Shown here: positions 1 through 64,000 of the stretch, piece by piece
Position numbering within the stretch: the first letter of the stretch is position 1
How the letters are laid out: every line of letters begins with the position of its first letter
Source: Ostreococcus lucimarinus
Taxonomy: Eukaryota
Assembly: GCA_000092065.1 (NCBI GenBank)
Contig: CP000583.1
Length of the DNA stretch: 64,000 bases
Strand: one strand, 5' to 3'
Notes under the pieces: generated by a model
Seen by the model: the letters and a program-made list of their open reading frames with translations, nothing else
Told to the model about the DNA's origin: nothing
Database searches by the model: none
Made by a program: the position numbers and the translations under genes

Positions 1-1068
1 ATGCCACCGTTGCCCGAGGAGACGTCAGAGAACGTTTTGAAAGTAGTCAAAGAGTACGGATTAAACGGTAGAGGATGGTGGCTTGAAAATCTTCAACCGT
101 CAGAAAATCCGTGCGCGACGACGGACGCTGTCCTCGCGTGGGCTTCTCTCGTTGATCGATATCTACAAAAGGTTGCTTCAAGCGTCAAGCCAGAGCGTCT
201 CATTTTGTTACCCACCGGAACCGCGTCGGATGTGAGTGAAGAGGTTTTACTCTCTCTGTTTCGCCCAGGAGTCCAATTAGCTGGGTTAGAGTCTGAAGTT
301 CTCATCATGGGGGAGTTCCCAGACAGAGCATTGGTGAAAGGAGCTGCAGTCGGGGCGCACATAGAACTCCAATCGCGAGCCGCGAGCGGCGTGTTGCGAG
401 ACGCAATTTGCAAAACAGTCACCGAAAGCCCGATTCTACGTGCGCTGACTGACGTTGAGCTCGACTGGGTGTTTAAAAAGCTCGATTCCGATAAAGACGG
501 CGAGATATGCGAAAATGACCTGGTCACTGGCGCGAGATTCTTTGGCGCAAATCTGTCAGTCGCAGAGGTGAATGGCGTGCTTAAGGAGTTACATTGTGGC
601 TTAACAGGAGCAATCACCCGCGAACTCCTCGTCAAGTGGTGGAGCTCAGAAGTGTCTCACGGTATTGTCACTCAAATATCTTCATCTATTGAATTGGATG
701 AAATTCTTGCAGCCTCAAAAGCGGAGATGGAAGTTAGCAATCTCGCTGGTGTCTTAGTGGCGTCGAATGTAGATAAAGTCGTCGTCGTCCAATGTGGGTT
801 TTCATATTGCCGTCCGTGCAAGAAGTTTGAAGCGTCGTATGAGCAAGTCGCGAGGAATTATCCACAGGTGTCGTTCTTAAAAGTAATTGGTGATAGTACC
901 CCAGCTGCCGCACACTTGTGCAAGGATGTTCTCGCAATTCAGTCGACTCCTGACTTTCGCATTTTCAAAGGGGCGACATTAGTGCGTCAATTTACGGGCG
1001 CGAATAAAACTAAGCTCGAAGAAGCTATTAACGCCGCGCTCGAGTATAAGGAATTTACCGTACAGTAG
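1..1068 (+). CDS. EF-hand plus thioredoxin-like (CxxC = C-R-P-C) domain protein; possibly 5'-partial at the window edge
   Basis: 355-aa ORF beginning at nt 1. EF-hand-like loop DSDKDGEICENDL. C-terminal thioredoxin fold motif VVVVQCGFSYCRPCKKF...STPDFRIFKG. Confidence 0.55.
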   Translation: MPPLPEETSENVLKVVKEYGLNGRGWWLENLQPSENPCATTDAVLAWASLVDRYLQKVASSVKPERLILLPTGTASDVSEEVLLSLFRPGVQLAGLESEVLIMGEFPDRALVKGAAVGAHIELQSRAASGVLRDAICKTVTESPILRALTDVELDWVFKKLDSDKDGEICENDLVTGARFFGANLSVAEVNGVLKELHCGLTGAITRELLVKWWSSEVSHGIVTQISSSIELDEILAASKAEMEVSNLAGVLVASNVDKVVVVQCGFSYCRPCKKFEASYEQVARNYPQVSFLKVIGDSTPAAAHLCKDVLAIQSTPDFRIFKGATLVRQFTGANKTKLEEAINAALEYKEFTVQ

Positions 1069-1104
1069 CAAATCCGTAATCATAGCAGCTAGCATGATTG
1101 TCAA

Positions 1105-3156
1105 CTACAAATCTATTTGCAAGTCAGTCCAGTCCCCAAGCCCGTTTAGGATTTCGTTCAAACGCGCTTCAACTCGAGCGCGATCGTCGAGGTTACCAAT
1201 ATCTTGAAATTTTGCTCGTGACGGATGCCAAACTATTATATTCGATTTGTGATCCTCGAATACTTCGTTCCATTGAAAAGCATCCACGACTCGCTCGCTG
1301 GCCTCAACAAATGCCAATAACTTTTCACTCTTGAAATCTTTCGCAAAATCTCTGAAGCTAGAGTTACTGTCTGATTCAAGCACCATGGCTATGTAAACAC
1401 TTTTCTCCTTCAGACGTGTGCCATGAACATCGACAAGGTTGACTATCTGTGGTTTTCGAGAAGTTTGTTTTGCCGTCTTACGCATCGCCGGCGCGCGAAT
1501 CACCAAAACTCTGAACCACCCAGCGGCAACAATCGCAAAAATAGTGCCGACTAAAGGTAAAATTCCATTTTCTAAGCAAAAGAACCATAAACTCTCGGCC
1601 ATGTCGGAGACATCTGTGCGTAGCGCTTTCATCAAGAGCCTCCAATCAATGGGTGCTCCAGGGATTGGGAAAAGAAGGTGCGCATCAAATTCCGCGGCTG
1701 GTAAGCCTTCTTCTGTTACCAAGACGCGAGATATCCATGCCACGAGTGTGTCACGAGTGCTCCAATCTTTCAGCTGATCGTAATATACGTGCCCACGTTT
1801 ACCGCGGTGAAACATAAGGGCGACTAATTGCGTTCCATTTGCAAACGTCTTGACAAATTTTTTATTTCGCAATCCATCAATCCATCCGAAAGCCACTTCA
1901 TCTTCCGTCAAAGATAACTTACCACTACTTCTAACGTTAGCAAGCTCTTGCATTAAGCGCACAAAAGACGGGCTCCTTTTACTGCCGACCGCTACGAAAC
2001 ACACTCTCGTCAATCCCCCCGGCTCGCAACCGACTCCATGAGCATTGGACGCGGTTAGTCTAGGAATGACTTGAAATCTATACTGGGCTAAAGTTAGCCG
2101 TATTTTATCTTTCGAGTTCACATTGTCGACGACAGTGCGGTCGAAATCCCTGAAGATGATCATCGCGGGTTCCTTCTTTACGCCCAAATCCTGTTCCCAA
2201 AATTTGGTGTCACCAGTCTCGTAGTCTACCCATACAACGTCGACATCCGCGCTGTACTCTTCAGCCAAGTATCGCACCATCAATGGCGGTCGTTTAGAAG
2301 AAACGTACACAAATTTTACCTTATCTTCATAGGAAGTCATCGATTGCACATCGTTTGGGGTGATGGCAACAAGATCTGGTAACGTCAGCATTTTCTTGCC
2401 GACAAAGGACAGGAGTAAGTTCACCTTAATACTACCGCGATATCTTTTGATGCAAGAGTAATGCCGACAATTTGGACGTACACCAACAATAACGGGTAGG
2501 TCTGATCGACGAATGGGACGAGAAAATAAGCCACTGCTCCCTAACAATTGCACGAGCCGAGGCGATGTGAGAGTGTTTACCCGTCCAAAGTTTGCCACGC
2601 CGTTGGTCATCCTCGAAGCCTGCTCCCATACTGGCCCCGCTCTGTGGCATGAATCGCTCGCATCATCGTATATTTGTATTAACCACGTCTTTTGGCTCCT
2701 GAAAACGAGTTTTTCGATGTTCTTTTCGTTCAACAAAGTGGTTTCAGAAGCAATCAGTTCCGCCTCTTGGAAGCCGCTTTGCTGTCGAAGGCCTTCTTGC
2801 GTTGATCCCGAGTCCCAGGTGCCACGTCCGCGGAACCCAGCACCTTGATTCGTTTGTGTTTCAGATTCGTCCAAATATATCTGCAAATCGTACACGCGTT
2901 TACTTTCTTCATCCGACAACACTGCGTAAGCCTTTTGTATCTCAACGAACCGTTCGCCAGCCTTCGCTTTCTCGACGTCGTCAACGTTTCTTTGCTTATC
3001 TGGGTGGTAAATGAGCGATAGGGAACGATACGCTTTCTTAATATCTCCCGCACCCGCCCCCCGTTCGAGTCCTAGGGCACCGTACAAGTCGTTCGCGCCC
3101 TCGCAAACTCGCACGTGAACGCAAAACAGAAAGGCGAGTACTAGAAAGCGCCGCAT
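1105..3156 (-). CDS. ER-lumenal DnaJ protein, DNAJC16-like: signal peptide, J domain, degenerate Trx-like domain, C-terminal TM
   Basis: ATG at 3156 (MRRFLVLAFLFCVHVRVCEGA signal peptide). J domain DLYGALGL...IYHPDK...KAYAVLSDEESKRVYD. Trx-like stretch IQIYDDASDSCHRAGPVWEQAS. TM ILPLVGTIFAIVAAGWFRVLVI near the C-terminus. Confidence 0.65.
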   Translation of the reverse strand: MRRFLVLAFLFCVHVRVCEGANDLYGALGLERGAGAGDIKKAYRSLSLIYHPDKQRNVDDVEKAKAGERFVEIQKAYAVLSDEESKRVYDLQIYLDESETQTNQGAGFRGRGTWDSGSTQEGLRQQSGFQEAELIASETTLLNEKNIEKLVFRSQKTWLIQIYDDASDSCHRAGPVWEQASRMTNGVANFGRVNTLTSPRLVQLLGSSGLFSRPIRRSDLPVIVGVRPNCRHYSCIKRYRGSIKVNLLLSFVGKKMLTLPDLVAITPNDVQSMTSYEDKVKFVYVSSKRPPLMVRYLAEEYSADVDVVWVDYETGDTKFWEQDLGVKKEPAMIIFRDFDRTVVDNVNSKDKIRLTLAQYRFQVIPRLTASNAHGVGCEPGGLTRVCFVAVGSKRSPSFVRLMQELANVRSSGKLSLTEDEVAFGWIDGLRNKKFVKTFANGTQLVALMFHRGKRGHVYYDQLKDWSTRDTLVAWISRVLVTEEGLPAAEFDAHLLFPIPGAPIDWRLLMKALRTDVSDMAESLWFFCLENGILPLVGTIFAIVAAGWFRVLVIRAPAMRKTAKQTSRKPQIVNLVDVHGTRLKEKSVYIAMVLESDSNSSFRDFAKDFKSEKLLAFVEASERVVDAFQWNEVFEDHKSNIIVWHPSRAKFQDIGNLDDRARVEARLNEILNGLGDWTDLQIDL

Positions 3157-3343
3157 CTTGCGCAGTGTCGCTGAATCACGCGCGATTTGGGCGACGACAC
3201 GAGCGTGCACGACGCTTCAATACTTTATCTCTTCATTTTTTATCCTCAAGGCGGCCGATAACGAATCGCGTTTCGGAGTGCGGGGATGGATGTCTGCGCG
3301 CGCGCTCGGTGTCGCGCGCTGGGGTTTGGGCTCTGTTAACAAT

Positions 3344-4786
3344 CTAATCTTCCTCGTCTAATGCCCCCGAGTACTCCGCGATGGCGTCCAAGGGAAGCAT
3401 GTGCGCTTCAAAATCATCGCTTAGCTGGATAGATGCCGTGTCAGTTGACTTATTCTTCTCGAGGAGCTTGCCGCGCCTGCCGCGGAACTTTCCTGAGACG
3501 ACACAAATGCGCCCACCGGGCTTCGGTACAACCGTCTCCAGCGCGCTTTGACTAACTTCGATCGTAGTTCCGTTTTCTTCTAGTTGTAGCATGCACTCGG
3601 TTGGGGTCAAAACGTCCACAACGACTCCCTTCATGAGGTAGAATTGTCCACGTTTAAAGCTTTTGCTCACAACCCGCACACGAATGTTGGCAAACAACCA
3701 AGGCTTTGCCGACATTTCGGAGTCTTTACCTGCATCACTTCTACCACGCTTCTCCCCAACTTTTGCATATTGACTTTCATGCATCTCTGCAAGTTCACTA
3801 GACCTAACTGTCACTACTTTACCGCTATTGGTGAGCTCAACGCTGACTTTCCCGTCGGACATTCGCAAAACGCGCCCAGATACGCCTGCATGACGTCCAT
3901 CGACGATGTACATGAGCTTGCCTTCGCGCGGTCCAAGCTCTTGGCGCCTAACAAGCTTCTCATCTAACGTTTTTACATTCCTCAGTCCCGCATTAGCCAT
4001 CATTTGTGGGTCTCGCACCATGTCAGCCTTCTTCTTGCGAGAATCACCCGGTTTGATGTACTTCTTCTGTGGCTCATCTTTCTCCACCGGTTGAGCACCC
4101 AAGCCAAGACGGCCAGGTCGTGGAATAAATTCTACCGCTTCGACCATACCCTTATGCATTCGACCGACTGCCTTACCCTCCTCCCAACCCATGCCGCGCA
4201 ACATCGCTTTGCCAAAATCCTCAATTGGCATGTCCTCGTATTCGTCCATCGATGCTTGATTCGGTAAATCTTCCATATCTTCCTTGAACGCTTGAAGCTC
4301 CTTCTCTTGCAAACTTCTACCTATGAAACTCTCCCTCGCGCGATCTTCGTTGCTTATCTTGGGTGCGGCGGAGCCGTCTTTCGGCCCCATCTTCGTCAAC
4401 CCATATGATACACCTTTCTGAGCCACCTCACCACCACCCGCCGCGATGGTTTCCGCCACGTGGAATCGCTTCTGATCTTGTTCTATTTCTTCCTTTGTTG
4501 GTAGAAAACTTGGTGCCTGCGTGAGAAAATTACATTCGTCAGCAGTCGCTTTGTCTCGAGCTCGTCGCGTCCCTACACTCACCTTTCTTTGTCGTCCCGT
4601 GCCCACTTCGAACGTATTCGCAATCTTAGGGATGACCTTCACCTCTGTCACTTTCTCCTTCTTCGTCCCCTCCAGCGCGTTATCGTTGACGGCGGTGAGG
4701 TAATCCACGTCTTCCTTTGCCTCCTCGTGCTGCACGGCCACCTTCACCTGCGGCGCCTTCTTTTTCGTGAACGCGAAAGATTGCAT
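3344..4786 (-). CDS. GPKOW: G-patch and KOW-motif protein (GPKOW/SPP2-like splicing factor)
   Basis: G-patch MLRGMGWEEGKAVGRMHKGMVEAVEFIPRPGRLGLG. Two KOW motifs (GKLMYIVDGRHAGVSGRVLRM...; KFRGRRGKLLEKNK...). ATG re-anchored to 4786 (MQSFAFTKKK). Confidence 0.7.
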   Translation of the reverse strand: MQSFAFTKKKAPQVKVAVQHEEAKEDVDYLTAVNDNALEGTKKEKVTEVKVIPKIANTFEVGTGRQRKVSVGTRRARDKATADECNFLTQAPSFLPTKEEIEQDQKRFHVAETIAAGGGEVAQKGVSYGLTKMGPKDGSAAPKISNEDRARESFIGRSLQEKELQAFKEDMEDLPNQASMDEYEDMPIEDFGKAMLRGMGWEEGKAVGRMHKGMVEAVEFIPRPGRLGLGAQPVEKDEPQKKYIKPGDSRKKKADMVRDPQMMANAGLRNVKTLDEKLVRRQELGPREGKLMYIVDGRHAGVSGRVLRMSDGKVSVELTNSGKVVTVRSSELAEMHESQYAKVGEKRGRSDAGKDSEMSAKPWLFANIRVRVVSKSFKRGQFYLMKGVVVDVLTPTECMLQLEENGTTIEVSQSALETVVPKPGGRICVVSGKFRGRRGKLLEKNKSTDTASIQLSDDFEAHMLPLDAIAEYSGALDEED

Positions 4787-5059
4787 GGCGTGCGTGGGGA
4801 TCAGCCTACCGTCGAACAACTGCACGCGATATGCCCTATTGCGGTGCGCGCCTCTCGCGCGATTCTGTTCGCAACGCGCCCGGCACTGCGGACGAATGCG
4901 GCGAAAGTTTCGCAAGGCAACGACGGAGCGGGGGCGGAATTGAATGCACGAACCGCACTGCGCGTCGCTCGAGTGGGTGTGTCGAGCGTCGTCGTTCTCA
5001 AGGCGAGAAGAACATCAAGAGTGCGCGACTCAACCAATCGAACCTCGCGCGCGATCAGG

Positions 5060-6043
5060 ATGGCGGACGAAAAGCCGACTTTGCTGGAGCACGAGTGGGT
5101 GGAATTCAGTGCCAGAGTCAGAAGAGTGTGCAAACGCTCAGCGGCGCTCACGCTGAGTGCGGCGATAATTTCGTTTGGGTTACTCATCGCGTCGATCACG
5201 TGTGTGTTCGCGCTGCGATATATCGTCGTTCCGCGCGGTCCGGCGTCGCTCTCGCAAGATCTAGTGTTCGACTACACCGCCGCGGCGCCGGTGGCGAGAG
5301 TGAGTTTCATACCGCAGAAGTTCGCAAATACGGGCGAATCGAAACCGCGGAAAGGACGAATTGTGAGCGCGAAGCAAAACTTTGACGTGGACATCGAGTT
5401 TGTCGTCCCAGACAGCGAGTATAACGTAAACGTTGGTATGTTTCAAGTGAATGCAAAGTTGCTGACTCCAAGTGGGAAAACTTTACTCGAGAGATCTCGA
5501 CCTGGAATCGTGAAATACACGTCCAAGGAAGTGAAATGGCTCAAAACAATTGTATGGTGGCCGTTTCACGCTCTGGGGTTGATTGAAGAGCAGCAAAACG
5601 TGCGCGTCGCAATGGTACAAAACTACAAAGAAGATAGTGAGTCTCCGTTCACGGACATTGAAGTGACAATGAAACCGCACGCTGGAAGTGCCAGGTTACC
5701 GCAAATATATGAGGCCCGCGCAATCGTTCATTTAAGTATGAATTTTGTTGCCAAGCTGCTATATTTCTACCCCATCGCGTCGTCCTTTGTTCTCGTTGGG
5801 CTGTTCTGGTCGGGTTTCAGCTTTGCCGCCTTTGTGTCGACGGTCATTTCTTTGCTTATCATGGGGAGTAAAATCGACGAAAAAGATGCAGAATCTCCCA
5901 TGAAACCGGACGAGATCGGAAAATACGCTAGAGCGATCGCGGATGCGATGGATTCCGCCGAAAGCTCGCAGGCACCGGCGCATACGACAAACGGGATGAT
6001 GGACGAAGGTTTGCGGCGGCGAAATGTCTCTCCGTCATCTTAG
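5060..6043 (+). CDS. Seipin-like ER membrane protein
   Basis: N-terminal TM (LTLSAAIISFGLLIASITCVFAL), a luminal beta-rich core (...NVNVGMFQVNAKLLTPSGKTL...WPFHALGL...), and a C-terminal TM (FVLVGLFWSGFSFAAFVSTVISLLIMG). ATG at 5060 (MADEKPTLLEHEW). Confidence 0.5.
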   Translation: MADEKPTLLEHEWVEFSARVRRVCKRSAALTLSAAIISFGLLIASITCVFALRYIVVPRGPASLSQDLVFDYTAAAPVARVSFIPQKFANTGESKPRKGRIVSAKQNFDVDIEFVVPDSEYNVNVGMFQVNAKLLTPSGKTLLERSRPGIVKYTSKEVKWLKTIVWWPFHALGLIEEQQNVRVAMVQNYKEDSESPFTDIEVTMKPHAGSARLPQIYEARAIVHLSMNFVAKLLYFYPIASSFVLVGLFWSGFSFAAFVSTVISLLIMGSKIDEKDAESPMKPDEIGKYARAIADAMDSAESSQAPAHTTNGMMDEGLRRRNVSPSS

Positions 6044-6125
6044 TGTTAATTCATTCTTTCATTAGTCGAAGCATACGGTACGCTTGTAAATCATTTCTAG
6101 TACAGCTAATCGTAAACGTAACATT

Positions 6126-6998
6126 TCATTTCTTTTGCACCTTCTCTTCCACAAACTCGTCGATCAAGTATGGCCATGCGTCGTTGGAATCATAAGTGTC
6201 CAAATTCTCGCCCACTTGTCGACTAAACTGAAGAACTTGCGACCAGGTGTCGTTCGAGATGGCCTTGCCGTGATTCTTCTCCAGAAAGTCGCACCATTCA
6301 TCCGTAAAGCACCATTTGTCCGCCATCAAAACTTTCCACAAACCGATGGCGGTATCGAGTGACAGCGCCTTCGCGTTTGGTTCCTTAGCGAAGCCAAACG
6401 TAAACTCGTACACATCCTTGAAGGCATTCGGCCTGGTGAGCTCACTTCTCAGTGCATCCATTTTTGCCTTTAATTTAGCCACGGAATCGCACTCCAAATC
6501 CATCATTCCTCGAGTAAACTCCTCCTTTGTGTATTTCCCCATCGTCTCGGCGTCCATCTTCAGTGAAAGCACGAGCGTCACTGGATCGAAAGGATCCACA
6601 CCTAAATCTTTGCAGAGCTGAATGATACCCTCCGCTTCGATTCTCTGCTCTTGCTGGTCGTCTTGGGCTTTGTACACATCGAACATCGCGTCAATACCGG
6701 CCGAGTTAGTGGAAGACCTTTTCGAACTCTTCGAGCGTGCCGAGTAAAAGTACACCTCGAACGCGCTTTCCATGTTCCAAGACGCCTCTTTGAGCGCGTG
6801 AATCGATGCACTCTCATCACTCGTATCCGCGACTTCCATAAATCGTCGCACGATAGCTTTTTGGTTCTTGTTGAGCTTATTCTGTTCGTCAAAGTGCGCG
6901 GTCAGTGATTTAAATTCATCTTTCACGAGTCTTCGTTCGCGCGAGCGCTGCACAGAGTGTGCTTTCAAGGTAACTGGCAATGTGAGAGTGCGTACCAT
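6126..6998 (-). CDS. DCN1-like cullin neddylation protein (UBA-like N-terminus plus PONY domain)
   Basis: PONY-domain matches CKDLGVDPFDPVTLVLSLKMDAETMGKYTKEEF...NDAWPYLIDEFVEE. ATG at 6998. Confidence 0.75.
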   Translation of the reverse strand: MVRTLTLPVTLKAHSVQRSRERRLVKDEFKSLTAHFDEQNKLNKNQKAIVRRFMEVADTSDESASIHALKEASWNMESAFEVYFYSARSKSSKRSSTNSAGIDAMFDVYKAQDDQQEQRIEAEGIIQLCKDLGVDPFDPVTLVLSLKMDAETMGKYTKEEFTRGMMDLECDSVAKLKAKMDALRSELTRPNAFKDVYEFTFGFAKEPNAKALSLDTAIGLWKVLMADKWCFTDEWCDFLEKNHGKAISNDTWSQVLQFSRQVGENLDTYDSNDAWPYLIDEFVEEKVQKK

Positions 6999-7236
6999 GG
7001 TGCCAACTATCTCTCACTCTCGTCTTTGACGCCGTTCATAGACGTACGCGACAGGCGTGCGAGCGCTTATGACGATGGTCGCTGTCTCCTTGTCCAAGGC
7101 GCGTCGCATTGGTTTTTCAGAATGCGCGGTAAAATCGACGACGTCTGCAGACGAATTTGCACGATGGGAATGGCTTTGAGAATGACAAGGTATACTATTT
7201 ACATCGCGTGGTGTCATGTCTTCGAAGAAGCGAATA

Positions 7237-8595
7237 CTACACTTGCGTCGGCGCGGCGCCGCGCAGAGGAGGGCTCGTGATGATTTCGAGCTTGCGCTGC
7301 AAGTACGCAGCAGAGACCAAGAACAACGAGCACATAGCAAACATGGCCGTCAGAGGGAACAAAGCCACGTTGTACAAAATAATACAGACGAAGAGGTTGA
7401 GTGGGATTCTGAAGCAGTTCATCACCGTGCTTCTGATTTCCTCGGGAACGTACGTCGCGCGCATCTTCATCATGCTTGGCCAGAAAATTCCAACCAAACA
7501 TTCAAAGACTAGAAACCCGAGCATCGTGATTTGCCCCTCGAGCGTAATCGACTGCCCCGGAGTATAGTTCGCTTGGAACGGGAAAATCTTGAGCACGATG
7601 GGCAACGCCAAGGATGCGGCGGACGCCAAGAAGACGTATTGCATATACTTCTCCGGTCGTAAGTCCTTGTCTCCCAAGAGCTGACCCGCGAAAGATGAAC
7701 CGATCATGCACGCGACCATCATGGTCGCGAAAATCATCCCATGAGGAATGATTTCGTCGTTCGGGCTCAGGGCGGGGGTCCACAAAAAGACGAACGAATA
7801 CATCGCCGCCTCGAAGAGCGACTGCATCGCACCAAGATACAGCACCTTCTTGTCGTTGAAAATGGCATGCTTCGCCGCCGAGAAACTGGCTTCGAGAGAA
7901 ACGTTAGCATTTACGGCGCCTCTATTTTCTGTCCACGTCAAAGCGATGATAACACCACCGATTGCCAAAAACGTAGCCGCGGCGTCAAACGGCGCAACGG
8001 GACCAAAGTTCATATCAGTCACCAAATAGTTCGCCAACAAGCCCGCGACGATCGACACCACACCGTTGCCGATGAAGATCGCTTTTGAAAACGTCCCATT
8101 CAACCACTCCGGGTCGTAGTTCCGAGAGAAGTGTTCGGACACGAGCCAAGATTCGAACGCGGTGAACAACAGCGACGTCGCGATGCCGCCAAAAAAGCGA
8201 CCGAGCATGAGCACGCCGTAATCACTCCAGTGCTTCGTGATGCAGGACGCGATGTACGTGGCGACATATGTTAAACCCGCGAGCTTACGTCCATATCTGT
8301 CCGCTAAACTACCCACGATGGTTCCGAAAATCATACTCGACCCGAAACCAGCGATGAAGAGTTTCCCGATATCTCCGGTGCCGTATCCGTAGTGTTTGTA
8401 CAGCGCGTACACGTACGGTCCTTGCAACCAATCCCCAGCCATCATCAACGCGTACACGACCAAGTAATTGGTCCTAAACGCCAAGAAATTCGCCGGTAAA
8501 CTCGCCCCCTTCCCGCTCGTCGGACGCTTTCGCACCTCGAGCGCCGCGCACACGGACGCGAGGGCGCCGAATGTGAGCACATAAAACGACTCCAT
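7237..8595 (-). CDS. MFS_5-family transporter (molybdate-anion transporter/MFSD5-like)
   Basis: 452 aa, about 12 TM helices. N-terminus MESFYVLTFGALASVCAALE and overall pattern are typical of the MFSD5/MOT2 family. ATG at 8595. Confidence 0.6.
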   Translation of the reverse strand: MESFYVLTFGALASVCAALEVRKRPTSGKGASLPANFLAFRTNYLVVYALMMAGDWLQGPYVYALYKHYGYGTGDIGKLFIAGFGSSMIFGTIVGSLADRYGRKLAGLTYVATYIASCITKHWSDYGVLMLGRFFGGIATSLLFTAFESWLVSEHFSRNYDPEWLNGTFSKAIFIGNGVVSIVAGLLANYLVTDMNFGPVAPFDAAATFLAIGGVIIALTWTENRGAVNANVSLEASFSAAKHAIFNDKKVLYLGAMQSLFEAAMYSFVFLWTPALSPNDEIIPHGMIFATMMVACMIGSSFAGQLLGDKDLRPEKYMQYVFLASAASLALPIVLKIFPFQANYTPGQSITLEGQITMLGFLVFECLVGIFWPSMMKMRATYVPEEIRSTVMNCFRIPLNLFVCIILYNVALFPLTAMFAMCSLFLVSAAYLQRKLEIITSPPLRGAAPTQV

Positions 8596-9665
8596 CGCGC
8601 GCGCGAACCGTCAGCGCGCGAACGACGAAGACGATGCGCGCGCGCTCGATCGCGTCGGTGTTGGCGTCGAGGCGGCGTGTGCGCGCGCGCGCGCGCGTCG
8701 CGCGCGTTCGACGTCAAATGCTCCTCCGAGGACGGGTTTTCGTGAAAACACGCCAGAGATCTCCAGATCTTCGTTTTCACCCTCGAGCGGTTAAATACGT
8801 GACTTGATGGCGAAAAGCCGCCCGCGCCCGAGCCGTCGCGCCGGAGCTTTCTTTGGCATCGCGCGCGCCGAATCCAGGTTGCGCCCTTGGCGTGCGCGCG
8901 ACGCGCGGTGCGACACAACGTGACGTCCGCTCGAAACGAACGCGATGCAATCTTTGACGCACACCCCGCTCAGGTACGACGCACGCGCGACGACGCGCAC
9001 GCGCGACGGCGCGACCGCGACGACCGCGGAACCGCGGACGGTGTTTATCCATCCGCGCGCGGGCGCCATCGGCGATCTCGTAAAATCGCGCGACGCGCGC
9101 GCGCGACGGACGACCGAGGATACTGACAATTGAAAATTTCCTTCTCCAGATCCACGAGCTCGCCGCTCGCGACGCGCCGATCGAAGGCGTCCAGGTGCGT
9201 GACGGACGTAGAACTCGCGCGCCAGCCCGATAAGGAAGGATATCGGGGCTAGACCTCGCGCGCGCGTGCGGGCAGCGTCGAACGCGCGCGCGATGCGGAC
9301 TCGCGATGGAGCGCGGCATCGCACCGTCGGAAATGTTTGCGCCGATGGCGCGCACGCTGGGGAGCATCGCGCGATCGATGCGGGCGTCGTTTGCGTGGGA
9401 TTGGAAACCTGAACGATCGCTTCAATCGACGCTCCTGGCTGGACGCCCAAGGGCGAGTGGGACGACGAGGAGAGAAGAAACGACGACGATGCGGTCGTCT
9501 CGAGAGCGCTCGAATTCAAATGACTAACGCAATGCGCTTGTTTAATCACATCGCAGAGGTGTCGTCGCCACTGCGACGACCGAAGGTCGCAAGACGGCGC
9601 CGCTCGAAACTGGCGGCACGCTGAAGGGTGAAAAAGCGTTCGGTAAGGCTGCGGGCGCCGCGGCC
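8596..9665. promoter_or_regulatory. About 1.07-kb GC-rich divergent promoter island with (CG)n and GCGC-rich tracts between the MFS_5 gene (-) and the LHC-like gene (+)
   Basis: Alternating CG run around 8679-8705 (gtgcgcgcgcgcgcgcgcgtcgcgcgcg). Only arginine-rich low-complexity ORFs on both strands. Confidence 0.4.
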
Positions 9666-10178
9666 ATGACTGGTGCGATCTTCGCCGGTGAACAGTCCCA
9701 GTGGAAGGATCCGCGTTGGAAGAACGGTAACTGGGACCTCGACATGTTCAAGAACGCAGCTGGCGAAGTTGACTGGGATGCCGTGATCGACGCAGAAGTC
9801 GTGCACCGCAAGATGTTGGAGGACAACCCGGCCGTCTATGATGAAGACGGTCTCTTCGATACCTCCATTGTGCCGTGGCAAGTGTGGATGCGCCGATTCC
9901 ATCTTCCGGAGGCGGAGAAGGCGAACGGCCGCGCCGCCATGGTTGGCTACGCGTTTGCGTACCTCATTGACGCCGCCGGCGGCGCCGGTCTCGTTGACTT
10001 GCACAACTCCTTCTTGGGCAAGACTGCCATTTTCGCTACCATCCTTTTCGTCACCCTCGTCCGATCTCTCAAGGACATTGACAACCTCAAGGATCTCGCG
10101 GCTGAAGCTACTTTCTACGATAAGCAGTGGAATGCGTCCTGGGAAGGTGTCGACCGTCCGTCTGAATCGCAGAAGTAA
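9666..10178 (+). CDS. Light-harvesting-like (LIL/OHP/SEP-type) chlorophyll a/b-binding-motif protein; the N-terminal transit peptide may lie on an undetected upstream exon
   Basis: Canonical LHC helix motif PEAEKANGRAAMVGYAFAYLIDAAGG (ExxNGRxAMxG) followed by a second hydrophobic helix. The frame stays open upstream to 9546 with no ATG before 9666. Confidence 0.7.
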   Translation: MTGAIFAGEQSQWKDPRWKNGNWDLDMFKNAAGEVDWDAVIDAEVVHRKMLEDNPAVYDEDGLFDTSIVPWQVWMRRFHLPEAEKANGRAAMVGYAFAYLIDAAGGAGLVDLHNSFLGKTAIFATILFVTLVRSLKDIDNLKDLAAEATFYDKQWNASWEGVDRPSESQK

Positions 10179-10580
10179 ACGCTGAAACGCTTGGCGTGTT
10201 TTCTTTAGGATCGTAGCTGGCTTGCTGAAAGTTTATCGAGCGGAAGTATCGGTGAACTTCAAACAAACATTTTATACAACACATTAATTTGTTACAAACT
10301 CTTCGCATGCGTCATTTGCGTCGTAGGTGACCCCACCGCCGTCTTTGCCCTTTGAGGTGTGCTCCCCAGAAACCACAAAACGTGGCGCTTTGGCTCTGAA
10401 GCACCGCGCGAACCGACCCGGTCGTCGTGCGCGAACGATGACTTACTCACACATACCTTTCGCGCACTGATGCAAGCGCACTTTCCCTCAATCACGAGCG
10501 AGCACCGGCCAACTGCTGTTCGGATTGGGCGCACAAAACACAAGGCGGCACGAAGGCAATCGTCGAGGTTCGTACCGACA

Positions 10581-12314
10581 ATGGCACTCGACTCGACGAT
10601 AGATCCTATCTCGTTCGCCCCCGATGAAGCTTTGACGAAACTGTCCAACTTAATGACCCAAGGAGTGAAATACCCGCAACTGAGAGCGGTGGTCGTGAGC
10701 TGGCTCGCCGAGGTGCGCGAACCATCGACTCTCGTTGCGGCGTGCATCGACGTCATCTTCACCACCCTGCGCGATCAGTACGAGATCGGACGCGAAGAAG
10801 ACGATGATGGCGAGTTACTGATTTGCATGTACTTGTTGTTGGAGTGCCTCGGTAGAACTCCCGGAACGCGGGAAGGGCGAGAACGGAGACGCTTTACCAG
10901 CACCGTCACGAGAGGCGTAGTTTTGTGTGATCGAAGTCGCGCACACGTAGGTAAATTGGTACATTCAGCGATGACCACGACAAATGATGTCATACCAAGC
11001 CGTGCGATCGTTCGCTTGATCGAAACATTTGGGCTTGAGTTTGAGGATTTGAACTTTACGAGCTGCGCAGCTGCTGCCGAAGGCGTCTCAGGCTTCGTTC
11101 GACAGCTTTTAGAAGACGGCAAACAGAGCTCGGCCATGGCGCTCATTTTTCACTTCAACCTGGAAGAGTTCGCAACAAATGAAACACTGCAAGGTTTGGC
11201 GCAGTGTAATGAATTTTCACTCGCTCTTGAGTTTGTTCAACTCGAACCAACTCTGGCCAAAAATTGGATTGAGTTTTGCGTGCACCAGGGCGTCCACGAG
11301 CACCATCACGCTGCTTTGCGACAAGCACACAAAGTTGTCACGATATTTGAGATGGAAGCCGAGTTTCCGGACGTGCGCACGCAGTATTACAAGTCGACTA
11401 TTGCGAGAATGATTGCGAAAGGACAATTTGAAGTCGCGCTCAAGCGCGCAGGCGCCGAAATCAATCTTCAAGAGTTTGTTGTCGAATCTCTTGCAGCGAT
11501 CGAACAATTCGAATACGCTTTGGAGTTCGCAAATAGGTGTGGACTAGAGTTTGACTGTGATCCAGTGGAGCTGGAGAAGTTAGTCGCACGCAGGAGAGCA
11601 ACGTTTTTCCAGCTTCCAGAGCATCTCTCTCTCGACGCGAACGTCGTCTTTGTTGACGATGCAAAGAGCTTGCATTACATCTCAGAACGGTACCTCGCAA
11701 ATAAAAAAGACATTGGAATAGATACTGAATGGGGTGCTGCGGTGGGTGAAGACGCGGACAAGGAAGACACGAGTCAGGTAGCTACTCTACAACTTGCGTC
11801 AGAAGACGGCGTAGCAATTTTAGACTTGCCAGTTCTAGTTCAGAGCTGTCCCGAGGCGTTAGAGGCAACGATCGGGCGAATGTTTCAGGACGATAAGGTG
11901 TTAAAATTAGGGTTCGCAGTTCAAGAAGACTTGCGACGCTTGGCAAAATGTCACCCTGCGTCTTTCGGCAACGTACGCAATGTGGCCGACTTGCAATCGT
12001 TGTGGAAATTAGCTGTGTCAAAGGCGCGAATGACGAAAGAGACTCGTGATTTTCCATGGGCAACCGACGAAGAACTGTCACGATATCAACCCGTTGGCTT
12101 ATCGACTATGGTCGCTGCCGTACTCGGGAAACCGTTGGACAAGACGATGCGGATGTCTGATTGGTCGAAACGTCCGCTGACCGCACAACAGCGAGTGTAT
12201 GCGGCACTCGACGCGTGGACTCTGGTCGAATCGCATCGTTCGCTCCTCGCATCTCACGCCGATCGATACATCGCACTAGTCGATCAAGTGAACAAATCAT
12301 ATGAGTTCAAATAG
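10581..12314 (+). CDS. DEDDy 3'-5' exonuclease domain protein (Mut-7/EXD3/WRN-exonuclease-like)
   Basis: Exonuclease motifs IGIDTEWGAAV...VATLQLASEDGVAILDL..., VLKLGFAVQEDLRRLAK, YAALDAW. ATG re-anchored to 10581 (MALDSTIDPISF). Confidence 0.65.
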   Translation: MALDSTIDPISFAPDEALTKLSNLMTQGVKYPQLRAVVVSWLAEVREPSTLVAACIDVIFTTLRDQYEIGREEDDDGELLICMYLLLECLGRTPGTREGRERRRFTSTVTRGVVLCDRSRAHVGKLVHSAMTTTNDVIPSRAIVRLIETFGLEFEDLNFTSCAAAAEGVSGFVRQLLEDGKQSSAMALIFHFNLEEFATNETLQGLAQCNEFSLALEFVQLEPTLAKNWIEFCVHQGVHEHHHAALRQAHKVVTIFEMEAEFPDVRTQYYKSTIARMIAKGQFEVALKRAGAEINLQEFVVESLAAIEQFEYALEFANRCGLEFDCDPVELEKLVARRRATFFQLPEHLSLDANVVFVDDAKSLHYISERYLANKKDIGIDTEWGAAVGEDADKEDTSQVATLQLASEDGVAILDLPVLVQSCPEALEATIGRMFQDDKVLKLGFAVQEDLRRLAKCHPASFGNVRNVADLQSLWKLAVSKARMTKETRDFPWATDEELSRYQPVGLSTMVAAVLGKPLDKTMRMSDWSKRPLTAQQRVYAALDAWTLVESHRSLLASHADRYIALVDQVNKSYEFK

Positions 12315-12341
12315 CGCATAATCCCATGGTTGTTGTATCAA

Positions 12342-14600
12342 ATGTATCAAATAAGCATCCCGCCGGCTTCAATGCTGTGTTCAGTAAGAACGCACGTCGT
12401 TGCACGTCCGCACTCGTGCGCTCGCGCTCGAGTCCCCATGGCGGTCGAAAGCCAGATGAATGCGCTGCAAATAAACCCGGGTAAAATATTGATCGACGAC
12501 ACCTTCGTTCGCGACACCTCGCGCGCGGTTTCGACGTATTGGTTCCCCAATCGAGCGCAAACGCTGGAGGCGGCGTATAAAAAAAAGTGGTTCGCCACGG
12601 ACGATACCGTGACTATCGTGGACGAAGAGATACGCACAAGGTTCGCCGATATCATCCATGCCTTAGAACTCGCGGTTGATGGCGACGATATCGATCGAAC
12701 GCGTGTTTTGGGCGCGCACGCTCGGTGGTTGCAAGCGCCGGCGACGACGGCTGCACTCGTGGTGCTGTTGGACCAGTTCAGTCGCCACGTGTATAGGAAC
12801 AGAGACGATCGAGACGCGAAAGTCAAGGTAAACGATACCGTAGCTACGATAATTGCCGAAGACTTGCTCGATAACAAGCGCGAATGGTTGGTCGAGCTTA
12901 CAGTACCCGAGCAGGTGTTTGTGCTCATGCCATTTCGTCACACCCAAAAGAGTTGTCCTCGCCTGTTGCGATGCTTGGACACGATCGACGCCCATGTAGC
13001 GATGGAGAGTGAGAACAAGGCGTTGTTGGAACGGTTTCGTAAAACCACGCTGCGTTGTTACCAGGATTTACAAGGTAAGCAGCACAAGGCTGGTGATAAT
13101 ATTTTAGAACGAGAAGAGTTCACGCCGACGGAGGGTGTCATGACGGCGATGGCCTCGCACACACTGTACAAAACCATAGAAGCGTTTATGCGCGATAGAA
13201 TGAGTGAATTTGGGAACTCAATAGCCGTTTCGCTGAGTGGAGGCGTGGACTCCATGGTCCTGGCGTATATTCTCAAGCATCAAGGGTACGACGTCGTGAC
13301 GCTTCACATCGATTACAAGAACAGGCCAGAGAGCACGGAGGAGGCTGACTTCGTCGATGATTGGAGCCTGAGACATGGCATGAAATTCGAGAGATGTACA
13401 GTGGATCAAATTAGACGCGGAGTCACGCCGAGAGAGCAATACGAGATCGAGTCGCGGAGAATACGATACGGTTTCTACAAGGAAGCCGGGGCAAAGCATG
13501 GCTTTCCCGCCGTATTGCTTGGACATCACCACGGAGACGTGCAGGAAAATATAATCACCAACTTGATGCGTGGAGCGAATTTATTATCAGTAAATGGGAT
13601 GAGTGACGAAGGTGTAGTGGAAGGTGTTCGCATTTGGCGTCCGATGCTCTCCCATGTGAAGGATGACGTTCTGACTTTTGCGCACGCTTATGGCATTCCG
13701 TATTTCCTAGACTCGACGCCGACTTGGAGTACGCGAGGAAAGCTCCGAAATCAGCTCGTACCTTTGCTTGAAGACATGTTTGGGATTGGTTTATTGAGGA
13801 ACCTCAGCGTTATTGGTGAGAATAGCGAGCAGCTTTCTGAAATGGTCGATAAATCTCTCTTCAAACCTTTTTGGGACGCTACAAAGTCGAGCGACGTGGG
13901 CTGTTACGTTGATTGCGAACCATTCATTTCCCAGCCTATATTCTTCTGGAAACAAGTTATTCGCGAAACATGTCATGGTCTCGGAGCGAGTATGATGAAA
14001 GATCGCTCTGTACGCTTGCTATTGGCCCGAATCAAGAGAGAAAGATCGACAAAAGATGGTTGGTTGTGTTTAAAGAAGGAGAACGCGACTTTCATGCACG
14101 GCAATACGTTTGGTATGTTTACAACAGAGTTTATGCCTAGGTCTGATACCATCGTGCCTGGAACGCCCATAGTCGTGAGCTCCAGTGGAGCATCTTTCGA
14201 TATCGGAAATTGGCATATCGACCTCGAAGTGGTGTCGAACGTGAGCGTCGACGGGAATCAGTGCCCTTTGGAGGGCCCCGCAATAACTGTGTGGAACGTG
14301 CTCGAGAACGATATTTCCTACCACATTCCGTACAAGGACGGAACCAATTCATACGTCATAGATCCAGAGATTAGATTTCCCCCGACACAGAACCTGGATA
14401 CCGCGGTACGGGACGCGCTCCCGCTTGTCGTCCCCTCGGCGCTGAGTTTCGCCCACCTGCCTAAGGAAGACAGACCACCTCGCAAGGCGAACCGTTGGGA
14501 CCGAGCGATGATGGAGCTCCCGACGTGCGTTAAAGTGACGCTTAAGTTTAGGAGAACGAAGCTCTACGTCGTCTCAAATGACGACGACGACGCGTCCTGA
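12342..14600 (+). CDS. DUF924 N-terminal domain fused to a TilS-like tRNA(Ile)-lysidine synthetase PP-loop ATPase; probably organelle-targeted
   Basis: DUF924 signatures FWFPNRAQTLEAAYKKKWFATDD...LLDQFSRHVYRN...VLMPFRH. PP-loop SLSGGVDSMVLAYIL. TilS-like LGHHHGDVQENIITNLMRGANLLSVNGM...IWRPMLSHVKDDV...YGIPYFLDSTP. First ATG at 12342 with a transit-peptide-like start. Confidence 0.7.
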   Translation: MYQISIPPASMLCSVRTHVVARPHSCARARVPMAVESQMNALQINPGKILIDDTFVRDTSRAVSTYWFPNRAQTLEAAYKKKWFATDDTVTIVDEEIRTRFADIIHALELAVDGDDIDRTRVLGAHARWLQAPATTAALVVLLDQFSRHVYRNRDDRDAKVKVNDTVATIIAEDLLDNKREWLVELTVPEQVFVLMPFRHTQKSCPRLLRCLDTIDAHVAMESENKALLERFRKTTLRCYQDLQGKQHKAGDNILEREEFTPTEGVMTAMASHTLYKTIEAFMRDRMSEFGNSIAVSLSGGVDSMVLAYILKHQGYDVVTLHIDYKNRPESTEEADFVDDWSLRHGMKFERCTVDQIRRGVTPREQYEIESRRIRYGFYKEAGAKHGFPAVLLGHHHGDVQENIITNLMRGANLLSVNGMSDEGVVEGVRIWRPMLSHVKDDVLTFAHAYGIPYFLDSTPTWSTRGKLRNQLVPLLEDMFGIGLLRNLSVIGENSEQLSEMVDKSLFKPFWDATKSSDVGCYVDCEPFISQPIFFWKQVIRETCHGLGASMMKDRSVRLLLARIKRERSTKDGWLCLKKENATFMHGNTFGMFTTEFMPRSDTIVPGTPIVVSSSGASFDIGNWHIDLEVVSNVSVDGNQCPLEGPAITVWNVLENDISYHIPYKDGTNSYVIDPEIRFPPTQNLDTAVRDALPLVVPSALSFAHLPKEDRPPRKANRWDRAMMELPTCVKVTLKFRRTKLYVVSNDDDDAS

Positions 14601-14637
14601 AATAGTCATAGTCGTCCCGTCCCCTCGTCGGCGTCGC

Positions 14638-14889
14638 TCAGTCCCCCGTATGCGGTCCTTTTAAAGAAACTTGCCATTGATTCGACTTCGAGTCCATGTT
14701 CGAGAATGCATTCAGGCGATCTAAACCGTCTCGCGCCATCGCTACCGCCTTCTCGATCTCCTTGGCGTCCGTCAGTTCGCGCTTTTGCCTAAACTCAACC
14801 TTGATTTCCTCCACGATGGCCATCTTGTTCTTGCTCGGAAACTTTGTCGCGGATTTCAACACCGCGCGGTACAATCGTACGGTGTCCAT
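14638..14889 (-). CDS. LYRM4: LYR-motif protein LYRM4/ISD11 (cysteine desulfurase partner)
   Basis: LYRAVLKSATKFPSKNK...IKVEFRQKRELTDAKEIEKA is collinear with LYRM4 (LYRAMLRESKHFPS...IRQEFRENKNVTDPVKIQ). An alternative start exists at 14904. Confidence 0.7.
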   Translation of the reverse strand: MDTVRLYRAVLKSATKFPSKNKMAIVEEIKVEFRQKRELTDAKEIEKAVAMARDGLDRLNAFSNMDSKSNQWQVSLKGPHTGD

Positions 14890-14998
14890 CGCGCGCGCAC
14901 CCATGCACGTTCCGCGTCGCTCGTCGCGCTACGCGGTATGCGTCGAATCGCGTCGCGTTGTGTGTTCGTCACTCTCGCGCGCGCCTCGTCGTCTCCCG

Positions 14999-16654
14999 AT
15001 GGCGTCGCGCGCGCTCGCGATCGGTGCGACGGCCACGACGGCGGCGTTTACGGCGTACGTCGCGAGTGAAGAAGGCGCGCAGCGCTCGTGCGTGTTCTGG
15101 GCCAACGCGTTTCCCGTGTACGCGCGCTATCGCGCGGTGCAAGCGCGACATCGCGACTTCGCTCGCGCGGGCGTCCCGCGCTGGACCGGGATGGTGCTGA
15201 GCGATGACGAGGCGAACGAGGCGTACGAAGCGCTGCACGATCAATACGCGACGCCAGTGCGAGATTTAGTGTACGCGATGCGGGGATTTTATCTGAAAAA
15301 CGCGCAGTTGCTGTCGACGCGGGACGACTTTGTGCCGCGGCAGTACTTGACGTGGTGCAAGGACACGCAGGATAGCGCACCCGTGGAGATGAAACCGGGC
15401 GAGGCGAGGGCGATCGCAATAAGAGAACTGGAGAAAAATGGACACACGGACGTGTTCGAGGCGTGGGACGAAACTCCGCTCGGAGTGGCGAGTATCGGAC
15501 AGGCGCACAGGGCAAAGCTGACGAAAAAGTACGGCGGCAGAACCGTCGTCGTCAAGGTGCAGGCGCCCGGAATCGAGCGACGATTTCGAGCGGACATTCG
15601 TACATGCATTGACTTTTGTAAGCTCGCCATGCCGCAACACGTGCCACCACTGGAAGAAATAGAGAGGCAGTTTTTGACTGAATTCGACTATCGCGCCGAG
15701 GCGGAAAATCTCGACGAAGTCAGATCTGCGGTGATGCCGCGGTGGGGGAACAAGGTGTACATTCCGGCGCCTCACAAGGAACTGTGCACAAAGGAGGTGT
15801 TAGTGATGGATGAAGTTCCTGGGAAGCGATTAGTAGACGGTATTCGCGATCAGTTTGACGCCATTGCTCGGTACAGGGGCACCAGTGTGAGTAGTCTGGA
15901 GGAAAATGAGCGTAGAAAGATTGAGAGCGGGAGGTTGCGAAGTCGAGACGCGAAACAAGCGGCGAAACACACAGAAAGAGTAAATACTTTCATGAAACTT
16001 CAGCATCACTTACTGATGCCTCTGAAGCTCGCGTACAACGTGTCGCCTCTTCGGTTGGTGACCGGTCCCGTGAATCGACAACCGCCGCCGAAGCTCGTGA
16101 ACCTGGGAGCGCTCCTTCAAACCTTGGTCGACGTGCACGCGTATGAGATTTTCGAGACAGGAGTGTTCAATGGCGATCCACATCCGGGAAACATCATGCT
16201 GATGCCTGACGGTAGGCTCGGACTGATTGATTACGGGCAGGTGAAACGCATAGACTCTGATGCGCAGCGGGCGTACGCCAAACTCATCTTAGCTGTAGCC
16301 AAAGGCGACGCTGAAGAATGCCACAGGTTGGTGCAGTCTAATAAACCAGAAGGTTTCGGAGCCCGAAGTAAGAATTCAGATGCAGAGGTCAGTTTTAAGT
16401 TGGCGACGTTTTGGAACGATCGAGACACGCCCGACGTTACCGAGGGACTCAACTTGCAAGAGTTTTTGGACGAAATGCAAGCGCGTGATCCGGTCATCAA
16501 GGCTCCCGATGAGATGGTCATGATTGCACGCGTTTCGGTACTTCTACGAGGTATGGGCAACGCGTTCAACATTAGGCTTAGAATGGCCGAGGCGTGGAGA
16601 GCAGATGCGGAGAAGCTCTTGGCGCGCACGGACCCAGATTACTTTCTGTTGTGA
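14999..16654 (+). CDS. ABC1/ADCK (UbiB-family) atypical kinase
   Basis: ABC1 motifs ASIGQAHRAKL...VVVKVQAPGIE, FNGDPHPGNIMLMPDGRLGLIDYGQ. Conservative ATG at 14999 (MASRALAIG). An alternative ATG at 14903 overlaps the ISD11 start codon. Confidence 0.75.
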   Translation: MASRALAIGATATTAAFTAYVASEEGAQRSCVFWANAFPVYARYRAVQARHRDFARAGVPRWTGMVLSDDEANEAYEALHDQYATPVRDLVYAMRGFYLKNAQLLSTRDDFVPRQYLTWCKDTQDSAPVEMKPGEARAIAIRELEKNGHTDVFEAWDETPLGVASIGQAHRAKLTKKYGGRTVVVKVQAPGIERRFRADIRTCIDFCKLAMPQHVPPLEEIERQFLTEFDYRAEAENLDEVRSAVMPRWGNKVYIPAPHKELCTKEVLVMDEVPGKRLVDGIRDQFDAIARYRGTSVSSLEENERRKIESGRLRSRDAKQAAKHTERVNTFMKLQHHLLMPLKLAYNVSPLRLVTGPVNRQPPPKLVNLGALLQTLVDVHAYEIFETGVFNGDPHPGNIMLMPDGRLGLIDYGQVKRIDSDAQRAYAKLILAVAKGDAEECHRLVQSNKPEGFGARSKNSDAEVSFKLATFWNDRDTPDVTEGLNLQEFLDEMQARDPVIKAPDEMVMIARVSVLLRGMGNAFNIRLRMAEAWRADAEKLLARTDPDYFLL

Positions 16655-16743
16655 CAGAGGTTTGTTTTAGCGACCGGTACTTAGTGATATAATGTCGAAT
16701 AATGAGATATTGTACTAGAAATGATACGATATATGGTGTGTGT

Positions 16744-18300
16744 CTATTTCCCCTCGTCGTTGAAGGTGACGCAAACTTCGACGCTTTGTTCGTTTTCGTT
16801 CGCGACGAGAGAAACCGAAAGGCCTCGCGTGGCCTTCTTACCGCCCTTCTTCTTGCCCTTGCCGCCGCTCTTCTTACCATCAGCTTTTTGACTCTTCTCT
16901 TTGCCCTTCTCCGCTTTTTCCTCCTTTTCTTTCTCATCTTCATCCTCCAAGCCGGCGGCGATTCTCTCCTTCTTGATCTTGCGCCGTTCCAAAAACTCTT
17001 CCTTCTTCGCCTTGATGACGTCCAACGAGGCGGGCACGTCGGACACCTTGGCGACGACGGCGATTTTTACTTTTGAGAAGAAGGTGAGAGTATCGAGAGA
17101 GTGCTGAATACGTTCGTTACCGCTCGGCGCACTCTTCCCGTTGCTCTTCTTACTCTTCTTCTTGTATGCGGTGCTGACGGCGAACATGTCATCTTCGTCG
17201 TCTTCGTTGCGTCGACTCAACTGAGTGGTTTTGACGGCGGATACATCGACTTTCTTGGTATCCCACTTTGCCAAATAAGCCAGCAAAGCATCACATGCCG
17301 ACACTTCGTCCTCGAATGGTTCTGGAGCGTTCTCCTTTTCCCACTGCTTGCGCTCCTCGTCGCGCGCCTTGCGCTCCTCTTGCGAAGCCTCCCACTGCGC
17401 CTGCTTGATTTCCTTTTGCTGCGCGCGGAACAGCTTCTCACGAGCCCAATAATTGTCCTCAATCTTCTTTTGATTCGCTCGAAGCCGGTTGATTTCCTCT
17501 CTCTTCGCTTTGATCACCTCGTACGCCGCGTTCTTCTCTTCGATGAGCTTGGGCACGTCGGCGTTGGCGGTGTCGTCTTTGCTCTTCACCTCGTTCAATT
17601 GCGCGCGAATTTTAGCTTGTTCAGCTTTGATGCTATTGATTTCCGCGTCCTTCGCTTTGATGCGATCCATGCACGCTTTTCTCCTCGCGTCGTGCGCGGT
17701 GATCAGGGCTTGCTTCTCCGCGTACTCGCGCACGAGGTCTCTACTCTTGTTCAAGCTCTTGATTTGGTCGACCAACTTCTTCTCTTGCGCCAGTGGCATG
17801 GTTTCGTGCGCCAGCTTCCCATCGATTCTCGCGATCTCTTGATCAATCGATTCATTGGTGAGGAATTTCGATTGCGCCCGCATGGCGTTCGCCTCCTCGC
17901 GAACCCGATCGCGTCGCTCGTCGTTCGCCGCGAGCTCGGCGCGAACCTCGTCCCGCTGCGCGATCTTTTCGTTAGCAATCGCGTTCAGCGCCTTGACCTT
18001 TTCCAGCAACGGCGCGTTCGTGGTCGAGCTCGTCGTGCGTCTTTCACGCGCCGCGTTCACCAACGCCTTAATCTCCACGATGCGAGCCTGTTTCTCGTCC
18101 GTAATCGCCACGAGTGCCGCGATCTCGGCGTCGTGCGCCTCGCGGTCTGGACGTGGCAATCGCTCTATGCGTTTCGGCTTTACGACACCATCGACGGTCT
18201 TCAGCACGCTCTCGGGCGAGCCTTGTTCCTCATCACACTTCGTCGTCGTCGTCGTCGTCGTCGTCTCGGGCGCCTTCGCGGACGCGGTGTCGGCCGTCAT
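16744..18300 (-). CDS. Lys/Glu-rich coiled-coil protein, Bfr1/PPI-like
   Basis: Long heptad-rich region and a Lys-rich tail (KKSGGKGKKKGGKK). ATG at 18300 (MTADTASAKAPETTTTTTTTK). Confidence 0.4.
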   Translation of the reverse strand: MTADTASAKAPETTTTTTTTKCDEEQGSPESVLKTVDGVVKPKRIERLPRPDREAHDAEIAALVAITDEKQARIVEIKALVNAARERRTTSSTTNAPLLEKVKALNAIANEKIAQRDEVRAELAANDERRDRVREEANAMRAQSKFLTNESIDQEIARIDGKLAHETMPLAQEKKLVDQIKSLNKSRDLVREYAEKQALITAHDARRKACMDRIKAKDAEINSIKAEQAKIRAQLNEVKSKDDTANADVPKLIEEKNAAYEVIKAKREEINRLRANQKKIEDNYWAREKLFRAQQKEIKQAQWEASQEERKARDEERKQWEKENAPEPFEDEVSACDALLAYLAKWDTKKVDVSAVKTTQLSRRNEDDEDDMFAVSTAYKKKSKKSNGKSAPSGNERIQHSLDTLTFFSKVKIAVVAKVSDVPASLDVIKAKKEEFLERRKIKKERIAAGLEDEDEKEKEEKAEKGKEKSQKADGKKSGGKGKKKGGKKATRGLSVSLVANENEQSVEVCVTFNDEGK

Positions 18301-18737
18301 CGCGCGAAGCGTGCGCCGATCTGTCGCGACTTCTGGCGTTCTGTCGAAAACGTCCCGTCGCGGCAAAAGCTGGACGATCGGGCATGTGAAGTAGTGAGGT
18401 GATATAAATAAAAACACTGAAAATGATCGATAAAAAAGAATGTTGTACTTGGGGATGGCCGAGAATCTATGACGTGACAGTGACGACCGGTCAGTTGTCC
18501 GAACTTCCTGCTCGTTCCCGCGCCGCGCGAGCACACGCGAGTCGCACACTCACCGAACTCGGGACCTCCTCGACGTCTGCGGACGTGTCGTGTTTTGATG
18601 TCGTATCGCATCGTTTCGCGACTCGTTCGGTGGGCCCAAACGAGGAATCATACCACTAGACCACCATCCCGTAAAGAACGACCGTTAAGCCTATCAGTTG
18701 AGGATATAGAAATATTGGAAACACATTTGCATGGCGA

Positions 18738-19712
18738 ATGGTGGAAGTTATGGGTACTTCGGACGAAGTGTTCGTTCGGAAACTGCGTTCGTTCGCGTCG
18801 CGAACGCACCTCGAACTTCACATCGACGCGGCGATGCGAGGCGAAAACGCGGAGGAGGATTACATCGACGTCTACGCATCGTCTCGCGCCAGACGAGTCG
18901 CACGCCACGCGAAAGCGGCGTCGACGACGCTCGAGAGTCAACGACGCGAAAGGCATTTGCTCCTCGAGGCGGTGACGCAGCAAAAAGAGCTGTTGGATGT
19001 GGAACAGAAACGCGCGGACGACGCGGAGGATGAGCTGGAGAAAGTCACCGCCCAGGCGGACGCGTTGTCGAAGAAATTGGACGATTTGATGTCGACGTTC
19101 ATGTCGAGGAAACTGTTGGAGAGAACGTGCGAGACGCCGACGCCGTCGTCCTCCGTTGCGGCGACCTCGACACTGCAGCTTGAAAACGAGCGCTTGAAAA
19201 GAGAAATGTACGACATGGAGAAACGCCACGCGGCGGAAATTGCTGATCTTCGCGCTGATCTTCGTGCTGATAAGCCGAATGCGCTCACGGCGGAGGAACG
19301 AAGGCGATTGTTGACGGAAATCGCCGAGGCGCGGAAAGAGATTGCAGTCGCGAAAGAAGCGCGCGCGAAGGCGCTTTCGGAAGCCATCGACCTACGTACG
19401 AAATTAGAATCTTTAGGAGCGGCGGCGAGTGTGAACGGTGTGAGTGGCGCGAACAATGCTTTCACACCGGCGGCGAGTGTGAACGGTGTGAGTGGCGCGA
19501 ACAATGCTTCCACACCGCCTAAAACCCCCGAGTGGGCAAACATAGACTGGGACGCGGCGCACGCAGAGATGGATTCCATCAAGGCGGAGAAACAGCGCAT
19601 CACGCCAAAGTTAGATAGTGGGAAACTACCCTCATTAGAAGAAGAAATAGATTGGGAAGCCGCCTACTCGGATATCGACGCGACGCGTGCGCGACGGAAA
19701 ATATTATCATAA
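18738..19712 (+). CDS. Hypothetical coiled-coil protein containing a 16-aa tandem duplication
   Basis: ATG at 18738. Coiled-coil region ELLDVEQKRADDAEDELEKVTAQADALSKKLDDL. Duplicated AASVNGVSGANNA(F/S)TP. Confidence 0.5.
   Translation: MVEVMGTSDEVFVRKLRSFASRTHLELHIDAAMRGENAEEDYIDVYASSRARRVARHAKAASTTLESQRRERHLLLEAVTQQKELLDVEQKRADDAEDELEKVTAQADALSKKLDDLMSTFMSRKLLERTCETPTPSSSVAATSTLQLENERLKREMYDMEKRHAAEIADLRADLRADKPNALTAEERRRLLTEIAEARKEIAVAKEARAKALSEAIDLRTKLESLGAAASVNGVSGANNAFTPAASVNGVSGANNASTPPKTPEWANIDWDAAHAEMDSIKAEKQRITPKLDSGKLPSLEEEIDWEAAYSDIDATRARRKILS
19424..19519 (+). repeat. Near-perfect 48-bp tandem duplication (2 copies, 1 mismatch) inside the coding sequence
   Basis: gcggcgagtgtgaacggtgtgagtggcgcgaacaatgctt(t/c)cacaccg occurs twice, back to back. 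Confidence 0.8.
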
Positions 19713-19724
19713 ATAAATGTGTAT

Positions 19725-20375
19725 CTACTCCATTTCGAGCGTGGTAAAGTACTTAAGCGCGTCGAACTTCTCACCCTTCGCTTCCTTGATCAATCGTTGC
19801 AACTCGCGCGGCTTCTTGATCTGACCTTGAATACCGATTTCGTCGTCTTCGCCCTTCGGCACGACCCAGAGTGGCCACGCGCTCGTGTATCCGGTGCAAA
19901 TCCCGTCTGGCTTGATCACATCTTCGTGCCCTTCGGCGTTTTGGTAGACTCCGTTCGGGAAGCATTCAACGTAATCGATGTACTCCATCGCTTCTTTTCC
20001 CAACAGTTCCTTTTGCTTGTTGCAGTTTTCGCACCAAAACGCCCCGTACAGACGCGCCCCCGCCTCCTTCAACTGCTTCGCGATGGCGATCGCTTCTTCA
20101 CTCGATTCCTTCTGGACAACGTACTTGGTGTACGGTACGGCGACCACTTTCTTGGCCTTTTCTTCTTCATCCGCGATCGCACCGAGCGGCACACCGAACG
20201 CGGACGCGAGTGCGGCGGTAGACAGTCCGAAGAGCGCCGCGCGACGGTCGAGGTGTTCGTCGTTCGCCGACGCCGACGCGCGAGTCGTCGTCGTCACGCG
20301 CGCGCGCGACGTGGAACGACGCGCATTGGTGCGCGCGTTGATCACCGGAACGTTCGAGCGAGCTGGAGCGAACAT
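19725..20375 (-). CDS. Thylakoid-lumen-type thioredoxin-like protein resembling the soluble Trx domain of LTO1 (VKOR-Trx), with no VKOR membrane domain
   Basis: YGAFWCENCNKQKELLGKEAMEYIDYVECFPNG matches the LTO1 Trx domain (YGAFWCSHCQEQKE...YVECFPDG). A transit-peptide-like N-terminus is followed by a twin-arginine signal DRRAALFGLSTAALASAFG. ATG re-anchored to 20375. Confidence 0.6.
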   Translation of the reverse strand: MFAPARSNVPVINARTNARRSTSRARVTTTTRASASANDEHLDRRAALFGLSTAALASAFGVPLGAIADEEEKAKKVVAVPYTKYVVQKESSEEAIAIAKQLKEAGARLYGAFWCENCNKQKELLGKEAMEYIDYVECFPNGVYQNAEGHEDVIKPDGICTGYTSAWPLWVVPKGEDDEIGIQGQIKKPRELQRLIKEAKGEKFDALKYFTTLEME

Positions 20376-20493
20376 GGACGATACGAGGGGCGCGTAAGAG
20401 TGGCGCGAGCGAGCGATCGGTTGTGGATATGTTGGAATCGGCGAGCGGCGGATGGTACAACGAAATGCTCTCTTCACACGAGTCACGGATCTA

Positions 20494-21198
20494 TCACGAT
20501 CCCATTTGCTCCGCTTGGAGCTTGTCTAAAATGCTCTGTACGCGATGCTTCATCACTGGCTGCCCGCGCTTGGTCTTCTTGCGCATGAGTTGCTTTTTGT
20601 CCTGACGCTTGACGCGTTGAGCTTTGAGCTCGGCGTCTCGTGCGGCTTTTTCTTCTAAAAATACTTTCCTCTGCGCCTCACGCTCGGCGCGCTCGACTTG
20701 GCCTTTCTCCCAAGCCTTTTTCAAATAATCAAATTTCTTCTTCTTCCCTTTCACCGTGAGCTGTTCCTCGGGCGCCTCGTCGTCTTCGGCGGCGGCGGCG
20801 CGCGTCTTCGCGTCTTCGTCCAAATCTTCGTCCTCATCGTCCCCTCTCTTCGCCCCTTTCGCCTCTCGGGCGAGGTCTGGGTTATCAATCGCCGCCAATC
20901 GTCGCTCGTACGCCTCTGGATCGAACCCTTCGTCCCGTTCTATCTTCTCCCCGAGCTTCTTTTGCAATCTCTCATACTTTGCCTTTTTCGCCGCCGCCTC
21001 GTCTCGCGACTGTTTGATTCGTGCCCGCTTGTCGTACGTCGACTTGCGGGCGTTGATGAAACGACCGATGGACAGCGCGCTGCGTCCATCGCGCTTCATC
21101 TCCGTCCGTCGCAAGGTTTTGTCCCCGCGTTTCGCATCGCGCGACGTCGACGCTAGAATTTCACCCATGCCCTCCGCGCGTCGCGGAGTGCGGCCCAT
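20494..21198 (-). CDS. Basic Lys/Arg/Glu-rich coiled-coil protein (nucleolar-type, function unassigned)
   Basis: 234 aa, highly charged (KKKKFDYLKKAWEKGQVERAEREAQRK...). An alternative start is at 21168. Confidence 0.4.
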   Translation of the reverse strand: MGRTPRRAEGMGEILASTSRDAKRGDKTLRRTEMKRDGRSALSIGRFINARKSTYDKRARIKQSRDEAAAKKAKYERLQKKLGEKIERDEGFDPEAYERRLAAIDNPDLAREAKGAKRGDDEDEDLDEDAKTRAAAAEDDEAPEEQLTVKGKKKKFDYLKKAWEKGQVERAEREAQRKVFLEEKAARDAELKAQRVKRQDKKQLMRKKTKRGQPVMKHRVQSILDKLQAEQMGS

Positions 21199-21251
21199 TC
21201 GTCGACGCGACTCGTCGCGACGGCGCGCGCGTCGCGAGCGCGGAGGGCGCG

Positions 21252-21989
21252 ATGGAGCTCCCGGCGTCGATAAATAAGTTTATCGAGCGCGCGCGGGGCG
21301 TCGTCGATGGGGCGTCGAACGCGCGCGCGGCGCTGGATGAGCGGATAGATCGAACGAGCTCGGACGCCGCGTTCGCGGTGGCGAAGACGATCGAGACGAC
21401 GAGGGAGCGGGTGAACGATATCACCGATACCGCGGTCGCGCACGCTGAGGCGTTGGCCGAGCACGCGCGGGAGAGCGAGGATGAGTTCTTTAAGATGGCG
21501 AGCAAGCGCGTGGTGGAGACGGTGCGGGAGAACCCAGCGAGCGCGACCGCGGGTGCGCTGACGTTTCTCGCGCTCGCGCTTCCGGGACCGAGAGCGTTGC
21601 TGTGGCGATCGACGCTCGGGAGATTGCAAAGCGAGGAGGCACTCTTCAACGCGTGCGTGCGTAGGAGCGAAACGCTGGCGCTCGACGCTGAAGCGGCGAG
21701 CGGGGAGATTCAGCGCTTGACGGAAGCTGCGAGTGCCGCGGAGGTTGAGATGAAGCGTGGGGCGGCAAATTTGAAATCGGCTGCCCGAGAGCTTCGTGCG
21801 ATGGAGTCGAGGACGTACGGTATGGATAAGAAGGCGACGACACTCTTGAACGACTTGCGCGTCTTGCCGAGCAAGGAGGCGGTGGCGCTCCAAGAACAGG
21901 TGGCCTCGACGGTCGATAAGGTGGCGGCCCATCGCAACGTCGCCCTGTCCACGCTTAAGCGTATTTTCAAGAGCGGTATCGAGGTGTAA
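21252..21989 (+). CDS. Hypothetical protein (Ala/Glu-rich, one hydrophobic segment)
   Basis: 245-aa non-repetitive ORF with an ATG at 21252. The overlapping antisense ORF 21153..22139 is arginine-rich low complexity and judged spurious. Confidence 0.45.
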   Translation: MELPASINKFIERARGVVDGASNARAALDERIDRTSSDAAFAVAKTIETTRERVNDITDTAVAHAEALAEHARESEDEFFKMASKRVVETVRENPASATAGALTFLALALPGPRALLWRSTLGRLQSEEALFNACVRRSETLALDAEAASGEIQRLTEAASAAEVEMKRGAANLKSAARELRAMESRTYGMDKKATTLLNDLRVLPSKEAVALQEQVASTVDKVAAHRNVALSTLKRIFKSGIEV

Positions 21990-22379
21990 ATCTCCTCGAA
22001 CGTCTTCGTAGTCCAGCGCATTAGATGTGTAAGTAGCAGCACCCGCGGCGAAGCCTTCTCCTCTCGCGACGTTCGCGGGAGTGCCTCCGCGAACGAAACG
22101 CCCTCTCGTCGCTCTCGCGAGCGATCGAGCGCACGTCAAGACTTCACACGAGCTCGCGCGACGCGTAATTCCGACTCTCGCGAATCGACGGACCGAACGG
22201 GGGGGGAGGCGAAGTCTTTCGTTCGCACTGGAGAAATGTAAAAGATTGTGAGAAACGTGGCGAGGAGGGCCCTGTTTTAACTGCGATCGCGTCCGATCGG
22301 TTCGCGTGTTTCGGGCTTACGGTTCCGAAACACTGAAAAAAGCTGAAATCCGCGTCAGAGTTCGTTGCGCGTCATCGGT

Positions 22380-23036
22380 ATGAGAGCGTCGTGTTCGGCG
22401 TCAGGAGTTCGAGCCCCCAGCGCGTCGACGGCGGCGAAGCGCAAGCACGCTACCCCCTCAGCGAATCGTCGCGATTTCCTCGCTTTCGTCGCTTTTCTTT
22501 CGTCCTCCTCGGCGCCTGCGTCGCGAGCGCAATTCTACAAGCGAAGCTTTCGCGAGCGATTCGAGACGTCCATCTCTTCCGCCACGCACGATTATTCCTT
22601 CGAGTATCCGGAGGATTGGAGCGCGGATATCGTGTCGTTAAATGATGGCAAACTCTACGGCGTCGATACTCGCTATAAGTCGGACACAGGGAACGGTCAG
22701 CTCGCCGTGAGTGTTTTGCCTTTCGTCGGGGCGGACGGTATCAAAGACGCCGGGACGCCGGAGGATGTTTTGCAAAGATTTGAAGAGCTCATCGGTGCCT
22801 ACTGGGAACAAAATGGTTTTGGACAACCAGGACGAACGCCATCGTCAACGTCTGTGTCGACGAAAAACGGTGTCGATTATTATCTATACGAACTCGTGTC
22901 GCCGCACAACTTGATTTCCGCGTGCATCGTCGAAGGTGAACTGTATCTCATGGTCGCCTCTTGCGGCGCTCGGTCTTGGAAGAGCGCCGAAGGCGATCTA
23001 CGATCAATCGTTGATTCGTTCAAGGTGCCACCATAG
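22380..23036 (+). CDS. PsbP-domain (PPD-type) thylakoid lumen protein with a twin-arginine signal
   Basis: Tat motif NRRDFLAFVAFLSSSSAPASRA after a transit-peptide-like N-terminus. PsbP-fold region DYSFEYPEDWSADIV...LYELVSPHNLISACIVEGELYLMVASCGARSWKS. First ATG at 22380. Confidence 0.7.
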   Translation: MRASCSASGVRAPSASTAAKRKHATPSANRRDFLAFVAFLSSSSAPASRAQFYKRSFRERFETSISSATHDYSFEYPEDWSADIVSLNDGKLYGVDTRYKSDTGNGQLAVSVLPFVGADGIKDAGTPEDVLQRFEELIGAYWEQNGFGQPGRTPSSTSVSTKNGVDYYLYELVSPHNLISACIVEGELYLMVASCGARSWKSAEGDLRSIVDSFKVPP

Positions 23037-23103
23037 CCTTAGCGTTCGTTGTATTACAAAATTCTCATTTCCAACAAGATTTCGTCGGTGTCATTTCATG
23101 CAT

Positions 23104-26100
23104 TCATTTCCAAGTGTTTGGAAATTGTTGCGTTCGCGATGATGATATTCTCGTGAATCGGTGCTGCGTTAAGTCTCTGTTCGAATCGAAACAATCAAGC
23201 GTCGAGTTTCTTCGCCCACGCTCGGGAGGCGCGGGCATTCGGTAAGACTCGAGCATTTGATTGAATTCCTCAAGTGACGGTTCAGGTTGCTGCCGATGCT
23301 TCTCCAGAATCATGTTTGCGCTCGTCGAGGGTCCGTCGCTCGTCCGGGTCGGTTGCCAGAGTCGACCACCGCCGACAGCGCCAACATTGACAGGGGGCGC
23401 TCTTCGTGGTGACGCCGCTGGCGGTGATCGTAAGAGTGATCGCGGCGCCGACGTGGGAGACGTCTTGAAGTCCACGATTGGAGACGGCGTATCGATATTG
23501 CGCCGATGCAAAGATTGGTAATAATGCGGAGTCGCGGTGTTTGTCGGCGAATCTAAAGACAAAGATTCGAGCTCCCATTCGTCGAGTCGTGGTCGCTTCG
23601 AAATGGGCGAGTAAAACTCTGTGATTGGACGTTCCGTGAAGACTTGCCTTCGTTCTTGCGCAGCTCCGCCGCGGGGCGAATACGGCGGTGGTACATCCTT
23701 CGCCGGCTCTTCGGCACCGAAGACATCGAGTGGGCATCCAAGGTATCCATCGCGTTGCAAGTACGCCTTAGTATTCGAAGACAGATTACCAATGCGTTGG
23801 AGTTCATCGCAAACGAATTCATCCGCCAATAGAGCGCATGCGGAGATTGGATTGAGCAAAGGAAACATATCACACAACTCCATTTCTTCAATCGTTCGGC
23901 TCTCTGGCATTGGCGCAGAAAATTCTGAGAAACGACCATCTTGTGGCTGCAGAATCTCATGTAGCATCGACGCGGTTTCATCTTCGAGACTGTACCTGAG
24001 ATCGATGGAAAAATGCATGTGCGCGGCGTCTGAATGGATTCTTCGATCAAGCGTTTGCGCAATGTTTAAAAAGTCCAAATCACCCTCAAAGACCATCGTT
24101 CCTGACACAAACGAGTGCGCCATAGCAACCATCAAATCTTCCACCAACGAAAAAAGTTCAATTTGTGTCGGTAACCCTTCAACAAAATATTCTGGCACGA
24201 TCAATATCACTGCGTGAACTTGCTTGCCGACGGTGAAGCATGCGTCAACGTCGATCCCAAACTCTCGCAAAATCACGTCGCACCCGTCGTCGAGTAAGTT
24301 TCGCTCAACTTGACCAAATAGTTGCTCTCGTACCTTGATAATCTGTCTAGCGACGTTGAGCACGACGACGTGCCTCGGAACGCCATCGAATTGTACAGGA
24401 GGCGATACATTGGGATCTTCGTCGCGCACGACGCTTGCAGCATGTTGATTATTCTCCACGTACGGTGAATGACGCAACGCCGATGACGCAGGCTCTGGAT
24501 CTTCACTAGGTATAGAGACACCCCGTTTCATGGCGAGCACTCTCACAAAGCGATTTGCAGCGTGGCGCGAAGAACCAAGCAGATGAAGATCTTGAAGCGC
24601 ATTCGGCGACGGAGCGTAATAAACGCACGTCGAAAATAGCTCCAATGGAAATGCCTCATGAGCAATATGAGCCTCGAGAGCGATTAAAACTTGTACATTG
24701 GCCGTCGCGAGCGTAACCGCGCGAGCGAAATCCTCAACATCGTCTTCGTGTAGATTTTTAAACTCTTGCTTACCATCAAACTGAACTGCTTTTGTACCAA
24801 GCTTACTGATAAATCGCACGATGGAGAGTATACCCATCGCGTCGGGAAAGATAATGAGCATTTTCGATTGAGTCACTATGAGATCTGCGATGTACGCTCT
24901 GATCATTCTCAACTTGGGATGATCGTCAAACTCGCCGCGCTCCACGGCAACGTCGTTGTTTTCGACGAGGCTCTTGATGTCTGATAAATCTTGTTCATCC
25001 TTAGCGTAACTCCGCATCAAAATGTGCGCTTGATGAATTCCATACACATGAATTAAATTCGCCGCACTTTGACAGCACAGCAAGTTCTTCAAATGTCGAT
25101 TGATTGACGACGACTCATTCGCAAAGTGTTTCATTGCGTGCGCGAGCTCCGTAGATTCGCCGACTTGAAATCGGGGAATAGCTCGCTGAATATCCAGAGG
25201 TAAAATTTGCGATATGTAACCATAACGTTCCGCGAGCACTTTGATCACATATGTGTGTTCTGGATCAAGGTCAAGCTCGACGAAATCGATCAAGCACGCA
25301 TCCTTGTGTTTCTCAATCTTCGAAAGAGACAGCGATTCACTCAGCGTCGGTGGCTTTGGAATGGCTTCAGGCGCTGACTTTGGCGGTTCTTTCGTCGTTC
25401 GTGGTTCATCGTTCTTATCCATCATGTCGTCCCAAGTCCAATCGAGATCATCATTATCCATCTCGGCTTCGCGAAATAAAGTTGCCGCCGCGGTGTGCTC
25501 TTCTTCTTGAAATCGCGCCAACGTATCGAGGGCGTTTGGGATAGCAACTTTCCATTCGGATAACGCGGGCGCGCGGTCTTTTACTGCTTGCACACTCGCA
25601 ATCACGTCTCGCATTGCGCGATCCGTACGAACATTCGCATCTTCTTCTTCTTCTTCATCGATCTTCGGTACAATCATTGGTTTGGTGACGAATCGGTCGT
25701 CGACGTTTAGAAGCTTCTTTGTCATTTGCGCTTTGGCTTTGGACGAGAAATCATTCGACACCGCGAGGGTGTGCTCTTCCACAGGCGTCGTTAAAGTCTT
25801 CAACTTTGAGTCCAGAGCAATATCCATCGAATCTGGATCCACGTTCTCCATGAACCTTGGCGCGGTGTCTTCACAAATCAACGGAGCGATCTTCGTCGGC
25901 ACGGCTTGGAAAGGGTCTTTCGTCGACGGCTCGGGGATCCTTCCTTGAAACAGGAGATTCTTTAAGTACTCCTTGCATGAACTATCAATCTTTATCTCAT
26001 TTTCCCACGGCAGCACTTTGATCTTTTTCGCCATCGAGAGCAAGAACGTGATCGGAGACGCGAGAAGAGAAGGCTCGTCCATCGCAAACGAAGTCTCGAG

Positions 26101-26766
26101 TGGGCGCGGAAACAAACTCATGAAATCCTTCAACTTACCAACCTTCGTCGTCGACTCAAACTCTTTCGAACCTTCGCTCTCTCGCTCAACGTCGTATCTC
26201 TTCTGCAAGTCATTCTCAACGCAATCCAGCGCCTCCAGGGCGTCTTCGTTCAATCGAAACAAACAGCTCTCCGAATTTGTCGAGAAACTCGCCTCGCGAA
26301 TCGCTCTTCGCAGCGCTCTTCGCGTCTCGTCTTCATCGACGATCACGGGCGTCTCCATCCTCTCCATCCACCGCGAATCCATCGCTACTACCAATGACTT
26401 ATCGATGCCACCGCGCTTCTTCCCATGATCGACCGATATCTTCACCGGACGCGAAGCCACCGCGCCGAACGCCATCGCTCTCTCGTCTCTCGTCTCGCGA
26501 CCCGTCTCCACCCAATCCATCGTCTCCACGCACTTCTCCACCGGCACGGCGGCGATGATGTCCATCGCCGTCAGCGACGCGCACCGCACTTTCGTCCTCC
26601 CCCCCCCCGTGGCGACGTCATCGAGCGTCACCGACCCACCGCTCGTCTCCGACGTCGCCTCGTTCTCGTCCTCCCCCGCCGTCGTCGCGTCGCCTTCGAT
26701 CGCCCTCGCCTTCGCCTCCCACTTCCCACCCCCGTCCTCGCTCGGTTTCGCCCCGATGTGCGTCAT
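23104..26766 (-). CDS. Large (about 1220 aa) orphan protein with no confident domain assignment
   Basis: Continuous non-repetitive ORF. A stretch (QSKMLIIFPDAMGILSIVRFISKLGTKAVQFDGK...) faintly resembles degenerate SF2/XPF-like helicase folds. ATG tentatively at 26766 (MTHIGAKPSEDGG), because the upstream part of the ORF is Arg/Asp-rich repeat-derived. Confidence 0.45.
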   Translation of the reverse strand: MTHIGAKPSEDGGGKWEAKARAIEGDATTAGEDENEATSETSGGSVTLDDVATGGGRTKVRCASLTAMDIIAAVPVEKCVETMDWVETGRETRDERAMAFGAVASRPVKISVDHGKKRGGIDKSLVVAMDSRWMERMETPVIVDEDETRRALRRAIREASFSTNSESCLFRLNEDALEALDCVENDLQKRYDVERESEGSKEFESTTKVGKLKDFMSLFPRPLETSFAMDEPSLLASPITFLLSMAKKIKVLPWENEIKIDSSCKEYLKNLLFQGRIPEPSTKDPFQAVPTKIAPLICEDTAPRFMENVDPDSMDIALDSKLKTLTTPVEEHTLAVSNDFSSKAKAQMTKKLLNVDDRFVTKPMIVPKIDEEEEEDANVRTDRAMRDVIASVQAVKDRAPALSEWKVAIPNALDTLARFQEEEHTAAATLFREAEMDNDDLDWTWDDMMDKNDEPRTTKEPPKSAPEAIPKPPTLSESLSLSKIEKHKDACLIDFVELDLDPEHTYVIKVLAERYGYISQILPLDIQRAIPRFQVGESTELAHAMKHFANESSSINRHLKNLLCCQSAANLIHVYGIHQAHILMRSYAKDEQDLSDIKSLVENNDVAVERGEFDDHPKLRMIRAYIADLIVTQSKMLIIFPDAMGILSIVRFISKLGTKAVQFDGKQEFKNLHEDDVEDFARAVTLATANVQVLIALEAHIAHEAFPLELFSTCVYYAPSPNALQDLHLLGSSRHAANRFVRVLAMKRGVSIPSEDPEPASSALRHSPYVENNQHAASVVRDEDPNVSPPVQFDGVPRHVVVLNVARQIIKVREQLFGQVERNLLDDGCDVILREFGIDVDACFTVGKQVHAVILIVPEYFVEGLPTQIELFSLVEDLMVAMAHSFVSGTMVFEGDLDFLNIAQTLDRRIHSDAAHMHFSIDLRYSLEDETASMLHEILQPQDGRFSEFSAPMPESRTIEEMELCDMFPLLNPISACALLADEFVCDELQRIGNLSSNTKAYLQRDGYLGCPLDVFGAEEPAKDVPPPYSPRGGAAQERRQVFTERPITEFYSPISKRPRLDEWELESLSLDSPTNTATPHYYQSLHRRNIDTPSPIVDFKTSPTSAPRSLLRSPPAASPRRAPPVNVGAVGGGRLWQPTRTSDGPSTSANMILEKHRQQPEPSLEEFNQMLESYRMPAPPERGRRNSTLDCFDSNRDLTQHRFTRISSSRTQQFPNTWK

Positions 26767-26860
26767 CGCGTCTCGTTTCAAATCATCCCTTCGCGTCGAC
26801 GCGTACCGCATCCTCGTCCGTCGCGCCGTCGTCGCGGTGTGGCCGTCCAGCCGTCGCCCG

Positions 26861-27060
26861 TCCGTCCGTCTCGTCCCGTCTCGGGACGCGAATCGCCGGA
26901 TCGGCGAATCGCCGGATCGCGCGATCGGCGGATCGGCGGATCGGCGATCGCGCGATCGATCGTCCGTCGATCGCGCGATCGCGTCGATCGATCGATCGTC
27001 GATCGACGTCCGTCGACGGACGTCGATCGTCGATCGTCCCGCCCGGCGCGTCGATCGTCC
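26861..27060. repeat. CGATCG-type palindromic microsatellite/GC island in the divergent promoter of the large orphan gene and IF-2
   Basis: cgccggatcggcgaatcgccggatcgcgcgatcggcggatcggcggatcggcgatcgcgcgatcgatcg... Confidence 0.7.
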
Positions 27061-27070
27061 CGCCCGCACA

Positions 27071-29716
27071 ATGACGTCGTCCGCGTCGGCGATGTTTGCG
27101 CACGCGACGACGGGCGCGCGCGGCGCGTCGACGGTGCGCGCGCGCGCGAGGACGTCGGTGACGACGACGGGCGCGCGCGCGACGATCGCGCGCGGCGCCG
27201 GGGCGCGGCGAAGCGCGCGCGCGACGGCCGAGGACGGGCGCCGCGATGGAGGGTTTCGTCTCGGGACGGCGACGACGGACGGATGGGCGCGAGCGCGCGC
27301 GATGCGCGGCGAGGGACGAGAGGACAGAGCGGTGATGACGCGCGCGGTGGCGGACGCGGAGGCGGCGCGGGAGGACGACGATAAAAAGTCGCGCGCGAAG
27401 CTCGTGCGAGGGGCGGACGGGAAGTTTTACCGCGAGGGCTCGGAGGGCGGCGGTCGCGGCGGCCGCGGCGGTCGCGGCGGTCGCGGCGGTGGACGCGGTG
27501 GTGGACGCGAAGGTGGACGAGGTGGATTCGGGCGCGGTGCGCGCGGTGGTGCAGGCGGCCGCGGCGATGGGGGTCAACGAAACTTTAGAAACGCGGCCAA
27601 GCCGAGCGGCGGCGGTCGCGCGGGTCGCGGCGGCCGCGGTGGACGACAAGACTTTCGATTCCAAGACGGTCGCAAACCGGGACGCGGCGGTAGACCAAAG
27701 ATGAATATGAGTGGTGCGAGTGGTAGCGATCAAGTGAAACAGCGACGAGGAAGCAAAGCGGCAAAGAGCGCGCAGCGCAAAAAGGCGCTCGAGGAAAACA
27801 GAGCCGTGGCTGTGGAGATTCTCGAAGTTCCCACGGATGGCATGGCGATCGAAGATCTCACCGAACTTCTCGCCACGACGCAAGCGCAAATTATCAAAAC
27901 GCTTTTCATGAAGGGTATCGCGGTTCAAATGGGCCAGTTGCTCGATAAGGAAGCTGTGATTGCCGTGGCTGAGGATATGGAAGTGGAATGGATAGACGAG
28001 GCTGAACAGGGCGTCGCGACGGCGGCAAAGAAGGTGACGCAGTTCTTGAGCGAAGACGACTTCGACTACTTGGTACCGCGAGCACCCGTAGTTACCATCA
28101 TGGGTCACGTCGATCACGGTAAAACATCGCTGTTGGATTACATTCACAAGTCCAAGGTTGCCGCGGGCGAGTCCGGCGGCATCACGCAAGGCATCGGCGC
28201 GTACCAAGTCAGCACCATGGTTGGTGATGAAGAGAAGGATATTACCTTCCTCGACACTCCGGGTCACGAAGCGTTCAGTGCGATGCGTGCTCGTGGTGCG
28301 CGAGTGACGGATATTGCCATAATTATCGTCGCGGCCGACGACGGCGTTCGACCGCAAACGGAAGAGGCTGTATCTCACGCCCGAGCCGCCGACGTTCCGA
28401 TCATCGTCGCCGTCAATAAAATTGACAAAGAAGGCGCGAACGTCGACCGTGTGCGTGATGAACTATCGCGCATCGGTATCATCAGCGAAGAGTGGGGCGG
28501 GGACGTTCCGTTCCTGCCCATCAGCGCCAAGTCTGGCGAAGGTATCGACGAGTTGCTCGAAACTATTTCTCTCACCGCCGAGCTCGCCGAGCTCGTCGCG
28601 AATCCCGATCGCGAAGCTCAAGGTACGGTCATCGAGGCATTCCTCGACAAACAACGTGGTCCGATGGCGACTGTTCTCGTCCAAGCCGGCACTTTGCGCA
28701 TCGGCGATGCGATTCAAATTGGTGGCGCGTATGGCAAAGTGCGCGCAATGGACGACGCAGATGGCACCAAAGTCGAAGAGGCTGGACCATCTATGCCTAT
28801 TCAAATCATGGGCCTCAACGGCGTTCCAGCCGCGGGTGAAGAATTTACCGTCTACGCGTCCGATACCGCGGCTCGTGACAAGGCTGAGCAAGTCCAAAAT
28901 GAGATTCGCAACAACCGCTTGATTGAGGGCAACGTTGTTTCGCTGAGCAACTTGCCGGGCGATGAGGATGGATTACAAAAGATCAATCTCATCGTCAAAA
29001 CAGACGTTAGTGGTTCTTGCGAAGCAGTCAAGGCTGCTCTCAGTGCGTTGCCTCAAGACCGCGTCCAGCTTCGTTTCCTCATGGCCTCTGCAGGCGAAGT
29101 GAGCGAGAGCGACGTCGATTTGGCTTCTGCCTCCGAAGGGATCATCTTGGCTTTCAATACGCCTTGCAGCGACCGAATCGGCGAGATTGCGAAAAAGAGG
29201 AAGGTTGAAGTACGTACTTACGACGTTATCTACGATCTGGTCGATGAAGTTCGTGCGGCAATGGAAGGCATGTTGAGTTCGATCAAGGAAGAAATACCGT
29301 TTGGCAAGGCGACGTGTAAGGCTGTCTTTGGCGGCGGTAAGGCGAAGGTTGCCGGTTGCGAGGTGACTGACGGTTACTTCCAGTCCAAAAAGTACTTGAG
29401 AGTCACTAGAAGGGGCAAAGAAGTGTTCTTCGGTAAGGTCGGCTCACTTCGTCGCGTCAAGGATATCGTCAAGAAGGTTGAGGCTGGCTTAGAATGCGGT
29501 ATCGGCGCCGATCCCGAGTGGGACGGCTTCAAAGCGGGCGACGAACTGGAGTGCTTGGACTTGGTCGATAAGATTCAAACACTCGAAACTGCGAGTGAAA
29601 TTTTGGCAGAACGTGTTGAAGAATACCAAGCTGGTGAGGCCGAGCGTGAAGCCGCGCGAGAAAAGGCCAAGGAAGGTTACCAGCGACAACAACGACGGGC
29701 CGCTCCGTCAAAGTAG
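27071..29716 (+). CDS. Bacterial-type translation initiation factor IF-2 (organellar, probably chloroplast) with transit peptide and RGG/GAR-rich N-terminal extension
   Basis: GTPase domain VVTIMGHVDHGKTSLLDYI...DTPGHEAFSAMRARG...NKIDK, plus the IF-2 C-terminal domains. N-terminus GGGRGGRGGRGGRGGGRGGGREGGRGGFGRGARGG.... ATG at 27071 (MTSSASAMFAH). Confidence 0.85.
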   Translation: MTSSASAMFAHATTGARGASTVRARARTSVTTTGARATIARGAGARRSARATAEDGRRDGGFRLGTATTDGWARARAMRGEGREDRAVMTRAVADAEAAREDDDKKSRAKLVRGADGKFYREGSEGGGRGGRGGRGGRGGGRGGGREGGRGGFGRGARGGAGGRGDGGQRNFRNAAKPSGGGRAGRGGRGGRQDFRFQDGRKPGRGGRPKMNMSGASGSDQVKQRRGSKAAKSAQRKKALEENRAVAVEILEVPTDGMAIEDLTELLATTQAQIIKTLFMKGIAVQMGQLLDKEAVIAVAEDMEVEWIDEAEQGVATAAKKVTQFLSEDDFDYLVPRAPVVTIMGHVDHGKTSLLDYIHKSKVAAGESGGITQGIGAYQVSTMVGDEEKDITFLDTPGHEAFSAMRARGARVTDIAIIIVAADDGVRPQTEEAVSHARAADVPIIVAVNKIDKEGANVDRVRDELSRIGIISEEWGGDVPFLPISAKSGEGIDELLETISLTAELAELVANPDREAQGTVIEAFLDKQRGPMATVLVQAGTLRIGDAIQIGGAYGKVRAMDDADGTKVEEAGPSMPIQIMGLNGVPAAGEEFTVYASDTAARDKAEQVQNEIRNNRLIEGNVVSLSNLPGDEDGLQKINLIVKTDVSGSCEAVKAALSALPQDRVQLRFLMASAGEVSESDVDLASASEGIILAFNTPCSDRIGEIAKKRKVEVRTYDVIYDLVDEVRAAMEGMLSSIKEEIPFGKATCKAVFGGGKAKVAGCEVTDGYFQSKKYLRVTRRGKEVFFGKVGSLRRVKDIVKKVEAGLECGIGADPEWDGFKAGDELECLDLVDKIQTLETASEILAERVEEYQAGEAEREAAREKAKEGYQRQQRRAAPSK

Positions 29717-29792
29717 AGTGCATGTGCGACATAGATAAAATCAAGTTGAACGAATGTGTATAACTAAAACCAACCATTTTTTACAACGTACT

Positions 29793-30331
29793 TCACTCCC
29801 GCCCTGCTTCCTCCTCTCGCTCCCGCGCGCGACGTTTCTCCTCCGCCTTTTTCTTGCGCGCCGCGCCGAGTGCTCGTCTGTCCGCGTCGCTTCGATCCGG
29901 CGCATCGCCCAACTTCACGTTCAACGCGTTCGCGATCATTCTTCGGGCCACCGAAGCGTTCGTCTTCGGTCTCGCCCTCGGCGGTCGCAAATCAAACTCA
30001 GAAACGTCCCCCCTCAGCGTTTCGCTCGTCTCCTCCCACCGCGCGCACCTCGCGTCGCTCCCGAGCGTCCTCGGCGCGCCATCCTCGAGCAACTTTTTCG
30101 CCAGCGCCTCGCTCGCGAACACGCACACCGCGCTCGTCTTCGTTCCCCACGCGATCTTCACCGCGTTCGCGTCTTCGCTCTCGACGATCGCGCGCTCGAT
30201 CTCGCGCGTCTTCGTCGTCGGTCGCAGCCCGAGCAGGACGACGACGTGCGCGGTCGACGTCGTCGCCTTCGACGCGCTCGCGACGTCGAGCGTCCCGACG
30301 CGCGTCGCGAGGTCGTCGACCGCATCGCGCG

Positions 30332-30390
<59 letters not shown>

Positions 30391-30410
30391 GCGCGCGCGC
30401 GCGTCGTCAT
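29793..30410 (-). CDS. Hypothetical protein with an N-terminal (DG)n repeat, a possible RRM-like fold (R3HCC1-like?), and a basic C-terminal tail
   Basis: MTTRARADGDGDGDGDGDGDGDGDGDARD...HVVVLLGLRPTTKTREIERAI.... ATG at 30410. Confidence 0.4.
30333..30390. repeat. (GTCGCC)n hexanucleotide microsatellite, about 9 units, encoding (Asp-Gly)n on the minus strand
   Basis: gtcgccgtcgccgtcgcc... run directly inspected. Confidence 0.8.
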
Positions 30411-30436
30411 ATCGCGTCGCCGCGTAACGACCCGCG

Positions 30437-31216
30437 ATGTCCCGACGCGCGCCCGCGTGCGCGCGCGAGCTCTTCGGCGCCTACGCCGACGGCCCGCGAC
30501 GGGCGACGCCCGATCGCGTCGACGCCGTCGCGCCGAACGGCGAGCGACGCGCGTTCGGCCCGTTCGAGCGCTGGGACGCCGACGAACTCGGAAAAACGCT
30601 TTGCGTGTACGTGTACGACGGCATCGACGGCGTCGACGACGACGCCCTGGTCGCGCTCGCGATGCGCGAATCCCGGGACGCGGAAAGCATGCGCGTGTCG
30701 AACATCGGTGGGTTTCACTCGCAGCCGGACGTGTTCGAGCGAGAGAGGCGCGAGACGCGGGCGCTCGCGGCGCTCGCGGAGCGCGCGTGCGCGCGCGCGT
30801 GGGAGGAAAACGACGCGAAGACGACGTTCGTGAAGTCGATGATGGGGAGAGGAGACCCTGCGAAAGTGAGCACGTCGTGGATAAACGTGTGCGAGCGCGC
30901 GGGTGATGGGCACGGGTTGCATAATCACGCGAACGCGGTTTGGAGCGGGGTGTATTACGCGTCGGCGGGCGATCGAGGCGACGACGACGACGACGTCGAC
31001 GAACCGGGCGATTTGTTGTTGCGCGTCTCCGCCGGTGGCGTCGATCCGATGGCAGACACTAGCACTGGATACTGTACATACACGTGCATTAAACCCAAAC
31101 GTCGGCGTTTGGTGGTATTCCCGAGCTGGGTGCTGCACGGCGTGTTGGCGTCCCCCGGCGGAGCGCCGAGAGTTTCCTTTGCGTTCAACACGGGCGAGAC
31201 GGGGGTGAAGTTTTAG
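30437..31216 (+). CDS. Putative 2OG-Fe(II) oxygenase of the bacterial/marine TIGR02466 / PF13759 type
   Basis: WINVCERAGDGHGLHNHANAVWSGVYYA...VVFPSWVLHGV. ATG at 30437, 26 bp from the divergent ATG of the preceding gene. Confidence 0.5.
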   Translation: MSRRAPACARELFGAYADGPRRATPDRVDAVAPNGERRAFGPFERWDADELGKTLCVYVYDGIDGVDDDALVALAMRESRDAESMRVSNIGGFHSQPDVFERERRETRALAALAERACARAWEENDAKTTFVKSMMGRGDPAKVSTSWINVCERAGDGHGLHNHANAVWSGVYYASAGDRGDDDDDVDEPGDLLLRVSAGGVDPMADTSTGYCTYTCIKPKRRRLVVFPSWVLHGVLASPGGAPRVSFAFNTGETGVKF

Positions 31217-31245
31217 CACATGTAGCAGATATATAGAGATACAAA

Positions 31246-32109
31246 CTATTGCCCACCGCAGCTCGTGGCTTCGTCGTCCATCAAACCCAACGGAGAGTAA
31301 GTTTCTAAAGTAACGCGCTTCGCGTAAGGTCGTTTGTGTACCCACGCCGCGTACGCGAACGCGCTGCCGAGCAAAGCGCCAACGGTGACGTCTTCCCAGT
31401 GGTGCCAGTAATCTCTAATGCGCGTCAAACCGATGAAACCGGCGAGTATGGTTGGTGCTAAAACTATCACTAACTTCCAAATACCCTCCCATCGCCCCAA
31501 TCGACGATCTTGCCCCCCTATTTTCAACCAAGCGGCGAGGTAGAGCGAGCAGTACACGAAGCCGCTAAACGACATCGACGTGTGCCCGCTTGGAAAGCTC
31601 CGCCGTCCTTGCTGCACGACGTCATTCACGCCCGAGCACGAAGGCACACCTACCGAGGCCCACACCTGGTTCCCATCGGGCCAGCATCGCGCGACAAAGT
31701 CTGGTCGAATGCCTCCGATGATGTTTTTCATAGCGCACGTCACGACCCAAGTCAAACCGACGCTCGCGCACAGTCCGCCGATCGCCCGTTCTTTGTGCAC
31801 CGCCGGATTCAACCTCTTCGGCATCAACAGCATGCAAATCAACGGCACGACGAACGCGATGAGCGGCACCACCACCGCCGGCACCGTATTTTCCCCGTGT
31901 GGATACGAATACCGCCACAACAAATCGCCCTGTATGAAGCGTTGATGCGGCGTCGCCACCTCGAGCCACGCCCCGATCCCGAACGTCGACGCGAACAGGA
32001 TCAGATCGATCGCGATCGACCGCGCGCGGTCGCGTCTCATCGTCGCATCCCTCCGTTCGTACACCTCACCGTTCGATCGCGCGCTCGTCGCCCCGACCAT
32101 CGAATCCAT
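31246..32109 (-). CDS. PAP2-family lipid phosphate phosphatase
   Basis: PAP2 motifs KNIIGGIRPDF, PSGHTS, SRIRDYWHHWEDV. Six TM helices. ATG re-anchored to about 32109 (MDSMVGATS...); the upstream part of the 767-aa ORF is arginine-rich repeat-derived. Confidence 0.7.
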   Translation of the reverse strand: MDSMVGATSARSNGEVYERRDATMRRDRARSIAIDLILFASTFGIGAWLEVATPHQRFIQGDLLWRYSYPHGENTVPAVVVPLIAFVVPLICMLLMPKRLNPAVHKERAIGGLCASVGLTWVVTCAMKNIIGGIRPDFVARCWPDGNQVWASVGVPSCSGVNDVVQQGRRSFPSGHTSMSFSGFVYCSLYLAAWLKIGGQDRRLGRWEGIWKLVIVLAPTILAGFIGLTRIRDYWHHWEDVTVGALLGSAFAYAAWVHKRPYAKRVTLETYSPLGLMDDEATSCGGQ

Positions 32110-33020
32110 CGAGAATGTTTTGGATAATCCAACCGCGAGGGAACACGATGTGAGGCGCCGTCGCGGGCGCGCGCGTCGTCGGTCGGTCGACGCACCGACC
32201 GCGCGTTCGTTCGCGTTCGTTCGCGTTCGTTCGCGCTCGTTCGCGCTCGTTCGCGCTCGCGCTCGCCGTCGACCGCGTCGCGCTGTCGCGCCGCGTCCCG
32301 TCGCCGCCGCGTCGCCTCGGCGTCGCCTCGCCTCGCCTCGACGCGTCGGCGGTCGGCGGTCGGCGGTCGGTCGGTCGGGACGCGCGCGCGCGCGGACCGC
32401 GATCGCGATCGATCGCCGCTGTGTGCGCGTCGAAACCGCGATCTCGATCTCGATCGCGCGATCGATAAAAGATAAAAACGCCATCGACGCGAGGGTTCGG
32501 AGGGGAACGACCTCGCGCGCGGACGCCGCACTCGGCGGACGCGGCGCGATGACGCGCGCGTCGAAGCGAAAGGCGGCGGCGCCCGTGGCGACGACGAAAG
32601 CGGGTGCGCGCGGTGCGATGCGCGCGCGATCGCGCGCGCGAGAGACGGGCGCGAGAGACGGGCGAAAAGTCGAACGATGATGGAAACGATGCGTCGCGCG
32701 CGCGCGAACGACGACGCGAACGGGGGGGCGAGGGACGACGAACGGGCGCGCGCGGGCGCGTCGAGCGAAGACTGACGAGCGATTCGCCATCTTGACGCGA
32801 AATAGTGGCGTTGAAAGAGAAAAAGGGCAAGGTAGGCGCGCGATTCGGTCGAGTTCGAGACGCACTTGAAACGGTGCAAATGCGCGTTGAAGGCGAAGAC
32901 GACGACCGATGTCTTGCGGATGCAGCGTCGCGAGGCGCGGTCGCGCGCGAATGGTGTGGGAAAAATATGTGCAAACGCGACGACGACTGACGATTAACGC
33001 GACGAACGCGCGCAGGCATC
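32110..33020. repeat. About 0.9-kb GC-rich intergenic island packed with microsatellites: 10-bp (TCGCGYTCGT)n, 7-bp (GGCGGTC)n, (CG)n
   Basis: Around 32203-32262 tcgcgttcgt x6, around 32347-32378 ggcggtc x4-5, around 32381-32396 (cg)n. Only arginine-rich spurious ORFs on both strands. Confidence 0.7.
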
Positions 33021-33021
33021 G

Positions 33022-33183
33022 GTGAAGAGTGCCGGAAAACAAACGGCGAACGACACTGCGACGTCGAAGCGCAGGACGAGCGACGACCCTTACGACTTCG
33101 ATGTGGATCAGGAAATGTACGGTGTGACCGTAAAATGGGTCAATAAGGGACAAACGACGTCGGAGTGGAAGTTTACGGTGCCG
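33022..33183 (+). CDS. Tentative first exon of the UBL-Myb gene (encodes beta1-beta2 of the ubiquitin-like fold)
   Basis: MYGVTVKWVNKGQTTSEWKFTVP is followed immediately by GTACGT. The downstream ORF lacks any ATG before its UBL helix. The exact splice junction is unresolved because of a frame mismatch. Confidence 0.3.
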
Positions 33184-33235
33184 GTACGTCGAGTTCGCGC
33201 GCGTCGACGATGAACGCGTAAACCCTAATCTGTCT

Positions 33236-33811
33236 TTGAACCCTAGACTAACCGCCGACGCCCTCGAACAGACCGACGCGACGGTGGACGCCTTGCGCGG
33301 CATGGTGCATGAGACCACGGGGGGTGTTTTGACTAAAGATAATATCACTTTGAAGCATAAGAGTCGAACGATGGAACCCACTGACGCGCAGTTGGGATCT
33401 TTTGGAGTCCGCGATGGCTCAGACATCGTGCTCATCCTGAACAACGACGGCCAAGGCGTACCCGCGGCACCAACCATGGTGAACACGCAATTTCCGGGTG
33501 AACCCGTGGCGAAGAAGTCCAAAAAAGCGAAGGATAAGGGTGGCGACAAGAAGCGAGAGCGTTTCTCTCAGAGTGAGGCTGAAGATTTGATCAAGGGAGT
33601 TCAATTGTTTGGTTTGGGGCAGTGGGCGCACATTAAAAGTTCCTTTTTCCAGGACACCTCTCGTAGCGGCGTCGACTTGAAGGACAAGTGGCGCAATCTC
33701 GTAACCGCTTCCGAACGACCGCCTGGTTTCAAGTTTCGTGTGGAGTATCTTAACGACGCTTCGTTTTTGGCCCGCGTCGCGCAAGTGAACGCCGAATCTC
33801 AAGCAAAGTGA
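33236..33811 (+). CDS. Ubiquitin-like domain plus single Myb/SANT (telobox-like) DNA-binding protein (main exon)
   Basis: UBL helix and strands LTADALEQTDATVDALRGMVHETTGGVLTKDNITLKHK...DGSDIVLIL. Myb RFSQSEAEDLIKGVQLFGLGQWAHIKSSFFQDTSRSGVDLKDKWRNL. Confidence 0.6.
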   Translation: MNPRLTADALEQTDATVDALRGMVHETTGGVLTKDNITLKHKSRTMEPTDAQLGSFGVRDGSDIVLILNNDGQGVPAAPTMVNTQFPGEPVAKKSKKAKDKGGDKKRERFSQSEAEDLIKGVQLFGLGQWAHIKSSFFQDTSRSGVDLKDKWRNLVTASERPPGFKFRVEYLNDASFLARVAQVNAESQAK

Positions 33812-33869
33812 GCTGAGACTAATACGCGCGTGTCGGTAACAATGTTCGAAAATGTAAAACTTTACAACA

Positions 33870-34652
33870 TCACCCTATGGGCTTGTTTTCCATCCCTTCC
33901 ATCGGCGTGTCTTCGCTCGCCGTCTTCGCTCGCTTCGCTTCCTTTGTTCCGTCCTCTTGGAATTTCCCTTCGAGCTCGAATCGCGCTATTGACTTCTTTT
34001 GGAAGTTCACAACCGACGCCGTGGCGTCGACGATGAACGCTATAGATTCTAAATACTCTTCCTCAGTCAACGCACCGGTCGTGGAGCACCCGACTATGGC
34101 GATTTCCTCCTTTTCTCTATACTTGCTCAGCGCGCACGCGCGCACCACCGCCCTCGCTTCGTTTTCCTCTCGCTTCGTCGGGTCGATCACCTTCGTCCCA
34201 TCGCTCAATATCGCGCACGCATTCGCACATATCAACCCATGCATGGCCACATCCGCGTCTATGAGCGCGCAACAAAGCGCGTTCACGCACGCCGCCTCGG
34301 CGTTACCGTCGTCGCTCACGATTCGCGCCGTCGCTCGCAAGCCGAGTCTCGGAAAATCATACCGCACCACCGTCGCCTCGATCGCCCCTCGCACGCGCGC
34401 TTCGCACGCTCTTTCTTCCTCTCTCGTCATCCCGCTCGCGCTCGTGAGTTCAAACTCCACGATCCCGCGCTCGACCTCTTCGCGCCAAGGTTTCACTTTT
34501 TGCGGCCCGTGCACGGTGGCGACGACGATCGTACCGTCGATGGCGTACTCCGCGCTCCCGTGCGCGCCCGCGACGTAGTGTCGGTGCAAGCGTTGTCTTC
34601 GCAGCATCTCGCTCGAGCGTCCATCGCCCCGGAGCGCGGTCGCGGGCGCCAT
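33870..34652 (-). CDS. Exosome complex RNase PH-like subunit (RRP46/EXOSC5-like)
   Basis: RNase PH fold signature GSAEYAIDGTIVVATVHGP...RYDFPRLGLRATARIVSDDG. ATG at 34652. Confidence 0.6.
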   Translation of the reverse strand: MAPATALRGDGRSSEMLRRQRLHRHYVAGAHGSAEYAIDGTIVVATVHGPQKVKPWREEVERGIVEFELTSASGMTREEERACEARVRGAIEATVVRYDFPRLGLRATARIVSDDGNAEAACVNALCCALIDADVAMHGLICANACAILSDGTKVIDPTKREENEARAVVRACALSKYREKEEIAIVGCSTTGALTEEEYLESIAFIVDATASVVNFQKKSIARFELEGKFQEDGTKEAKRAKTASEDTPMEGMENKPIG

Positions 34653-34838
34653 GCGCGTCGAGCGCGTCGCCGTGTGACGCCGCGCGTTCGGGCAGTTTCC
34701 GGACGGTCGCGTCGTCGTCGCGCGTCGTCGTCACGCGCGTCGTCGAGTCGATTGAATCTGATCTTAATACAACACGTCCCAACGCGGCGCGACGCGCGAC
34801 GCGCGTCGTCGTCGTCGCGCTCGGCGTTTGGTTCGCCC

Positions 34839-35195
34839 TCACTTTCCTACGATGGGATCGAACAACGACTGATACACCAACGCCGCCGGTTGCATCACCA
34901 CCCCGATGAACAACTGGCTCCCCGCGAACACGACGAACTGAAACCACCCGGGCGGCTTGCCCGTGCGCTCGTCCACCGGCCACCACGGCTCCGGGGCGTC
35001 GGGCTTCGGGACGTAGTTGATCAAGTTTTTCGTCGACCCGCCTCGTCCCTTTGATCCCTTTGACGACGACGACGACGTCTTCGTCCCGCCCTTGGACGTC
35101 GTCGCGCGTCGCACCGCGCGCGCGCCGCGTCGCGGAACGCGCGCCGTCGTCGCGATCGCGCGAGGCGGTGCGCGCGCGCGCGCGACGGACGCCAT
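34839..35195 (-). CDS. Candidate small tail-anchored protein (RAMP4/SERP-like?), uncertain
   Basis: 118-aa ORF with a basic S/G/K/R-rich N-terminus, then PPGWFQFVVFAGSQLFIGVVMQPAALVY (compare SERP1 [22 protein letters not shown]). Its ATG shares the palindrome CGCCATGGCG with the divergent RGP1-like ORF. Coordinates are from the ORF track. Confidence 0.25.
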   Translation of the reverse strand: MASVARARAPPRAIATTARVPRRGARAVRRATTSKGGTKTSSSSSKGSKGRGGSTKNLINYVPKPDAPEPWWPVDERTGKPPGWFQFVVFAGSQLFIGVVMQPAALVYQSLFDPIVGK

Positions 35196-36645
35196 GGCGT
35201 CGCGAAGTGCAGACCGTTCGCGTCGCGTTCGCGTCACGTCGCGACGCGACCTCGACGGCGCGGCGACGATGACGGCGTCGACGGTGCGGATAGAGATGGA
35301 CGCGCGCGTCGGCGCGGGCGATCGCGCGCTGCGCGCGTTCGCGTCGTCGAGCGGGCAAAGTCGAGGCGCGAGGACGCGCGGGACGGTGACGACGACGAAC
35401 GATGACGACGACGACGACGACCCGCGGTGGGTGGTGTGCTCGGGACGACCGTTTCGCGGACGCGTGCGCGTTATCGCGGACGCGAACGCGCTCGCATCGT
35501 TGGTCGTGGAGCGGGTGACGGTGGAGTGGGTGGGACGCGAACGCGTGGGCGCGGAGGAGCGAAGCGTCGCGCGGTCGCCGCCGGGCGAGGTGGCGCGCGC
35601 GCTGACGCTCGAGCCTGGAAGCACGGTGGGGCTGAAGTTTGGCATTGATTTACCTCCGGGATTAGCGCCGAGTTTTCGAGGCGAGCACTCGAGGTATTGG
35701 TATCGCGTGACGTGCAAGGCGACGACGGCGAGCGGGGAGACGCTCGAGGCGAGCGCGCCGTTGACGGTTCGCGCGGGGGATTGGGATCTTGAACGCCGGG
35801 GAGAAGATGACGGTGAATTGTGTGACGATGTGGGCGATGATGATGATGTAGGCGAGATGCGAGAGACGTACAGCGCGCGTGATTTAACTGCGCCGTGGAT
35901 ACACATCGAGGACACCGTGCCGCCCGAGTCGCCGCGATTCAACGGTTCACTAGCGTCGCCTCGCGCTTTGCAGATGTGGGGAGACGTCGAACCGCAGGTG
36001 AGGACACCTCGCGAAAGCTCGACACCGCAAGCGGGCGAAGGATCGGTGTTCACTCCGCAATCGCACGGGCAGAGAAAAAAATCAAAGGCGTACGTCGTGA
36101 GCATGGGCGAGGATCGACTCGTCAAGGTGACGCTGCGCAAGCCCGCACCTAAGTGCGCGATTGGGGGCGAAGTGGCGGGTATACTCGACTTTACGTGCGC
36201 CGAACCTGGAAAAGCGCGAGCGTCCCATGTGCTCATTACGCTCGAGTCGAGTGAAATTATACACGCAGAGGCCAAGACGGTGCACGGCGGCAAGCCGCCG
36301 GTATATAGGAAAATTTGGGTACAAACGCACGAGCGAGTCGAGCATCTCAATACCTCGAATTTCGCTCTTAATTTACCTGCAAATTCCCCTGGAAGCTTTC
36401 GAACATCAAAAGTTGAGCTCAAGTGGCAGCTCAGATTCGAAATTACGTCAGTTAAGAAGACTCCGGCAGGAGAATTCGCGGCGTTTTTCAAAGGCCAAAA
36501 GCACCAGAGCGAGATTTCGACGCTCGAGTGGATACTTCCTCTCGACGTGGGTACAGATTGGCTGACTAACGTTACGAAAATACCCAAGATTAGCAGTTCG
36601 TCAAAGATTCGGAGAGAGTCATCGTTAGTTGCGATGCATGATTAG
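35194..36645 (+). CDS. RGP1-like / arrestin-fold hypothetical protein
   Basis: C-terminal two-thirds is non-repetitive (VSMGEDRLVKVTLRKPAPKCAIGGEVAGILDFTCAEPGKARASHVLITLESSE...ELKWQLRFEITS). The N-terminus overlaps GC-rich low complexity, and the start at 35194 (MASRSADRS) is tentative. Confidence 0.4.
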   Translation: MASRSADRSRRVRVTSRRDLDGAATMTASTVRIEMDARVGAGDRALRAFASSSGQSRGARTRGTVTTTNDDDDDDDPRWVVCSGRPFRGRVRVIADANALASLVVERVTVEWVGRERVGAEERSVARSPPGEVARALTLEPGSTVGLKFGIDLPPGLAPSFRGEHSRYWYRVTCKATTASGETLEASAPLTVRAGDWDLERRGEDDGELCDDVGDDDDVGEMRETYSARDLTAPWIHIEDTVPPESPRFNGSLASPRALQMWGDVEPQVRTPRESSTPQAGEGSVFTPQSHGQRKKSKAYVVSMGEDRLVKVTLRKPAPKCAIGGEVAGILDFTCAEPGKARASHVLITLESSEIIHAEAKTVHGGKPPVYRKIWVQTHERVEHLNTSNFALNLPANSPGSFRTSKVELKWQLRFEITSVKKTPAGEFAAFFKGQKHQSEISTLEWILPLDVGTDWLTNVTKIPKISSSSKIRRESSLVAMHD

Positions 36646-36692
36646 CGATGCGATGCGCTATTAGCACTACTTGTGATTATAAACACGAGAAT

Positions 36693-39113
36693 TTAGGCAG
36701 TCGGCGCTCCCGCCGCGACATTTGACCACAACTCGTTGAACGCGTCTGAATTGGTGGAGACGACGCCAAACTTTTCCATTTGCACGGCGTACTCCTTGGC
36801 GTCTAAATATAGCTGACGACAAATCTTGTCTGTGTCGCCCACACCCGTGCTGCTAGTTTTCCCTTGTCGATCTTTAAGACGATTCAGACTTGCCTCAGTC
36901 TTCTTGACCGTCGCCACAAGATCGCTCGCCATTTCAGCGTATCTTTCAGACACGGAATCTACGACCTTATCGACTATTTCTTGTCTCGAAGTCTTAGAAA
37001 ACATTTTTGTGCGCTCATTATCCAAAAATGCTTGCAAGGGAGCGAGAATCGTGGGCACGAAATGACTGTGTCTTGTCGGCATGGGCTTGTTCGTCATGCG
37101 AAATGTGGCGGTGATCCCCTTGAGCTGCTTCAATGATTCAACGCATCTCTCGACGTATACTTTCACGATGAATGCGTCGAGCTGCGGAATAATTTCTTGC
37201 AGCTCGTTTGCGCCTTCTAAGACGCAATCCACCGCGATTTGAGCGGTGTCTTCGCCGAGAATGCTCGTGCTCGCTTTCACGCACGCTGCACCGTCCGAAC
37301 GCACTTTAGCGCACAACTTTTCAACATCCAAGCGCACTAAAATTAACTCATCTCCACCCGCTGTGGCGCCCCAACTAGAAGAAGACGTAACCATGGTGAC
37401 TTTACCTTCTTCAGCATTCGAATCGGAGCTTTGCTGAACAGATAAAGCCTCGATGCCGGCTTTCACCCAAGTTCTATATCGCGACAACACCTGCGCAAAC
37501 AGTCTAATAAATTTGTCCGTGAGGGCTGGAACGAAGACTTCCTCCGCCATGCATTTCGCCATCGTCAGCCATGTTTGCGTTGTCGGTGTGAGTAAAAATC
37601 CATCGCTCGCTCGCGAGGTATCAAGACCCGGCTCGTTCAGCTCTTCATCGACATCGCAAGCAAACTCTTGGAAGCGCAAATTAAAGTACACCGAAAGATT
37701 CCACCTCTTCATGTACGATTCCAAGTACCTGGACGCCCGGAAATGATTCAATGACGCCATCGTTGGTGCGAGATCTTCTAATATATCCACAAACTTCATC
37801 GCCGCGCGATAGTTCTTGATGAAATCCTGTGGGATTCCCGGCGAGTACGCTTTCTCAAAAGCTGAACTCAGTTGCGAATCAACCTCTGCGAGTACAGTTC
37901 CAGCGAGAAAGTCGTGCGACTGTAGGCCCGATTCGGCGACTCGCGTAAGATCAAGTACGTAAGAGCACGATGTAAGCGCAGTTTCACTTAGTTTTGGCAA
38001 CACTGACGCAAAATCTTCCTCGGCAATCGATTCAAGCGTCTTCTCCACCGCTGGGCGGATCAATACAGTTCGAATCGCGCTTTCCACAACGTCAAACTTC
38101 CCGATCGCGGTGCAACCGTGCAAGCAATGACTTATAACGTTCGCGTTCTTTTCTTTTAAACCATCGATGAGCGCAGTTTGCGCCAAAGAAGTGAGCTTCA
38201 ACTCGCAATACTCGATTCGGTCGGCGAGGTCTCGAATCGCCGAAAGATCTTTTCCTTGCTTTTGGTAAAACTTTAAGCGATTTACTTCGCTCGAAATGCG
38301 ATCGAGCATCCGCGCGCGCTCGTTCACATCTCCACTGATGTGCTCTCGATGCATATCGTCCGTTTCAGCTCCGCTCGGCGTCGCTTGATCGTCCTCAAAC
38401 GCTGGAGCCAACATCTCCAAGCCTTCGCGATCCTCCGCGCCGATCACCACCGAGGCGAGTAAGTCTCCAGCTCTCTCCCCACCCGTCGCACCATCGCTCG
38501 CCGATGACTTTCCACCGACGACATCTAACTCTCCGAGCAATCGCTCAACCTTTGAAACCGTATGTCCGCACTCATCCGCCAGGCGCTTGCTCGCGCTCGC
38601 GCGCGCCTGCGCCTCTCGCTCCTCCGCGCTCGCCTCCAACCGTTCCAGCGCTCGCACGATTTCCTCCCTCCCCTCGCTCACCTCTCGTTTCGTCTCAATC
38701 TGTCCCGGCATTATTTTATCCCTCAACTCCGCGTAATCCCTCAGATCATCCCCGAGCGACGCAAACTCCTCGTAGTTTTCGTTCACCAGTCGCTCCAGCG
38801 CCTCGCGCGTCTCCCGCTCGTGCCCGTCCAGCGCCTCCCTCAGCGTTTCCGATCCCACGAACGTCGTGATCTCCTCCACGTACTCCCACGGATCGAAATC
38901 ATCCCTCTCGAACGCCCGCGCGTCGAACCACGTCGGCCTTCCATCGCGCGCGTCGTCGAGATCGCCCGTCCCGTTCGCCTTCGCGACGCTCGCGTCGTCG
39001 TCGTCGTCGTCGTCGTCGTCCCGCCGTCGTCGTATGCGCACGTCCTCGTCGTCGCTCGACGTCGTCGTCGTCGTTCGCGCGTCGTCCTCGTCGCCGTCCA
39101 TCGCCGCCGTCAT
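36693..39113 (-). CDS. COG2: Conserved oligomeric Golgi complex subunit 2 (COG2)-like
   Basis: N-terminal COG2 pattern FERDDFDPWEYVEEITTFVGSETLREAL...LVNENYEEFASLGDDLRDYAE. Acidic Asp-rich N-terminus. ATG at 39113. Confidence 0.6.
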   Translation of the reverse strand: MTAAMDGDEDDARTTTTTSSDDEDVRIRRRRDDDDDDDDDASVAKANGTGDLDDARDGRPTWFDARAFERDDFDPWEYVEEITTFVGSETLREALDGHERETREALERLVNENYEEFASLGDDLRDYAELRDKIMPGQIETKREVSEGREEIVRALERLEASAEEREAQARASASKRLADECGHTVSKVERLLGELDVVGGKSSASDGATGGERAGDLLASVVIGAEDREGLEMLAPAFEDDQATPSGAETDDMHREHISGDVNERARMLDRISSEVNRLKFYQKQGKDLSAIRDLADRIEYCELKLTSLAQTALIDGLKEKNANVISHCLHGCTAIGKFDVVESAIRTVLIRPAVEKTLESIAEEDFASVLPKLSETALTSCSYVLDLTRVAESGLQSHDFLAGTVLAEVDSQLSSAFEKAYSPGIPQDFIKNYRAAMKFVDILEDLAPTMASLNHFRASRYLESYMKRWNLSVYFNLRFQEFACDVDEELNEPGLDTSRASDGFLLTPTTQTWLTMAKCMAEEVFVPALTDKFIRLFAQVLSRYRTWVKAGIEALSVQQSSDSNAEEGKVTMVTSSSSWGATAGGDELILVRLDVEKLCAKVRSDGAACVKASTSILGEDTAQIAVDCVLEGANELQEIIPQLDAFIVKVYVERCVESLKQLKGITATFRMTNKPMPTRHSHFVPTILAPLQAFLDNERTKMFSKTSRQEIVDKVVDSVSERYAEMASDLVATVKKTEASLNRLKDRQGKTSSTGVGDTDKICRQLYLDAKEYAVQMEKFGVVSTNSDAFNELWSNVAAGAPTA

Positions 39114-39180
39114 CTATCGCGCGCCGCGTCGCGCGGCGTCGACGCGCGTCGCGTCGTCGCGCGCGCGCGCGACATCCAAT

Positions 39181-39300
39181 CCGTCACCACGAAACCCCGT
39201 CCCGCGTCGCGCTCTTCGCGTCACCACGAAACCCCGTCCCGCGTCGCGCGTCGCGTCACCACGAAACCCCGTCCCGCGTCGCGCTCTTCGCGTCGCGAAC
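39181..39300. repeat. About 36-bp tandem repeat x3 in the divergent promoter between COG2 and the downstream hypothetical gene
   Basis: gtcaccacgaaaccccgtcccgcgtcgcg(ctcttcgc/cgtcgc) repeated three times. Followed by (GACGCGG)3 and a (GAC)7 run ending at the ATG at 39590. Confidence 0.75.
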
Positions 39301-39589
39301 GGGCGAGTCGACCCGACGTCGACGCGCGCGCGCGCGTCGGCGCGTCGGCGCACCGGCGCGCGGCGCCGACGCCGCGTCTCGACGGCGCCGCGTCTCGACG
39401 GCGACGCGCCGACGCGCCGACGGCGCCGACGCGCGACGACCGTCGAGGGCGCGCGCGAACGCGCGCGGGCGAGAACCCGAACGCGCGAGAACCTGAACGA
39501 ATCGTCGCGGGGCGTCGAACCCGCGGACGCGGGACGCGGGACGCGGGACGGCGCGGACGACGATCGGAACGACGACGACGACGACGACG

Positions 39590-39919
39590 ATGGCGGAGGA
39601 CGGCGACGATCCGGGGCTGGTGTCGTTCGATGAGCTGGCGAGCGTGGGGACGATGCGGGCGGAGGACGCGCCGCGAGGGTCGTCGCCGGCGGCGAACGAG
39701 GAGGATAGTTTCGGGAGCGCGACGAGCGAGGGGCAGGCGTCGCCGGCGCCGACGATGATGAGGAGCGTGTTGACGCGGAAACCGTCGGTGGCGGCGCTGA
39801 AGGCGATGTTGATGAGCGAGCGGGATGAGGAAGGGGCGGGGGAGGGGAGCGAGACGGACGAGGACGAGGGGGTGTGCTCGCTCAGCGAGTTCGCGATGGT
39901 GTTGAACGCGGCGGCGTGG
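39590..39919 (+). CDS. Hypothetical acidic protein, exon 1
   Basis: ATG at 39590. The exon ends before a consensus GTGAGT donor at 39920. Confidence 0.45.
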
Positions 39920-40000
39920 GTGAGTGTTGACGATGCGCGCGCGCGCTTTTGGGAAATGAATCGTTGTTTGGACCCGTACTGACGTTTTTGACGCGCGTAG

Positions 40001-40885
40001 GACGATGCATCGGTCGGGGCGTTGGGCGTCGAAGTCATCGTGAAGCAGCTCGAACTCTTGCGAGGGAAAATCGCGCCAGAGGCGTCTCTGAGCAGCATGT
40101 TGGGGTTTGATCTCGCGGAAGACTTGTCGGTACGCGCTAACAGCGCTGGTATGGTGAGCGTAGGTGCGATCGGAAACGTTCTCTACCGCGGTTTGTCGCG
40201 ATCACGGAGCGTGGCGACGCTCTCGAGCGACCGGGAAAGATTTGAAGACATCCTCGATCGACGCGCGGTGAAGAATATATCAAAGGTGCTCGGTGGAGGC
40301 GATGAAGACGCGATCATCACTTCTGAGGATCTTAAAGCTAAGCTAGATTACTATGGAGTGCGATCAAGCATGACGGACATCATTTCCATCATGACACAAG
40401 CCGACATCGAGAGCACGGGCGTGGTCAAGGTTGGGGATCTCAGTCGGTTGTTGGCGCGAGAGCTCGAGCAGTTGCGAGGTTTGCTCGATGAGAAAGTCGA
40501 TAATTCGAAAAGTGAAAGATTTAGAGTTTCTTTAGACATTGAACGCGACGGCGCAGAAACGAGCAACAGTCTGTTGAAAGGCCAAGCCACCTTTGGCGTA
40601 CTTCAACGGTTTCCGACGGCGCGCAAAGACAGACAAAAGCCGGGGCGTTTGCTGTGGGCGAAAGATGACGAAATGTGCGCGGTGTGTCTATTCGATCGAT
40701 CCGGGACGATGATGGTAGAAGAACAAGGTCAACTGATAGATCTACCCACCAAGCTCGATTATTTCACCGATGTTGCGCGCGATGCAGACACGCGAACCAT
40801 CGTCCATCTTCCCGCGCCGCCGCCTCAGGAACAGGAGAAAAAGAAGGGTGGATTCGCCAGCTTCTTCTGCTGCTTTTCCGCTTGA
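40001..40885 (+). CDS. Hypothetical protein exon 2 (degenerate EF-hand-like loops, C-terminal CCFSA possible acylation site)
   Basis: The same frame as exon 1 resumes after TAG at 40000. An 81-nt, in-phase intron removes the intervening stop. CTGAC lies 17 nt upstream of the acceptor. Confidence 0.45.
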   Translation, partial: DDASVGALGVEVIVKQLELLRGKIAPEASLSSMLGFDLAEDLSVRANSAGMVSVGAIGNVLYRGLSRSRSVATLSSDRERFEDILDRRAVKNISKVLGGGDEDAIITSEDLKAKLDYYGVRSSMTDIISIMTQADIESTGVVKVGDLSRLLARELEQLRGLLDEKVDNSKSERFRVSLDIERDGAETSNSLLKGQATFGVLQRFPTARKDRQKPGRLLWAKDDEMCAVCLFDRSGTMMVEEQGQLIDLPTKLDYFTDVARDADTRTIVHLPAPPPQEQEKKKGGFASFFCCFSA

Positions 40886-40943
40886 GCGCTCGCACAGAAC
40901 GATAATTGATGTCAATCTTTCCATCGCACGCATCATAGTATTT

Positions 40944-42182
40944 ATGAATACAAGATTCATTTTGCGCCCGCGCCCCTCCGCTCCGCTCGCGTCCTCACAC
41001 GCGAGCGCGTCGTCATCGTCCATCATGTCTGGGACAGAGCGCGCGCCGGCCGCGGGCGACAACCACCACCTATCGCACACCCGCGGTGATTCTGTATCCT
41101 CGCTGAACGCCGCGTCGTCCACGTCGACGACGCGGCCTTTCGAGATGCGCGACTTTGTCACCGTGGACACAATCGGCGAAGGGTCGTATTCGTCCGTGCG
41201 TGAGGTGTTTCTGGCGAACAAACCCACGGAGAGGTACGCGCTGAAGATAATGGATAAGTCACACATCGTGCGCGAGGGTAAAGCGCGGTACGTGGCGACG
41301 GAGAGGGCGCTCTTGGCTGGACGGTTGGCGGATTGCGACTGCGTCGCGGCGCTGCGGTTTACGTTTCAAGACACTTACTCGCTGTATCTCGGCATGGAAC
41401 TGTGCACGGGGGGAGATTTATATTCACAATTGAAACGCTCGGAAGGCGAGGTGATGACGGAGGAAAAGGCGGTGTTTTATGTGTCCGAGGTGACGCGGGC
41501 GGTGCAACAGTGTCACGCGCGCGGCATCGTGCACAGAGACGTCAAGCCCGAGAACGTTTTGATCGATTCGACTGGTCACGTAAAATTGTGTGACTTCGGT
41601 AGTGCGCTTGATTTACAACCTGTGATGACGAGTGTGCTCACTGCGATCGCGGAACAGGCGGTGAAGAAGGATGCAAAGCATAAGAAGAATCGCTGCGCGT
41701 CCTTCGTTGGCACAGCGGAATACGTGGCGCCAGAAATCTTAGAAGGGTGCGCAGAAACCACCACGGCGGTGGATTTGTGGTCTATCGGAGTGATGACGTT
41801 TCAACTGTTGACCGGACGCGTGCCGTTTAAAGATAAGACGGAGTACTTGACCATGCAAGCCGTGCTCAAGGGGAAGTATGTGTACCCACCCGAGGCAAAC
41901 GTCTCGAGCGCCGCAAAGGATTTCATCGATAAACTCCTCGTTCGAGAGCCCAAGAAACGGCTCGGGTTTGAAGACGAGACGTCTATCCGCAGTCATCCGT
42001 TTTTCGCTTCCGTGAGCGATTGGTCTACGCTCCGAGCACGAAAAGCTCCGAGCGTGCTCACCGCGACTGGCGTCGGTTCCGACGCCACCGTCTCCGAAAG
42101 CGAATCCGAGAGCGATACAGACGACGACGAAGAATGGCGCGCGCGCGTGAACGCCGCGACAGCCGCTTTAGACGCGCTTTAG
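40944..42182 (+). CDS. 3-phosphoinositide-dependent protein kinase 1 (PDK1)-like AGC kinase without a PH domain
   Basis: Collinear with the PDK1 kinase domain: IGEGSYSSV...YALKIMDKSHIVREGKARYVATERALL..FTFQDTYSLYLGMEL...HRDVKPENVLI...DFG...SFVGTAEYVAPEIL. An alternative ATG is at 41025. Confidence 0.8.
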   Translation: MNTRFILRPRPSAPLASSHASASSSSIMSGTERAPAAGDNHHLSHTRGDSVSSLNAASSTSTTRPFEMRDFVTVDTIGEGSYSSVREVFLANKPTERYALKIMDKSHIVREGKARYVATERALLAGRLADCDCVAALRFTFQDTYSLYLGMELCTGGDLYSQLKRSEGEVMTEEKAVFYVSEVTRAVQQCHARGIVHRDVKPENVLIDSTGHVKLCDFGSALDLQPVMTSVLTAIAEQAVKKDAKHKKNRCASFVGTAEYVAPEILEGCAETTTAVDLWSIGVMTFQLLTGRVPFKDKTEYLTMQAVLKGKYVYPPEANVSSAAKDFIDKLLVREPKKRLGFEDETSIRSHPFFASVSDWSTLRARKAPSVLTATGVGSDATVSESESESDTDDDEEWRARVNAATAALDAL

Positions 42183-42440
42183 CTCACTAGAATCTACGCG
42201 CGTCGTAGTACATTTGTTTGACACCGTCTTCCGCGCCTGCGCCAAGTAAAAACAAACTCACGTCGTCAGCGGTCGAATCGGAGCACAGACTTAAAAATCG
42301 ACCCGCGAGCGAATGAACGAAGAAGCCTCATCATTTTCGAACAGGTTTGGCATCAAACGCGCCGTCGTCGTAAAAACGTCAACGCATATTCTGTTCTAGT
42401 AGCTGTGTTGTGCATCATCGGCTTTCGTCGTTCGCGCCTT

Positions 42441-42464
42441 TCGCGTCGTCGCGCGTCGCGTCGT

Positions 42465-42495
<31 letters not shown>

Positions 42496-42510
42496 TCGCC
42501 TCGCCTCGCA
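42441..42510. repeat. (GCGTCGC)n heptanucleotide microsatellite upstream of the WDR55-like gene
   Basis: cgcgtcgcgtcgtcgcgcgtcgcgtcgcgtcgcgtcgcgtcgcgtcgcctcgcctcgc. Confidence 0.75.
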
Positions 42511-42731
42511 TCGACGCACCTTTCCGTAGACGCATCGCCACCGCGCGCGTCGCGCGATGCCGTCGTCGCCCGTCTCTGTTCCGTGAAAAAGCGCACCGGC
42601 GGCGGCGGCGAACGGGACGATCGCGCGTCACTCAGCGACGCTCGACGCGCGAAACGCGGGATACGGTGAAACGCGCGTCAAAAACCTCGGTCGTAGCCTC
42701 GCGAGCGCGCGTGATCGACGCGAAAGCTGCG

Positions 42732-43829
42732 ATGGACGACGGCGGCGAAGCGTGTCGCGCGGAATGCGCCGAGCAGCCGTTCGACGTCGCGTTCGCGCCC
42801 ACGACGCACGTCTTCGCGGTCGGGCTGATCAACGGTGACGTCGAGCAGTGGTCGCACACCCAGAGCTCGTGCGCGAAGCTGGAGACGCTGCGAGGGGTGC
42901 ACGCAGGGGAGACGTGCAGGACGCTGGCGTACGTGGACGGAGGGAAGACGCTGCTGAGCGGCGGCGCGGACGCGTGCGTCGTGGCGACGGATGTAGTCAC
43001 CGGAGCCGTGGTGGCGAGGCTTAAAAACGCGCATACCGTGGCGATTAATCGATTAATCACGCTGAATGAGCACCTGATTGCGACTGGAGACGACGACGGA
43101 TGCGTGAAGATTTGGGATACACGCGCGCAGACCGAATGCGCAAAACACAAGCCTTTCGTGGATTTTGTGAGCGATATGAAGTACGCGGGGGAGGGTAGAA
43201 ACGAAATCGTGATTTCGAGTGGCGATGGTACGCTCGGATGCTTAAATTTGACGACAAACAAAATGGTGGGGCAGTGCGATAACTTGGAGGACGAGTTATT
43301 AAGTTGCGAAATCGTAAAGAATGGCCGTAAAGTCGTCGCCGGTTCGCAGGAAGGAGTGCTGGACATTTTCACTTACGGTAAATGGGATGATATATCTGAC
43401 AGATATCCGGGACATCCTCAAAGCGTGGACGCCATCGCGAAGGTGACGGAAGACATGGTTGTCACCGGCTCGAGCGATGGTTTGATCCGCGTGATTTCAG
43501 TCCTTCCGAACAAAATTTTGGGCCTCGTGGGTGAGCATAGCGACATGCCCATCGAGCGTTTGACAATGAGCTTCGATAAGAATATGCTCGCGTCGTCTTC
43601 GCACGATAAGACGGTCAAATTGTGGAAGGTTGACTGGTTGACGGAGGAGGGCGCGTGGGACGACGCCGAAGAAATGGACGTCGAAGAAGCAGACGACGAC
43701 GACGATAGCGACGATGACGGAAAATCCAAGAAACGAAAATCCAAAAGCAAAGGGAAAAAGCAAGTCGCCAATCAACAGAAAGCGGAGAACAAGAAGAAGG
43801 CGGTTACCAAATTTTTTGCTGATATGTAA
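42732..43829 (+). CDS. WD40-repeat protein, WDR55-like, with a Lys-rich acidic C-terminus
   Basis: WD repeats throughout. ATG re-anchored to 42732 (MDDGGEACRAECAEQPFDVAFAP); the upstream part of the ORF is repeat-derived. Confidence 0.55.
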   Translation: MDDGGEACRAECAEQPFDVAFAPTTHVFAVGLINGDVEQWSHTQSSCAKLETLRGVHAGETCRTLAYVDGGKTLLSGGADACVVATDVVTGAVVARLKNAHTVAINRLITLNEHLIATGDDDGCVKIWDTRAQTECAKHKPFVDFVSDMKYAGEGRNEIVISSGDGTLGCLNLTTNKMVGQCDNLEDELLSCEIVKNGRKVVAGSQEGVLDIFTYGKWDDISDRYPGHPQSVDAIAKVTEDMVVTGSSDGLIRVISVLPNKILGLVGEHSDMPIERLTMSFDKNMLASSSHDKTVKLWKVDWLTEEGAWDDAEEMDVEEADDDDDSDDDGKSKKRKSKSKGKKQVANQQKAENKKKAVTKFFADM

Positions 43830-43999
43830 TGTGGAATAAAATCTTGAGAAAAAGCGTGCGTGTTAACAACTTTTGACGAGCGTTTTTCACTGCCAGAAAA
43901 ACGGTTGTGCCTCGATAGAAGTCGACGCACGTACGACGAAGACTTGATGAAAACCCAGTCGTTGTGTTGTGTTAGAAACACTGAGATTGACGCGCTTGG

Positions 44000-44878
44000 A
44001 TGGATGCTACTTCCCTCGGCTCGGCGTTTGACTTGTGCTGGCCCGATGATGGAACGGTCGAGGTGTTTGGCCTCCAGCTGAATCCGTTCTTGCACTTTGA
44101 TGCCAAGTTGGCGCGAAACGAAGAGGATGAGATGTCTAAAATGGCGATGGAAATGTTTGATTTTGAGAACGAAGCCGATTGGGATTTGCCATGCGAGGAA
44201 AAGGCGGAGCTGGACACGTCGCAAGTCGAGCGACATCGCCAGTCGAAGGACCGAGAAGTTCTCAGGGCAAATCGTAGGACGACTCCGATGAAGAGTACGA
44301 ATCGTAGTAGTAAATGGAAAGGCGTTACTCGTCATAAAATCACAAGTCGGTGGGAAGCACATCTGTGGGATGCCACGTACGAGCGTGTGCGCAAGAAATC
44401 GTCCGGCGGGCGCACGCGCGGGCGACAGGTTTATTTAGGAGGATGGATCTCCGAGCTCGACGCCGCGCGTGCGTACGATCTTGCCGCGTTGCGATTCTTC
44501 GGTACTCGACAGGTTCTGAATTTTGATGTGAGTAATTACACCGAAGAAATCAAAGCCATGCAGGAGTATTCACCCGCTGATTGGGTTTGTGAGCTAAGAC
44601 GGCGATCTTCCGGCTTCTCTCGCGGAGTGAGTGCTTACAGAGGAGTGACAAGTCATAAAGGGAAAAATTCCAAGGGAAAATGGGAAGCGCGCATTGGGCG
44701 AGTTATGGGCAACAAATACCTTTATTTGGGCACGTATCCAACCGAGCGCGCAGCGGCTGAGGCGTACGACTGCGCGGCGCTTCTTTATCGCGACTCGAAG
44801 GCGGTGACAAATTTCGATCGCTCGAATTACTCAGAGGAAGAGATCGCGAACGCTGGACTCGGCGCAAAAATATTGTAA
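44000..44878 (+). CDS. AP2/ERF-family transcription factor with two AP2 domains
   Basis: Two AP2 domains: KGVTRHKITSRWEAHLWD...YLGGWISELDAARAYDLAALRFFG and YRGVTSHKGKNSKGKWEARIG...YLGTYPTERAAAEAYDCAALLYRD. Confidence 0.8.
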   Translation: MDATSLGSAFDLCWPDDGTVEVFGLQLNPFLHFDAKLARNEEDEMSKMAMEMFDFENEADWDLPCEEKAELDTSQVERHRQSKDREVLRANRRTTPMKSTNRSSKWKGVTRHKITSRWEAHLWDATYERVRKKSSGGRTRGRQVYLGGWISELDAARAYDLAALRFFGTRQVLNFDVSNYTEEIKAMQEYSPADWVCELRRRSSGFSRGVSAYRGVTSHKGKNSKGKWEARIGRVMGNKYLYLGTYPTERAAAEAYDCAALLYRDSKAVTNFDRSNYSEEEIANAGLGAKIL

Positions 44879-44944
44879 AAGAATTGTTGTTTACTTTTTA
44901 TTGCAATGTTCGTCACGAACGCTTCATCATACATGTCTTCTCGC

Positions 44945-46345
44945 TTATCTGGATCGCTTTTTTCGAGACTTGCGGCTGTTTTGTGGGCGACCATCGTTAG
45001 ATTTTGGCGGGGCCGAGTTCGGGACATCCATGATTTCGGGAGTCACGACCTCAACAACGTTTGCGGGACCATCGTCGAAATCGGCGAACTCGGCAGCTAC
45101 GGCATCGCTAACTTCTTCAACTCTCGGTGGCGGTCTGACGGGCATTTGCGCGCCGCTTCTTCTTTGAGACTTGGGCACGTATTCAACACGCACGGGCTCC
45201 GCACCGTTCGCACCACCAGCAGCACCGGACTTTGCGACGGGCGGCTCGGGCGCCGTAGTCGTTTTTCGGAGGATGAGCGTCTGGGCTGTGGTGATGATGT
45301 TGTTCGCGAACCAGTACAAGGTGAGACCGGCCGGAACGTTGAGAGAGAAGAAACCAATCATGAGCGGAAGGAACTTCAAAATGGCCTGGCTTTGTTGTTG
45401 GGCCGGGTCATCGGTCTTCGGCTGAGGGCTGACAATTTGCTGCGACACGTATTGGGAGGCCACGAGCAACACCGGGAGCACTAAGTAGGCGGTGGTGTCG
45501 TGCCAGCCGAGCGGGGGGTGACCGTCGACGAACGGCCAAAGCCAGGCGAAGCCACTTCCCGCGTTACGAGAAGCGATGGACGTCGGACCACCGAGGGAAG
45601 GAATCCAATAGAAACCATCCGTGAGCAAGCCTTCGGACGCGGCGTTGCTCAACGCGCGATACAACCCGATAAACACTGGAAGCGTGGCGAACACTGGCAA
45701 GCACCCCGCGAGAGGGTTGAAGCCCGCCTCCTTGTACAATCTGGCTTGCTCCATTTGCAATCGCTCCGGATCGTTCGCGTACATCGCTTGAAGTTCCTTG
45801 ATTCGCGGTTGCATCGCTTGCATCTGCATCGAGCTCTCCACCTGCTTCTTGGACAACGGGAACGTCGCGAGCTTCACCAGCACCGTCAACACGATGATGG
45901 AAAACCCGTAAGAGTACGGCACCCGTCCGTCCAAGACGCTATCGATCCCCTCGAGCGCGGACTCCAGCCCATCCGTAATAGGTCCTAACCACCCACCCTT
46001 CTGTAATCCCGCCGCCTTGAGCGCCTCCGCATCGTTCAAATCTATCCCCGCCGTCGCCGCCGCGGCGTCCGCCACGTCGAACACGCGCGACGTCACGAGC
46101 GTCGCGTGCGCGTTCGCCGTCGCCGCCTGCGCGCGTTCGGCGAATTCACCGAGCGCATCGATCGCGCTCGCGCCCGCGACGACGCTCGCGCGTCGCGCGT
46201 TCGTCCGCGTCGCGTTCGCGCGTCGCGCGCCGGTCGAGCCGCCGCGCGTCGAGGTCACGACCGCGCTCGTCGTCGTGCGTCGCGCGCATCGCGTCCCGCG
46301 CGTCGCGCGATGCGCGCCGACGGCGGAGGATGACGAGGCGAGCAT
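44945..46345 (-). CDS. ALB3: ALBINO3/YidC/Oxa1-family membrane insertase (chloroplast ALB3-like) with transit peptide
   Basis: YGFSIIVLTVLVKLATFPLSKKQVESSMQMQAMQPRIKELQAMYANDPERLQMEQARLYKEAGFNPLAGCLPVFATLPVFIGLYRAL. ATG at 46345. Confidence 0.85.
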   Translation of the reverse strand: MLASSSSAVGAHRATRGTRCARRTTTSAVVTSTRGGSTGARRANATRTNARRASVVAGASAIDALGEFAERAQAATANAHATLVTSRVFDVADAAAATAGIDLNDAEALKAAGLQKGGWLGPITDGLESALEGIDSVLDGRVPYSYGFSIIVLTVLVKLATFPLSKKQVESSMQMQAMQPRIKELQAMYANDPERLQMEQARLYKEAGFNPLAGCLPVFATLPVFIGLYRALSNAASEGLLTDGFYWIPSLGGPTSIASRNAGSGFAWLWPFVDGHPPLGWHDTTAYLVLPVLLVASQYVSQQIVSPQPKTDDPAQQQSQAILKFLPLMIGFFSLNVPAGLTLYWFANNIITTAQTLILRKTTTAPEPPVAKSGAAGGANGAEPVRVEYVPKSQRRSGAQMPVRPPPRVEEVSDAVAAEFADFDDGPANVVEVVTPEIMDVPNSAPPKSNDGRPQNSRKSRKKRSR

Positions 46346-46635
46346 CGTGTGTCTCGTTCGGGCGTGCTTCGAACGCGAGGACGCGCGTCGTCGTGTGCCG
46401 ACGCGCGAGGGGCAAAATCATCTTTTGCGGGTGACGTTGTCAAAAAATCGGCGAATCAGGACTCGCCGATTTAGGACATCGCGACTGGGGACTTATCTGG
46501 GCGTCGCGAGACGCGCTCGGATTACAATTGAGTTGGTAAATGATCGCGAACGCGTGCGGTTGAGACTAAGACGCGCGCGAGCGATGCGCTCGATTCGATT
46601 GTCAATTTGCCGTTGTACACGGCGCGGGTGGAAGT

Positions 46636-49460
46636 TTACCGAATGGCGTCGGCGACGAGTTGGGCTTGCTCTTGCGCGTGCACGGCGGCGTACCCGGTTG
46701 CGGGCGAAGACGCGGGTTTGCGACCAGCGTAGCGCGTTTCGCCCGATCGACCGAGGTCTTTGAACAACGTACTCATTCTCGGTTGGACGTGCCACCACGC
46801 GCCCATGTTCATCGGTTCCTCTTGGCACCAAACAACTTCGGCATTCGGGTAACGCTTCAATTCGCGCTTGACGAGATCCCACGGGAACGGCGCGAGTTGT
46901 TCGATGCGGCAGATTTTCACCCTGTCGATGTTCTTCGCCGCATCGCGTTCGTCGTCGAGATCGTAGTAAACCTTTCCGGAGCAGAAGATGACTCTTTCCA
47001 CCTCATTCTCCGCAGGAGAGTCCATGCTGCGCGACTTCGAAGTCTTGTCCATGATAAGTCGCTTGAAGCGAACGCCTTGAAGTGAATCGTTGTCGTCGCT
47101 GTTATCGAACTCGCTGATATCGGAGACCGCTTTCGGATGACGCAATAGATTCTTCGGGCTCATCACGACGAGCGGCTTGCGGAATTCACGATGAACCTGT
47201 CGGCGCAACATGTGGAAATAGTTTGCGGGCGTGGTGACGTTGCAAATTTGCCAGTTGCATTCTTGCAACTGCGTGCGGCGTTCCATTTCCATCTCAGGGA
47301 TCTGCGTCGGATCTTCGTCAGCCATTTGCAAGAAACGTTCAAGTCGAGCGCTACTGTGCTCGGGACCTTGTCCGTCGTAACCATGCGGAAGAAGTAGCGT
47401 GAGACCGCTTTGACGTAACCACTTTGCCTCACCGCTGCTGATAAATTGATCGATGATGACTTGAGCCGTATTCGAGAAATCACCAAACTGCGCTTCCCAT
47501 AAGATCAAACAGTTGGGATGCTCAAGAGAGTAGCCAAGTTCGAAACCGAGCACACCGTACTCGGACAAAGAAGAGTTGCAAACCGTGAAGAAGTTCTGAC
47601 CTCGACCCGGGTTGCCGCTGTAGACGTTTCGCAAAGGAATGAAACGCTCGCCCGTGATTTGATCATGAATCAGCGCGTGACGATGAGAAAAAGTGCCACG
47701 CTCGACATCTTGTCCAGACAAACGCACATGGTTGCCTTCATCGAGTAAAGAAGCGAACGCCAAAGCTTCGCCCATGGCCCAATCGATACCGTTGCCGTTT
47801 TCAATCATGGCGCGACGATTTTCATAAACGCGCTTCACGACTCGATGTGGTGTAAATCCCGCAGGAATCGCGGTGATAAGTTGTCCGAGATTCTTTATGT
47901 GATCCATCGGTAAGCCAGTGTCTGCGATGCGCGAAAGCTGATCCGGGCTCTTGAAACCTTGCCAATGCGATGCGAGCCAGTCACGTTGCTTCGGAACATA
48001 GTCCTTTGACGCCGTGAACTCCTCTTCCATAATGTTATTGATCTTTTCCTTCATGCTGACGAAGTCTTCCGGGGTGATGATGCCTTCGTTGACGAGTTTG
48101 GCGCTATATTTCGTCAAAACACTGGGATGTTGCTGAATCACCTTGTACATAAGAGGTTGCGTGAACATGGGTTCATCAATCTCGTTGTGACCGTATTTGC
48201 GATAGCACACGATGTCGACTACGGCGTCCGTCTTCCATTTCATTCTCCATTCGGTGGCGAGTTCCATGACCCACGCCACCGCTTCCACGTCATCACCGTT
48301 AACGTGAAACACTGGAACTTCCATGCCCTTAGCTACATCGGTGCAGTAAGCGCTCGAGCGTGAGTACTTTGGATCAGTCGTAAAGGCGACTTGGTTGTTC
48401 ACGACGATGTGCAAAGTCCCACCGACGCTGTACTCGGGCAATTTGCTCATGTCAAGCGTCTCGTACACAATCCCTTGACCACTGAAAGCACCGTCACCGT
48501 GCAGCAAGATAGGCATAGAACGATCGCCGTTCGGATCTTTCGTGTAGAACTGCTTCGCACGAGTCTTTCCAGTAACCACCGTGTTTACCGCCTCAAGATG
48601 CGATGGATTCGCAACCAAGGAAAGATGGATTTGACCGCCGCGTAACGTCGGACGATCGAACGAAGTCCCGAGATGATATTTCACATCGCCTGATCCAGTA
48701 TACTGCGATTCCGTGTTCGGTAACTCGTCCACGAGTTTTGGACCACCCTTAAACTCGTTGAAAATCGTTTGAAGCGGTTTGCGCACGACGTTCGCGAGCA
48801 CATTTAAACGACCGCGGTGCGGCATACCGATCGTGATAGCTTCAACCCCCATCTCGGCCGCCTTATCGATCGCTTCCTTAAATCCAGGCACGAGGCTTTC
48901 ACAACCTTCCAAACCGAATCGCTTCGCTGCGCTGTACTTGTTGGACAAGAAACCTTCGAAAAGTTCGCCCCAAGCTAAGCGGTCCAAAATAATTTGTTTC
49001 CGTTCCGGCGAATACTGCTTCTTGCGCTCGGTCTCGATTTTCGCTCGAAGCCAGTTACATTGCTCACGATCTTGAATATGCATGTACTCGTAGCCCACCG
49101 TGCCGCAGTACGTCTCTTTGAGCCTGGTCAAGATTTGACGCAACGTCTGCACCGGACGGTCTTCGCTCAAGAAGCCCTTCATTTTCCAAGTTCCAATAAA
49201 GAAATCTCGATCCATATCGTCTTCCGTGAACCCGTACAGGCTTGGATCGAGAGAGATTGGCATCTCACGCTCATCAAGCGCCAATGGATCGAGATTGGCG
49301 ATGCTATGTCCGCTAATTTGATACGAGCGGATCAACATCATCAACCGCATGGATTCCTGAATCGTTTGCGCGTCCAACGGTCGCCCCACAGCCATAGGCG
49401 CCGTACCCGTCGACATCGCGGTGTACATTTCAGATATTTCAGCTCCACTCACGCCCGCAT
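46636..49460 (-). CDS. OGDH: 2-oxoglutarate dehydrogenase E1 component, exon 2
   Basis: 938-aa ORF collinear with OGDH E1 (TPP-binding and transketolase-like domains). Joined to exon 1 through a 164-nt intron. Confidence 0.85.
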
Positions 49461-49624
49461 CTGTTTACGCGAAAAAATGCACGGAATTCTCGTCAGTCTT
49501 CGTTCGCTCCGAATTTGGATTGGTCCGCCAACCGAATTGAGGGAATTGAATCGCGCGCCGTTCCAGTTCGCCTTCAAAACCTCATCCTCGCCGTCTCGCG
49601 CATCCATCGACGATCGCTACGTAC

Positions 49625-50045
49625 CCATCTGTCTCAACAACGACGCCCACGATTCCGGTACGCTCTTCGGATCCTTCCTGTACTCGTCCTCCATCGCCTC
49701 CAAGTACGCCGCGCTCGAGGCGTTTAAAAAGTCATCCCTCATCTCTCGATTCGGCGTCGGTTTCGGCGGCGCCACGCTCGCGCTCGCCTTCGATCGCGCG
49801 AACACCGCTTCAGCCATATTTTCACGCGTCGCTCGTTCGCCGTGAACGCGCGCGCACGCCGACGCGGGCATCATTCGTCGCGGAGAATTCGCCAACGACA
49901 TCAATCCGCGACGGCACGGCGCGATCGGCGCGCGCGTCGTCGCCGTTCGCGCGGCGCACGCGGCGCGCGCGCGATCGAACGCGCGCGCGACGCTCGGCGA
50001 TGCGAGCGCGCGGATGACGCGTCGACGCGCGTGCGACGACGACAT
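49625..50045 (-). CDS. OGDH: 2-oxoglutarate dehydrogenase E1, exon 1 (transit peptide plus conserved N-terminal motif)
   Basis: FLNASSAAYLEAMEDEYRKDPKSVPESWASLL matches the OGDH N-terminal box FLSGxSSxYVEEMYxAWLENPKSVHKSW. The exon ends CAGATGG|GTACGT (phase 1). The acceptor is AAACAG at 49463..49461, with CTGAC 33 nt upstream. Confidence 0.6.
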
Positions 50046-50214
50046 GGTCGACTCGCCGCGCTCGCAGCGAGCGGTTCGTTATGCCGTGCCGCCCGTCGCG
50101 CTCGGGTGGTTGACCAGACAGACGGACGACGGCTCGCGCGAGGGCTCGCGCGACGGCGAGACGTCCGATGACGAAAGTGATCGAGCGATGACACTGGAAG
50201 AAAAAAAATACTTA

Positions 50215-51315
50215 TCACTTTTTGGCGAACACGCCTTGGTATAAATAGACGGCGACGATGCTCGCGGAAACGGCGAGCGCGCCGACGTAGTTGTAGACGC
50301 CGCCGCTCGCGTTTTCCAGTTGCGCGGCGGTCGGGGAGAGCGCGGTGGCGGCGCCGAAGGTGTAGATGGTCATCCAATCGATCAATGCGATCGATGCGGC
50401 TATGGATAGATTGAGTTTTTTGAACGTGCCGCCGCCCAAGCGACCGCGCTTGGCGGCGTCAATGAGTATGTACTGCGTCGGCGCGAGAAGAAAAACCGTC
50501 GCGAGACCGAACGCGCGTTGAATCAGTTGCGAGCTCGGTTCCATCTCGTTCACGATAGCCAACGGTGAAAGCGGGCTGAAGGCGAAAGAGCCACCAACGA
50601 CGAGGCTAGTCCAGAACGAAACCTTGTAGAAGAGCTCGAGATAGCCACCCGTTTCGGAGCGCTCGTTGAGGTTCTTCGCTTCTGCGAAATCTTTGCCTAC
50701 GCGCGCCCACGTCTCGTCGTGTCCCGGGCCGTATTCTCGAATCGCCTTCACACTCGTCGCGAACGCCGGCGCGAACGTCACCAAGAGTCCGCCCACCGCC
50801 GCCGCGTTCGGTCCCGTCTCGCCCGTCGCCTGACTTTGTAAGTACGCGCCTAAGAAAGCCACTGCGAAGCTTCCCGTGAACAAAACCATCGCCAGCGCCA
50901 ATCGCTGATACGTCTCCGAATTCAACCGACTATTCTTCGCCGCGTCTGCGAGCGTGTACAACGCCGTGAGCGCGATCAAAGCGAACGCATCCGTCCCAAA
51001 GGCGTTACTAAAGTGCTGCACGCTCGCGAGGCTCGAAAAGCTTTGTCCAAACAGCGGCGTCGCGCACTCCAACCCGAGCCCATTCGTCACGAGCGCGCTC
51101 GGATACGCCAAAGTCGCAAGCGTGGGCACACCCATGGCGATCGCCGAGGCGATAAACGCGCCCTCCTCGCCGCCGTCGTTCGTTTTCGATGAAGATGACG
51201 AAGACGCGCGGTTGGCGGTAATCATCCGTCCCACGCGCGCGCCTCCTCGCGCGATCACGCGTTTCGGCTCGACGCGCGATCGCGCGTGACATCGCGCGTC
51301 GATCACCGCGCGCAT
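50215..51315 (-). CDS. Polytopic membrane protein with an internal duplication (two similar hydrophobic modules), possible transit peptide
   Basis: Repeated modules FALIALTALYTLADAAKNSRLNSETYQRLALAMVLFTGSF and FLLAPTQYILIDAAKRGRLGGGTFKKLNLSIAASIALIDW. ATG tentatively at 51315. Confidence 0.45.
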   Translation of the reverse strand: MRAVIDARCHARSRVEPKRVIARGGARVGRMITANRASSSSSSKTNDGGEEGAFIASAIAMGVPTLATLAYPSALVTNGLGLECATPLFGQSFSSLASVQHFSNAFGTDAFALIALTALYTLADAAKNSRLNSETYQRLALAMVLFTGSFAVAFLGAYLQSQATGETGPNAAAVGGLLVTFAPAFATSVKAIREYGPGHDETWARVGKDFAEAKNLNERSETGGYLELFYKVSFWTSLVVGGSFAFSPLSPLAIVNEMEPSSQLIQRAFGLATVFLLAPTQYILIDAAKRGRLGGGTFKKLNLSIAASIALIDWMTIYTFGAATALSPTAAQLENASGGVYNYVGALAVSASIVAVYLYQGVFAKK

Positions 51316-51407
51316 GCTCGTTGACGCCGGTCGAGACGCCGCGCGCGTCTGTGCCGCACACGTCGACGCGCGGCGACGACGCTCAACGCTTTGCCGCGTC
51401 GACGACG

Positions 51408-52394
51408 ATGTCCAACTACCCGACGTCGACGCAGAAGAGCTTTTGGCTGTACGACACGCACGAGGACGTGCGCGCGGCGCGCGAGGAGACGCGCGCGACG
51501 ACGCTGAAGAGTGCGACTTTGAACGATGATGGAGAATCCACATCGGCGAAAACGGTGGAGAAGGACGCGTTGACGAGCGAGGAAGAGCGATTGATCCTGC
51601 GGTATCACGAACATAAGATTCAGACGATATGCGCGGCGTTTGTGCTGCCGCGAAAGGTGAAGAGCACGGCGGTGATGTTGTTTAAGAGGTTCACGCTGCG
51701 ACACGGCGTCGGAGCGCACAGCCTGAAGATTATCATGTTGACGAGCATATACGTCGCGTGTAAGGTTGAGGAGAGTTACATCAGCGCTGATGAGTTTTGC
51801 AAAGGGGTGAGAGAGGATCCGGCGCGAGTGCTCGCGGCGGAGGTGACGTTTTTGTCGGGATTGAAGTTTCAGCTCGTGTGCTACGGCGCCGCTCGACCGC
51901 TCGACGGGTTCCTCAGAGACGTGGAAGATGGAGGGTGTAAGGTCACAGGCGCACAGCTTGTGGCGTGCCGAAAGAGCGCTTTAGAGACGATCGATGCGTT
52001 GATGCTCACGGATGTTCCTTTAGTGCGTCCTCCGGGACAAATCGCACTGTGCGCGCTTCGTCGCGCTGCGCGCCAAGCCGAGGCAACGGACCTTGTCGAG
52101 TATTGTGAAGCCGTCGGTGCGCGCGCGACGGGGATCGTCAAAGCGCCCAAGGGGGCGTTGTTGAAGGGCATTTTAGATGAGATCGAGACGCACGTCGAGG
52201 ACGGCACTGAGCCCGACGAGGCGGTGGTGAAGAAGATCGACAAAAAGCTCAAACTGTGGCGAGCAAAGTACGTCGCGGCGAGCAAGGCGACGGCGGAGGA
52301 CGAAGCGAAGAAGACCGAGCGCGACGCCAAACGACGAAAGAGCGAACAATTTCGCCAAGAAATGATCGCTGCCGAGGAGGACGCATTAGGATGA
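51408..52394 (+). CDS. CCNH: Cyclin H (CDK-activating kinase cyclin)
   Basis: MSNYPTSTQKSFWLY..., KSTAVMLFKRFTLRHG, LKIIMLTSIYVACKVEE are collinear with human CCNH (MYHNSSQKRHWTF..., VGTACMYFKRFYLNNS, IIMLTCAFLACKVDE). ATG at 51408. Confidence 0.75.
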   Translation: MSNYPTSTQKSFWLYDTHEDVRAAREETRATTLKSATLNDDGESTSAKTVEKDALTSEEERLILRYHEHKIQTICAAFVLPRKVKSTAVMLFKRFTLRHGVGAHSLKIIMLTSIYVACKVEESYISADEFCKGVREDPARVLAAEVTFLSGLKFQLVCYGAARPLDGFLRDVEDGGCKVTGAQLVACRKSALETIDALMLTDVPLVRPPGQIALCALRRAARQAEATDLVEYCEAVGARATGIVKAPKGALLKGILDEIETHVEDGTEPDEAVVKKIDKKLKLWRAKYVAASKATAEDEAKKTERDAKRRKSEQFRQEMIAAEEDALG

Positions 52395-53068
52395 CGCGCT
52401 CGCTAAATGCACTTTGCTTTAATATACTTCAATAGCTCTGCGCACGCTGAGGTTAACTCACTCCACAACTTCGCGCGCGTGTGTCGTGCGCGCGCGCGCG
52501 CGGACGTCAAAAAGCGCTCACCAGTCGAAAGGACACGCGCGGATGTATTAACGCACGTGGCGTGCGCATCGCCCGCAGAGTACGTCGTTCGCATTCCTCT
52601 TCCGCGTTCGCGCCGCCTCTCCTCTCAACAAGCGAACTTACCCCCGCCTCGGCGTCTTTCATCGCCGTTGGCGGTTTTTCAACCTCGCAAAACTAAAGAT
52701 GGATTTTTTAGGACACCTCCGAGAAACACTTTGGAGCCTCTCCCTGTACAACACCGCGTCGGCGACGAATTAACTCGGTCGAGGTTGGTGTGCCACGGGG
52801 CTACATTCTGCGTGTCGAACTTTTTTTGTTGTTCTCATTCAGCGTCGAATCGTCGCGAGCGTGCGTTCGATGTGCGTGGCGTTCGATCAACTGACAAGTT
52901 TCGTGTGTCTTATTCGCGTTCATTCGTGCAGGTCGACGCACGCGGAATCGGCGTCGACGCGTCCACACGCGTCCACTCGCGTCCACTTGATTTATTTGTA
53001 ATTTGTAACAACCCACTGTAAGCTATAGTGCGCTCCTAATACAATGTCGTCTAATCTATATGCTCGCG

Positions 53069-53411
53069 CTACTTCTCTACGTGCCCTGCTGGTAAGAGCG
53101 CCGCCGCCACGCTCCGTCCTTCCTCTACCAAGACATTGAACGTGCTCGTCGCGTTGACGGTGTCGCTCGCGTCCACAGCAACGCCGAGCTCCTTCAAATA
53201 ATTCAGCGTCTCCTCGTTCAGCGTCGCGACGGTTCGCCCCGTGCCAACGATAAGTAAATCAGGCGTCGGGTCGAGAATCTCCAGCGCCGCCAAGGTCTCG
53301 GGCGTGATCTCACTCACTCGCGTCGGCGACCACGCCGCGTGCAGCGAGTCGTACGCGAAGACGCCGCCGACGCAATACGCGCCTTTGATCGCGAACCCAC
53401 GCGCGTCGTAG
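53069..53411 (-). CDS. NDUFAF3-like (DUF498/MTH938 domain) protein, exon 2
   Basis: YDARGFAIKGAYCVGGVFAYDSLHAAWSP...LLIVGTGRTVATLNEETLNYLKELGVAVDASDTVNATSTFNVLVEEGRSVAAALLP is collinear with NDUFAF3 (YIDSYNSRGFMINGNRVLGP...VVVGTGDRTE...). Confidence 0.6.
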
Positions 53412-53501
53412 CTGTCGAGCGAAAGCATCGCGTGCGGTCAGTGCTTGATTCCATCGCGTGGATGTCGTGCGTGTCGCGCGCGCGGCGTCGTTTGCGCGTA
53501 C

Positions 53502-53686
53502 TTGTCGAAGATGACTCGTCCCTCTGGACCTTGCAGCAGCTCAAACGTGTTCGGATCGGATAACTGCCCGTACGCGCGCGCGAACGGCAGCTCGCAGCGC
53601 GAGCAAGACGTGGACGCTATCATGACGTGTGATGGCGCGCGCGCGATGAGCCTACGCGCGAGACGAGACGCGGTGGACGCGAGCAT
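53502..53686 (-). CDS. NDUFAF3-like protein, exon 1 (presequence-like N-terminus)
   Basis: ATG at 53686. The exon ends ...TTCGACAA|GTACGC. A 90-nt intron follows (CTGAC 27 nt upstream of the GACAG acceptor at 53413..53412), giving the junction IFD-N-YDARGF. Confidence 0.5.
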
Positions 53687-53757
53687 GCGGGCAGACTTGT
53701 GCAGTTGCGCGCGCGTTAAGTTACAAAATTGTTGATCCGTGTTCTAGGGCATCAATA

Positions 53758-55413
53758 CTACTGCATTAATTCGGCCTCGATTTCTTCGAGCGTTTTACCG
53801 CGAGTTTCAACGACGGTGAAGTAAATCGATGCCAAAGCTAGGACGCCGACGGACGCGAAGCCCAAATACGTGCCGCGCAAGCCGACGGTTTCTTGCACTG
53901 TTGGAAGGAACAAGGACACGAGAAAGTTGCTACCAAAGTTACTCAGCGTAGCCAATCCTACGGCTGCGGAGCGCACCTTGGATGGAAAGACCTCGCCCAC
54001 GAGCAACCACGCGATCGGGCCGAAACTTAACTGATACGCGCCGACATAAAGAAAGATGGCGGCGACGGACGCTTGCGCTTGCGCCGTCGTTTGCACCTCT
54101 CCGGGCGTGTTCAGCGCCGCCAATGCAAACAAACATGCAGTGATGATGCTAATACCACCGAGCAACAGCGGACGTCGTCCCAGGCTGTCCACTTTGGAGA
54201 CGGCGATGCCAGTCATAAATAGCTTCCAGATGCCGAGAATGACGGAGACATTTGCCGCGTCCTCGACGCTCCAACCGGCGGCTTCGAACGTCTGCGTCGC
54301 GTAGTACAGTACGCTCGGTTGCCCGGTAAATTGCTGAAATAAGACCACAGACAGTCCAATGTACAACGGCCGCACATATTTCTTGTCAAACAAACTCATC
54401 GCGCCCGAGCCGCCGGCGGAGCTGTTGTTGCTCACCGCGGCCATGAAAATATCCTCCAATTCTTCGTCAATCTTCATCATCTCCACGTCACTCTTCGCCT
54501 CTCTAATTCTAACTAGTGCCTCACGCGCCTCATCACGCGTGTCTTTCCCATCTCCACTCTTGGACGCGATCCATCGAGGCGAATCGGGCAACCAAATCGC
54601 GCCCGCGAGCAACAAACCGATTAGAGGCGTCGCCTCCAGCGATAGTTGCCTCCAGCCTCCGTCAGCAGTGATCACGCCTTCGCTCGCCAAGTAACCGAGC
54701 AAAATACCGCCCACGATGAATCCTTCCTTAAGCGAAATGAGACTTCCACGCAACGAGCTTGGCGCGGTTTCCGCGATGTACACCGGCGCGCTGTGCATCG
54801 CAAAGCCGATTCCCAAACCATAAATCAACTTGGCCAGAACCAAAGGCTCAAATCCTGGCGCGACACTCGACGCAACACTCCCAACCAAATACAGCGTCGC
54901 CGCCAATATGAGCTCTTTCCTCGAGCCTAATCGATCGCCCACGCCGGCGCCGGCCGCTGCGCTCGCCGTCAACGCGCCGAATAGCGAAGCGCTCACAAAC
55001 TGCCCACTCTGTATGCTGGTCAGCGCAAACCCGTCCCCTCCACTCGCCGCACTCGCGGTGATGTTCTCCAGTGCCCCCGAGGAGATTCCGATATCCCATC
55101 CGAAGAGTGCGCCCGCGAGCGCCGGGAACAAAAAGTTTCGAAGCACCGCAGCGTTGAGTTCACCGTCGTTCCCGCCTTCGTTCGACGTCGACGCCGCACG
55201 CGCGGTCGCACACCGTCGTGCATGACGCGTATGCGCGCGTAACACGCCGCGGGGCGTCGATATCGACTTTCCAACCCCTTGGATGCGCGTCGATGCGCGT
55301 GTGCCGCGTCGCCGCGGCAACGCAACGTTCGCGCTCGTGGACGCGCGCATCGAGCGATTGGTCGTGTACAGCGCGCGCGATGTCGTCGGTGAGGCGACTC
55401 GCTTGGCTAACAT
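53758..55413 (-). CDS. MFS sugar-porter family transporter, plastidic glucose transporter-like, with transit peptide
   Basis: 12 TM helices. Sugar porter motifs (GR.., PESPRW, ...). Ser/Thr/Arg-rich N-terminal presequence. ATG at 55413. Confidence 0.7.
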   Translation of the reverse strand: MLAKRVASPTTSRALYTTNRSMRASTSANVALPRRRGTRASTRIQGVGKSISTPRGVLRAHTRHARRCATARAASTSNEGGNDGELNAAVLRNFLFPALAGALFGWDIGISSGALENITASAASGGDGFALTSIQSGQFVSASLFGALTASAAAGAGVGDRLGSRKELILAATLYLVGSVASSVAPGFEPLVLAKLIYGLGIGFAMHSAPVYIAETAPSSLRGSLISLKEGFIVGGILLGYLASEGVITADGGWRQLSLEATPLIGLLLAGAIWLPDSPRWIASKSGDGKDTRDEAREALVRIREAKSDVEMMKIDEELEDIFMAAVSNNSSAGGSGAMSLFDKKYVRPLYIGLSVVLFQQFTGQPSVLYYATQTFEAAGWSVEDAANVSVILGIWKLFMTGIAVSKVDSLGRRPLLLGGISIITACLFALAALNTPGEVQTTAQAQASVAAIFLYVGAYQLSFGPIAWLLVGEVFPSKVRSAAVGLATLSNFGSNFLVSLFLPTVQETVGLRGTYLGFASVGVLALASIYFTVVETRGKTLEEIEAELMQ

Positions 55414-55670
55414 CGCCTCTTCTATTAGTCCTCTCTCGTGCGCGCGTGCGTGTGAAGCAAACTATGAAGTGAAGTTTGGATAAAGTCACCGCGGCGTGGC
55501 GCGGCGACGGCGAATGGTGAGATGCGAGGCGTGATTGAGAGGGACGATGAGTATTGTTGATGATTATTGATGTTATAAACTGCGCGTGCGTGGCGCTGTT
55601 GTACACGTGGCGGTACGTGGCGGCTGTCGTACGTGTATTTGTTTCACAGTGAAGTACAATTCTCGCGCTC

Positions 55671-56847
55671 TCACATCGGCACGTCTTCGACGTCTTCAAC
55701 TTTACCGTCATATTCTGGCTCTTCCACGACTGGTTGTTGTTCGTCCGATTCCGGTAATGCCGCAGTTGGATTTGTCTCGGTGGCTGGTTCGATGAGCGCC
55801 GCGGGGTGATCGCCCGAGACTTCCACTTGCACGGTGTGCGACTTGTTCGCTGATTCGTCGCGGTCGGCGGAGACGGTCAAGACGCCGTCAGCGCACGAGG
55901 CGCGAATGCTGTGGAAATCGATGTTTCGTGGCAAGCTTTGCTGAAACACGGCACGACCGTGAGAAGTTGCGATATTGATGTGAAGCATACGGTCGGCGGC
56001 CAAGCGGCAAGTGACCTTGTCGGCGGAGACGCCAGGCACGGATCTTCGAACCAAGGTGACGTTTTCCTTTGTAGAATCTTCCTCGACGACAGAGTTCACA
56101 CTGGAGACGATGATATCCATGGGAATAATCGCATGCGGATCCGCCATCTTAATGTTCAAAAGACCGTGGCGCACGGTGACGTCAATGTGCTTCACCTCGA
56201 GATCTGTCGGCAAGTTTTTAAACGTCTTGGCGAAGGTGCCAAACGTCTTCGAGTCGCCCCGAACGACCAACATATCCTCCGGTTTGTGCAAAGTCACGGT
56301 GATATCGCGTTCGCCAAAGCCCGGCACGCTCAAAGTTATCGTGCTCTCATCACCATCGTCGTCGGTTTCCATGTCTTCCTCGCCCTCCGCGATCGCCGCG
56401 CGCGCCGTCGCGTTGATGGGCACCCGAACGGCTTCCGACGTCTTCTTTAGCACCGCGATTCTCAGAATGCCATCGATGCACGACGCCTTGGGCGTGACGC
56501 TCATGTCGATGTATTTCGTCGGCAAGCCGAGCTCGGTCATCGAACGCTCGCCCGCGCTCACGCAAAGCTTGGCGTTCCCCCGGGCGTCCGTCGTCACGTG
56601 GACGTGGACGTCCTTCGCCGCCAGTCCCGGCGCGTGCGCCGAAATCAAAAATCCTCTTTTCGTCTCTTCCACCTTCGCGCGCCCGATCGCCCCTCGCATC
56701 GCGCGCATCGCGCGTCCATCTCGCACAAAATTGAAGTTCCCCTCGCCGACGTCTCGCATCACGTGCTCAAACATCGAATCGACATCGCTCGCCGCTCGCA
56801 TCATCGCACCCATCGCACCCATCGTCGGCATCATCGGCCCGAGCATC
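55671..56847 (-). CDS. Protein with three tandem Hsp20/alpha-crystallin-like domains and an acidic tail
   Basis: Three ACD-like modules (GFLISAHAPGLAAKDVHVHV...; ITLSVPGFGERDITVTL...; VTLVRRSVPGVSADKVTCRL...GVLTVSA). ATG re-anchored to 56847 (MLGPMMPTMGAMG); the upstream part of the 808-aa ORF is antisense to NFS1. Confidence 0.5.
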
Positions 56848-57161
56848 TTTTCCCTTGTTCTTGTTCTCTTTGTTTTCGTCCTGCGCCGTACGTCGAGTAC
56901 CGCGTGTGTTTGTTTTTTCGCGTTCGATTCCTCGCTCGCGCGCGTGTGACTTCGCGTCGAAGTCGCTGTGTTGCGTGTAGTTGTGACGCCGCGTCCTATG
57001 CGCGCGCGCCGTTTCGAGTCCTCCTCGCGTCCAACGCCCCTTGACGAGTCACGAATCATCAAAGACCCCCCTCGATTCTCGCGTAGTTTACTCGCGAACG
57101 TTCTAGAATCGTCGAGAATGTTCGCCGACGCCGCACTGCGCGAGGGCACCCCGCGCGCGAC

Positions 57162-58610
57162 ATGCGACGCGCGATCCGCGCGTTCGCGCGCGGCGCGCGC
57201 GCGATCGACGACGCGGCGTCGGCGTCGGCGTCGGCGACGGCGACGGCGACGGCGCGCGGGACGTCGCGCGGGACGCGCGCGGAATCGGGACGTCGATGGG
57301 ACGCGCGCGAGCGATCGCGGGCGCGAGGGATGTCGGCGCTGGCGCAGCCGGTGAGCGCGCCGATCGAACCGGAGTTTGAGATGAAAGGCGTGACGCTTCG
57401 CGGGCGGCCGCTGTACTTGGACATGCAGGCGACGACGCCGTTGGACCCGCGAGTGCTGGACGCGATGTTGCCCTATTTCACAGAGCAATACGGGAATCCG
57501 CACTCGAGAACGCACATGTACGGCTGGGAGACGGAGGATGCCATCGAAAAGGCGAGAGGAGAATTGGCGTCGCTCATCGGGGCGAACGCGAAGGAGATTG
57601 TGTTCACGAGCGGGGCGACGGAGTCGAACAACATGTCGCTCAAGGGGGTGGCGCGCTTTTACAAGGATAAAAAGAAGCACATAATCACAACGACGACGGA
57701 GCACAAGTGCGTGTTGGACTCGTGCAGACAGCTCGAACGTGAAGGTTTCGACGTGACGTATTTGCCCGTGAAGGAAAATGGATTGGTAGACTTGAAGGAG
57801 CTTGAAGCGGCGATGCGCGACGACACCGCCATCGTCTCCGTCATGGCGGTGAACAACGAAATAGGGGTGATTCAGCCTTTGAAAGCGATCGGTGAGCTTT
57901 GCCGATCGAAGAAAATATTTTTTCACACCGATGGCGCGCAAGCAGTTGGGAAGGTACCGATGGATGTGAACGATATGAACATCGACCTGATGTCGATTAG
58001 CGGGCACAAGTTTTACGGTCCCAAGGGGATCGGCGCTTTGTACGTCCGTCGTCGTCCTCGAGTTCGGATGGAGCCTATCATCAACGGCGGCGGTCAAGAG
58101 CGAGGGTTACGCTCGGGGACGCTACCGACCCCGCTCATCGTCGGTATCGGTGAAGCTGCTCGCGTGGCGCAGAAGGAGTTGCAGCGCGACGAAGAGCACG
58201 TCAACCGCTTGGCTAAGAGATTGATAGAGGGCATCGAATCTCGCGTCGAGCACACGCAATTAAACGGTGACCGTGAAGCGCGCTACCACGGCAACGTGAA
58301 CATGTCCTTTGCATACGTGGAGGGTGAATCCATGCTCATGGGACTTAAAGAAATCGCGGTGAGCAGCGGCAGCGCGTGCACGAGTGCGTCTTTAGAGCCA
58401 TCCTATGTTTTGCGTGCGCTCGGTGTGAACGAAGAGATGGCGCACACGTCGGTAAGATATGGATTAGGCCGATTCACTACTGAAGCCGAGGTCGATCGCG
58501 CCATCGAAGCCACAGTGCGTCAAGTCGAAAAGCTTCGTGAGATGTCTCCGCTCTGGGAGATGGTCCAGGAAGGCATAGATTTAAAGACGATCGAGTGGAG
58601 TCAACATTAA
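57162..58610 (+). CDS. NFS1: Cysteine desulfurase NFS1/IscS (group I, mitochondrial type)
   Basis: [48 protein letters not shown]...[20 protein letters not shown]...[22 protein letters not shown]-terminal presequence. Confidence 0.9.
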
Positions 58611-58791
58611 CAAGCTCGCGCGCGCGTCATTTTTCGTAGAATTCAATTAGTTCAGTTCATGTTATCATCACCACGTTTTGTTCGTAATATTCCTAAAAGT
58701 CTTGTATAAAAAGTTCGCGCTACTGGCCGAGCGCTCGGCGTCTAATATTCGTATTGTTAAACGTTCGCTTGGTAATCGACACCGTCGTTTA

Positions 58792-59295
58792 TTACGCAGA
58801 CGGTGCCGCATTCTTGTTCCCCGCATCACCCCTTCTAGCTTCATGCTTCTTCGCCTGCGCCTGGTGGAAAGCTTTTGCCATTTTCTTCTTCATCGGCATC
58901 GTCGCCTCTCGCTTGAAGCTCATGGTCGGCTTTCGCTTCCGCGCTGGGGAAGAAGTCCCCATACCAGGTTCTTGGTAACCCGGCGACGTGACGTCCAAAA
59001 CAGAGCTCGACATCGCCAATTCGATTCGAATCTGCGTGGCTTTGGCGTTCTTCACCGTCACCGGCGCGTACGTCGTGCACTGATGCACCCCCAGCATCGA
59101 TCTCTTCACCAGTTCCGCCGCCGCCACCGTCTTGCTCACCTGTAACCCAACACCAACCAGCGCCACGACCTCCGCGGTGCCTTCCTCCAGCGCTTTCACC
59201 GCTTGCTGGGCGCGTTCGCGCGCGTCCGAATCCGCGACCACCTCCACGTCCACCGTCTTCGCCGTCGCCTTCGTCTCTCGCTTCGCGTTCGCCAT
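58792..59295 (-). CDS. Alba-like nucleic-acid-binding protein (Alba/Rpp20/Rpp25 fold), tentative
   Basis: AQQAVKALEEGTAEVVALVGVGLQVSKTVAAAELVKRSMLGVHQCTTYAPVTV...IRIELA has the Alba-like pattern. Basic C-terminus. First ATG at 59295. Confidence 0.45.
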   Translation of the reverse strand: MANAKRETKATAKTVDVEVVADSDARERAQQAVKALEEGTAEVVALVGVGLQVSKTVAAAELVKRSMLGVHQCTTYAPVTVKNAKATQIRIELAMSSSVLDVTSPGYQEPGMGTSSPARKRKPTMSFKREATMPMKKKMAKAFHQAQAKKHEARRGDAGNKNAAPSA

Positions 59296-59671
59296 GTTCT
59301 GCGACACAAAGACGTACGAGTTTTCGTTCTCAGCCTTCTTTCGATGCGCGCGTCCTTCAAATCGAGCGTTCGCGGGAGATTCGCGAATCGAATTTCAAAT
59401 TTGACTGTTTGCGAGCGGCACCAGACGAGACGTTTTCTCGCGGATATCCACGTCGCGCGCGGACGTTGACGATCGCGAGCGCGTCTAGCGACGTGCGTGA
59501 GGAGGTTTAGTCTCCGGGCGAGCGTTGACGGCGAGCGATTCACGCGTCGCGTCGTGCGGAGTGCTTTCGCGAGAATTTCGCATTTGCTGACGCGGCTCGA
59601 GATATTTCGGGTGTGGGATGTGAGACGCGCGCGCGAGAGCTAGAAATCTCCAAATGTCTAAAAACGCTAGG

Positions 59672-61327
59672 CTAAGGGTAACGGACGCGATGCACGGTTA
59701 ATTGAAGGGATTTCTTGACGAGCGCGAAGCGCTCGCGGCGGTTGCCAGACGCGAAGGCGTCGAAGACGTCGTCGAGGTGGTCCAAGGAGAGGTGCGGAAA
59801 GATGGATAAGACGCGCTCATAGTCCAAATTCTGTGTGCGTTCGCGCAGACGTTCGAACGCGAGGGCGGGAGCGATGATGATGATATTCTTGGCCGAAGTC
59901 GTGCACATGGGCTGGTCAGCGACGCAAACGCCCTTGGAAGTGGCGGCGAGGAGGAGTTCCCGCACGTCATCGACGCTCGCGCCGGCGGCGTCATAGACCG
60001 AAACGAGATCGGACTCACCGCTCGATTGGGCGAGAATCGAGAGCGGGGGTGAATATGTCTTCCAGAATAGCGCGAAGCGTCCGCTCGAGCCGCCATCGAA
60101 TGCGGCATCTGTTTTCGCTAGAGTTCGCATCGAGCGCACGACTCCGCCTTGATGTAATACGCCAAATAAACACGCCAATAGCGCGTTAATTGCGATCCAG
60201 ATCGCGAACAATCGCCGCTTTCGAGAAACTAATGTACTTCTCGAGTAGTGCGCCGCCAAGACGCACATAGGAAGAATCATCGGCGTCAGAAATCGAGGCT
60301 CTTGATGCGGCGCAAGCGAAAGCGCCGCGAGAGGAAACAAAACACTCGCCCAAAGAGTTCGCACGATTAAATCTCTCGACGATGCGTCTCGTCTTCTTCG
60401 CATCAGTGCACTGAGACTGACGAGCCACAGCACGCTGAACATCAAAGGACCATTGACGAGGACGTGCAAATACCTAGGATGTAAACCGTGCCGCGCTAAG
60501 TTATCGGCGTTGACGTTATATCTGAACGAGTTCCACGGCGTGATGATCCAGTTCTTTGACGTCCAAACCCACACATTGAGCATATTCGTATCGCTAAAGT
60601 ATGCCGTGTCGATCACGATGCACACCACCGCGGTGAGAATCGCCGCCATCGCACCACTCCAAACGCCGACCAACATCGTCAGTGGCGACTTTTCTCGCGC
60701 TCTCGCAACCACATACACCGCCCAAGGCGCGATGAACGCACCGCTCGTAAACCTTATAAAACTACTCACCATCCCTATCGTGCCGATAGCGACACAGCGC
60801 GAGACGGGTCCTAAATACTTGCGTTCAGTTGTCGCGACAAGCGCGCAAGCCGCTGTCGCATATGTCTCCAAAGAATTACTAAAAGGCCGAACGAGCAGCA
60901 CTAAAGTCACCCAAGATGTCGCAAACAATACACCCGCTTCATTCACCGCCCCAGTCGTCGCCGATCCCACCGCCCTCGCGCACGATACCACCGCCAAGTC
61001 AACCGTAGCCGACGCCGCGCACAGCGCCAACCGCGGCGCATACGTCGTCACCCACGATACGTCTAACGCGGCGCCCGTCGCCCGCGCGATCGCGCACGCG
61101 ATGAGATACGATAATCCACTACTCGCGTACGCGCCTAAGATTGATCTTGCGGGCGCGTCGGCGGTGTATTCCCACGGCAACTGCGTCTCTGTCCCGAACA
61201 CGTTCGCAGCGGTGACTTCGTTGGATTGAAACCACTCATCCGGATGGACGTATCCAGGCGCGAACGCAAACGCGAGTCTCAAGAGTGCGAGACCGACAAG
61301 CGTGGCGCGCGCGAGGGTCTCACCCAT
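59672..61327 (-). CDS. GT22-family mannosyltransferase (GPI mannosyltransferase PIG-Z/SMP3-like)
   Basis: Signature HPDEWFQSNEV near the N-terminus. Multi-TM protein. ATG at 61327. Confidence 0.65.
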   Translation of the reverse strand: MGETLARATLVGLALLRLAFAFAPGYVHPDEWFQSNEVTAANVFGTETQLPWEYTADAPARSILGAYASSGLSYLIACAIARATGAALDVSWVTTYAPRLALCAASATVDLAVVSCARAVGSATTGAVNEAGVLFATSWVTLVLLVRPFSNSLETYATAACALVATTERKYLGPVSRCVAIGTIGMVSSFIRFTSGAFIAPWAVYVVARAREKSPLTMLVGVWSGAMAAILTAVVCIVIDTAYFSDTNMLNVWVWTSKNWIITPWNSFRYNVNADNLARHGLHPRYLHVLVNGPLMFSVLWLVSLSALMRRRRDASSRDLIVRTLWASVLFPLAALSLAPHQEPRFLTPMILPMCVLAAHYSRSTLVSRKRRLFAIWIAINALLACLFGVLHQGGVVRSMRTLAKTDAAFDGGSSGRFALFWKTYSPPLSILAQSSGESDLVSVYDAAGASVDDVRELLLAATSKGVCVADQPMCTTSAKNIIIIAPALAFERLRERTQNLDYERVLSIFPHLSLDHLDDVFDAFASGNRRERFALVKKSLQLTVHRVRYP

Positions 61328-61397
61328 CGCGCGCGCGTCTATGCAGGGACAGTTGCGTGTGCTTACGTTGCTAGTACGCGCTAAATCTATTCTACGT

Positions 61398-62237
61398 CTA
61401 GTCTCTGAGGTCGAAGCCGTAATCTAACCCTCTGCGCTCGTCTACGATCATTGAATTCCCTGAAATGATCTTCCCGTGCCGGTTTTTCACCCGCGCCACG
61501 TAATCATCGTAGCCGTCGGTGTACTCGACTCGGCGAATGCTAGTCCCGTATCCTGTGAGCTTGGTAAGAGACTCACACGATTTGAACACCTCACTCGGTA
61601 TGGTGTGCACACCGACGTTGTCATCGATGTTAAGCTTTCGAAGCCTTTTTAATCGCCCCAGCGCGGCGGGGATGACGGTGAGTGCGCACGCGCTCGCGTC
61701 GATTTCCTCGAGTCGCTCGCAGTCGGCGAGCGCATCCAACGCGCTCGAATCGAGCGACTTATTCCTCGCAAACTTCACCGTCGTCAGCGCGATACACGTC
61801 GAAATCGTCGTAGGAATCGTCGATAACTCGCATTCACACGCACTGAGCGTCTGCAGCGCCTTTAACGATCCGATGGTCGCCGGCAGCGCGCGCAGTCGGT
61901 TGCCGTCGACGATGAGCGTCTTGAGCTTTACCAGCGCCCCGATTTCATCCGGTAGCGTCTCTATGACGTTCGCCGCGAGCACAAGACGCGTAATGTTGAC
62001 GCAATTTCCAATTTCTCGCGGTATCTCGCGCAGCTTGTTGTTCGTCGCGTCGAGATTGCGAAGTTTCAGTGCGAATTCACGCTCTCTGTCGAACAACTTT
62101 TGTGGCAGCTCGCGCAAGTTCGCATCGCGCAGGGCGACGATTCCAGTGCTTTTCCACGCATTTTCTCGAGATTCTGTTTTCGATTTCGCCGCAGGCGCGC
62201 GCTTAGACGTTTGGGGAGCGCTCGCGACACAGCCCAT
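61398..62237 (-). CDS. Leucine-rich-repeat protein (LRRC57/SHOC2-like) with a predicted N-terminal myristoylation/palmitoylation site MGC
   Basis: About 9 LRRs (LxxLxLxxNxLxxIPxxIG). Starts MGCVASAP. Confidence 0.7.
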   Translation of the reverse strand: MGCVASAPQTSKRAPAAKSKTESRENAWKSTGIVALRDANLRELPQKLFDREREFALKLRNLDATNNKLREIPREIGNCVNITRLVLAANVIETLPDEIGALVKLKTLIVDGNRLRALPATIGSLKALQTLSACECELSTIPTTISTCIALTTVKFARNKSLDSSALDALADCERLEEIDASACALTVIPAALGRLKRLRKLNIDDNVGVHTIPSEVFKSCESLTKLTGYGTSIRRVEYTDGYDDYVARVKNRHGKIISGNSMIVDERRGLDYGFDLRD

Positions 62238-62347
62238 GTCTCATAGTGAGGACGGCTGGCGCCCGCGAGGCGACGGCAAGAAAGTTTCGCATTGTAATCG
62301 CAGCTGATTACTACATCGCTAAATGGCTATGATGACAGCGTACGCGA

Positions 62348-64000
62348 TCACTTCTTTTCCTTTTCCTTTTTCTCCTTGGACTTGGACTTGCCTTTCCACT
62401 TTTTCGGTAGCGGCGGCATCGCCTCGTCGTCATTTTTCTTGCGCGGCGTCTTCTTGCGCTTCTTCTTGTCGGGCGCGTACACTTTCGGGTCCGCACCCAT
62501 AGGCATGTCAAGAGGCGCACGTCGCGGATTGTCTTCTTTGCCGTCTTTACGCTTCCGACGGCGCAAACCCTTCTCGCCGGTGTGATTCAACATCCACTCT
62601 GGCACTTCGCAGCCGCTATTCTTCATCACGTTGGCGATCGGTTTCAAGTCTCCTCTTTGCGCGTCTTCTTCGGTGAAAAACGTAATCGCAGCTCCAGGAC
62701 GACCCGCGCGACCACTACGACCGATGCGATGGATGTAACTCGTGGGAGAACCAGGAAAATCAAAGTTGATGACGGTGGAGACACCGACGAAATCCATCCC
62801 GCGCGCCATTAAATCCGTCGCGATAAGAACCCACGTCTCGCCCATGCGGAATCGATCGACTTGCTCTTCGCGCTTAGAATCTGACATTTCGGCGTGAATC
62901 AGTCCGATGTGTAATCCATCGCCCGTGAGCTCTTTAGCGAGATGCTTCGCTCGCTCCTTTGACTGCGTGAAAATAATAACCGGTGGCTTGATGCCTTCGC
63001 GAATGATTTGACGTAACGCCAACAGCTTCCCCGCCTCGTGCCCACAAAATACCATACGCTGTGAAATCGTATTCGACGCGCTATTTCGCTCACCCACGGT
63101 GAGCCGAATCGGGCGCGCCATGACGCTTCGCGCGAGTTCCTCTACTTTTTCGGGCAGCGTCGCGCTGAACAACGCGCGGGTCACGTCTTTGTTGTCGCAC
63201 GCCGCGACAACGGCGTCAATCTGCTCGACAAAACCCATCTCGAAGAGTTTATCCGCCTCATCCAACACGAGATAAAGCACCTTGGATAAATCAATCTTGT
63301 CGTGCTGCAACAAAATCTTGAGTCGCATCGGCGTCGCGACGACGATGTCCACCTTGCTAAAATCGTTCCCAGCCGTCGCTTTCGTCAACAGACACGACTT
63401 CAACCCACTGACTCCTCGCGAGAGAATGCGTAAGATTCGCGCCGACTGCCCCGCGAGCTCCTTGGTGGGCGCGAGCAAGAGCGCTCGCGCGCCGCCCTCT
63501 TCGTGCGTTCCGAGCTTCATGATAATCGGCAACAGAAACGCCAGAGTTTTACCGCTCCCCGTGGGCGCGATGGCGAGTAATTCGCTCCCCGAGCACAAGA
63601 TCGGCACCGCTTGACGCTGAATCGGCGTCGGTTCTTTGAAATTCGCCTCGCGCATGCGCTCGAGCAGGCGCCGGCCGCACTTGTACCTCTCGTGCAGTTC
63701 CTCAAATCCTTGCAACGGCGCTGGACACGCCCCGTCCGCGCCTTGCACGCGCATCTTCAGACGTTTTCGCATCGCGTTTGCCTCGTTGTCCGCGAGCGGG
63801 GTCCACGACGTCGAGACGTCGCGCGCGTCGCGCCCAGCGTCCGAATCCGATTCGTCCGAGTCCGAGCCCGACTCGTCGTCGTCGTCGTCCGAATCCGCGC
63901 GCGCGGCGCGCGAACCCTCGTCCTCGTCGCGTTTTGCGTCCTCACCGCGTCCTTCCGCGAAGCTTCGCGCCACCGCCGCGTCCACGGGCTTGAAGTTTTT
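62348..64000 (-). CDS. DEAD-box RNA helicase, DDX52/ROK1-like; 5' end runs off the window (no ATG in frame)
   Basis: Q-motif TPIQRQAVP, Walker A APTGSGKT, DEAD (LVLDEADKLFEMGF), SAT, HRIGRSGRAGRPG. Acidic Ser/Asp-rich N-terminal region. Basic C-terminal tail. Confidence 0.8.
   Translation of the reverse strand, partial: KNFKPVDAAVARSFAEGRGEDAKRDEDEGSRAARADSDDDDDESGSDSDESDSDAGRDARDVSTSWTPLADNEANAMRKRLKMRVQGADGACPAPLQGFEELHERYKCGRRLLERMREANFKEPTPIQRQAVPILCSGSELLAIAPTGSGKTLAFLLPIIMKLGTHEEGGARALLLAPTKELAGQSARILRILSRGVSGLKSCLLTKATAGNDFSKVDIVVATPMRLKILLQHDKIDLSKVLYLVLDEADKLFEMGFVEQIDAVVAACDNKDVTRALFSATLPEKVEELARSVMARPIRLTVGERNSASNTISQRMVFCGHEAGKLLALRQIIREGIKPPVIIFTQSKERAKHLAKELTGDGLHIGLIHAEMSDSKREEQVDRFRMGETWVLIATDLMARGMDFVGVSTVINFDFPGSPTSYIHRIGRSGRAGRPGAAITFFTEEDAQRGDLKPIANVMKNSGCEVPEWMLNHTGEKGLRRRKRKDGKEDNPRRAPLDMPMGADPKVYAPDKKKRKKTPRKKNDDEAMPPLPKKWKGKSKSKEKKEKEKK

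What the first reader, a model, noticed from the sequence alone, without database searches (positions are those of the whole stretch)
8596..9665. Promoters are CpG/microsatellite islands while 3' flanks are AT-rich; strongly polarised intergenic composition
Every long intergenic spacer that sits 5' of genes is extremely GC-rich. These are 8596-9665, 26767-27070, 32110-33020, 39114-39589, 42183-42731 and 56848-57161. They are built from short tandem motifs: (CG)n, CGATCG palindromes, a 10-bp TCGCGYTCGT unit repeated 6 times, (GGCGGTC)n, (GCGTCGC)n and a G8 run at 22198-22205. In contrast, 3' flanks (10179-10580, 52395-53068, 58611-58791) are AT-richer and often carry TGTAA. The (CG)n tracts are prone to Z-DNA and the G-runs to G-quadruplexes. 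This looks like a genome-wide promoter architecture rather than random drift. It also generates the many arginine-rich phantom ORFs on both strands.
Basis: seen in the sequence. Interest (0 to 1): 0.5.

Follow-up and report, generated by a model that had tools for sequence, protein, structure and literature searches.

The report
GC-rich gene starts, AT-rich gene ends
In this stretch of the tiny marine alga Ostreococcus lucimarinus, DNA is very GC- and CpG-rich around gene starts and AT-rich just after gene ends, a real and strong gradient that most resembles the 5'-to-3' GC gradient of grass genes and is probably a by-product of biased DNA repair and missing methylation, not a purpose-built promoter element.

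Summary
The window is Ostreococcus lucimarinus CCE9901 nuclear DNA, with about 42 genes in 64 kb. The core observation holds. Spacers between diverging genes average 68% GC, tandem spacers 56% and converging spacers 38% (p=2.5e-5). The same ranking appears in three other Ostreococcus lineages.

These are not promoter-confined islands. GC peaks at the start codon and decays over about 600 bp into coding sequence: GC3 falls from 0.79 to 0.56. Two 5' introns are also GC-rich, and short genes are GC-richer.

About two thirds of the focal "spacer" 8596-9665 is two small exons and two introns of a mis-annotated ELIP-like gene. Only 8596-8944 is intergenic.

CpG is over-represented everywhere (observed/expected 1.5-1.9), so these are not vertebrate-type CpG islands. 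No G-quadruplex motif exists in the window. Tandem CpG-rich arrays are real, enriched ninefold at 5' ends, and vary in length between wild strains.

TGTAA is the published poly(A) signal of this species.

Single loci from sister genera show no comparable 5' GC enrichment: it is absent in a Bathycoccus-like contig and weak or not evident in Micromonas and a related contig.

The most likely cause is a 5'-anchored bias: GC-biased gene conversion, escape from 5mC deamination and a transcription-strand asymmetry. This makes it a new member of a known kind, of moderate interest.

The parts
7237..8595 (-). MFS_5 (molybdate-transporter-like) gene, left neighbour of the focal region. Its 5' end faces the island.
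   Evidence: Exact match to XP_001416912 of O. lucimarinus CCE9901. Pfam MFS_5/MFS_1 on the metagenome gene calls. Codon score +0.23.
8596..8944 (.). True divergent intergenic spacer (two promoters plus 5' UTRs), 349 bp, GC 0.67, CpG observed/expected 1.94, 21.8 CpG per 100 bp.
   Evidence: Bounded by the MFS_5 start codon and exon 1 of the ELIP-like gene.
8681..8706 (.). (GC)n microsatellite. It contains the longest alternating CG run in the window (17 bp) and differs in length between wild strains.
   Evidence: TRF period 2, 12.5 copies. Deletions of 2 and 4 bp at 8681-8682 and a 2-bp insertion at 8635 in metagenome strains. Run length.
8945..8973 (+). Exon 1 of the ELIP-like gene (MQSLTHTPLR...), missing from the reference protein model.
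   Evidence: The spliced model 8945-8973 / 9150-9194 / 9557-10178 translates to 231 aa. 228 of 231 residues are identical to the transcript-derived protein P0010.
8974..9149 (+). Intron 1 (176 bp, GT...AG), GC 0.67, CpG observed/expected 2.13. It contains the CG-rich tandem array at 8976-9038.
9150..9194 (+). Exon 2 of the ELIP-like gene (part of the transit peptide).
9195..9556 (+). Intron 2 (362 bp, GTGCGT...CAG, with a TGACTAAC branch-like motif), GC 0.63.
9557..10178 (+). Exon 3 of the ELIP-like gene. The reference model XP_001416624 starts at the internal ATG at 9666.
8791..9549 (-). Phantom ORF (252 aa, 15% Arg) called by prokaryote-style gene finders inside the focal region.
   Evidence: Called in L001/L002/L004 with no Pfam hit. 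No Pfam hit here. Codon score -0.18. Composition.
10179..10580 (+). Tandem spacer. The half next to the ELIP-like gene's 3' end has GC 0.46. The half next to the following gene's 5' end has GC 0.59.
26451..27700 (.). Largest GC segment (GC 0.72). It spans the divergent spacer 26767-27070 and the 5' coding ends of both flanking genes (a 1221-aa protein of unknown function on the - strand, chloroplast IF-2 on the + strand). It includes (CGCGATCG)14 and (GCGGCGGTC)5.
   Evidence: TRF coverage is 69% in the spacer vs 24% in shuffles.
32110..33020 (.). GC-rich (0.68) spacer between PAP2 (-) and the Myb gene (+). It holds the 10-bp unit x5.8 and the 7-bp unit x4.7. One extra 10-bp unit is present in some strains.
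   Evidence: Coding potential at 33022-33355 suggests further Myb 5' exons.
34653..35268 (.). GC-rich (0.69) region between RNase PH (-) and Rgp1 (+). It contains a small conserved ORF at 34839-35195 (-).
39114..39589 (.). The most extreme spacer: GC 0.77, 29.6 CpG per 100 bp, 80% tandem repeats including a 37-bp unit x3. It carries 35-, 72- and 99-bp length differences between strains.
42183..42731 (+). Tandem spacer from the protein kinase gene to the WD40 gene. The terminator-side half has GC 0.52 and the promoter-side half 0.70. It holds (TCGCG)14 with a 15-bp length difference between strains.
56847..57161 (.). Divergent spacer between HSP20 (-) and cysteine desulfurase (+). GC is only 0.59 and there are no tandem repeats. 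The GC peak lies inside the cysteine desulfurase 5' coding region (57051-57450, GC 0.71).
58611..58791 (.). Convergent (3'-3') spacer, GC 0.43. It represents the AT-rich class (13 spacers, median 66 bp, mean GC 0.38).
29717..29792 (.). Typical short convergent spacer, GC 0.33. A TGTAA lies 8 nt after the stop of the - strand gene.

Best explanation
The feature is a compositional gradient anchored at the 5' ends of genes, found in the four Ostreococcus lineages examined. It is not a discrete promoter element.

Shown:
- G+C and CpG density peak around the start codon and decay over about 600 bp into the gene, at synonymous sites and in introns.
- The stretch just after the stop codon is AT-rich. 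Spacer composition therefore follows from which gene ends flank the spacer.

Inferred mechanism, three superimposed processes:
1. A fixation bias toward G/C concentrated where chromatin is open at gene starts. The most likely form is GC-biased gene conversion at promoter-proximal recombination sites, as proposed for grasses, yeast and birds.
2. Protection of CpG from 5-methylcytosine deamination. Published data show that CG methylation is nearly absent at the start codon (~6%) but covers ~31-33% of CG sites in gene bodies in O. tauri.
3. A transcription-strand asymmetry that enriches G on the sense strand over the first ~600 nt.

The 3' ends lack these inputs. They sit near the AT-biased mutational equilibrium (~37% GC measured in O. 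tauri) and also carry A/T-rich poly(A) signals (UGUAA). The CpG-rich micro- and minisatellites are a by-product: replication slippage or unequal exchange in low-complexity DNA. They make these regions length-polymorphic and produce arginine-rich phantom ORFs.
For: Organism and gene map.

Orientation dependence: divergent 0.68, tandem 0.56, convergent 0.38 (p=2.5e-5). Tandem spacers are also polarised within themselves.

The gradient extends into genes:
- GC3 falls from 0.79 to 0.56 and GC2 from 0.53 to 0.39 with distance from the ATG.
- 5' introns have GC 0.63-0.67.
- CDS length vs GC3 has rho=-0.51, p=0.001.
- Genes with a divergent neighbour have higher GC3 over the first 100 codons than genes with a tandem neighbour (0.79 vs 0.71, p=0.019).

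Methylation signature: CpG observed/expected falls from 1.80 to 1.42 along coding sequence, and TpG/CpA rises from 0.77 to 0.98. This matches the published methylation profile (bioRxiv 10.64898/2026.07.10.737489).

Not methylation alone: at 4-fold sites outside any CpG context, GC still falls from 0.69 to 0.55 (Spearman p=3.6e-6).

Strand asymmetry: sense-strand GC skew is about +0.2 over the first 600 nt. At CpG-free 4-fold sites G falls from 0.47 to 0.23 while C rises from 0.22 to 0.32.

A force against mutation pressure is needed: the mutational equilibrium GC is 36.8% vs 59% observed in O. tauri, and gene conversion is suspected (PMC5455958). The site-frequency spectrum fits GC-biased conversion, and chromosome GC correlates with recombination rate (PMC5498103). 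Convergent spacers here average 0.38.

Low constraint and fast turnover:
- SNPs per kb: 4.9-7.0 in divergent spacers, 3.9 at 4-fold sites, 1.3-1.9 in coding sequence.
- Indels per kb: 3.2 in divergent spacers, 0 in convergent spacers, 0.13 in gene bodies. All are whole repeat units.
- Repeat units differ between species while GC is maintained.

Lineage dependence: the pattern is strong in 4 Ostreococcus lineages. It is absent in a syntenic Bathycoccus-like contig and weak or absent in Micromonas loci, although CpG observed/expected is 1.4-1.6 in all of them.
Against: Gene conversion is strand-symmetric, but the CpG-independent part of the gradient is carried entirely by sense-strand G. C actually rises along the gene. 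Conversion therefore cannot be the whole story and may be the minor part.

No recombination map, methylation data or polarised substitution data were available for this window. The SNP sample (153 sites, 3-4 extra haplotypes) is too small to test a weak-to-strong fixation bias. Per-site counts only lean the expected way.

The Bathycoccus-like and Micromonas comparisons rest on one locus each, with imperfect gene models. The identity of L016 is inferred only from GC content and synteny.

Conservation of composition across four Ostreococcus lineages is also what selection on composition would produce.

Genome-wide validity was tested on about 64 kb plus about 50 kb of orthologous DNA, not on a whole genome.
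Confidence: 0.55

Rival explanations
1. Selected promoter architecture. The CpG/(CG)n-rich tracts are functional promoter elements: unmethylated, nucleosome-excluding and able to form Z-DNA or R-loops. They would define transcription starts in a genome whose spacers are only ~200 bp. Their composition would be maintained by selection, a convergent analogue of vertebrate CpG-island promoters.
For: Composition is maintained in four Ostreococcus lineages despite sequence turnover. CG methylation is depleted and 6mA is enriched at the start codon in O. tauri (bioRxiv 10.64898/2026.07.10.737489). Sense-strand GC skew of +0.2 downstream of gene starts is, from my own knowledge (paper not read here), the sequence signature of R-loop-forming unmethylated CpG-island promoters in humans. 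Alternating CG runs are 23 times denser in divergent spacers than in gene bodies.
Against: The GC excess is not confined to promoters. It extends through introns and about 200 codons of coding sequence at synonymous sites. Divergent spacers are at least as polymorphic as 4-fold sites, and whole repeat units come and go between strains that are 99.7% identical. Some divergent spacers lack the feature: 18301-18737 (GC 0.53) and 56847-57161 (0.59, no repeats). The single syntenic Bathycoccus-like locus examined has AT-rich 5' spacers. There is no G-quadruplex motif in the window.
Confidence: 0.2
2. Classical CpG-island logic alone. Gene bodies are CG-methylated and lose CpG, and with it GC, by deamination. 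Unmethylated 5' ends keep theirs. The whole gradient would be a methylation footprint.
For: CpG observed/expected falls from 1.80 to 1.42 and TpG/CpA rises from 0.77 to 0.98 along coding sequence. At NCN 4-fold sites the CpG-forming G falls from 78% to 45%. The published methylation profile has the same shape (bioRxiv 10.64898/2026.07.10.737489).
Against: GC at 4-fold sites outside any CpG context still declines (0.69 to 0.55, p=3.6e-6). CpG is over-represented (1.4-1.5) even in methylated gene bodies, so there is no net depletion. Convergent spacers are AT-rich yet have CpG observed/expected of 1.9, and intergenic DNA is reported to be poorly methylated (12%). The Bathycoccus-like and Micromonas loci have a similar CpG excess but no 5' GC peak.
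Confidence: 0.1
3. Transcription-associated mutational asymmetry as the main driver. Strand-specific damage or repair, or R-loop exposure of the non-template strand near the transcription start, would enrich G on the sense strand at 5' ends. Gene conversion would be minor.
For: The CpG-free component of the gradient is entirely sense-strand G (0.47 to 0.23), replaced by T and C. Sense GC skew is +0.2 for ~600 nt and then decays to ~0, and third-position skew falls from +0.26 to 0. Mutation-accumulation lines show different GC-to-AT bias and rate in coding vs intergenic DNA, with an effect of transcription level (PMC5455958).
Against: The untranscribed or upstream halves of divergent spacers are the GC-richest DNA yet show almost no skew (+0.03). 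A strand-symmetric GC-raising force is therefore also needed. The asymmetry could also reflect position-dependent codon preference.
Confidence: 0.15
4. Protein-level cause. N-terminal targeting peptides and low-complexity Ala/Arg/Thr-rich N-termini demand GC-rich codons, so the 5' GC-richness would be a consequence of amino-acid content.
For: The first 50 residues are enriched in Ala (15.3% vs 10.0%), Arg (9.6% vs 6.3%) and Thr (8.4% vs 5.0%). GC2 is also raised at the 5' end.
Against: The strongest gradient is at synonymous 4-fold sites (0.83 to 0.58). Non-coding spacers and introns share the GC-richness. The amino-acid shift is more simply read as a consequence of regional composition.
Confidence: 0.03

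Closest known systems
5'-to-3' GC3 gradient of grass/monocot genes (Wong et al. 2002; Glemin et al. 2014; Clement et al. 2014, PMC4316631)
   Same: GC3 is highest at the 5' end and declines along the coding sequence. Introns and untranslated regions share the trend. Short genes are GC-richer (rho=-0.51 here). The proposed cause in grasses is GC-biased gene conversion at recombination sites near transcription starts.
   Different: Here the genome is 13 Mb with ~200-bp spacers and few introns, so the gradient determines spacer composition according to gene orientation. CpG is strongly over-represented. The CpG-free part of the gradient is strand-asymmetric. GC3 bimodality was not tested.
Vertebrate CpG-island promoters
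   Same: CpG-dense, GC-rich DNA at gene starts, often shared by divergent gene pairs. It is reported to be unmethylated, whereas gene bodies are CG-methylated (O. tauri data). Sense GC skew is positive downstream of the start. CpG decay products (TpG/CpA) increase in the methylated gene body.
   Different: There is no CpG-depleted background: observed/expected is 1.4-1.9 everywhere, and 82% of all 200-bp windows pass the island criteria. Gene bodies here have more CpG per 100 bp (10.5) than I recall for human islands (roughly 8-10, from memory, not checked). Methylation in these algae is reported to be confined to linker DNA between nucleosomes (Huff and Zilberman 2014, read only through citing papers), not blanket. 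From my own recollection (not checked) the enzyme is DNMT5. The tracts are largely hypervariable tandem arrays.
Promoter-proximal recombination hotspots with GC-biased gene conversion in PRDM9-less eukaryotes (yeast, birds, plants)
   Same: This predicts GC enrichment centred on nucleosome-depleted promoters that is stable over evolutionary time. GC here is maintained across four Ostreococcus lineages while the sequence turns over.
   Different: No fine-scale recombination map exists for this region. The strand asymmetry at CpG-free sites is not predicted by conversion.
UGUAA poly(A) signal of green algae (Chlamydomonas; O. lucimarinus in PMC6413133)
   Same: TGTAA is present on the sense strand shortly after the stop in 26% of genes here, against a published 30.4% of O. 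lucimarinus transcripts.
   Different: None. This part of the finding is already known biology.
Orientation-dependent intergenic properties in Ostreococcus (Piganeau et al. 2009, J Mol Evol 69:249)
   Same: [quoted passage not shown]
   Different: The paper itself could not be read here. I cannot say whether it describes the polarity, the extension into coding sequence or the repeats.

Membership tests
Vertebrate-type CpG island | Formal criteria: length >=200 bp, GC >=0.5, CpG observed/expected >=0.6 | tested here: met
   All listed spacers pass (GC 0.59-0.77, observed/expected 1.8-2.15). So do 82% of all 200-bp windows in the window, so the test does not discriminate.
Vertebrate-type CpG island | Stands out against a CpG-depleted (methylated, deaminated) genomic background | tested here: not met
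   CpG observed/expected is 1.54 in coding sequence, 1.42 in distal coding sequence and 1.91 in AT-rich convergent spacers.
Vertebrate-type CpG island | Unmethylated while flanking gene bodies are methylated | not testable with these tools
   Literature only. In O. tauri, 5mCG is ~6% at the ATG, 31-33% in gene bodies and 12% in intergenic DNA (bioRxiv 10.64898/2026.07.10.737489). Bisulfite data for O. lucimarinus exist (SRR847306) but could not be mapped here.
Grass-type 5'-3' genic GC gradient | GC3 declines monotonically from the 5' to the 3' end of the coding sequence | tested here: met
   GC3 is 0.79, 0.74, 0.69, 0.66, 0.64, 0.61, 0.59 and 0.56 over successive codon bins. GC at 4-fold sites falls from 0.83 to 0.58.
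Grass-type 5'-3' genic GC gradient | Non-coding transcribed DNA (introns, UTRs) follows the same gradient | tested here: inconclusive
   Only two verified introns, both at a 5' end, with GC 0.67 and 0.63. No 3' introns were available for contrast.
Grass-type 5'-3' genic GC gradient | Short genes are GC-richer than long genes | tested here: met
   Spearman rho=-0.51, p=0.001, n=38.
GC-biased gene conversion at promoter hotspots | Recombination rate peaks at transcription starts | not testable with these tools
   No fine-scale map. Chromosome-level evidence exists only for O. tauri (PMC5498103).
GC-biased gene conversion at promoter hotspots | Weak-to-strong variants favoured over strong-to-weak near gene starts | tested here: inconclusive
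   Minor-allele polarisation gives 10 weak-to-strong vs 12 strong-to-weak in divergent spacers, 0 vs 5 in convergent spacers and 21 vs 33 in gene bodies. Numbers are too small and there is no outgroup.
GC-biased gene conversion at promoter hotspots | The effect is strand-symmetric (G and C rise together) | tested here: not met
   At CpG-free 4-fold sites G falls from 0.47 to 0.23 along the gene while C rises from 0.22 to 0.32. Spacers themselves are symmetric (skew +0.03).
R-loop-prone GC-skewed promoters | Positive GC skew on the non-template strand just downstream of the transcription start | tested here: met
   Sense GC skew is +0.11 to +0.22 over 0-600 nt after the ATG and about 0 upstream. 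R-loop formation itself was not tested.
G-quadruplex-forming promoter | Motif of four G runs of at least 3, with loops of 1-7 nt | tested here: not met
   Zero matches on either strand in 64 kb. There is a single G8 run at 22199-22206.
Z-DNA-prone (CG)n tracts | Alternating CG runs of about 6 or more dinucleotides | tested here: inconclusive
   36 runs of >=10 bp, the longest 17 bp, at 2.8 per kb in divergent spacers vs 0.12 per kb in gene bodies. Whether such short runs adopt Z-DNA in vivo was not tested.
Green-algal UGUAA poly(A) signal | TGTAA on the sense strand shortly downstream of the stop codon | tested here: met
   Present in 11 of 42 genes within 200 nt. This is 6.4 times the window frequency and 2.3 times the expectation from flank composition. 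The published figure for this species is 30.4% (PMC6413133).

The most novel reading that the evidence does not exclude
Ostreococcus may have evolved true functional analogues of vertebrate CpG-island promoters. These would be unmethylated, GC-skewed, (CG)n-rich tracts that exclude nucleosomes or form R-loops or Z-DNA, and so mark transcription starts in a genome with almost no intergenic space. Their hypervariable repeat number would tune expression between strains. The lineage-specific gain, present in Ostreococcus and absent in the Bathycoccus-like contig, would make it a natural experiment on how such promoters arise.
Probability: 0.12. Interest if true: 0.65.

Novelty: new member of a known kind. 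Interest (0 to 1): 0.38.

Why it matters
1. Annotation. GC-rich 5' regions yield long arginine-rich phantom ORFs that prokaryote-style gene callers report as proteins, for example 8791-9549. They also hide real short 5' exons: the ELIP-like gene lacks 61 N-terminal residues in the reference.

2. Genome evolution. Ostreococcus offers a very compact system in which three forces can be separated by gene orientation and distance from the start: a GC-raising force, methylation-linked CpG decay and a transcription-strand asymmetry. Sister genera, sampled here at single loci, appear to lack the 5' peak and could serve as a contrast.

3. Convergent spacers sit near the measured mutational equilibrium while 5' regions are about 30 GC points above it. 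This gives a direct read-out of how strong the non-mutational force must be.

4. The length-polymorphic CpG arrays are ready-made strain markers for metagenomic population studies.

Tried and rejected
- Nucleosome-scale periodicity of CpG or GC density. Autocorrelation and power spectrum of the window show no peak near 170-180 bp.
- RNA genes hidden in long spacers. There are no Rfam hits at gathering score and no tRNAs.
- A dispersed repeat or mobile-element family shared by the GC-rich segments. Only short multi-register low-complexity matches were found. The segments share CpG-based 8-mers such as CGCGCGCG, CGACGACG and GCGCGTCG in 14-15 of 16 segments.
- G-quadruplex motifs. None.
- Cross-species alignment of orthologous GC-rich spacers. 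Long alignments at ~60-65% identity are probably driven by low complexity and were not used as evidence of conservation. Only the difference in repeat units is reported.
- SNP polarisation by minor allele. Too few sites to test a fixation bias.
- Literature. Piganeau et al. 2009 and Huff and Zilberman 2014 are not held in the library. A search for "GC gradient" plus Ostreococcus returned nothing. One search failed on a term that was too short.
- The low-GC, non-recombining outlier-chromosome region. I could not retrieve a locus from it. That comparison would have been the sharpest test of gene conversion.
- Large "deletions" of more than 1 kb. These are end artefacts from aligning shorter contigs and were excluded.
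Full report
**Origin of the window.** Three proteins encoded here are identical to Ostreococcus lucimarinus CCE9901 proteins: XP_001416624, XP_001416911 and XP_001416912. They lie on a 982,987-bp chromosome. The same DNA occurs at 99.6-99.9% identity in many marine metagenome contigs.

**Gene map.** I combined the gene calls and Pfam hits attached to those contigs, my own Pfam scans and a codon-usage log-likelihood score trained on Pfam-supported genes. The score separates real genes (+0.05 to +0.30 per codon) from phantom ORFs (-0.13 to -0.28). This gave 42 genes in 64 kb. An automatic annotator built on the same score recovered all 42 and none of the phantoms.

**Checking the observation.** The window has GC 0.564 and CpG observed/expected 1.60. 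All 19 segments with GC >=0.67-0.68 lie at gene 5' ends. Spacer GC depends on flanking orientation:

| Spacer class | n | Mean GC |
|---|---|---|
| Divergent (5'-5') | 12 | 0.68 |
| Tandem | 16 | 0.56 |
| Convergent (3'-3') | 13 | 0.38 |

- Divergent vs convergent gives Mann-Whitney p=2.5e-5.
- Inside tandem spacers the promoter-side half is GC-richer than the terminator-side half (0.60 vs 0.52, p=0.0065).
- Tandem-repeat coverage is 23% in divergent spacers, 11% in the first 300 nt of genes, 5% in tandem and convergent spacers and 2.6% in gene bodies.
- Coverage exceeds dinucleotide-preserving shuffles in 8 of 11 regions. The exceptions are the focal region (8.3% vs 3.0%, with 6 of 100 shuffles reaching it), 56848-57161 (no repeats) and 49751-50200 (1 of 100 shuffles reached it).
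- Phantom ORFs are 15-30% arginine.

Several particulars are off:
- Two of the three cited "AT-rich" 3' flanks have near-average GC (0.525 and 0.542).
- One divergent spacer, 18301-18737, has GC 0.53.
- Region 56848-57161 has GC 0.59.
- The G8 run is at 22199-22206.
- No G-quadruplex motif exists in the window.

**The focal region is mostly not intergenic.** A transcript-derived protein from the same species complex (P0010, 231 aa) is 61 residues longer at the N-terminus than the reference model. A GT-AG spliced model with exons 8945-8973, 9150-9194 and 9557-10178 reproduces 228 of its 231 residues. So 8596-8944 (349 bp, GC 0.67) is the true divergent spacer. Region 8974-9149 is intron 1 (GC 0.67) and 9195-9556 is intron 2 (GC 0.63). 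These 5' introns are as GC-rich as the spacer.

**A gradient, not an island.** GC peaks in the 100 bp on either side of the ATG (0.64-0.65) and declines to about 0.53 by +600 bp. The only sharp trough is the 100 bp after the stop codon (0.47).
- Within coding sequence, GC3 falls monotonically from 0.79 (codons 1-50) to 0.56 (beyond codon 600). GC2 falls from 0.53 to 0.39.
- Short genes are GC-richer (rho=-0.51, p=0.001).
- Genes with a divergent neighbour have higher GC3 over the first 100 codons than genes with a tandem neighbour (0.79 vs 0.71, p=0.019).
- N-termini are enriched in Ala, Arg and Thr. The synonymous and non-coding trends are the strongest, so this shift is best read as a consequence of composition.

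**Dissecting the gradient.**
- GC at 4-fold sites falls from 0.83 to 0.58.
- CpG observed/expected falls from 1.80 to 1.42, while the deamination products TpG/CpA rise from 0.77 to 0.98.
- This matches published methylation in O. tauri: 5mCG is ~6% at the ATG, 31-33% in gene bodies and 12% in intergenic DNA, with a 6mA peak at the ATG (bioRxiv 10.64898/2026.07.10.737489). O. lucimarinus is reported to have the same linker-restricted pattern (cited in that preprint and in PMC5728721).
- At 4-fold sites that cannot be part of a CpG or its decay product, GC still falls from 0.69 to 0.55 (p=3.6e-6). This residual is strand-asymmetric: sense G falls from 0.47 to 0.23, C rises from 0.22 to 0.32 and T rises from 0.11 to 0.25.
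- Sense GC skew is about +0.2 over the first 600 nt of genes and about 0 in spacers.

At least three components are therefore visible: a strand-symmetric GC excess in spacers, a CpG-linked component and a sense-strand G component.

**Not a classical CpG island.** CpG is over-represented everywhere: coding 1.54, divergent 1.93, convergent 1.91. CpG per 100 bp is 20.8 in divergent spacers, 17.0 in the first 300 nt of genes, 10.5 in gene bodies and 9.7 in convergent spacers. 82% of all 200-bp windows meet the Gardiner-Garden criteria.

**Population variation.** I compared 3-4 further haplotypes per region. SNP rates here exclude sites within 15 bp of an indel, except the 4-fold figure, which is uncorrected. 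Before that exclusion the divergent-spacer rate is 7.0 and the gene-body rate 1.9.

| Region | SNPs per kb | Indels per kb |
|---|---|---|
| Divergent spacers | 4.9 | 3.2 |
| Tandem spacers | 2.1 | 2.1 |
| Convergent spacers | 3.7 | 0 |
| 4-fold sites | 3.9 | not computed |
| Gene bodies | 1.3 | 0.13 |

The indels are whole repeat units: one or two GC dinucleotides at 8635 and 8681, one 10-bp unit at 32257, 35 and 72 bp in the 37-bp array at 39182-39210, 99 bp at 39342 and 15 bp at 42441. The 5' spacers are therefore not strongly constrained and their arrays are actively unstable. The 3' spacers show no indels.

**Other lineages.** Orthologous regions from three other Ostreococcus lineages (COG2 proteins 61-67% identical; L011-L013) show the same ranking: divergent 0.71 (n=9), tandem 0.61 (n=13), convergent 0.38 (n=12). 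Divergent and convergent classes do not overlap (p=7e-5). Their repeat units differ from those here.

Loci found through cysteine desulfurase orthologues behave differently:
- Micromonas pusilla CCMP1545 (L014) and a related contig (L015), both GC 0.69, have divergent spacers no GC-richer than genes. Only short convergent spacers are somewhat AT-richer.
- An unidentified relative (L017, GC 0.58) shows weak polarity (0.61 vs 0.47) and no GC3 gradient.
- A syntenic Bathycoccus-like contig (L016, GC 0.49) has AT-rich 5' spacers (0.31 and 0.45), very AT-rich 3' spacers (0.23 and 0.29) and no GC3 gradient.

CpG observed/expected is 1.4-1.6 in all of these. These are single loci with imperfect gene models. 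They suggest that AT-rich 3' ends and CpG excess are common to the order, while the 5' GC peak is particular to Ostreococcus.

**Mechanism.**
- Mutation-accumulation work gives a mutational equilibrium GC of 36.8% in O. tauri against 59% observed. Those authors invoke selection or GC-biased gene conversion (PMC5455958).
- Population data fit conversion, and chromosome GC rises with recombination rate (PMC5498103).
- Convergent spacers here average 0.38, close to that equilibrium. The 5' regions are about 30 points higher. A GC-raising force must therefore be concentrated at gene starts.
- The closest precedent is the 5'-3' GC3 gradient of grasses. It is attributed to conversion at recombination sites near transcription starts and likewise makes short genes GC-rich (PMC4316631).
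- I take conversion plus escape from 5mC deamination as the main causes. A transcription-linked strand asymmetry is superimposed. Slippage in the resulting low-complexity DNA generates the arrays.
- This mechanism is inferred, not shown. The strand asymmetry argues that conversion is not sufficient, and selection on composition is not excluded.

**Known versus new.**
- TGTAA at 3' ends is the published poly(A) signal of this species: 30.4% of transcripts (PMC6413133), against 26% of genes here.
- Hypomethylation at gene starts is published.
- I found no description of the extension into coding sequence, the strand asymmetry, the near-equilibrium 3' spacers or the apparent absence of the peak from the sister-genus loci. 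The literature check was limited.
- In Chlamydomonas and Volvox the 5' UTR and upstream 200 nt are the GC-poorest regions (PMC3887541). Ostreococcus is therefore the opposite of chlorophycean algae and resembles monocots.

**Verdict.** The interpretation as purpose-built CpG-island, Z-DNA or G4 promoters is only partly supported. It is best filed as a new member of a known kind, a 5'-anchored compositional gradient, and is of moderate interest.

Noticed in passing
window 8945-10178 (+): The reference protein XP_001416624 (170 aa, "possible early light inducible protein") is a truncated model. The gene has two 5' introns and encodes 231 aa including a probable transit peptide. The spliced model matches a transcript-derived protein at 228 of 231 residues.
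   Followed up: yes
window 19420-19517, inside the coding sequence 18738-19712 (+): A perfect 48-bp (16-codon) tandem duplication lies inside a protein-coding gene of unknown function. Wild strains differ by one whole unit. The alignment splits this difference into 8+40 bp or 29+1+18 bp.
   Followed up: partly
window 52395-53068: This convergent spacer is unusually long (674 bp against a median of 66 bp) and has average GC (0.54). It contains an internal (CG)n tract at 52472-52502, a 10-bp repeat at 52958-52987 and a TGTAA doublet on the + strand at about 52997-53008. It could be a long 3' UTR of the cyclin gene or an unannotated, possibly non-coding, transcript. The 204-aa ORF called there has no coding signal.
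   Followed up: partly
window 33022-33355 (+): There is clear coding potential (+0.27 to +0.31 per codon) in two + frames upstream of the annotated Myb-domain gene. This suggests additional 5' exons. The PAP2-Myb spacer is over 1 kb in all three Ostreococcus lineages where it could be measured.
   Followed up: partly
window 34839-35195 (-): A small ORF (118 aa, no Pfam hit) has positive coding score. In the orthologous region the other Ostreococcus loci align at 66-79% nucleotide identity. It is probably a real small gene or exon inside what looks like a spacer.
   Followed up: partly
window 49429-50045 (-): The 2-oxoglutarate dehydrogenase E1 gene appears to be split. An upstream ORF (49617-50045) carries the 2-oxogl_dehyd_N domain in related contigs, which implies an intron of roughly 165-190 bp.
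   Followed up: no
window 40097-42182 (+): The ORFs 40097-40885 and 40770-42182 (protein kinase) overlap in different frames. In other lineages they are called as two adjacent genes. I treated them as one unit in the map, so one tandem spacer may be missing.
   Followed up: no
whole window; L014-L017: CpG is over-represented 1.4- to 1.6-fold in every Mamiellales locus examined, including methylated gene bodies. At NCN 4-fold sites, G (which forms a CpG) is the commonest base even far from gene starts (45%). Something actively favours CpG in these genomes.
   Followed up: partly
L016 (Bathycoccus-like, GC 0.49) and L014/L015 (Micromonas-like, GC 0.69): The sister-genus loci lack the 5' GC peak and the GC3 gradient but keep AT-rich 3' spacers. 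In L016 convergent spacers fall to 0.23-0.29 GC.
   Followed up: partly
window, all 41 gene junctions: Gene orientation alternates often: 12 divergent, 13 convergent and 16 tandem junctions. Convergent spacers are tiny (median 66 bp, some 12-37 bp), so the 3' ends of opposing transcripts must abut or overlap.
   Followed up: no

Follow-up and report, generated by a model that had tools for sequence, protein, structure and literature searches.

A nuclear gene of Ostreococcus lucimarinus joins a diverged DUF924 module to a TilS-like predicted lysidine synthetase of a widespread eukaryotic family

The stretch of DNA analyzed here (the window; 64,000 nucleotides) is nuclear and originates from the green alga Ostreococcus lucimarinus. 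Its plus strand carries an open reading frame (ORF) that runs without interruption from a TTG at 12330, or an ATG at 12342, to 14600. The 756 stop-free codons described in a first-pass annotation of the sequence are indeed present, and a run of this length has a probability of ~4e-13 of arising by chance at the base composition found here. The protein-coding part is an intronless gene for a DUF924-TilS-like protein of 720 aa, followed by a TGA stop (12438–14600, plus strand). Upstream, on the same strand, lies a gene for a 3'-5' exonuclease domain protein (10581–12314; PF01612, 69.7 bits), which is not part of the system; its synteny extends to the loci L001–L004, L007, and L090–L092, and it is not the adjacent gene in L008 and L089. 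Downstream and tail-to-tail is the gene for an LYR-motif (Complex1_LYR) protein (14638–14904, minus strand; PF05347), a neighbor kept in all Mamiellales loci with a Pfam-called downstream gene, including L005; the downstream gene of L091 has no Pfam call on record. The next gene encodes an ABC1/ADCK atypical kinase (14999–16654, plus strand; PF03109, 151.9 bits) and is syntenic in relatives. No tRNA genes were found in the 64-kb window.

The conserved start codon is the ATG at 12438, equivalent to M33 of the ORF as first delineated; it is used by all close orthologues and by P0001, an identical database protein of 720 aa. The in-frame stretch ahead of it (12342–12437, plus strand), which the first-pass annotation read as an organellar presequence, is not conserved among orthologues. 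One of the 7 orthologues from the Ostreococcus clade has a stop 12 codons upstream of the start, the extension in L007 would abut the stop of the preceding gene, and overall the leader extension is missing or broken in 4 of the 7. Only 3 of them have an in-frame ATG ahead of the start, on which ground an alternative-start targeting isoform was rejected as a conserved feature. The stretch most likely represents a 5' leader rather than conserved coding sequence; O. lucimarinus itself might produce a minor long isoform from an upstream ATG (12342 or 12372). The 32-codon upstream peptide is basic (4 K/R, 0 D/E), and the first 30 aa from M1 (nucleotide 12438) contain 3 K/R and 4 D/E. Across the family, the N-termini ahead of DUF924 are short (mostly 10–30 residues) and acidic or neutral, those of the orthologues of the window protein being acidic, and neither the window protein nor the family comparison revealed a conserved basic, acid-poor N-terminal extension before the first folded domain. 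Directly 5' of the start codon lies a nucleotide motif conserved among relatives, GCGCTCGCGCTCGAGTC (12418–12434, plus strand), which hardly differs between the window, L008, and L091 and can be recognized in L007, irrespective of the status of the reading frame, and is a putative leader or promoter element.

The two halves of the protein are recognized by their Pfam profiles, both above the gathering (GA) cutoff, and the motifs quoted in the first-pass annotation (LDQFSRHVYRN, MPFRH, SGGVDS, and GHHHGDVQENII) all occur where it had placed them. The all-helical DUF924 module spans aa 21–215 (12498–13082, plus strand) and matches PF06041 with 62 bits against a GA of 27 (E = 1e-16), its signatures being LDQFSRH (12768–12788), MPFRH (12927–12941), and ERFRKTT (13029–13049). 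It has the fold of 2I6H, a solved family member, and the fold relatives of DUF924 are generic solenoids only, with no recognizable cofactor site. The profile match is confined to positions 1–115 of 180, because the bacterial C-terminal motif “RFGRFPHRN” is replaced in the fused form. In its full extent, EH..RFGRFPHRN..LGR..T.EE, this motif is found in proteins of Agrobacterium, Mesorhizobium, Brevundimonas, and Ferrovibrio and is missing both in the window protein and in the eukaryote-type representatives (0 of 128). All 128 further DUF924-module representatives are of the eukaryote subtype, and the fused module is, by its sequence, a diverged subtype confined to eukaryotes. Bacterial DUF924/COG3803 proteins (Atu0120, PDB 2I6H) are standalone, ~180 aa long, end in “EH..RFGRFPHRN..LGR”, and are unlinked to tilS, whereas the fused module ends in “KFRKTTLRxLQxLxGKQ” and occurs with TilS only. 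The fused and bacterial forms share a cluster of invariant polar residues (D, Q, R, H, R, H, arranged as D-Q-x-x-R-H and R-H). The linker to the PP-loop domain (aa 216–255; 13083–13202, plus strand), delimited by model secondary structure and conservation, contains the nearly invariant residues I222, L223, and E224.

The second half of the protein begins with a TilS-type catalytic N-domain (aa 256–450; 13203–13787, plus strand), which scores 111.6 bits with PF01171 (PP-loop) and 118 bits with NCBIfam TIGR02432 (lysidine_TilS_N; cutoff 93.6); the profiles of TtcA, TtuA, MnmA, and QueC, its sister enzymes with a PP-loop, rank below that of the TilS N-domain. The TilS motif set (SGGxDS, HxDxxxR, GHHxxDxxET, RPLL, and TRNRIR...PLL) is present, comprising the PP-loop SGGVDS (13236–13253; aa 267–272), HIDYKNR within HIDYKNRPES (13305–13334), GHHHGDVQEN with a T-to-N change (13521–13550), WRPML, and TRGKLRNQLVPLL (13731–13769), and these motifs line up with TilS 3A2K and 1WY5. 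Invariant in all 74 members are S267, G268, G269, D271, S272, H290, R296, G362, H363, H364, D367, E370, N371, R433, R437, and P442. TilS structures are the best match in sequence (3A2K, E = 1.3e-12) as well as in Foldseek comparison (3A2K, a TilS-tRNA complex, E = 2.4e-15 over 503 columns; Aquifex TilS, TMt 0.74). The full-length TilS equivalog NF007942, on the other hand, gives 28.8 bits against a cutoff of 606, and by this profile the window protein is not a bacterial-type full-length TilS orthologue.

The catalytic domain is followed by a helical region (aa 451–535; 13788–14042, plus strand) corresponding to CTD1, the domain that contacts the anticodon stem in TilS, and by a beta-rich C-terminal region (aa 536–710; 14043–14567, plus strand) that matches no Pfam family at E ≤ 1. 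The C-terminal 273 aa are not matched by TilS C-domain HMMs; the structural model is mostly above pLDDT 85 in the beta-rich region, and CTD2 superposes only in part. In type I TilS, CTD2 has a helix-turn-helix and a PxxxRxxxP motif for the acceptor stem; the window protein shows a partial CTD2-like R-x-x-x-P motif (VRDALPLVV, 14406–14432), with P662 kept in 71 of 73 members and R/K658 in 32 of 72. Compared with bacterial type I TilS (Escherichia coli MesJ/TilS, 1NI5; Geobacillus kaustophilus, 3A2K), the window protein is thus distinguished by an additional N-terminal DUF924 module of ~215 aa with a conserved linker, by GHHxGDxQEN in place of GHHxxDxxET, by a larger, beta-rich C-terminal domain invisible to TilS C-domain HMMs, by a full-length equivalog score far under the cutoff, and by its encoding in a eukaryotic nuclear gene. 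A precedent for a second module on TilS exists in bacteria, in the form of TilS fusion proteins that exceed 600 aa (PMC11947777); these differ in partner domain, in its position, and in their bacterial hosts.

The fusion proposed in the first-pass annotation is genuine. The 720-aa ORF recurs in identical form on 388 contigs assembled independently, the reading frame is continuous through seven diverged orthologues, both domains lie on single transcripts in some family members, and the AF2 model of the whole protein is confident from end to end (pLDDT 90.5). Within the Ostreococcus clade, dN/dS is 0.11 overall, 0.18 for DUF924, 0.06 for the PP-loop domain, and 0.08 for the C-terminal part, pointing to strong purifying selection on all modules; the conserved linker is under selection as well (dN/dS 0.15 against L008). 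An artifact, in which two genes were joined through an assembly or frame error or through a missed intron or stop, could be suspected on two counts: in some relatives, gene callers of the prokaryotic type report two ORFs, one for DUF924 and one for the PP-loop (P0270–P0275), and a 2026 paper describes nuclear TilS homologues as “fragmented”. The split calls are calling artifacts, since the two ORFs overlap or directly adjoin each other and sit where synteny places the fused gene. Given the unbroken frame, the shared transcripts, the selected linker, and the single confident model, the probability of such an artifact is practically nil. Seven “standalone” matches from a DUF924-only search, considered as candidates for a free-standing eukaryotic DUF924, were likewise split calls of the same fused gene with the same synteny.

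The fusion recurs in prasinophytes, oomycetes, brown algae, haptophytes, euglenids, Amoebozoa, and ichthyosporeans, that is, in other algae, where a survey had been suggested, and well beyond them. It is present in at least five eukaryotic supergroups, including organisms that have no plastid (oomycetes, Balamuthia, Arcella, Creolimax, and Sphaeroforma). TilS (EC 6.3.4.19) is commonly presented as specific to bacteria; the window gene is a member of a distinct, pan-eukaryotic lineage of TilS. Proteins with PF01171 and PF06041 are already catalogued in UniProt and by JGI under the name “tRNA(Ile)-lysidine synthetase”, and the literature searched yielded no paper that discusses the DUF924 fusion of the eukaryotic TilS lineage. 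The opisthokont nuclear “mt-TilS” (Xavier 2012; Pett and Lavrov 2015) resembles the window gene in being nuclear, in occurring in non-photosynthetic hosts, and in following mtDNA trnI(cau). DUF924 goes unmentioned in those papers; we saw the fusion in the ichthyosporeans Creolimax and Sphaeroforma, and the fungal, sponge, and placozoan proteins may have the same architecture.

What these observations would mean for activity, substrate, compartment, and the role of DUF924 we infer as follows. From the first-pass annotation came the proposal of a plastid-targeted TilS with a transit peptide that lysidinylates plastid tRNA-Ile(CAU), and the setting seems to suit it: the host is a green alga with a plastid, the 32 codons upstream of the conserved start in O. 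lucimarinus are basic and without acidic residues, and P0022, the orthologue in Pyramimonas, begins with a long and basic N-terminal extension on a complete transcript. The extension is nevertheless missing or interrupted in four of seven orthologues, as described above, and the same type of fusion is found in plastid-less organisms. The plastome of Ostreococcus tauri has been reported to contain neither tilS nor trnI(CAU), with AUA use near zero (PMC13494906), and the gene content of the Ostreococcus and Micromonas plastomes is described as almost the same (PMC6486808). Where green-algal plastids use lysidine, they typically carry their own bacterial-type tilS. We regard the plastid-targeted model as largely refuted and very improbable for this gene, and the presequence and the link to a plastid tRNA on which it was built both fall away. 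Other eukaryotic TilS homologues that are expected to serve organellar AUA=Ile translation, namely, plastid-encoded tilS/ycf62, Arabidopsis RSY3, and Plasmodium PfTilS, differ from the fused family in being of cyanobacterial or bacterial type, in having no DUF924, and in being organelle-encoded or equipped with clear targeting leaders. The bacterial-type apicoplast enzyme PfTilS, which in 2025 became the sole characterized eukaryotic TilS (PMC12069591), has a 180-aa bipartite leader, whereas the fused family has none and is present in plastid-less lineages too.

For the family as a whole, the normal client is most likely mitochondrial rather than plastid tRNA-Ile(CAU), because plastid-less hosts have the enzyme and, in the cases studied, it occurs where mitochondrial trnI(cau) does. 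In holozoans, nuclear TilS homologues co-occur with trnI(cau) in mtDNA (PMC4558845), and pedinophytes whose mitochondria are without trnI(cau) show no candidate for a nuclear TilS (PMC12574857). We give a modest preference to the reading that the gene encodes a eukaryote-type tRNA lysidine synthetase with a DUF924 accessory domain, most likely acting on a mitochondrial CAU tRNA. Lysidine synthetase activity is predicted for the fused family, and its mechanism would follow that of bacterial TilS: the PP-loop domain would adenylate cytidine-34 at C2 in a tRNA whose anticodon is CAU, transfer of lysine would produce lysidine, the C-terminal domains would hold the tRNA body, and the tRNA would be switched from Met/AUG to Ile/AUA. 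The architecture places a diverged helical DUF924 module permanently at the N-terminus of the PP-loop catalytic domain, the CTD1-like region, and the enlarged C-terminal domain. This module keeps the polar patch of its family, without the bacterial C-terminal motif, and is most likely an accessory domain for substrate or partner recognition, or for a coupled step, rather than an independent enzyme. Mitochondrial import is only putative, because neither the window protein nor most family members have an N-terminal presequence.

In Ostreococcus the canonical substrate is unannotated, since its mtDNA is listed without trnI(cau) (PMC3873408, Table 2) and the O. tauri plastome is, as noted, without it too. 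The client here would most likely be a mitochondrial CAU tRNA now called tRNA-Met, or a tRNA gene that has escaped recognition. A comparable situation exists in a glass sponge, which retains TilS with only trnM(cau) annotated and for which recruitment of trnM(cau) has been proposed. The missing organellar gene and the missing targeting leader in Ostreococcus leave room for action outside the canonical pathway. The protein might be a cytosolic enzyme that applies TilS chemistry (ATP-dependent amination of cytidine at C2) to another client, in Ostreococcus and perhaps more widely, with a nuclear-encoded tRNA, possibly imported later, or another RNA as candidates. Absence of a presequence across the family, as in the Euglena gracilis transcript, which encodes a member with no evident targeting leader, would agree with this, as would the strong purifying selection on a protein with intact catalytic motifs and a C-terminal domain larger than, and in sequence unlike, bacterial CTD2. 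Many mitochondrial proteins, however, are without a cleavable presequence, trnI(cau) is commonly misannotated as trnM(cau), and the family tracks mitochondrial trnI(cau) in the cases examined. Lysidine is not known from eukaryotic cytosolic tRNA, and we consider a cytosolic enzyme of this kind unlikely. The accessible text of the tRNAscan-SE 2.0 paper does not address a nuclear tRNA-Ile2(CAU) in eukaryotes.

A further possibility assigns the DUF924 module a reaction of its own. The modified nucleoside 2-aminovaleramididine (ava2C) is made from lysidine and needs an additional enzyme, the identity of which was not found (Miyauchi et al. 2024, PMC11938285); the fused module, or bacterial DUF924/COG3803, could perform or assist this conversion. 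Of the species typed by Miyauchi et al., V. cholerae, P. putida, Arabidopsis, spinach, and C. merolae are ava2C-positive, and E. coli, B. subtilis, G. kaustophilus, M. mobile, and the yeasts are ava2C-negative. Obligate fusion to TilS is a classic signature of a pathway partner, the invariant polar cluster is common to the bacterial proteins, and Vibrio, a genus that contains ava2C, has DUF924. E. coli, which is without ava2C, gave no DNA-level match to DUF924 in 5,426 genomes, a negative obtained with blastn only, using a bacterial gene as the query, which is insensitive and not proof of absence. The conversion, on the other hand, proceeds by oxidative decarboxylation, and no cofactor site can be recognized in DUF924, a helical protein of ~180 aa; the fused form is without the bacterial “EH..RFGRFPHRN” tail; bacterial DUF924 never adjoins tilS in the loci examined; and no land plant is among the matches listed, though plant organelles contain ava2C. 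A bifunctional enzyme is accordingly improbable, and the broader proposition, that DUF924-TilS acts outside the organellar tRNA-Ile(CAU) pathway on a different RNA client or, relatedly, that DUF924 converts lysidine to ava2C, is a tentative one that we doubt.

On the preferred reading, that of a lysidine synthetase serving mitochondria, the fused enzyme probably accounts for the reading of AUA as Ile in mitochondria across many protists, algae, and early-branching holozoans, and its presence or absence would for this reason be a useful nuclear marker of organellar genetic-code change. Ostreococcus amounts to a natural experiment, since it retains the enzyme though no substrate gene is annotated; resolving the case would lead either to a corrected organelle tRNA annotation, with a tRNA-Met taken over for Ile, or to a new client of TilS chemistry.

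DUF924 has no assigned function, as the first-pass annotation stated: the literature searched mentions it once, incidentally, and PF06041 not at all. The suggestion that fusion to TilS implicates DUF924 in tRNA modification holds in part. Since the fusion recurs widely, DUF924-TilS is a legitimate “Rosetta-stone” association, and it is the sole functional clue available for DUF924/COG3803. Extension of the argument to DUF924 in general is not backed by bacterial gene contexts. In the loci examined, bacterial DUF924 is a standalone protein of ~180 aa, and none of the 84 loci (80 alphaproteobacterial, plus Vibrio, Acinetobacter, Klebsiella, and cyanobacterial) has a tilS, PP-loop, or tRNA-modification gene as its neighbor. 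Loci found with a 78-aa fragment of Atu0120 formed a sample skewed to Rhizobiales, to which diverse records from a plasmid collection were added. The neighbors are lineage-specific and include a KefB-like antiporter, TctA, dnaJ, folK/folB, LysE, gshA, and glyoxalase. A faint glutathione or amino-acid theme can be made out among them, too weak for use. Bacterial DUF924 genes are also carried by accessory plasmids, with transporters or toxin-antitoxin genes alongside.

The window is nuclear DNA from a 982,987-bp chromosome of the prasinophyte green alga Ostreococcus lucimarinus CCE9901, and several of its ORFs are identical to O. lucimarinus RefSeq proteins (e.g., XP_001416912.1 and XP_001416929.1). 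On the + strand, an ORF is open without interruption from 12330/12342 through 14600; at the base composition of the window, 756 open codons would arise by chance with a probability of ~4e-13. The first-pass annotation, made from the sequence alone, had read ORF 12342-14600 as a DUF924 module fused to a TilS-like tRNA(Ile)-lysidine synthetase and had suggested checking both halves with Pfam models. PF06041 (DUF924) matches the N-terminus with 62 bits (GA 27) and PF01171 (PP-loop) the middle of the protein with 111.6 bits, and TIGR02432, the NCBIfam equivalog of the TilS N-domain, reaches 118 bits (cutoff 93.6); the NCBIfam models for TtcA, MnmA, and QueC all remain far under their own cutoffs. 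On these scores the fusion holds, whereas its start had to be moved. The identical database protein has 720 aa versus 752 for the first-pass ORF, and in an alignment with 15 relatives, the Met at position 33 of that ORF (nt 12438) is common to all close orthologues, with no alignable sequence upstream of it. Among the 15 listed members (of 119) of this protein's cluster, there is no O. lucimarinus RefSeq or GenBank accession, unlike for the neighboring genes, which carry XP_ identifiers; at this locus, the reference annotation may contain a different gene model or none.

The extra upstream codons had been taken for an organellar presequence, a reading that did not survive comparison with the DNA of six Ostreococcus-clade orthologues (67%-87% identical, all in exonuclease - TilS - LYR - ABC1 synteny). 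An upstream in-frame ATG of any kind is present in 3 of the 7 loci, one of the seven has a stop 12 codons upstream of the shared ATG, and in L007, an upstream extension would reach the stop of the preceding gene. Counted from the true start, residues 1-30 include 3 basic and 4 acidic ones and evolve near-neutrally (dN/dS 0.63). Across 74 family members, the stretch preceding DUF924 is usually 10-30 residues long and neutral or acidic, and this also applies to complete transcript ORFs of oomycetes, Balamuthia, and Euglena; basic N-extensions are confined to a few members, Pyramimonas P0022 among them. Given the non-conserved upstream stretch and the neutral or acidic N-termini, neither the window protein nor the family has a canonical presequence. 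Immediately 5' of the shared ATG lies GCGCTCGCGCTCGAGTC (12418-12434), a GC-rich element with an XhoI-like palindrome, which is kept at equivalent positions in the clade loci L007, L008, and L091 even though coding dS is 0.6-1.7, and which may be a promoter, leader, or 5'-UTR element.

The AlphaFold2 model, built from an alignment of 74 sequences, is confident (mean pLDDT 90.5, pTM 0.69) and delineates an all-helical DUF924 module (residues 21-215), a conserved linker (216-255), an alpha/beta PP-loop domain (256-450), a CTD1-like helical region (451-535), and a beta-rich C-terminal region (536-710). Sequence comparison with the PDB places the TilS structures 3A2K, 1WY5, and 1NI5 first; in Foldseek, 3A2K ranks top (E 2.4e-15, 503 alignment columns), and Aquifex TilS is matched with a TMt of 0.74. 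Judged from sequence matches and the predicted fold, the protein is TilS-like past its catalytic domain too. The motif core residues of the SGGVDS PP-loop, HIDYxNRxES, GHHxGDxQEN, and RGKLRN...PLL are invariant in all 74 members. Type I TilS enzymes carry a PxxxRxxxP acceptor-stem motif in CTD2 (PMC11947777), of which the fused family keeps half (Pro in 71 of 73 members, Arg/Lys in 32 of 72). Since this motif is half-kept and the last 273 residues have no Pfam match, the C-terminal region is at most a putative CTD2 counterpart, while equivalence to the TilS NTD and CTD1 is shown.

The same ORF is found, identical, on 388 independently assembled contigs, and nearly all of 472 homologues combine PF06041 with PF01171. 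Carriers include prasinophytes (Pyramimonas), oomycetes (Phytophthora, Pythium, Albugo, Saprolegnia, and Aphanomyces), the brown alga Ectocarpus, Chrysoparadoxa, the haptophyte Prymnesium, Euglena, the amoebozoans Balamuthia and Arcella, and the ichthyosporean holozoans Creolimax and Sphaeroforma, so that the fusion recurs in other algae, for which the first-pass annotation had suggested a survey, and well outside them. Single MMETSP and TRINITY transcripts of family members, marked complete, hold both domains. An exhaustive phmmer search with the DUF924 module against 1.84 billion representatives gave 412 hits; each of the 128 newly listed ones bears a eukaryote-type signature (LDQFSRH ... 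KFRKxT.RRLQ.LQ), none of the 128 has the bacterial tail, and those devoid of a PP-loop are short fragments. The fused DUF924 thus forms a distinct eukaryotic subfamily that, judging by these sequences, never occurs apart from TilS. The window gene is accordingly a member of a pan-eukaryotic, uncharacterized lineage of DUF924-fused TilS, which is already present in databases, where UniProt, NCBI, and JGI name its proteins "tRNA(Ile)-lysidine synthetase(-like)," and on which there is no experimental literature.

A few apparent "DUF924-only" relatives were rejected as free-standing genes, being the same locus split by gene callers. Prokaryote-style callers divide the fused gene into DUF924 and PP-loop ORFs (relatives' loci L005, 2982-4990, and L006, 8001-9075; proteins P0270-P0275), and such splits may explain why nuclear TilS homologues of green algae have been described as "fragmented" (PMC13494906). 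One member of this protist and algal family, P0427, is labeled [quoted passage not shown] (a beetle) at NCBI and seems to stem from a contaminated beetle assembly or from horizontal transfer; bilaterians are reported to lack TilS.

The fusion had also been offered as a guilt-by-association clue to the function of DUF924. For the eukaryotic subfamily the clue is genuine, but its extension to DUF924 at large is not supported. In all 80 bacterial loci recovered with a fragment of the Agrobacterium protein Atu0120 (Agrobacterium, Mesorhizobium, Phyllobacterium, Brevundimonas, Ferrovibrio, and others), DUF924 is a standalone protein of ~180 aa, and phmmer found no PP-loop or TilS ORF within 6 kb in any of the 80; bacteria therefore provide no independent support for the association. 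The neighbors vary by genus (KefB-like antiporter, TctA, dnaJ, and folK/folB), with a KefB-like K+/H+ antiporter as the adjoining upstream ORF in 53 of the 80 loci, of Mesorhizobium rather than Agrobacterium type (Rhizobiales loci L019-L059). More distant records give the same picture of DUF924 unlinked to tilS, the neighbors being a LysE-type exporter, a MocR-type regulator, and a glyoxalase in Vibrio (L093, 5555-6151), glutamate-cysteine ligase gshA, DUF445, and an aminotransferase in Acinetobacter (L094, 3243-4820), LtrA, SDR, and LuxR on a Klebsiella IncF plasmid, and toxin-antitoxin genes on a Gloeothece plasmid. A faint amino-acid/glutathione theme (LysE, glyoxalase, gshA, and KefB-like) may be relevant to the original function of DUF924. 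Compared with the bacterial proteins, the fused module has its C-terminal "EH..RFGRFPHRN..LGR" motif replaced, which limits the Pfam match to profile positions 1-115 of 180. The literature searched mentions DUF924 once, in passing and as COG3803, and PF06041 not at all.

In plant organelles, the Cyanidioschyzon (C. merolae) plastid, V. cholerae, and P. putida, the lysidine made by TilS is converted to 2-aminovaleramididine (ava2C), which needs an additional enzyme that Miyauchi et al. 2024 could not identify (PMC11938285). Being obligately fused to TilS, DUF924 is a natural candidate enzyme or partner for this step; it is also found in Vibrio, and, as weak evidence, 5,426 E. coli genomes contain no DNA-level DUF924 match. 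We nevertheless consider such a role very improbable, because DUF924 shows no cofactor-binding fold for what is an oxidative decarboxylation, the bacterial tail is missing from the fused module, DUF924 genes of bacteria lie apart from tilS and often on plasmids, and no land plant is among the family members listed.

The proposed link to a plastid tRNA substrate is contradicted by the frequency of the family in plastid-less eukaryotes and by the O. tauri plastome, from which tilS and trnI(CAU) are both reported absent, with near-zero AUA use (PMC13494906); green-algal plastids in which lysidine is used usually have a bacterial-type tilS gene of their own (PMC6486808, PMC13494906). The literature points instead to mitochondria: holozoan nuclear TilS homologues accompany mtDNA trnI(cau) and are missing where the lineage lost it (PMC4558845), and in pedinophytes without mitochondrial trnI(cau), the nuclear TilS candidate is missing as well (PMC12574857). 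Mitochondrial trnI(cau) is, however, listed as absent in Ostreococcus and as present in Micromonas and Nephroselmis (Table 2, PMC3873408), so that, if the published gene lists are taken as they stand, neither Ostreococcus organelle has an annotated gene for the canonical substrate. Despite this, all catalytic residues are intact and purifying selection on the gene is strong within the clade: against an 87%-identical orthologue, dN/dS (NG86) is 0.11 for the whole protein, 0.18 for DUF924, 0.06 for the PP-loop domain, and 0.08 for the C-terminal region, with similar values at dS ~1.7. A conservative resolution would be that the true client is a mitochondrial CAU tRNA labeled tRNA-Met; mis-annotation of CAU tRNAs is common, and Pett and Lavrov proposed the same tRNA-Met recruitment for a TilS-keeping glass sponge (PMC4558845). 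Alternatively, the retained enzyme would act on some other client. Its maintenance where no substrate is annotated adds somewhat to the interest of the gene.

The gene belongs to a block of four (10581-16654) encoding a 3'-5' exonuclease (+), DUF924-TilS (+), a LYR-motif protein (-), and an ABC1/ADCK kinase (+), with very short spacers: the TilS start is preceded by one of 123 nt, the TilS and LYR stops are 37 nt apart, and 94 nt separate the starts of the divergent LYR and ABC1 genes. Proteins of the LYR and ABC1 families usually reside in mitochondria. Most Ostreococcus-clade contigs fetched (L001-L008 and L089-L092) keep the block; the exceptions are L089, with another gene directly upstream, L091, where the gene downstream is without a Pfam call, and L005, which shares only LYR and ABC1. 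Elsewhere in the window, two 551-aa ORFs lie 4 kb apart at 53758-55413 (-) and 59672-61327 (-); they encode a sugar-porter MFS transporter and a PIG-Z-like mannosyltransferase, unrelated families whose equal length is a coincidence, and were dismissed as a related pair. G+C content is uneven, much of 1-26000 being at 48%-53% and 2-kb bins in 26000-64000 reaching 64%-66%; low-GC outlier regions are known from Ostreococcus chromosomes.

Follow-up and report, generated by a model that had tools for sequence, protein, structure and literature searches.

Gene structure and genomic neighbourhood

The analysed stretch of DNA (the window) comprises 64,000 nucleotides and contains, on its minus strand, a complete gene for a stand-alone LTO1-type thioredoxin-like protein. 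The open reading frame runs uninterrupted over 216 codons from the ATG at position 20375 to the stop codon at 19725-19727, and its product is identical to the O. lucimarinus CCE9901 protein XP_001416915.1 / ABO95208.1 (UniRef A4RU86); we therefore assign the window to the nuclear DNA of Ostreococcus lucimarinus. The public gene model of XP_001416915.1 consists of the same single exon, and the public labels read "predicted protein" at NCBI and "Thioredoxin domain-containing protein" for UniRef A4RU86. MMETSP transcripts from Mantoniella belong to the same stand-alone family and document transcription in a relative. The gene and the features of its product are as follows:

19725..20375, minus strand: complete single-exon coding sequence of the stand-alone LTO1-type thioredoxin-like protein, 216 amino acids plus stop codon
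20262..20375, minus strand: presumed stromal-targeting part, residues 1-38, judged by composition only, with an approximate boundary
20175..20261, minus strand: presumed Tat-type lumen-targeting signal, residues 39-67, with DRR, the h-region AALFGLSTAALASAFGVPLG, and A-I-A
20241..20246, minus strand: twin-arginine codons cgt cgc, R44 and R45, the pair being invariant in homologs
19728..20174, minus strand: presumed mature protein, residues 68-216, 149 amino acids, ~16.9 kDa, pI ~5.0
20022..20033, minus strand: active-site CxxC, C115-E-N-C118 within WCENC, cysteines invariant in 46 sequences
19896..19964, minus strand: second cysteine pair, C138 (19962-19964) and C160 (19896-19898), flanking the family-specific insertion GVYQNAEGHEDVIKPDGI
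19872..19874, minus strand: P168 at the conserved cis-proline position of the thioredoxin fold, in AWPLW, equivalent to GFPTW in LTO1

The gene lies in a densely packed neighbourhood. Upstream, an unrelated gene with an rRNA_processing domain ends 118 bp before the ATG and thus leaves no space for a VKOR exon; downstream, the stop codon of a convergent gene is only 12 bp away from that of the thioredoxin gene. No VKOR domain was found in the 216-residue protein (Pfam, E ≤ 1), and a tblastn search of the 64-kb window with six full-length LTO1 proteins matched only the thioredoxin part of this gene. The adjoining gene and the lack of VKOR similarity in the window rule out a VKOR exon upstream of the open reading frame, and a preliminary description of this DNA was right in treating the domain as free of one. 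The gene order RHIP1, rRNA_processing, thioredoxin gene, and convergent gene is kept on a Bathycoccus-like contig.

The preliminary description had further pointed to a nearby PsbP-domain protein with an RRDFLA motif, and had read the two loci as a pair of lumen-targeted genes. The open reading frame at 22380-23036 (plus strand) does encode such a protein (PF01789, E 7.5e-15), which carries NRRDFLAF. A link with the thioredoxin gene, in contrast, found no support. The two are separated by a pair of unrelated genes, rRNA_processing and RHIP1, and on the Bathycoccus-like contig the PsbP gene is absent within 6 kb of the thioredoxin gene. With ~7,600 genes in the Ostreococcus genome and about 80-100 proteins in the lumen, several percent of cases should by chance show another lumenal gene no more than three genes away. 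A functional link between the thioredoxin and PsbP genes is thus unsupported, their proximity not being kept in the Bathycoccus-like relative, and the PsbP gene is probably next door by chance; where genes are packed this closely, such a distance is near chance level.

The mature part is an LTO1/VKOR-type thioredoxin-like domain

General domain models did not recognize the protein. The Pfam Thioredoxin model PF00085 gave no match at E ≤ 1, no significant family was found in Pfam and NCBIfam, and glutaredoxin-like NCBIfam matches were sub-threshold only. More specific comparisons were informative. A phmmer search against the PDB matched residues 92-143 to the thioredoxin-like domain of the Synechococcus VKOR homolog in 3KP8/3KP9 (E 9e-11 to 3e-10), and the PDB sequence matches were limited to this one domain (3KP8, 3KP9, and 4NV2/5/6; E 9e-11 to 6e-9). 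In a large protein database, about 54 stand-alone relatives were retrieved, followed by LTO1 proteins with a Pfam VKOR domain (E 1e-17 to 5e-8). The motifs YGAFWCENC and YVECFPNG, by which the preliminary description had linked the C-terminal part to LTO1, are located at residues 110-118 and 135-142.

Structure prediction agreed with these matches. An initial AlphaFold model covering the precursor had mediocre quality (pLDDT 62), and its structural match was to Synechococcus VKOR only. A second model, calculated for the presumed mature part from a 46-sequence alignment, reached a pLDDT of 87.9 and a pTM of 0.77. It comprises the N-terminal strand VVAVPY, an LTO1-type thioredoxin fold, two family-specific insertions, and a C-terminal helix. 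The CxxC motif at the start of helix 1 and the cis-proline loop are those of the thioredoxin-fold superfamily, and WCxxC, a second cysteine pair, and the cis-proline are together those of VKOR-associated thioredoxin domains. TlpA/ResA-like structures appeared only among the weak Foldseek matches; the best matches in both fold and sequence were VKOR thioredoxin domains.

Residue conservation follows the same pattern. C115, C118, C138, C160, P168, and W170 are invariant across the 46 stand-alone, eukaryotic LTO1, and cyanobacterial sequences. Within the stand-alone family, E116 is invariant and N117 is at least 90% conserved. The preliminary description had asked whether the WCENC site is conserved in orthologs, and it is: CENC occurs in every family member that was aligned or scanned with this stretch intact, with CEGC (within WCEGC) in one distant member. 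The similarity is specific, and the mature part belongs with the thioredoxin-like domains of the LTO1/VKOR type; the PDB matches, the fold, the four cysteines, and the cis-proline all bear out the assignment made in the preliminary description.

A conserved twin-arginine presequence

The presequence can be divided into two parts. The first comprises residues 1-38 and contains no acidic, seven basic, and 11 Ser/Thr residues; by composition alone, it would fit a typical stromal transit peptide. The region is not conserved between genera. The second part holds the twin arginine at residues 44-45, followed by AALFGLSTAALASAFGVPLGAIA. Its elements appear in the order D-R-R-AALFGLSTAALASAFGVPLG-A-I-A, followed by DEEE, and A-I-A (residues 65-67) is the presumed site of the thylakoid processing peptidase. 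Twin arginine, moderately hydrophobic h-region, and A-x-A site are the features of a Tat substrate.

These features are conserved to a much higher degree than their surroundings. In 15 of 15 diverse aligned homologs the twin arginine is invariant, whereas the residues before it are not conserved at all. For a wider count we used the 54 stand-alone matches, of which 44 are N-terminally complete and the other ten are truncated or frameshifted gene calls. All 44 complete homologs have the twin arginine 67-77 residues upstream of the active site, and in each of the 44 a hydrophobic stretch is present and a small-x-Ala site precedes acidic or Gly-Asp residues. Ahead of its thioredoxin domain, the O. 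lucimarinus protein has nothing but a presequence with a twin-arginine lumen signature, just as had been proposed, and every complete member carries this signature.

Prasinophyte presequences are poorly modelled, and the twin arginine could in principle be incidental, with the protein residing in the stroma, the ER/secretory pathway, or elsewhere. We give this almost no weight: twin arginine, mild h-region, and AxA recur at fixed spacing in 44/44 complete homologs while the residues before the arginines are unconserved, and every relative of the domain faces the lumen or the periplasm.

The h-region is the sole hydrophobic segment of the protein, and its spacing to the active site (~47 residues) matches that of transmembrane helix 5 (TM5) in LTO1; homology to LTO1 starts directly after TM5, at the ..PY.. 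strand. This raises the question of whether the segment is cleaved. If it were not, the protein would be tethered to the thylakoid membrane, an arrangement that resembles the LTO1 thioredoxin domain behind TM5 or the Tat-inserted Rieske protein and that fits either redox direction. Such tethering is suggested by the collinearity with TM5 and by the Kyte-Doolittle value of the O. lucimarinus segment, which at 1.64 over 19 residues is borderline for a membrane anchor and near the usual transmembrane threshold. The family as a whole is less hydrophobic, with a mean 19-residue value of 1.49±0.23 (low 1.09) versus 2.03±0.19 for LTO1 TM5, and the small-x-Ala site followed by acidic residues in all complete members constitutes a cleavage signature. 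We thus consider an uncleaved anchor quite unlikely and favor a cleaved, soluble protein.

Relationship to LTO1 and origin of the gene

To place the family relative to LTO1, a neighbor-joining (NJ) tree was calculated from a 128-column alignment of thioredoxin domains with 300 bootstraps. The stand-alone family was monophyletic in 100% of the bootstraps, but grouped with the LTO1 domains of Mamiellophyceae in only 3%. Sequence identity is 69% within the family, 32-34% to the LTO1 thioredoxin domains of Mamiellophyceae, other chlorophytes, streptophytes, and diatoms alike, and 28% to cyanobacterial domains. The family keeps GKEAM, as found in LTO1 outside the Mamiellophyceae, whereas LTO1 of Mamiellophyceae reads GAGA with a deletion of two residues. 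Three further traits are private to the stand-alone family: the first insertion VYQNAEGHEDVIKPD between C138 and C160, the second insertion GEDDEIGIQ after the WPLWV strand, and the extra C-terminal helix.

A recent duplication of the thioredoxin domain of Mamiellophyceae LTO1 is ruled out by the 3% bootstrap value and by GKEAM versus GAGA. Because of its monophyly, the even identity of 32-34% to all LTO1 groups, GKEAM, and the private insertions and helix, the stand-alone domain is, as judged from sequence comparison, an old or fast-evolving paralog and not LTO1's own thioredoxin domain cut loose.

The known range of the family comprises the Mamiellophyceae and one more distant lineage, represented by a protein (P0053) with 46% identity, WCEGC, and TRRAFLALV...ARA. 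No viral copies were found in IMG/VR, and the only prokaryotic match came from one bacterial metagenome-assembled genome (MAG). Horizontal transfer from a bacterium with WCENC is ruled out, as the bacterial protein (L032) shares only 24% of its residues with the family in the domain and has none of the insertions. The simplest reading of these comparisons is that the gene derives from the TM5-plus-thioredoxin part of LTO1, with TM5 having turned into the h-region of a twin-arginine signal that can be cleaved off. The likely event is then a duplication of part of LTO1 (TM5 and thioredoxin domain), which would have occurred in or before the common ancestor of the Mamiellophyceae, followed by fast divergence.

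A probable addition to LTO1, not half of a split enzyme

The preliminary description had interpreted the detached domain as part of a split disulfide-relay system without a fused VKOR partner. In such a system, the stand-alone protein would be the only thioredoxin partner of a VKOR-only membrane protein. Several observations are compatible with this: VKOR is absent from the protein and from the 64-kb window, and none of the match lists or clusters examined contained a protein under the name of O. lucimarinus LTO1. Wu et al. 2021 describe the VKOR cysteines as only 'partially conserved' in an alignment that includes O. lucimarinus (PMC8195503), which may also be counted in favor of a split.

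The search for a VKOR-only partner had a different outcome. A VKOR-only profile (A3) was run against 1.84 billion representatives and yielded 6353 matches, among which no convincing VKOR-only algal protein was found. Several short proteins that look VKOR-only seem to represent fragmentary or garbled gene calls. The most promising candidate, on a 440-kb contig (P0290/L009), was checked at the DNA level and rejected: it is a fused LTO1 whose reading frame is interrupted by frameshifts in a polished long-read assembly.

Fused genes, on the other hand, were abundant. A search with the algal LTO1 P0366, which resembles the short VKOR matches, revealed a large clade of marine proteins with 350-460 residues, and all those inspected were fused, with a VKOR CxxC and a thioredoxin WCSHC. 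One fused cluster includes the Mantoniella antarctica protein UniRef A0A7S0ST50 ("Vitamin K epoxide reductase domain-containing protein", 439 aa), and the stand-alone family includes a transcript from Mantoniella beaufortii. A scan of JGI metagenomes returned 475 LTO1-related loci, and the ten representatives that were translated proved to be intact single-exon fused genes. The GC content of fused loci falls at ~44-47%, 56-63%, and 63-69%, and that of stand-alone loci at ~45-46%, 55-57%, and 72%; such values are expected for Bathycoccus-, Ostreococcus-, and Micromonas/Mantoniella-like genomes. Both genes occur in JGI sample Ga0257114, the stand-alone gene of the O. lucimarinus type on a 76-kb contig and, in addition, a fused LTO1 that is Ostreococcus-like. 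With the exception of this sample, the fused-LTO1 contigs that were looked up came from samples not overlapping those of the stand-alone gene. Wu et al. 2021 state that their alignment comprised an LTO1 from O. lucimarinus (PMC8195503), which speaks for a full LTO1 beside the stand-alone gene in this species.

Since Mamiellophyceae keep an intact fused LTO1, and since it and the stand-alone gene share their GC classes, we conclude from the sequence record, at the level of class and genus, that the gene is an addition to LTO1 and not half of a split enzyme. The idea of a split system is thereby not borne out, and neither is that of a VKOR-only partner gene. Dozens of intact fused genes on Mamiellophyceae-like contigs of three GC classes, one of them from the named species Mantoniella antarctica, the outcome of the profile search, the lack of a sister relationship between the stand-alone domain and Mamiellophyceae LTO1 (3% bootstrap), and an active-site dipeptide that differs from that of LTO1 make a split highly improbable.

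Proposed function and redox direction

The LTO1-type thioredoxin fold, the invariant CxxC, the second cysteine pair, the cis-proline, and the lumen-type signal together suggest a function in lumenal thiol-disulfide exchange. The stand-alone protein is probably an additional, soluble thiol-disulfide oxidoreductase of the lumen, and its WCENC site is divergent. Our best overall explanation, for which we see about even chances, is a nuclear-encoded oxidoreductase of the thylakoid lumen that is routed by the Tat pathway, derives from LTO1, and preferentially acts in the oxidant direction. The N-terminal transit peptide would import the precursor into the chloroplast, and the conserved twin-arginine signal would then move the folded protein over the thylakoid membrane via the Tat pathway. 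Cleavage after A-I-A67 would release a soluble, acidic protein of ~17 kDa, in which the WCENC dithiol, set in the thioredoxin fold with its catalytic residues, may swap disulfides with lumenal proteins. In the preferred direction, the protein would serve as a diffusible DsbA-like carrier that LTO1 re-oxidizes in trans through its VKOR/quinone module, and it would thereby extend the reach of the membrane-bound LTO1. This re-oxidation is the weakest step of the proposal.

The main competing explanation concerns the direction of electron flow. The same soluble protein could act as a lumenal reductant or isomerase that receives electrons from CcdA-HCF164/CCS5 and reduces or reshuffles lumenal disulfides; cytochrome maturation, a peroxiredoxin, and the regulation of VDE or STN7 are example targets. 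The active site speaks for this reading, as WCENC differs from the WCSHC/WCPHC of LTO1/VKOR domains, and the E-N dipeptide departs from the CSHC/CPHC of every LTO1/VKOR thioredoxin domain examined, which also counts against an oxidant. Bacillus ResA (CEPC) carries an acidic residue after the first cysteine as well, and both HCF164 and ResA are reductases in oxidizing compartments. An acidic residue at this position is the pattern of HCF164, i.e., WCEVC (PMC9813791). A soluble reductant would also fill a gap, the lumenal catalysts being membrane-bound (PMC3842002), and the long branch and the two insertions can be taken as signs of a functional shift from LTO1.

Against a reductant stand its descent from an oxidizing LTO1 module and one bacterial protein with the identical WCENC whose gene adjoins that of a DsbB-type oxidase, both of which argue for the oxidant direction. 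Furthermore, the fold is not of the TlpA/ResA/HCF164 type, and the motif argument is built on two residues. We regard a reducing role as the less likely one, and the oxidant role is slightly favored. In its most far-reaching form, our proposal is that of a first soluble Tat-exported lumenal disulfide carrier, working either as a DsbA-like shuttle recycled by LTO1 or as the long-sought soluble reducing thioredoxin of the lumen, with TM5 converted into a cleavable twin-arginine signal; we advance this tentatively, as a possibility with somewhat less than even prospects.

Novelty and significance

The thiol catalysts described to date for the thylakoid lumen, SOQ1 among them, are all bound to the membrane. 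LTO1 and CCS5/HCF164, the lumenal catalysts covered by a review, are likewise membrane-bound, and neither DsbA nor DsbB is present in photosynthetic eukaryotes (PMC3842002). The domain as such is already known, and the gene is in public databases as a predicted protein only. Literature searches by accession, or for VKOR together with Ostreococcus or Micromonas, returned no paper mentioning the protein. Its detachment from VKOR, the twin-arginine signal in place of TM5, the WCENC site, and the coexistence with a full LTO1 are not described in the literature searched.

If the proposal is correct, a free lumenal protein with a thioredoxin fold would be a new element in either redox direction and would change the picture of how disulfides are delivered to, or reduced in, soluble lumenal proteins. 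PsbO, VDE, and FKBP13 are among the soluble proteins concerned. The relevance would extend at least to Ostreococcus, Micromonas, and Bathycoccus, which are ecologically dominant marine picoalgae. The gene would also provide a clean example of a membrane helix turned into a cleavable Tat signal after partial gene duplication. As Ostreococcus tauri is genetically tractable, the question is directly testable.

Comparison with known systems

The closest relative among characterized systems is LTO1/AtVKOR (At4g35760) with its algal orthologs, a bimodular VKOR-thioredoxin enzyme that forms disulfides in thylakoids. The stand-alone protein and LTO1 belong to the same thioredoxin-like subfamily (~32-34% identity) and share the four cysteines, the cis-proline, the YGAFWC...YVECFP motifs, and the lumen as the expected compartment. 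However, LTO1 possesses a VKOR membrane domain (PF07884) with four to five helices, loop cysteines, and a CxxC. The stand-alone protein lacks this domain and its membrane helices, and it has WCENC instead of WCSHC as its active site. The stand-alone protein in turn has two insertions (after YVECFPxG and after WPLWV), a C-terminal helix, and a twin-arginine signal where LTO1 has TM5. It is restricted to the Mamiellophyceae and one further lineage and coexists there with LTO1. The best PDB sequence match is the thioredoxin-like domain of Synechococcus VKOR (3KP8, 3KP9, and 4NV2/5/6), which differs in being fused to VKOR via a membrane helix, in carrying CPHC, and in lacking the two insertions and the C-terminal helix.

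HCF164/CCS5 resembles the stand-alone protein in having a lumen-facing thioredoxin fold, an orientation presumed for the latter, and an active site of the WCExC type. HCF164 is membrane-anchored, of the TlpA/ResA type, and supplied with electrons by CcdA; only the WCExC pattern is shared, and no sequence or specific fold relationship was detectable between the two.

With regard to the proposed mechanism, the nearest parallel is found in bacteria. DsbA with DsbB, or a bacterial VKOR with a separate DsbA-like partner (e.g., in Mycobacterium), combines a free carrier with a quinone-linked membrane oxidase, and a free thioredoxin-fold carrier recycled in this manner is what we propose for the lumen. 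DsbA differs by an inserted helical domain and CPHC, both absent from the stand-alone protein, and the membrane enzyme LTO1, unlike DsbB, already has a tethered thioredoxin domain of its own.

A further parallel is provided by the bacterial protein mentioned above (L032, from MAG WY5.bin123), an anchored VKOR-type thioredoxin of 155 residues with WCENC and 3KP9 as its best PDB match (E 7e-16). Only 10 bp separate its gene from a downstream gene of the DsbB family (PF02600, E 9e-11). Both proteins are detached VKOR-type thioredoxins with an identical WCENC and a 3KP9-type match. The bacterial one differs by its N-terminal membrane anchor, the lack of insertions, and an identity of 24% over the domain, so that the two are not specifically related, and it is paired with DsbB and not with VKOR, at a single locus. 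By analogy, it may nevertheless serve as a precedent for a detached module that works with a membrane oxidase.

Genomic Neighbourhood of the Thioredoxin Gene

The stand-alone LTO1-type thioredoxin gene (19725-20375, − strand) faces a gene that runs towards it:

18738-19712, + strand, convergent gene encoding a coiled-coil-like protein

Only 12 bp (19712-19725) separate the stop codons of the two genes, which implies either overlapping 3′ ends or a common terminator region. The convergent gene also contains a 48-bp tandem repeat (19420-19517; two copies, 98% match), by which 16 residues are doubled in the coiled-coil-like product (AAASVNGVSGANNA[F/S]TP). The gene order RHIP1, rRNA_processing, thioredoxin, and convergent gene is common to O. 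lucimarinus (18738-21989) and two loci, L030 and L031, which derive from a Bathycoccus-like genome of 45-46% GC. Within the window (1-64000), GC content is uneven: 2-kb segments vary between 0.476 and 0.659, and the overall mean of 0.564 is lower than the roughly 60% generally cited for the O. lucimarinus genome.

The preliminary description had pointed to a second lumen-targeted gene close to the thioredoxin gene:

22380-23036, + strand, PsbP-domain protein gene (PF01789, E 7.5e-15; twin-arginine motif NRRDFLAFVAFLSSSSAPASRA)

Its domain and its own twin-arginine motif were confirmed. Two unrelated genes lie between it and the thioredoxin gene, and the adjacency is absent from the Bathycoccus-like contig examined.

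Detached and Fused LTO1-Type Proteins

A detached VKOR-type thioredoxin was also identified in a bacterial metagenome-assembled genome (WY5.bin123, JAKALJ010000008.1):

L032:2869-3897, VKOR-type thioredoxin and DsbB-family gene

This thioredoxin comprises 155 aa, is membrane-anchored, and carries the active site WCENC, as does the Ostreococcus protein. The DsbB-family gene starts 10 bp downstream, and DsbB, not VKOR, is apparently the partner in this locus.

Frameshifts in polished long-read metagenome assemblies (L009 with the short VKOR hit P0290, L027 with P0047, and P0049) gave rise to truncated “VKOR-only” calls and garbled stand-alone thioredoxin calls; such artefacts could pass for split LTO1 genes.

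Fused LTO1 proteins of Mamiellophyceae were compared using proteins P0380, P0148, P0386, P0390, and P0366 and loci L044-L120. Past the thioredoxin domain, they share a conserved C-terminal tail (..NDAASM[IV]A[DE][LM]F or ..AASQLDxFLG) that is absent from the remaining LTO1s in the alignment, and a 2-residue deletion changes FGKEAMxxF to FGAGAxI in the Mamiellophyceae proteins.

Follow-up and report, generated by a model that had tools for sequence, protein, structure and literature searches.

The window analysed in this study, i.e. the whole 64,000-nucleotide stretch of Ostreococcus lucimarinus DNA (assembly GCA_000092065.1, contig CP000583.1), contains at 35.19 kb a palindromic CATG from which open reading frames run outwards on both strands. 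The site has the following features:

34839..35195, minus strand: coding sequence of a small conserved protein, 118 aa plus stop (MASVARA...), equal to XP_001416920.1 / A4RU96, annotated 'predicted protein'
35190..35199: perfect 10-bp palindrome CGCCATGGCG, holding a minus-strand ATG (35195 down to 35193) and a plus-strand ATG (35194-35196)
35194..35268, plus strand: in-frame upstream ATG and 24 further codons (MASRSADRSRRVRVTSRRDLDGAAT), most likely non-coding and excluded by the reference model
35196..35268: spacer of 73 bp between the start codons, of very high GC content and with many CG-type inverted repeats
35269..36645, plus strand: Rgp1-family coding sequence, 458 aa plus stop (MTASTVRIEMD), equal to XP_001416634.1

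The palindrome is present as a single copy in the 64-kb window, and its two ATGs, offset by 1 nt, have only 2 bp in common (the central A-T and T-A). A first-pass annotation, made from the letters alone, had proposed that two divergent ORFs initiate here from the same codon. Each of them does contain an ATG within the palindrome (minus strand at 35195, plus strand at 35194), but the codons are different ones (35193-35195 versus 35194-35196), and the proposal that both ORFs initiate there is not supported; only the small minus-strand gene needs its ATG. The accompanying caveat, that at most one member of such a pair can use the codon unless the transcripts overlap, is correct. A minus-strand start with C at -1 and G at +4 is bound to present a CATG on the opposite strand as well.

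The 1-2 nt coordinate mismatch that had raised the suspicion of a coordinate or assembly error near 34.8-35.3 kb results from the offset of the two ATGs, and the suspicion is unfounded: the window sequence is reproduced across the site by 12 independent metagenome contigs (L001-L012), which depart from it over positions 34796-35695 at three SNPs only (34950, 35063 and 35072). The proteins encoded here and at the second CATG locus described below are identical to NCBI reference proteins of O. lucimarinus CCE9901. Long spurious ORFs are common in this region (e.g. a 582-aa ORF antisense to Rgp1, and those at 34239..35054 and 34450..35358), and the small minus-strand ORF might be thought to be another product of GC-rich sequence, if not of mis-assembly. 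However, the same sequence crosses the site in all 12 contigs, the sequence of the small protein itself appears in 508 indexed blocks of the contig collection, and its C-terminal domain is strongly conserved among homologues sharing the gene neighbourhood. An error or a spurious ORF is thus scarcely credible.

A start of the small gene at the ATG inside CGCCATGGCG, as in the reference annotation, is supported by the sequence; from the conserved domain up to the antisense side of Rgp1, no other ATG is in frame. The N-terminal part of the product (approximately 56 aa) contains 10 R, 5 K, 10 A, 9 S and 7 T but neither D nor E, and looks like an organellar presequence, while the C-terminal part (approximately 60 aa) forms a conserved domain with one hydrophobic helix. 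Hydrophobicity peaks in the 19-residue window formed by residues 88-106 of 118 (mean Kyte-Doolittle value 1.66). The description of this protein as being of tail-anchored type is therefore only partly appropriate: a single hydrophobic helix does lie near the C-terminus, but the N-terminus would not be signal-free, given its basic, acid-free putative presequence. We found 13 homologues at E <= 1e-3, with an invariant core (APxPW...TGKPPGWFQ..VFA.SQ.F) and variable basic N-terminal extensions; long hydroxylated, basic extensions occur in all full-length members of the family. An exhaustive profile search recovered only 18 proteins among 1.84 billion representatives, five members tried against Pfam gave no match even at E <= 5, and no relative was found among solved structures. 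The small gene is predicted to encode a lineage-restricted membrane protein with an N-terminal presequence.

The plus-strand gene had been recognized as Rgp1-like, and this identification is confirmed by its match to Pfam PF08737 (Ric1-Rgp1 complex subunit; E = 1e-18, 68.2 bits, cut-off 31). A weak Arrestin_N-like match was also obtained, below the cut-off of that profile. Read from the ATG at 35194, the Rgp1 frame yields a 483-aa MASRSAD... product with its stop at 36645; begun at 35269, it gives the N-terminus (M)TASTVRIEMDAR. On the basis of the reference model (XP_001416634.1) and of ortholog N-termini, the start of Rgp1 is best placed at 35269. In four more distant Mamiellales, one in-frame ATG is the sole possible Rgp1 start, and in L013 and L026 in-frame stops lie just upstream of the start. 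The N-termini of the relatives read MASSSPGAPAMRMELD (L013), MSDDSRGVRLEMD (L014), MPASATRVEID (L020) and MIAIDLD (L026). The start precedes a conserved R-x-E-x-D motif by 1-11 residues in four relatives, a range which position 35269 fits, whereas 35194 would give 31 residues. It should be noted that both reference models and metagenome gene calls are themselves predictions.

A closer comparison is provided by the sister species L023, whose Rgp1 is 91% identical. There, the 75 nt between the two plus-strand ATGs carry indels of -1, -2 and +3 that shift the plus-strand frame over approximately 10 codons, and the spacer is 84% identical versus 95% for the Rgp1 coding sequence. In L014, L020 and L024 the start of the small gene is also embedded in a CATG, and the antisense ATG is either out of the Rgp1 frame or followed by a stop after 3 codons. 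Of the four ATGs that share a CATG in the two pairs, the NCBI reference annotates just one as a start, namely that of the small protein. Ortholog N-termini, the stops in L013 and L026, the L023 indels and the reference model all favour 35269 as the Rgp1 start over a genuine start at each of the two ATGs.

These observations bear directly on the alternative in which both strands use the CATG, the mRNAs overlap head to head, and a 483-aa Rgp1 with an Arg-rich 25-aa extension is made alongside or instead of the 458-aa form. For the upstream codons to be translated, an Rgp1 mRNA would need a 5' end upstream of 35194, in which case the AUG there would be used. An assembled MMETSP transcript (Transcript_6112) does span both genes, carrying the 483-aa Rgp1 ORF together with a 465-aa antisense ORF that ends in the small protein; this contig is unstranded, however, and so does not indicate which strand crosses the junction. 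The upstream AUG has a strong context (G at -3 and G at +4), it is the sole plus-strand ATG between 34906 and 35269, and in both O. lucimarinus and the sister species it lies in frame, at exactly 75 nt, with no intervening stop. By our own estimate, the chance of the ATG staying in frame and stop-free is approximately 1 in 3 to 1 in 5, and its retention is therefore not significant. Overlapping UTRs that concatenate neighbouring transcripts have been reported for O. tauri (PMC4378021). Against these points, the amino acids of the extension are not conserved even in the sister species, more distant orthologues contain no comparable extension, and the equivalent antisense ATG of L014, L020 and L024 would be detrimental as a regular part of the Rgp1 mRNA. 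We consider regular use of the CATG by both strands unlikely, although Rgp1 may make minor use of the upstream AUG, given the spanning MMETSP transcript and the UTR overlap documented in Ostreococcus. A more elaborate version, in which a regulated share of Rgp1 transcripts starts upstream of 35194, the CATG serves as a start on both strands and selection keeps the ATG in frame in the O. lucimarinus clade, appears more doubtful still. If true, Rgp1 would gain an isoform with an Arg-rich N-terminal extension, whose targeting might differ.

The preferred interpretation takes in the arrangement of the two genes. Both are genuine, divergent protein-coding genes present in the NCBI reference annotation, and their starts are separated by 73 nt, far less than the 1 kb conventionally allowed for a head-to-head pair. 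The gene order COG2, Rgp1, small gene, RRP46, Myb is kept across species, as are the short start-to-start spacers (36-167 nt in orthologous loci). The two genes, arranged head to head as a conserved and tightly packed pair of the O. lucimarinus CCE9901 nuclear genome, would adjoin at this site. The small gene would begin at the palindromic ATG, and the antisense ATG would fall by chance in the Rgp1 frame within a GC-rich, stop-poor spacer; Rgp1 itself would begin 75 nt downstream, at 35269, leaving the 73-bp spacer. Both core promoters and both 5' leaders must be located in this spacer or next to it. We infer that Rgp1 transcription starts within it, downstream of 35196, so that the upstream AUG would be missing from most Rgp1 mRNAs, while the small gene would have its 5' end in the spacer or a short way into the Rgp1 coding region. 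Neither maps of transcription starts nor lengths of 5' UTRs were found for Ostreococcus in the literature searched, which offered only general remarks about UTR overlap and about the abundance of bidirectional pairs. We assign a probability of roughly 0.8 to this reading, i.e. an ordinary head-to-head junction whose CATG at 35.19 kb is used by the small gene, with Rgp1 starting at 35269 and the second CATG pair being likewise trivial.

A palindrome located in the centre of a very short bidirectional region could also have a function at the DNA or RNA level, for example as a binding site for a transcription factor or as a hairpin coordinating both genes, and not be a by-product of a start-codon context. 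Its symmetry continues imperfectly into the flanks, where GACGCCATGGCGTCGCGAA pairs with a downstream arm, and inverted repeats are also found in the L013 and L014 spacers. However, the palindrome is already broken to CGCCATGCGT in the sister species L023 and is absent in other relatives. A loop-less 10-bp palindrome cannot form a stable hairpin. The surrounding sequence is a CG-repeat region of low complexity: 29 pairs of inverted repeats were counted within 251 nt, and 12 of the 202 perfect 10-bp palindromes of the window fall within 600 nt (positions 34900-35500). The adjoining GTCGCGAC motif occurs at chance level (7 copies observed versus 7.1 expected), which led us to reject it as a functional spacer motif and to attribute the inverted repeats to low-complexity CG sequence. 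A scan of the spacer for bacterial promoters and terminators, a type of analysis unsuited to a eukaryote, returned nothing meaningful. A functional role for the palindrome is thus very improbable.

Neither the palindrome nor the sharing of CATG sites by ORFs is in statistical excess. Of 100 dinucleotide-preserving shuffles, 13 contained the exact CGCCATGGCG 10-mer one or more times. The window contains 176 CATG sites, three of which have complementary 3+3 flanks (3.1 +/- 1.7 expected by permutation), and at 16 of the 176, ORFs (ATG to stop) of 100 aa or more begin on both strands. C occupies position -1 in 11 of 39 first ATGs of long ORFs, and in every such case an antisense ATG automatically arises. 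The shared palindromic start is most likely used by just one of the two genes and is an expected by-product of a compact, GC-rich genome.

The same considerations apply to a second CATG in the window, at 14.9 kb, with these features:

14638..14904, minus strand: ORF of a LYRM4/ISD11-like LYR protein, 88 aa from 14904 or 83 aa from 14889 (the latter as in the reference, XP_001416913.1)
14902..14905: second CATG, with a minus-strand ATG (14904 down to 14902) and a plus-strand ATG (14903-14905)
14999..16654, plus strand: coding sequence of an ABC1 atypical kinase, 551 aa plus stop (MASRALAIG), equal to XP_001416627.1

The minus-strand ATG opens the LYRM4-like sequence MGARAMDTVRLYR..., and the plus-strand ATG lies upstream of, and in frame with, the ABC1 kinase. 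The naming of this pair as a LYR-family protein and an ABC1 kinase is borne out by Pfam matches above the cut-offs (PF05347, 51.6 bits versus 24.8; PF03109, 151.9 bits versus 22.9). ATGs are indeed present on both strands at 14902-14905, as had been described, but the ABC1 gene starts at 14999 and not at 14903. In the ABC1 orthologues of L028 and L029, in-frame stops lie 17 and 23 codons upstream and no ATG intervenes, and the start is therefore fixed there at the Met homologous to 14999. The ATG at 14903 is thus, as judged from these orthologues, an in-frame codon upstream of ABC1 and not its start. The LYR motif occupies residues 11-13 of the 88-aa form; it is preceded by 6-9 residues in orthologues, compared with 5 (from 14889) or 10 (from 14904) in the window, and the LYRM4-like protein may start at either position. 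This second pair would be of the same trivial origin as the first. A third CATG, at 40096, opens first-ATG ORFs of 262 and 280 aa on opposite strands, neither of which has a Pfam match; it was rejected as a gene junction, as it sits inside a plus-strand gene with an apparent start at 39590 and an apparent intron.

It is already known that both genes at 35.19 kb are present in the O. lucimarinus reference with non-overlapping coding starts, and that dense head-to-head packing with overlapping UTRs is documented in Ostreococcus genomes. In O. tauri, 2288 bidirectional transcript pairs involving 3884 transcripts have been catalogued (PMC4035068), and the head-to-head arrangement is therefore usual in the genus. 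The Rgp1/small-gene pair resembles those pairs in consisting of two real divergent genes well under 1 kb apart, with the pair and its orientation conserved across Mamiellales, although its 73-bp spacer looks short. RNA-seq assembly in O. tauri produced too many concatenated transcripts as a consequence of overlapping UTRs (PMC4378021), and in Micromonas mean intergenic distances are approximately 170-210 nt and overlapping gene pairs occur (PMC4815162). The MMETSP contig spanning Rgp1 and the small gene is reminiscent of these prasinophyte systems, but the documented Micromonas overlaps are mainly convergent (3'), whereas the putative one considered here would be 5'-5'. Similarly, a strong-context, in-frame AUG that, if transcribed, would extend Rgp1 by an Arg-rich peptide of 25 aa recalls alternative upstream-AUG isoforms, from which it differs in that the extension is not conserved across orthologues.

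The biological importance of the shared CATG itself is small. It serves as a caution for annotation: first-ATG and longest-ORF rules over-extend N-termini and create apparent shared starts, as exemplified by the 483- and 465-aa ORFs on the MMETSP transcript. The 483-aa Rgp1, the 583-aa ABC1, and the 465- and 542-aa ORFs all belong to this class of artefact, familiar from GC-rich genomes, and arise because stop codons are rare in spacers of 65-72% GC. Two further points may be of practical value. The small gene represents an uncharacterised family confined to prasinophyte-like green algae, and the 73-bp spacer, the counterparts of which in relatives measure 36-167 bp, is a candidate for use as a minimal bidirectional promoter in the engineering of Mamiellales.

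Inspection of the sequence at 35.19 kb confirmed that the palindromic 10-mer CGCCATGGCG, which occurs only once in the window (35190-35199), carries an ATG on both strands:

35195 down to 35193, minus strand: ATG opening a 118-codon ORF that ends at 34839 (MASVARARAPP...QSLFDPIVGK)
35194-35196, plus strand: in-frame ATG of a 483-codon ORF that ends at 36645 (MASRSADRS...)

The two ATGs are offset by 1 nt, their common part being only the central 2 bp of CATG, and this offset accounts for the "1-2 nt disagreement" reported in the first-pass annotation. The mis-assembly suspected there at 35.17-35.20 kb was refuted by 12 independent metagenome contigs of two haplotype groups (L001-L012), which agree with the window over 34796-35695 with the exception of three SNPs, none of them placed on the palindrome. 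A second CATG-sharing pair, consisting of a gene for an LYR protein (LYRM4/ISD11-like, minus strand) and the ABC1 kinase gene (plus strand), is present at 14902-14905, as originally described.

Reference proteins of the two gene pairs (accession, length, product, start)
XP_001416920.1, 118 aa, small protein, start at the palindrome
XP_001416634.1, 458 aa, Rgp1, start at 35269
XP_001416913.1, 83 aa, LYR protein, start at 14889
XP_001416627.1, 551 aa, ABC1, start at 14999

The two CATGs supply four ATGs, a single one of which is an annotated start; the caveat that at most one member of each pair uses the codon was right. Initiation of both ORFs at the palindrome is unsupported, since the annotation and the orthologues place the Rgp1 start at 35269. 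Related Mamiellales contigs conserve the order COG2, Rgp1, small gene, RRP46-like RNase PH, Myb. In four more distant species, Rgp1 has just one in-frame ATG at which it could begin:

L013: Rgp1 N-terminus MASSSPGAPAMRMELD, in-frame stop 9 codons upstream
L014: Rgp1 N-terminus MSDDSRGVRLEMD, in-frame stop far upstream
L020: Rgp1 N-terminus MPASATRVEID, in-frame stop far upstream
L026: Rgp1 N-terminus MIAIDLD, in-frame stop 7 codons upstream

A conserved R-x-E-x-D motif sits 1-11 residues after the start in these four loci. In the window, MTASTVRIEMD from 35269 fits this spacing, and initiation at 35194 would give a 31-residue lead. The sister species (L023, Rgp1 91% identical) retains the CATG with a broken palindrome (CGCCATGCGT), and the 75 nt between its two in-frame ATGs contain -1, -2 and +3 indels, so that the plus frame differs for about 10 codons; identity to the window is 84% in the spacer versus 95% in the Rgp1 CDS. 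The small gene also starts within a CATG in L014, L020 and L024, where the antisense ATG is either out of the Rgp1 frame (41 and 110 nt upstream) or followed by a stop after three codons. Conservation of the locus thus does not extend to the in-frame relation found in O. lucimarinus, and, judged from these comparisons, the Rgp1 start is most likely 35269. The orthologous spacers of L013 (2865-2910; CGCGCCAGTGACTGGCGCG) and L014 (2517-2557; CGAGAC...GTCTCG), both with Rgp1 on the plus strand, contain conspicuous inverted repeats.

At the second pair, the minus-strand ATG (MGARAMDTVRLYRAVL...) faces a plus-strand ATG located 96 nt before the ATG at 14999 and in the same frame. ABC1 orthologues start with M[AS]LRR..., approximately 25 residues ahead of a conserved EEGA.RS motif and homologous to MASRALAIG at 14999. 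Initiation of ABC1 at the shared CATG is ruled out by L028 and L029, which have in-frame stops 17 and 23 codons upstream and no intervening ATG; the 583-aa form has no exact-sequence match in a collection of 15 billion proteins. The LYR gene has two in-frame ATGs, 14889 and 14904, separated by 15 nt. The downstream one (83 aa, G at -3) is the start in the reference, the upstream one (88 aa, T at -3) that of most metagenome and transcriptome callers. Ahead of the LYR motif, orthologues carry 6-9 residues and the window 5 (from 14889) or 10 (from 14904).

The minus-strand small gene is real and depends on the palindromic ATG, which is the sole in-frame ATG ahead of the conserved domain until the frame enters the antisense side of Rgp1. 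Thirteen homologues (E <= 1e-3) have variable basic N-terminal extensions and an invariant core, APxPW..P...TGKPPGWFQ..VFA.SQ.F. Searching 1.84 billion representatives exhaustively with a profile brought the total to 18 by adding only a few more distant members, again with long S/T/A/R-rich N-termini. Among the homologues (P0001-P0013, P0116-P0129), all full-length members have such an extension followed by a ~60-aa conserved domain at the C-terminus (consensus TGK[AP]PG..Q..VF.ASQ.F.G.V.QP). No Pfam family was matched by the small protein, and no relative with a solved structure was found. The earlier term "tail-anchored-type" holds in that the most hydrophobic 19-mer is residues 88-106, but not in the classical sense, as residues 1-56 are basic (10 R, 5 K) and lack both D and E. 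Together these features make the product look like a presequence-bearing, single-helix membrane protein. The protein (A4RU96) belongs to an uncharacterised family; it is probably organelle-targeted and restricted to prasinophyte-like green algae.

The frequency of shared CATGs and palindromes is at chance level, without excess. The exact 10-mer arose in 13 of 100 dinucleotide-preserving shuffles, and CATG occurs 176 times in the window, 3 times between complementary 3+3 flanks, versus 3.1 +/- 1.7 with permuted flanks. Perfect 10-bp palindromes number 202, with 12 lying within 34900-35500 because the spacers are rich in CG repeats. An antisense ATG always accompanies a start codon with C at -1, which is the case for 11 of 39 long-ORF first ATGs in the window, and 16 CATG sites serve both strands as the beginning of an ATG-to-stop ORF of at least 100 aa; stop codons are rare, since local GC content reaches 64-72%. 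At 34239-35054 (+), 34450-35358 (-) and 34839-36587 (-), long ORFs (271-582 aa) overlie real genes, either in another frame or on the opposite strand. These are by-products of GC-rich, stop-poor sequence, and several are stored as "proteins" in public metagenome collections (e.g. P0014, a 542-aa TTG-start version of Rgp1).

What lies here is a commonplace head-to-head junction of a compact genome, present in the existing annotation, where two conserved genes diverge from a GC-rich 73-bp spacer (36-167 bp in relatives). There are no further ATGs in this spacer on either strand, no plus-strand ATG between 34906 and 35194 and no minus-strand ATG between 35193 and 35495. Both core promoters and both 5' leaders would have to fit in or overlap the spacer, implying either very short leaders or transcripts overlapping at their 5' ends. 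Under the scanning model, use of AUG 35194 is set only by the position of the Rgp1 transcription start. Its context is strong (G at -3, G at +4), and minor output of an extended Rgp1 isoform may occur; the comparative data hold no sign of selection for it, and it is unlikely that 5'-overlapping transcripts make the CATG a true start on both strands. The assembled contig MMETSP Transcript_6112 (P0034, P0054; window ~34839-36645) spans both genes, indicating continuous RNA-seq coverage across the junction. It encodes a 483-aa Rgp1 ORF and a 465-aa antisense ORF ending in the small protein. Such joining matches the concatenation seen in O. tauri, where re-annotation put it down to overlapping UTRs (PMC4378021). 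The ORF calls on the MMETSP contig, which comes from a public transcriptome assembly, are an over-extended Rgp1 and a chimera antisense to Rgp1, the latter sharing a 90% cluster with the genuine 118-aa protein. Divergent pairs of this kind are usual in the genus, O. tauri having 2288 bidirectional transcript pairs (PMC4035068), and mean intergenic distance in Micromonas is ~170-210 nt (PMC4815162).

In the neighbouring region, the COG2 frame (36693-39113, minus) is an uninterrupted 806-codon ORF with an ATG immediately after a stop codon. The NCBI reference in its cluster, XP_001416921.1, has 766 aa, so this model differs, probably N-terminally or by way of a predicted intron. CATG 40096, which has first-ATG ORFs on both strands (262 and 280 aa), was rejected as a gene junction, as it lies inside a plus-strand gene of the 39590-40300 region with an apparent start at 39590 and an apparent short intron at ~39921-39999 (gtgagt...gtag). 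The very GC-rich spacer between the ATG at 39590 and the COG2 start (39113, minus) contains a tandem repeat (39182-39294) of ~3.1 copies of a 37-nt unit (CGTCACCACGAAACCCCGTCCCGCGTCGCGCTCTTCG), with 92% matches.
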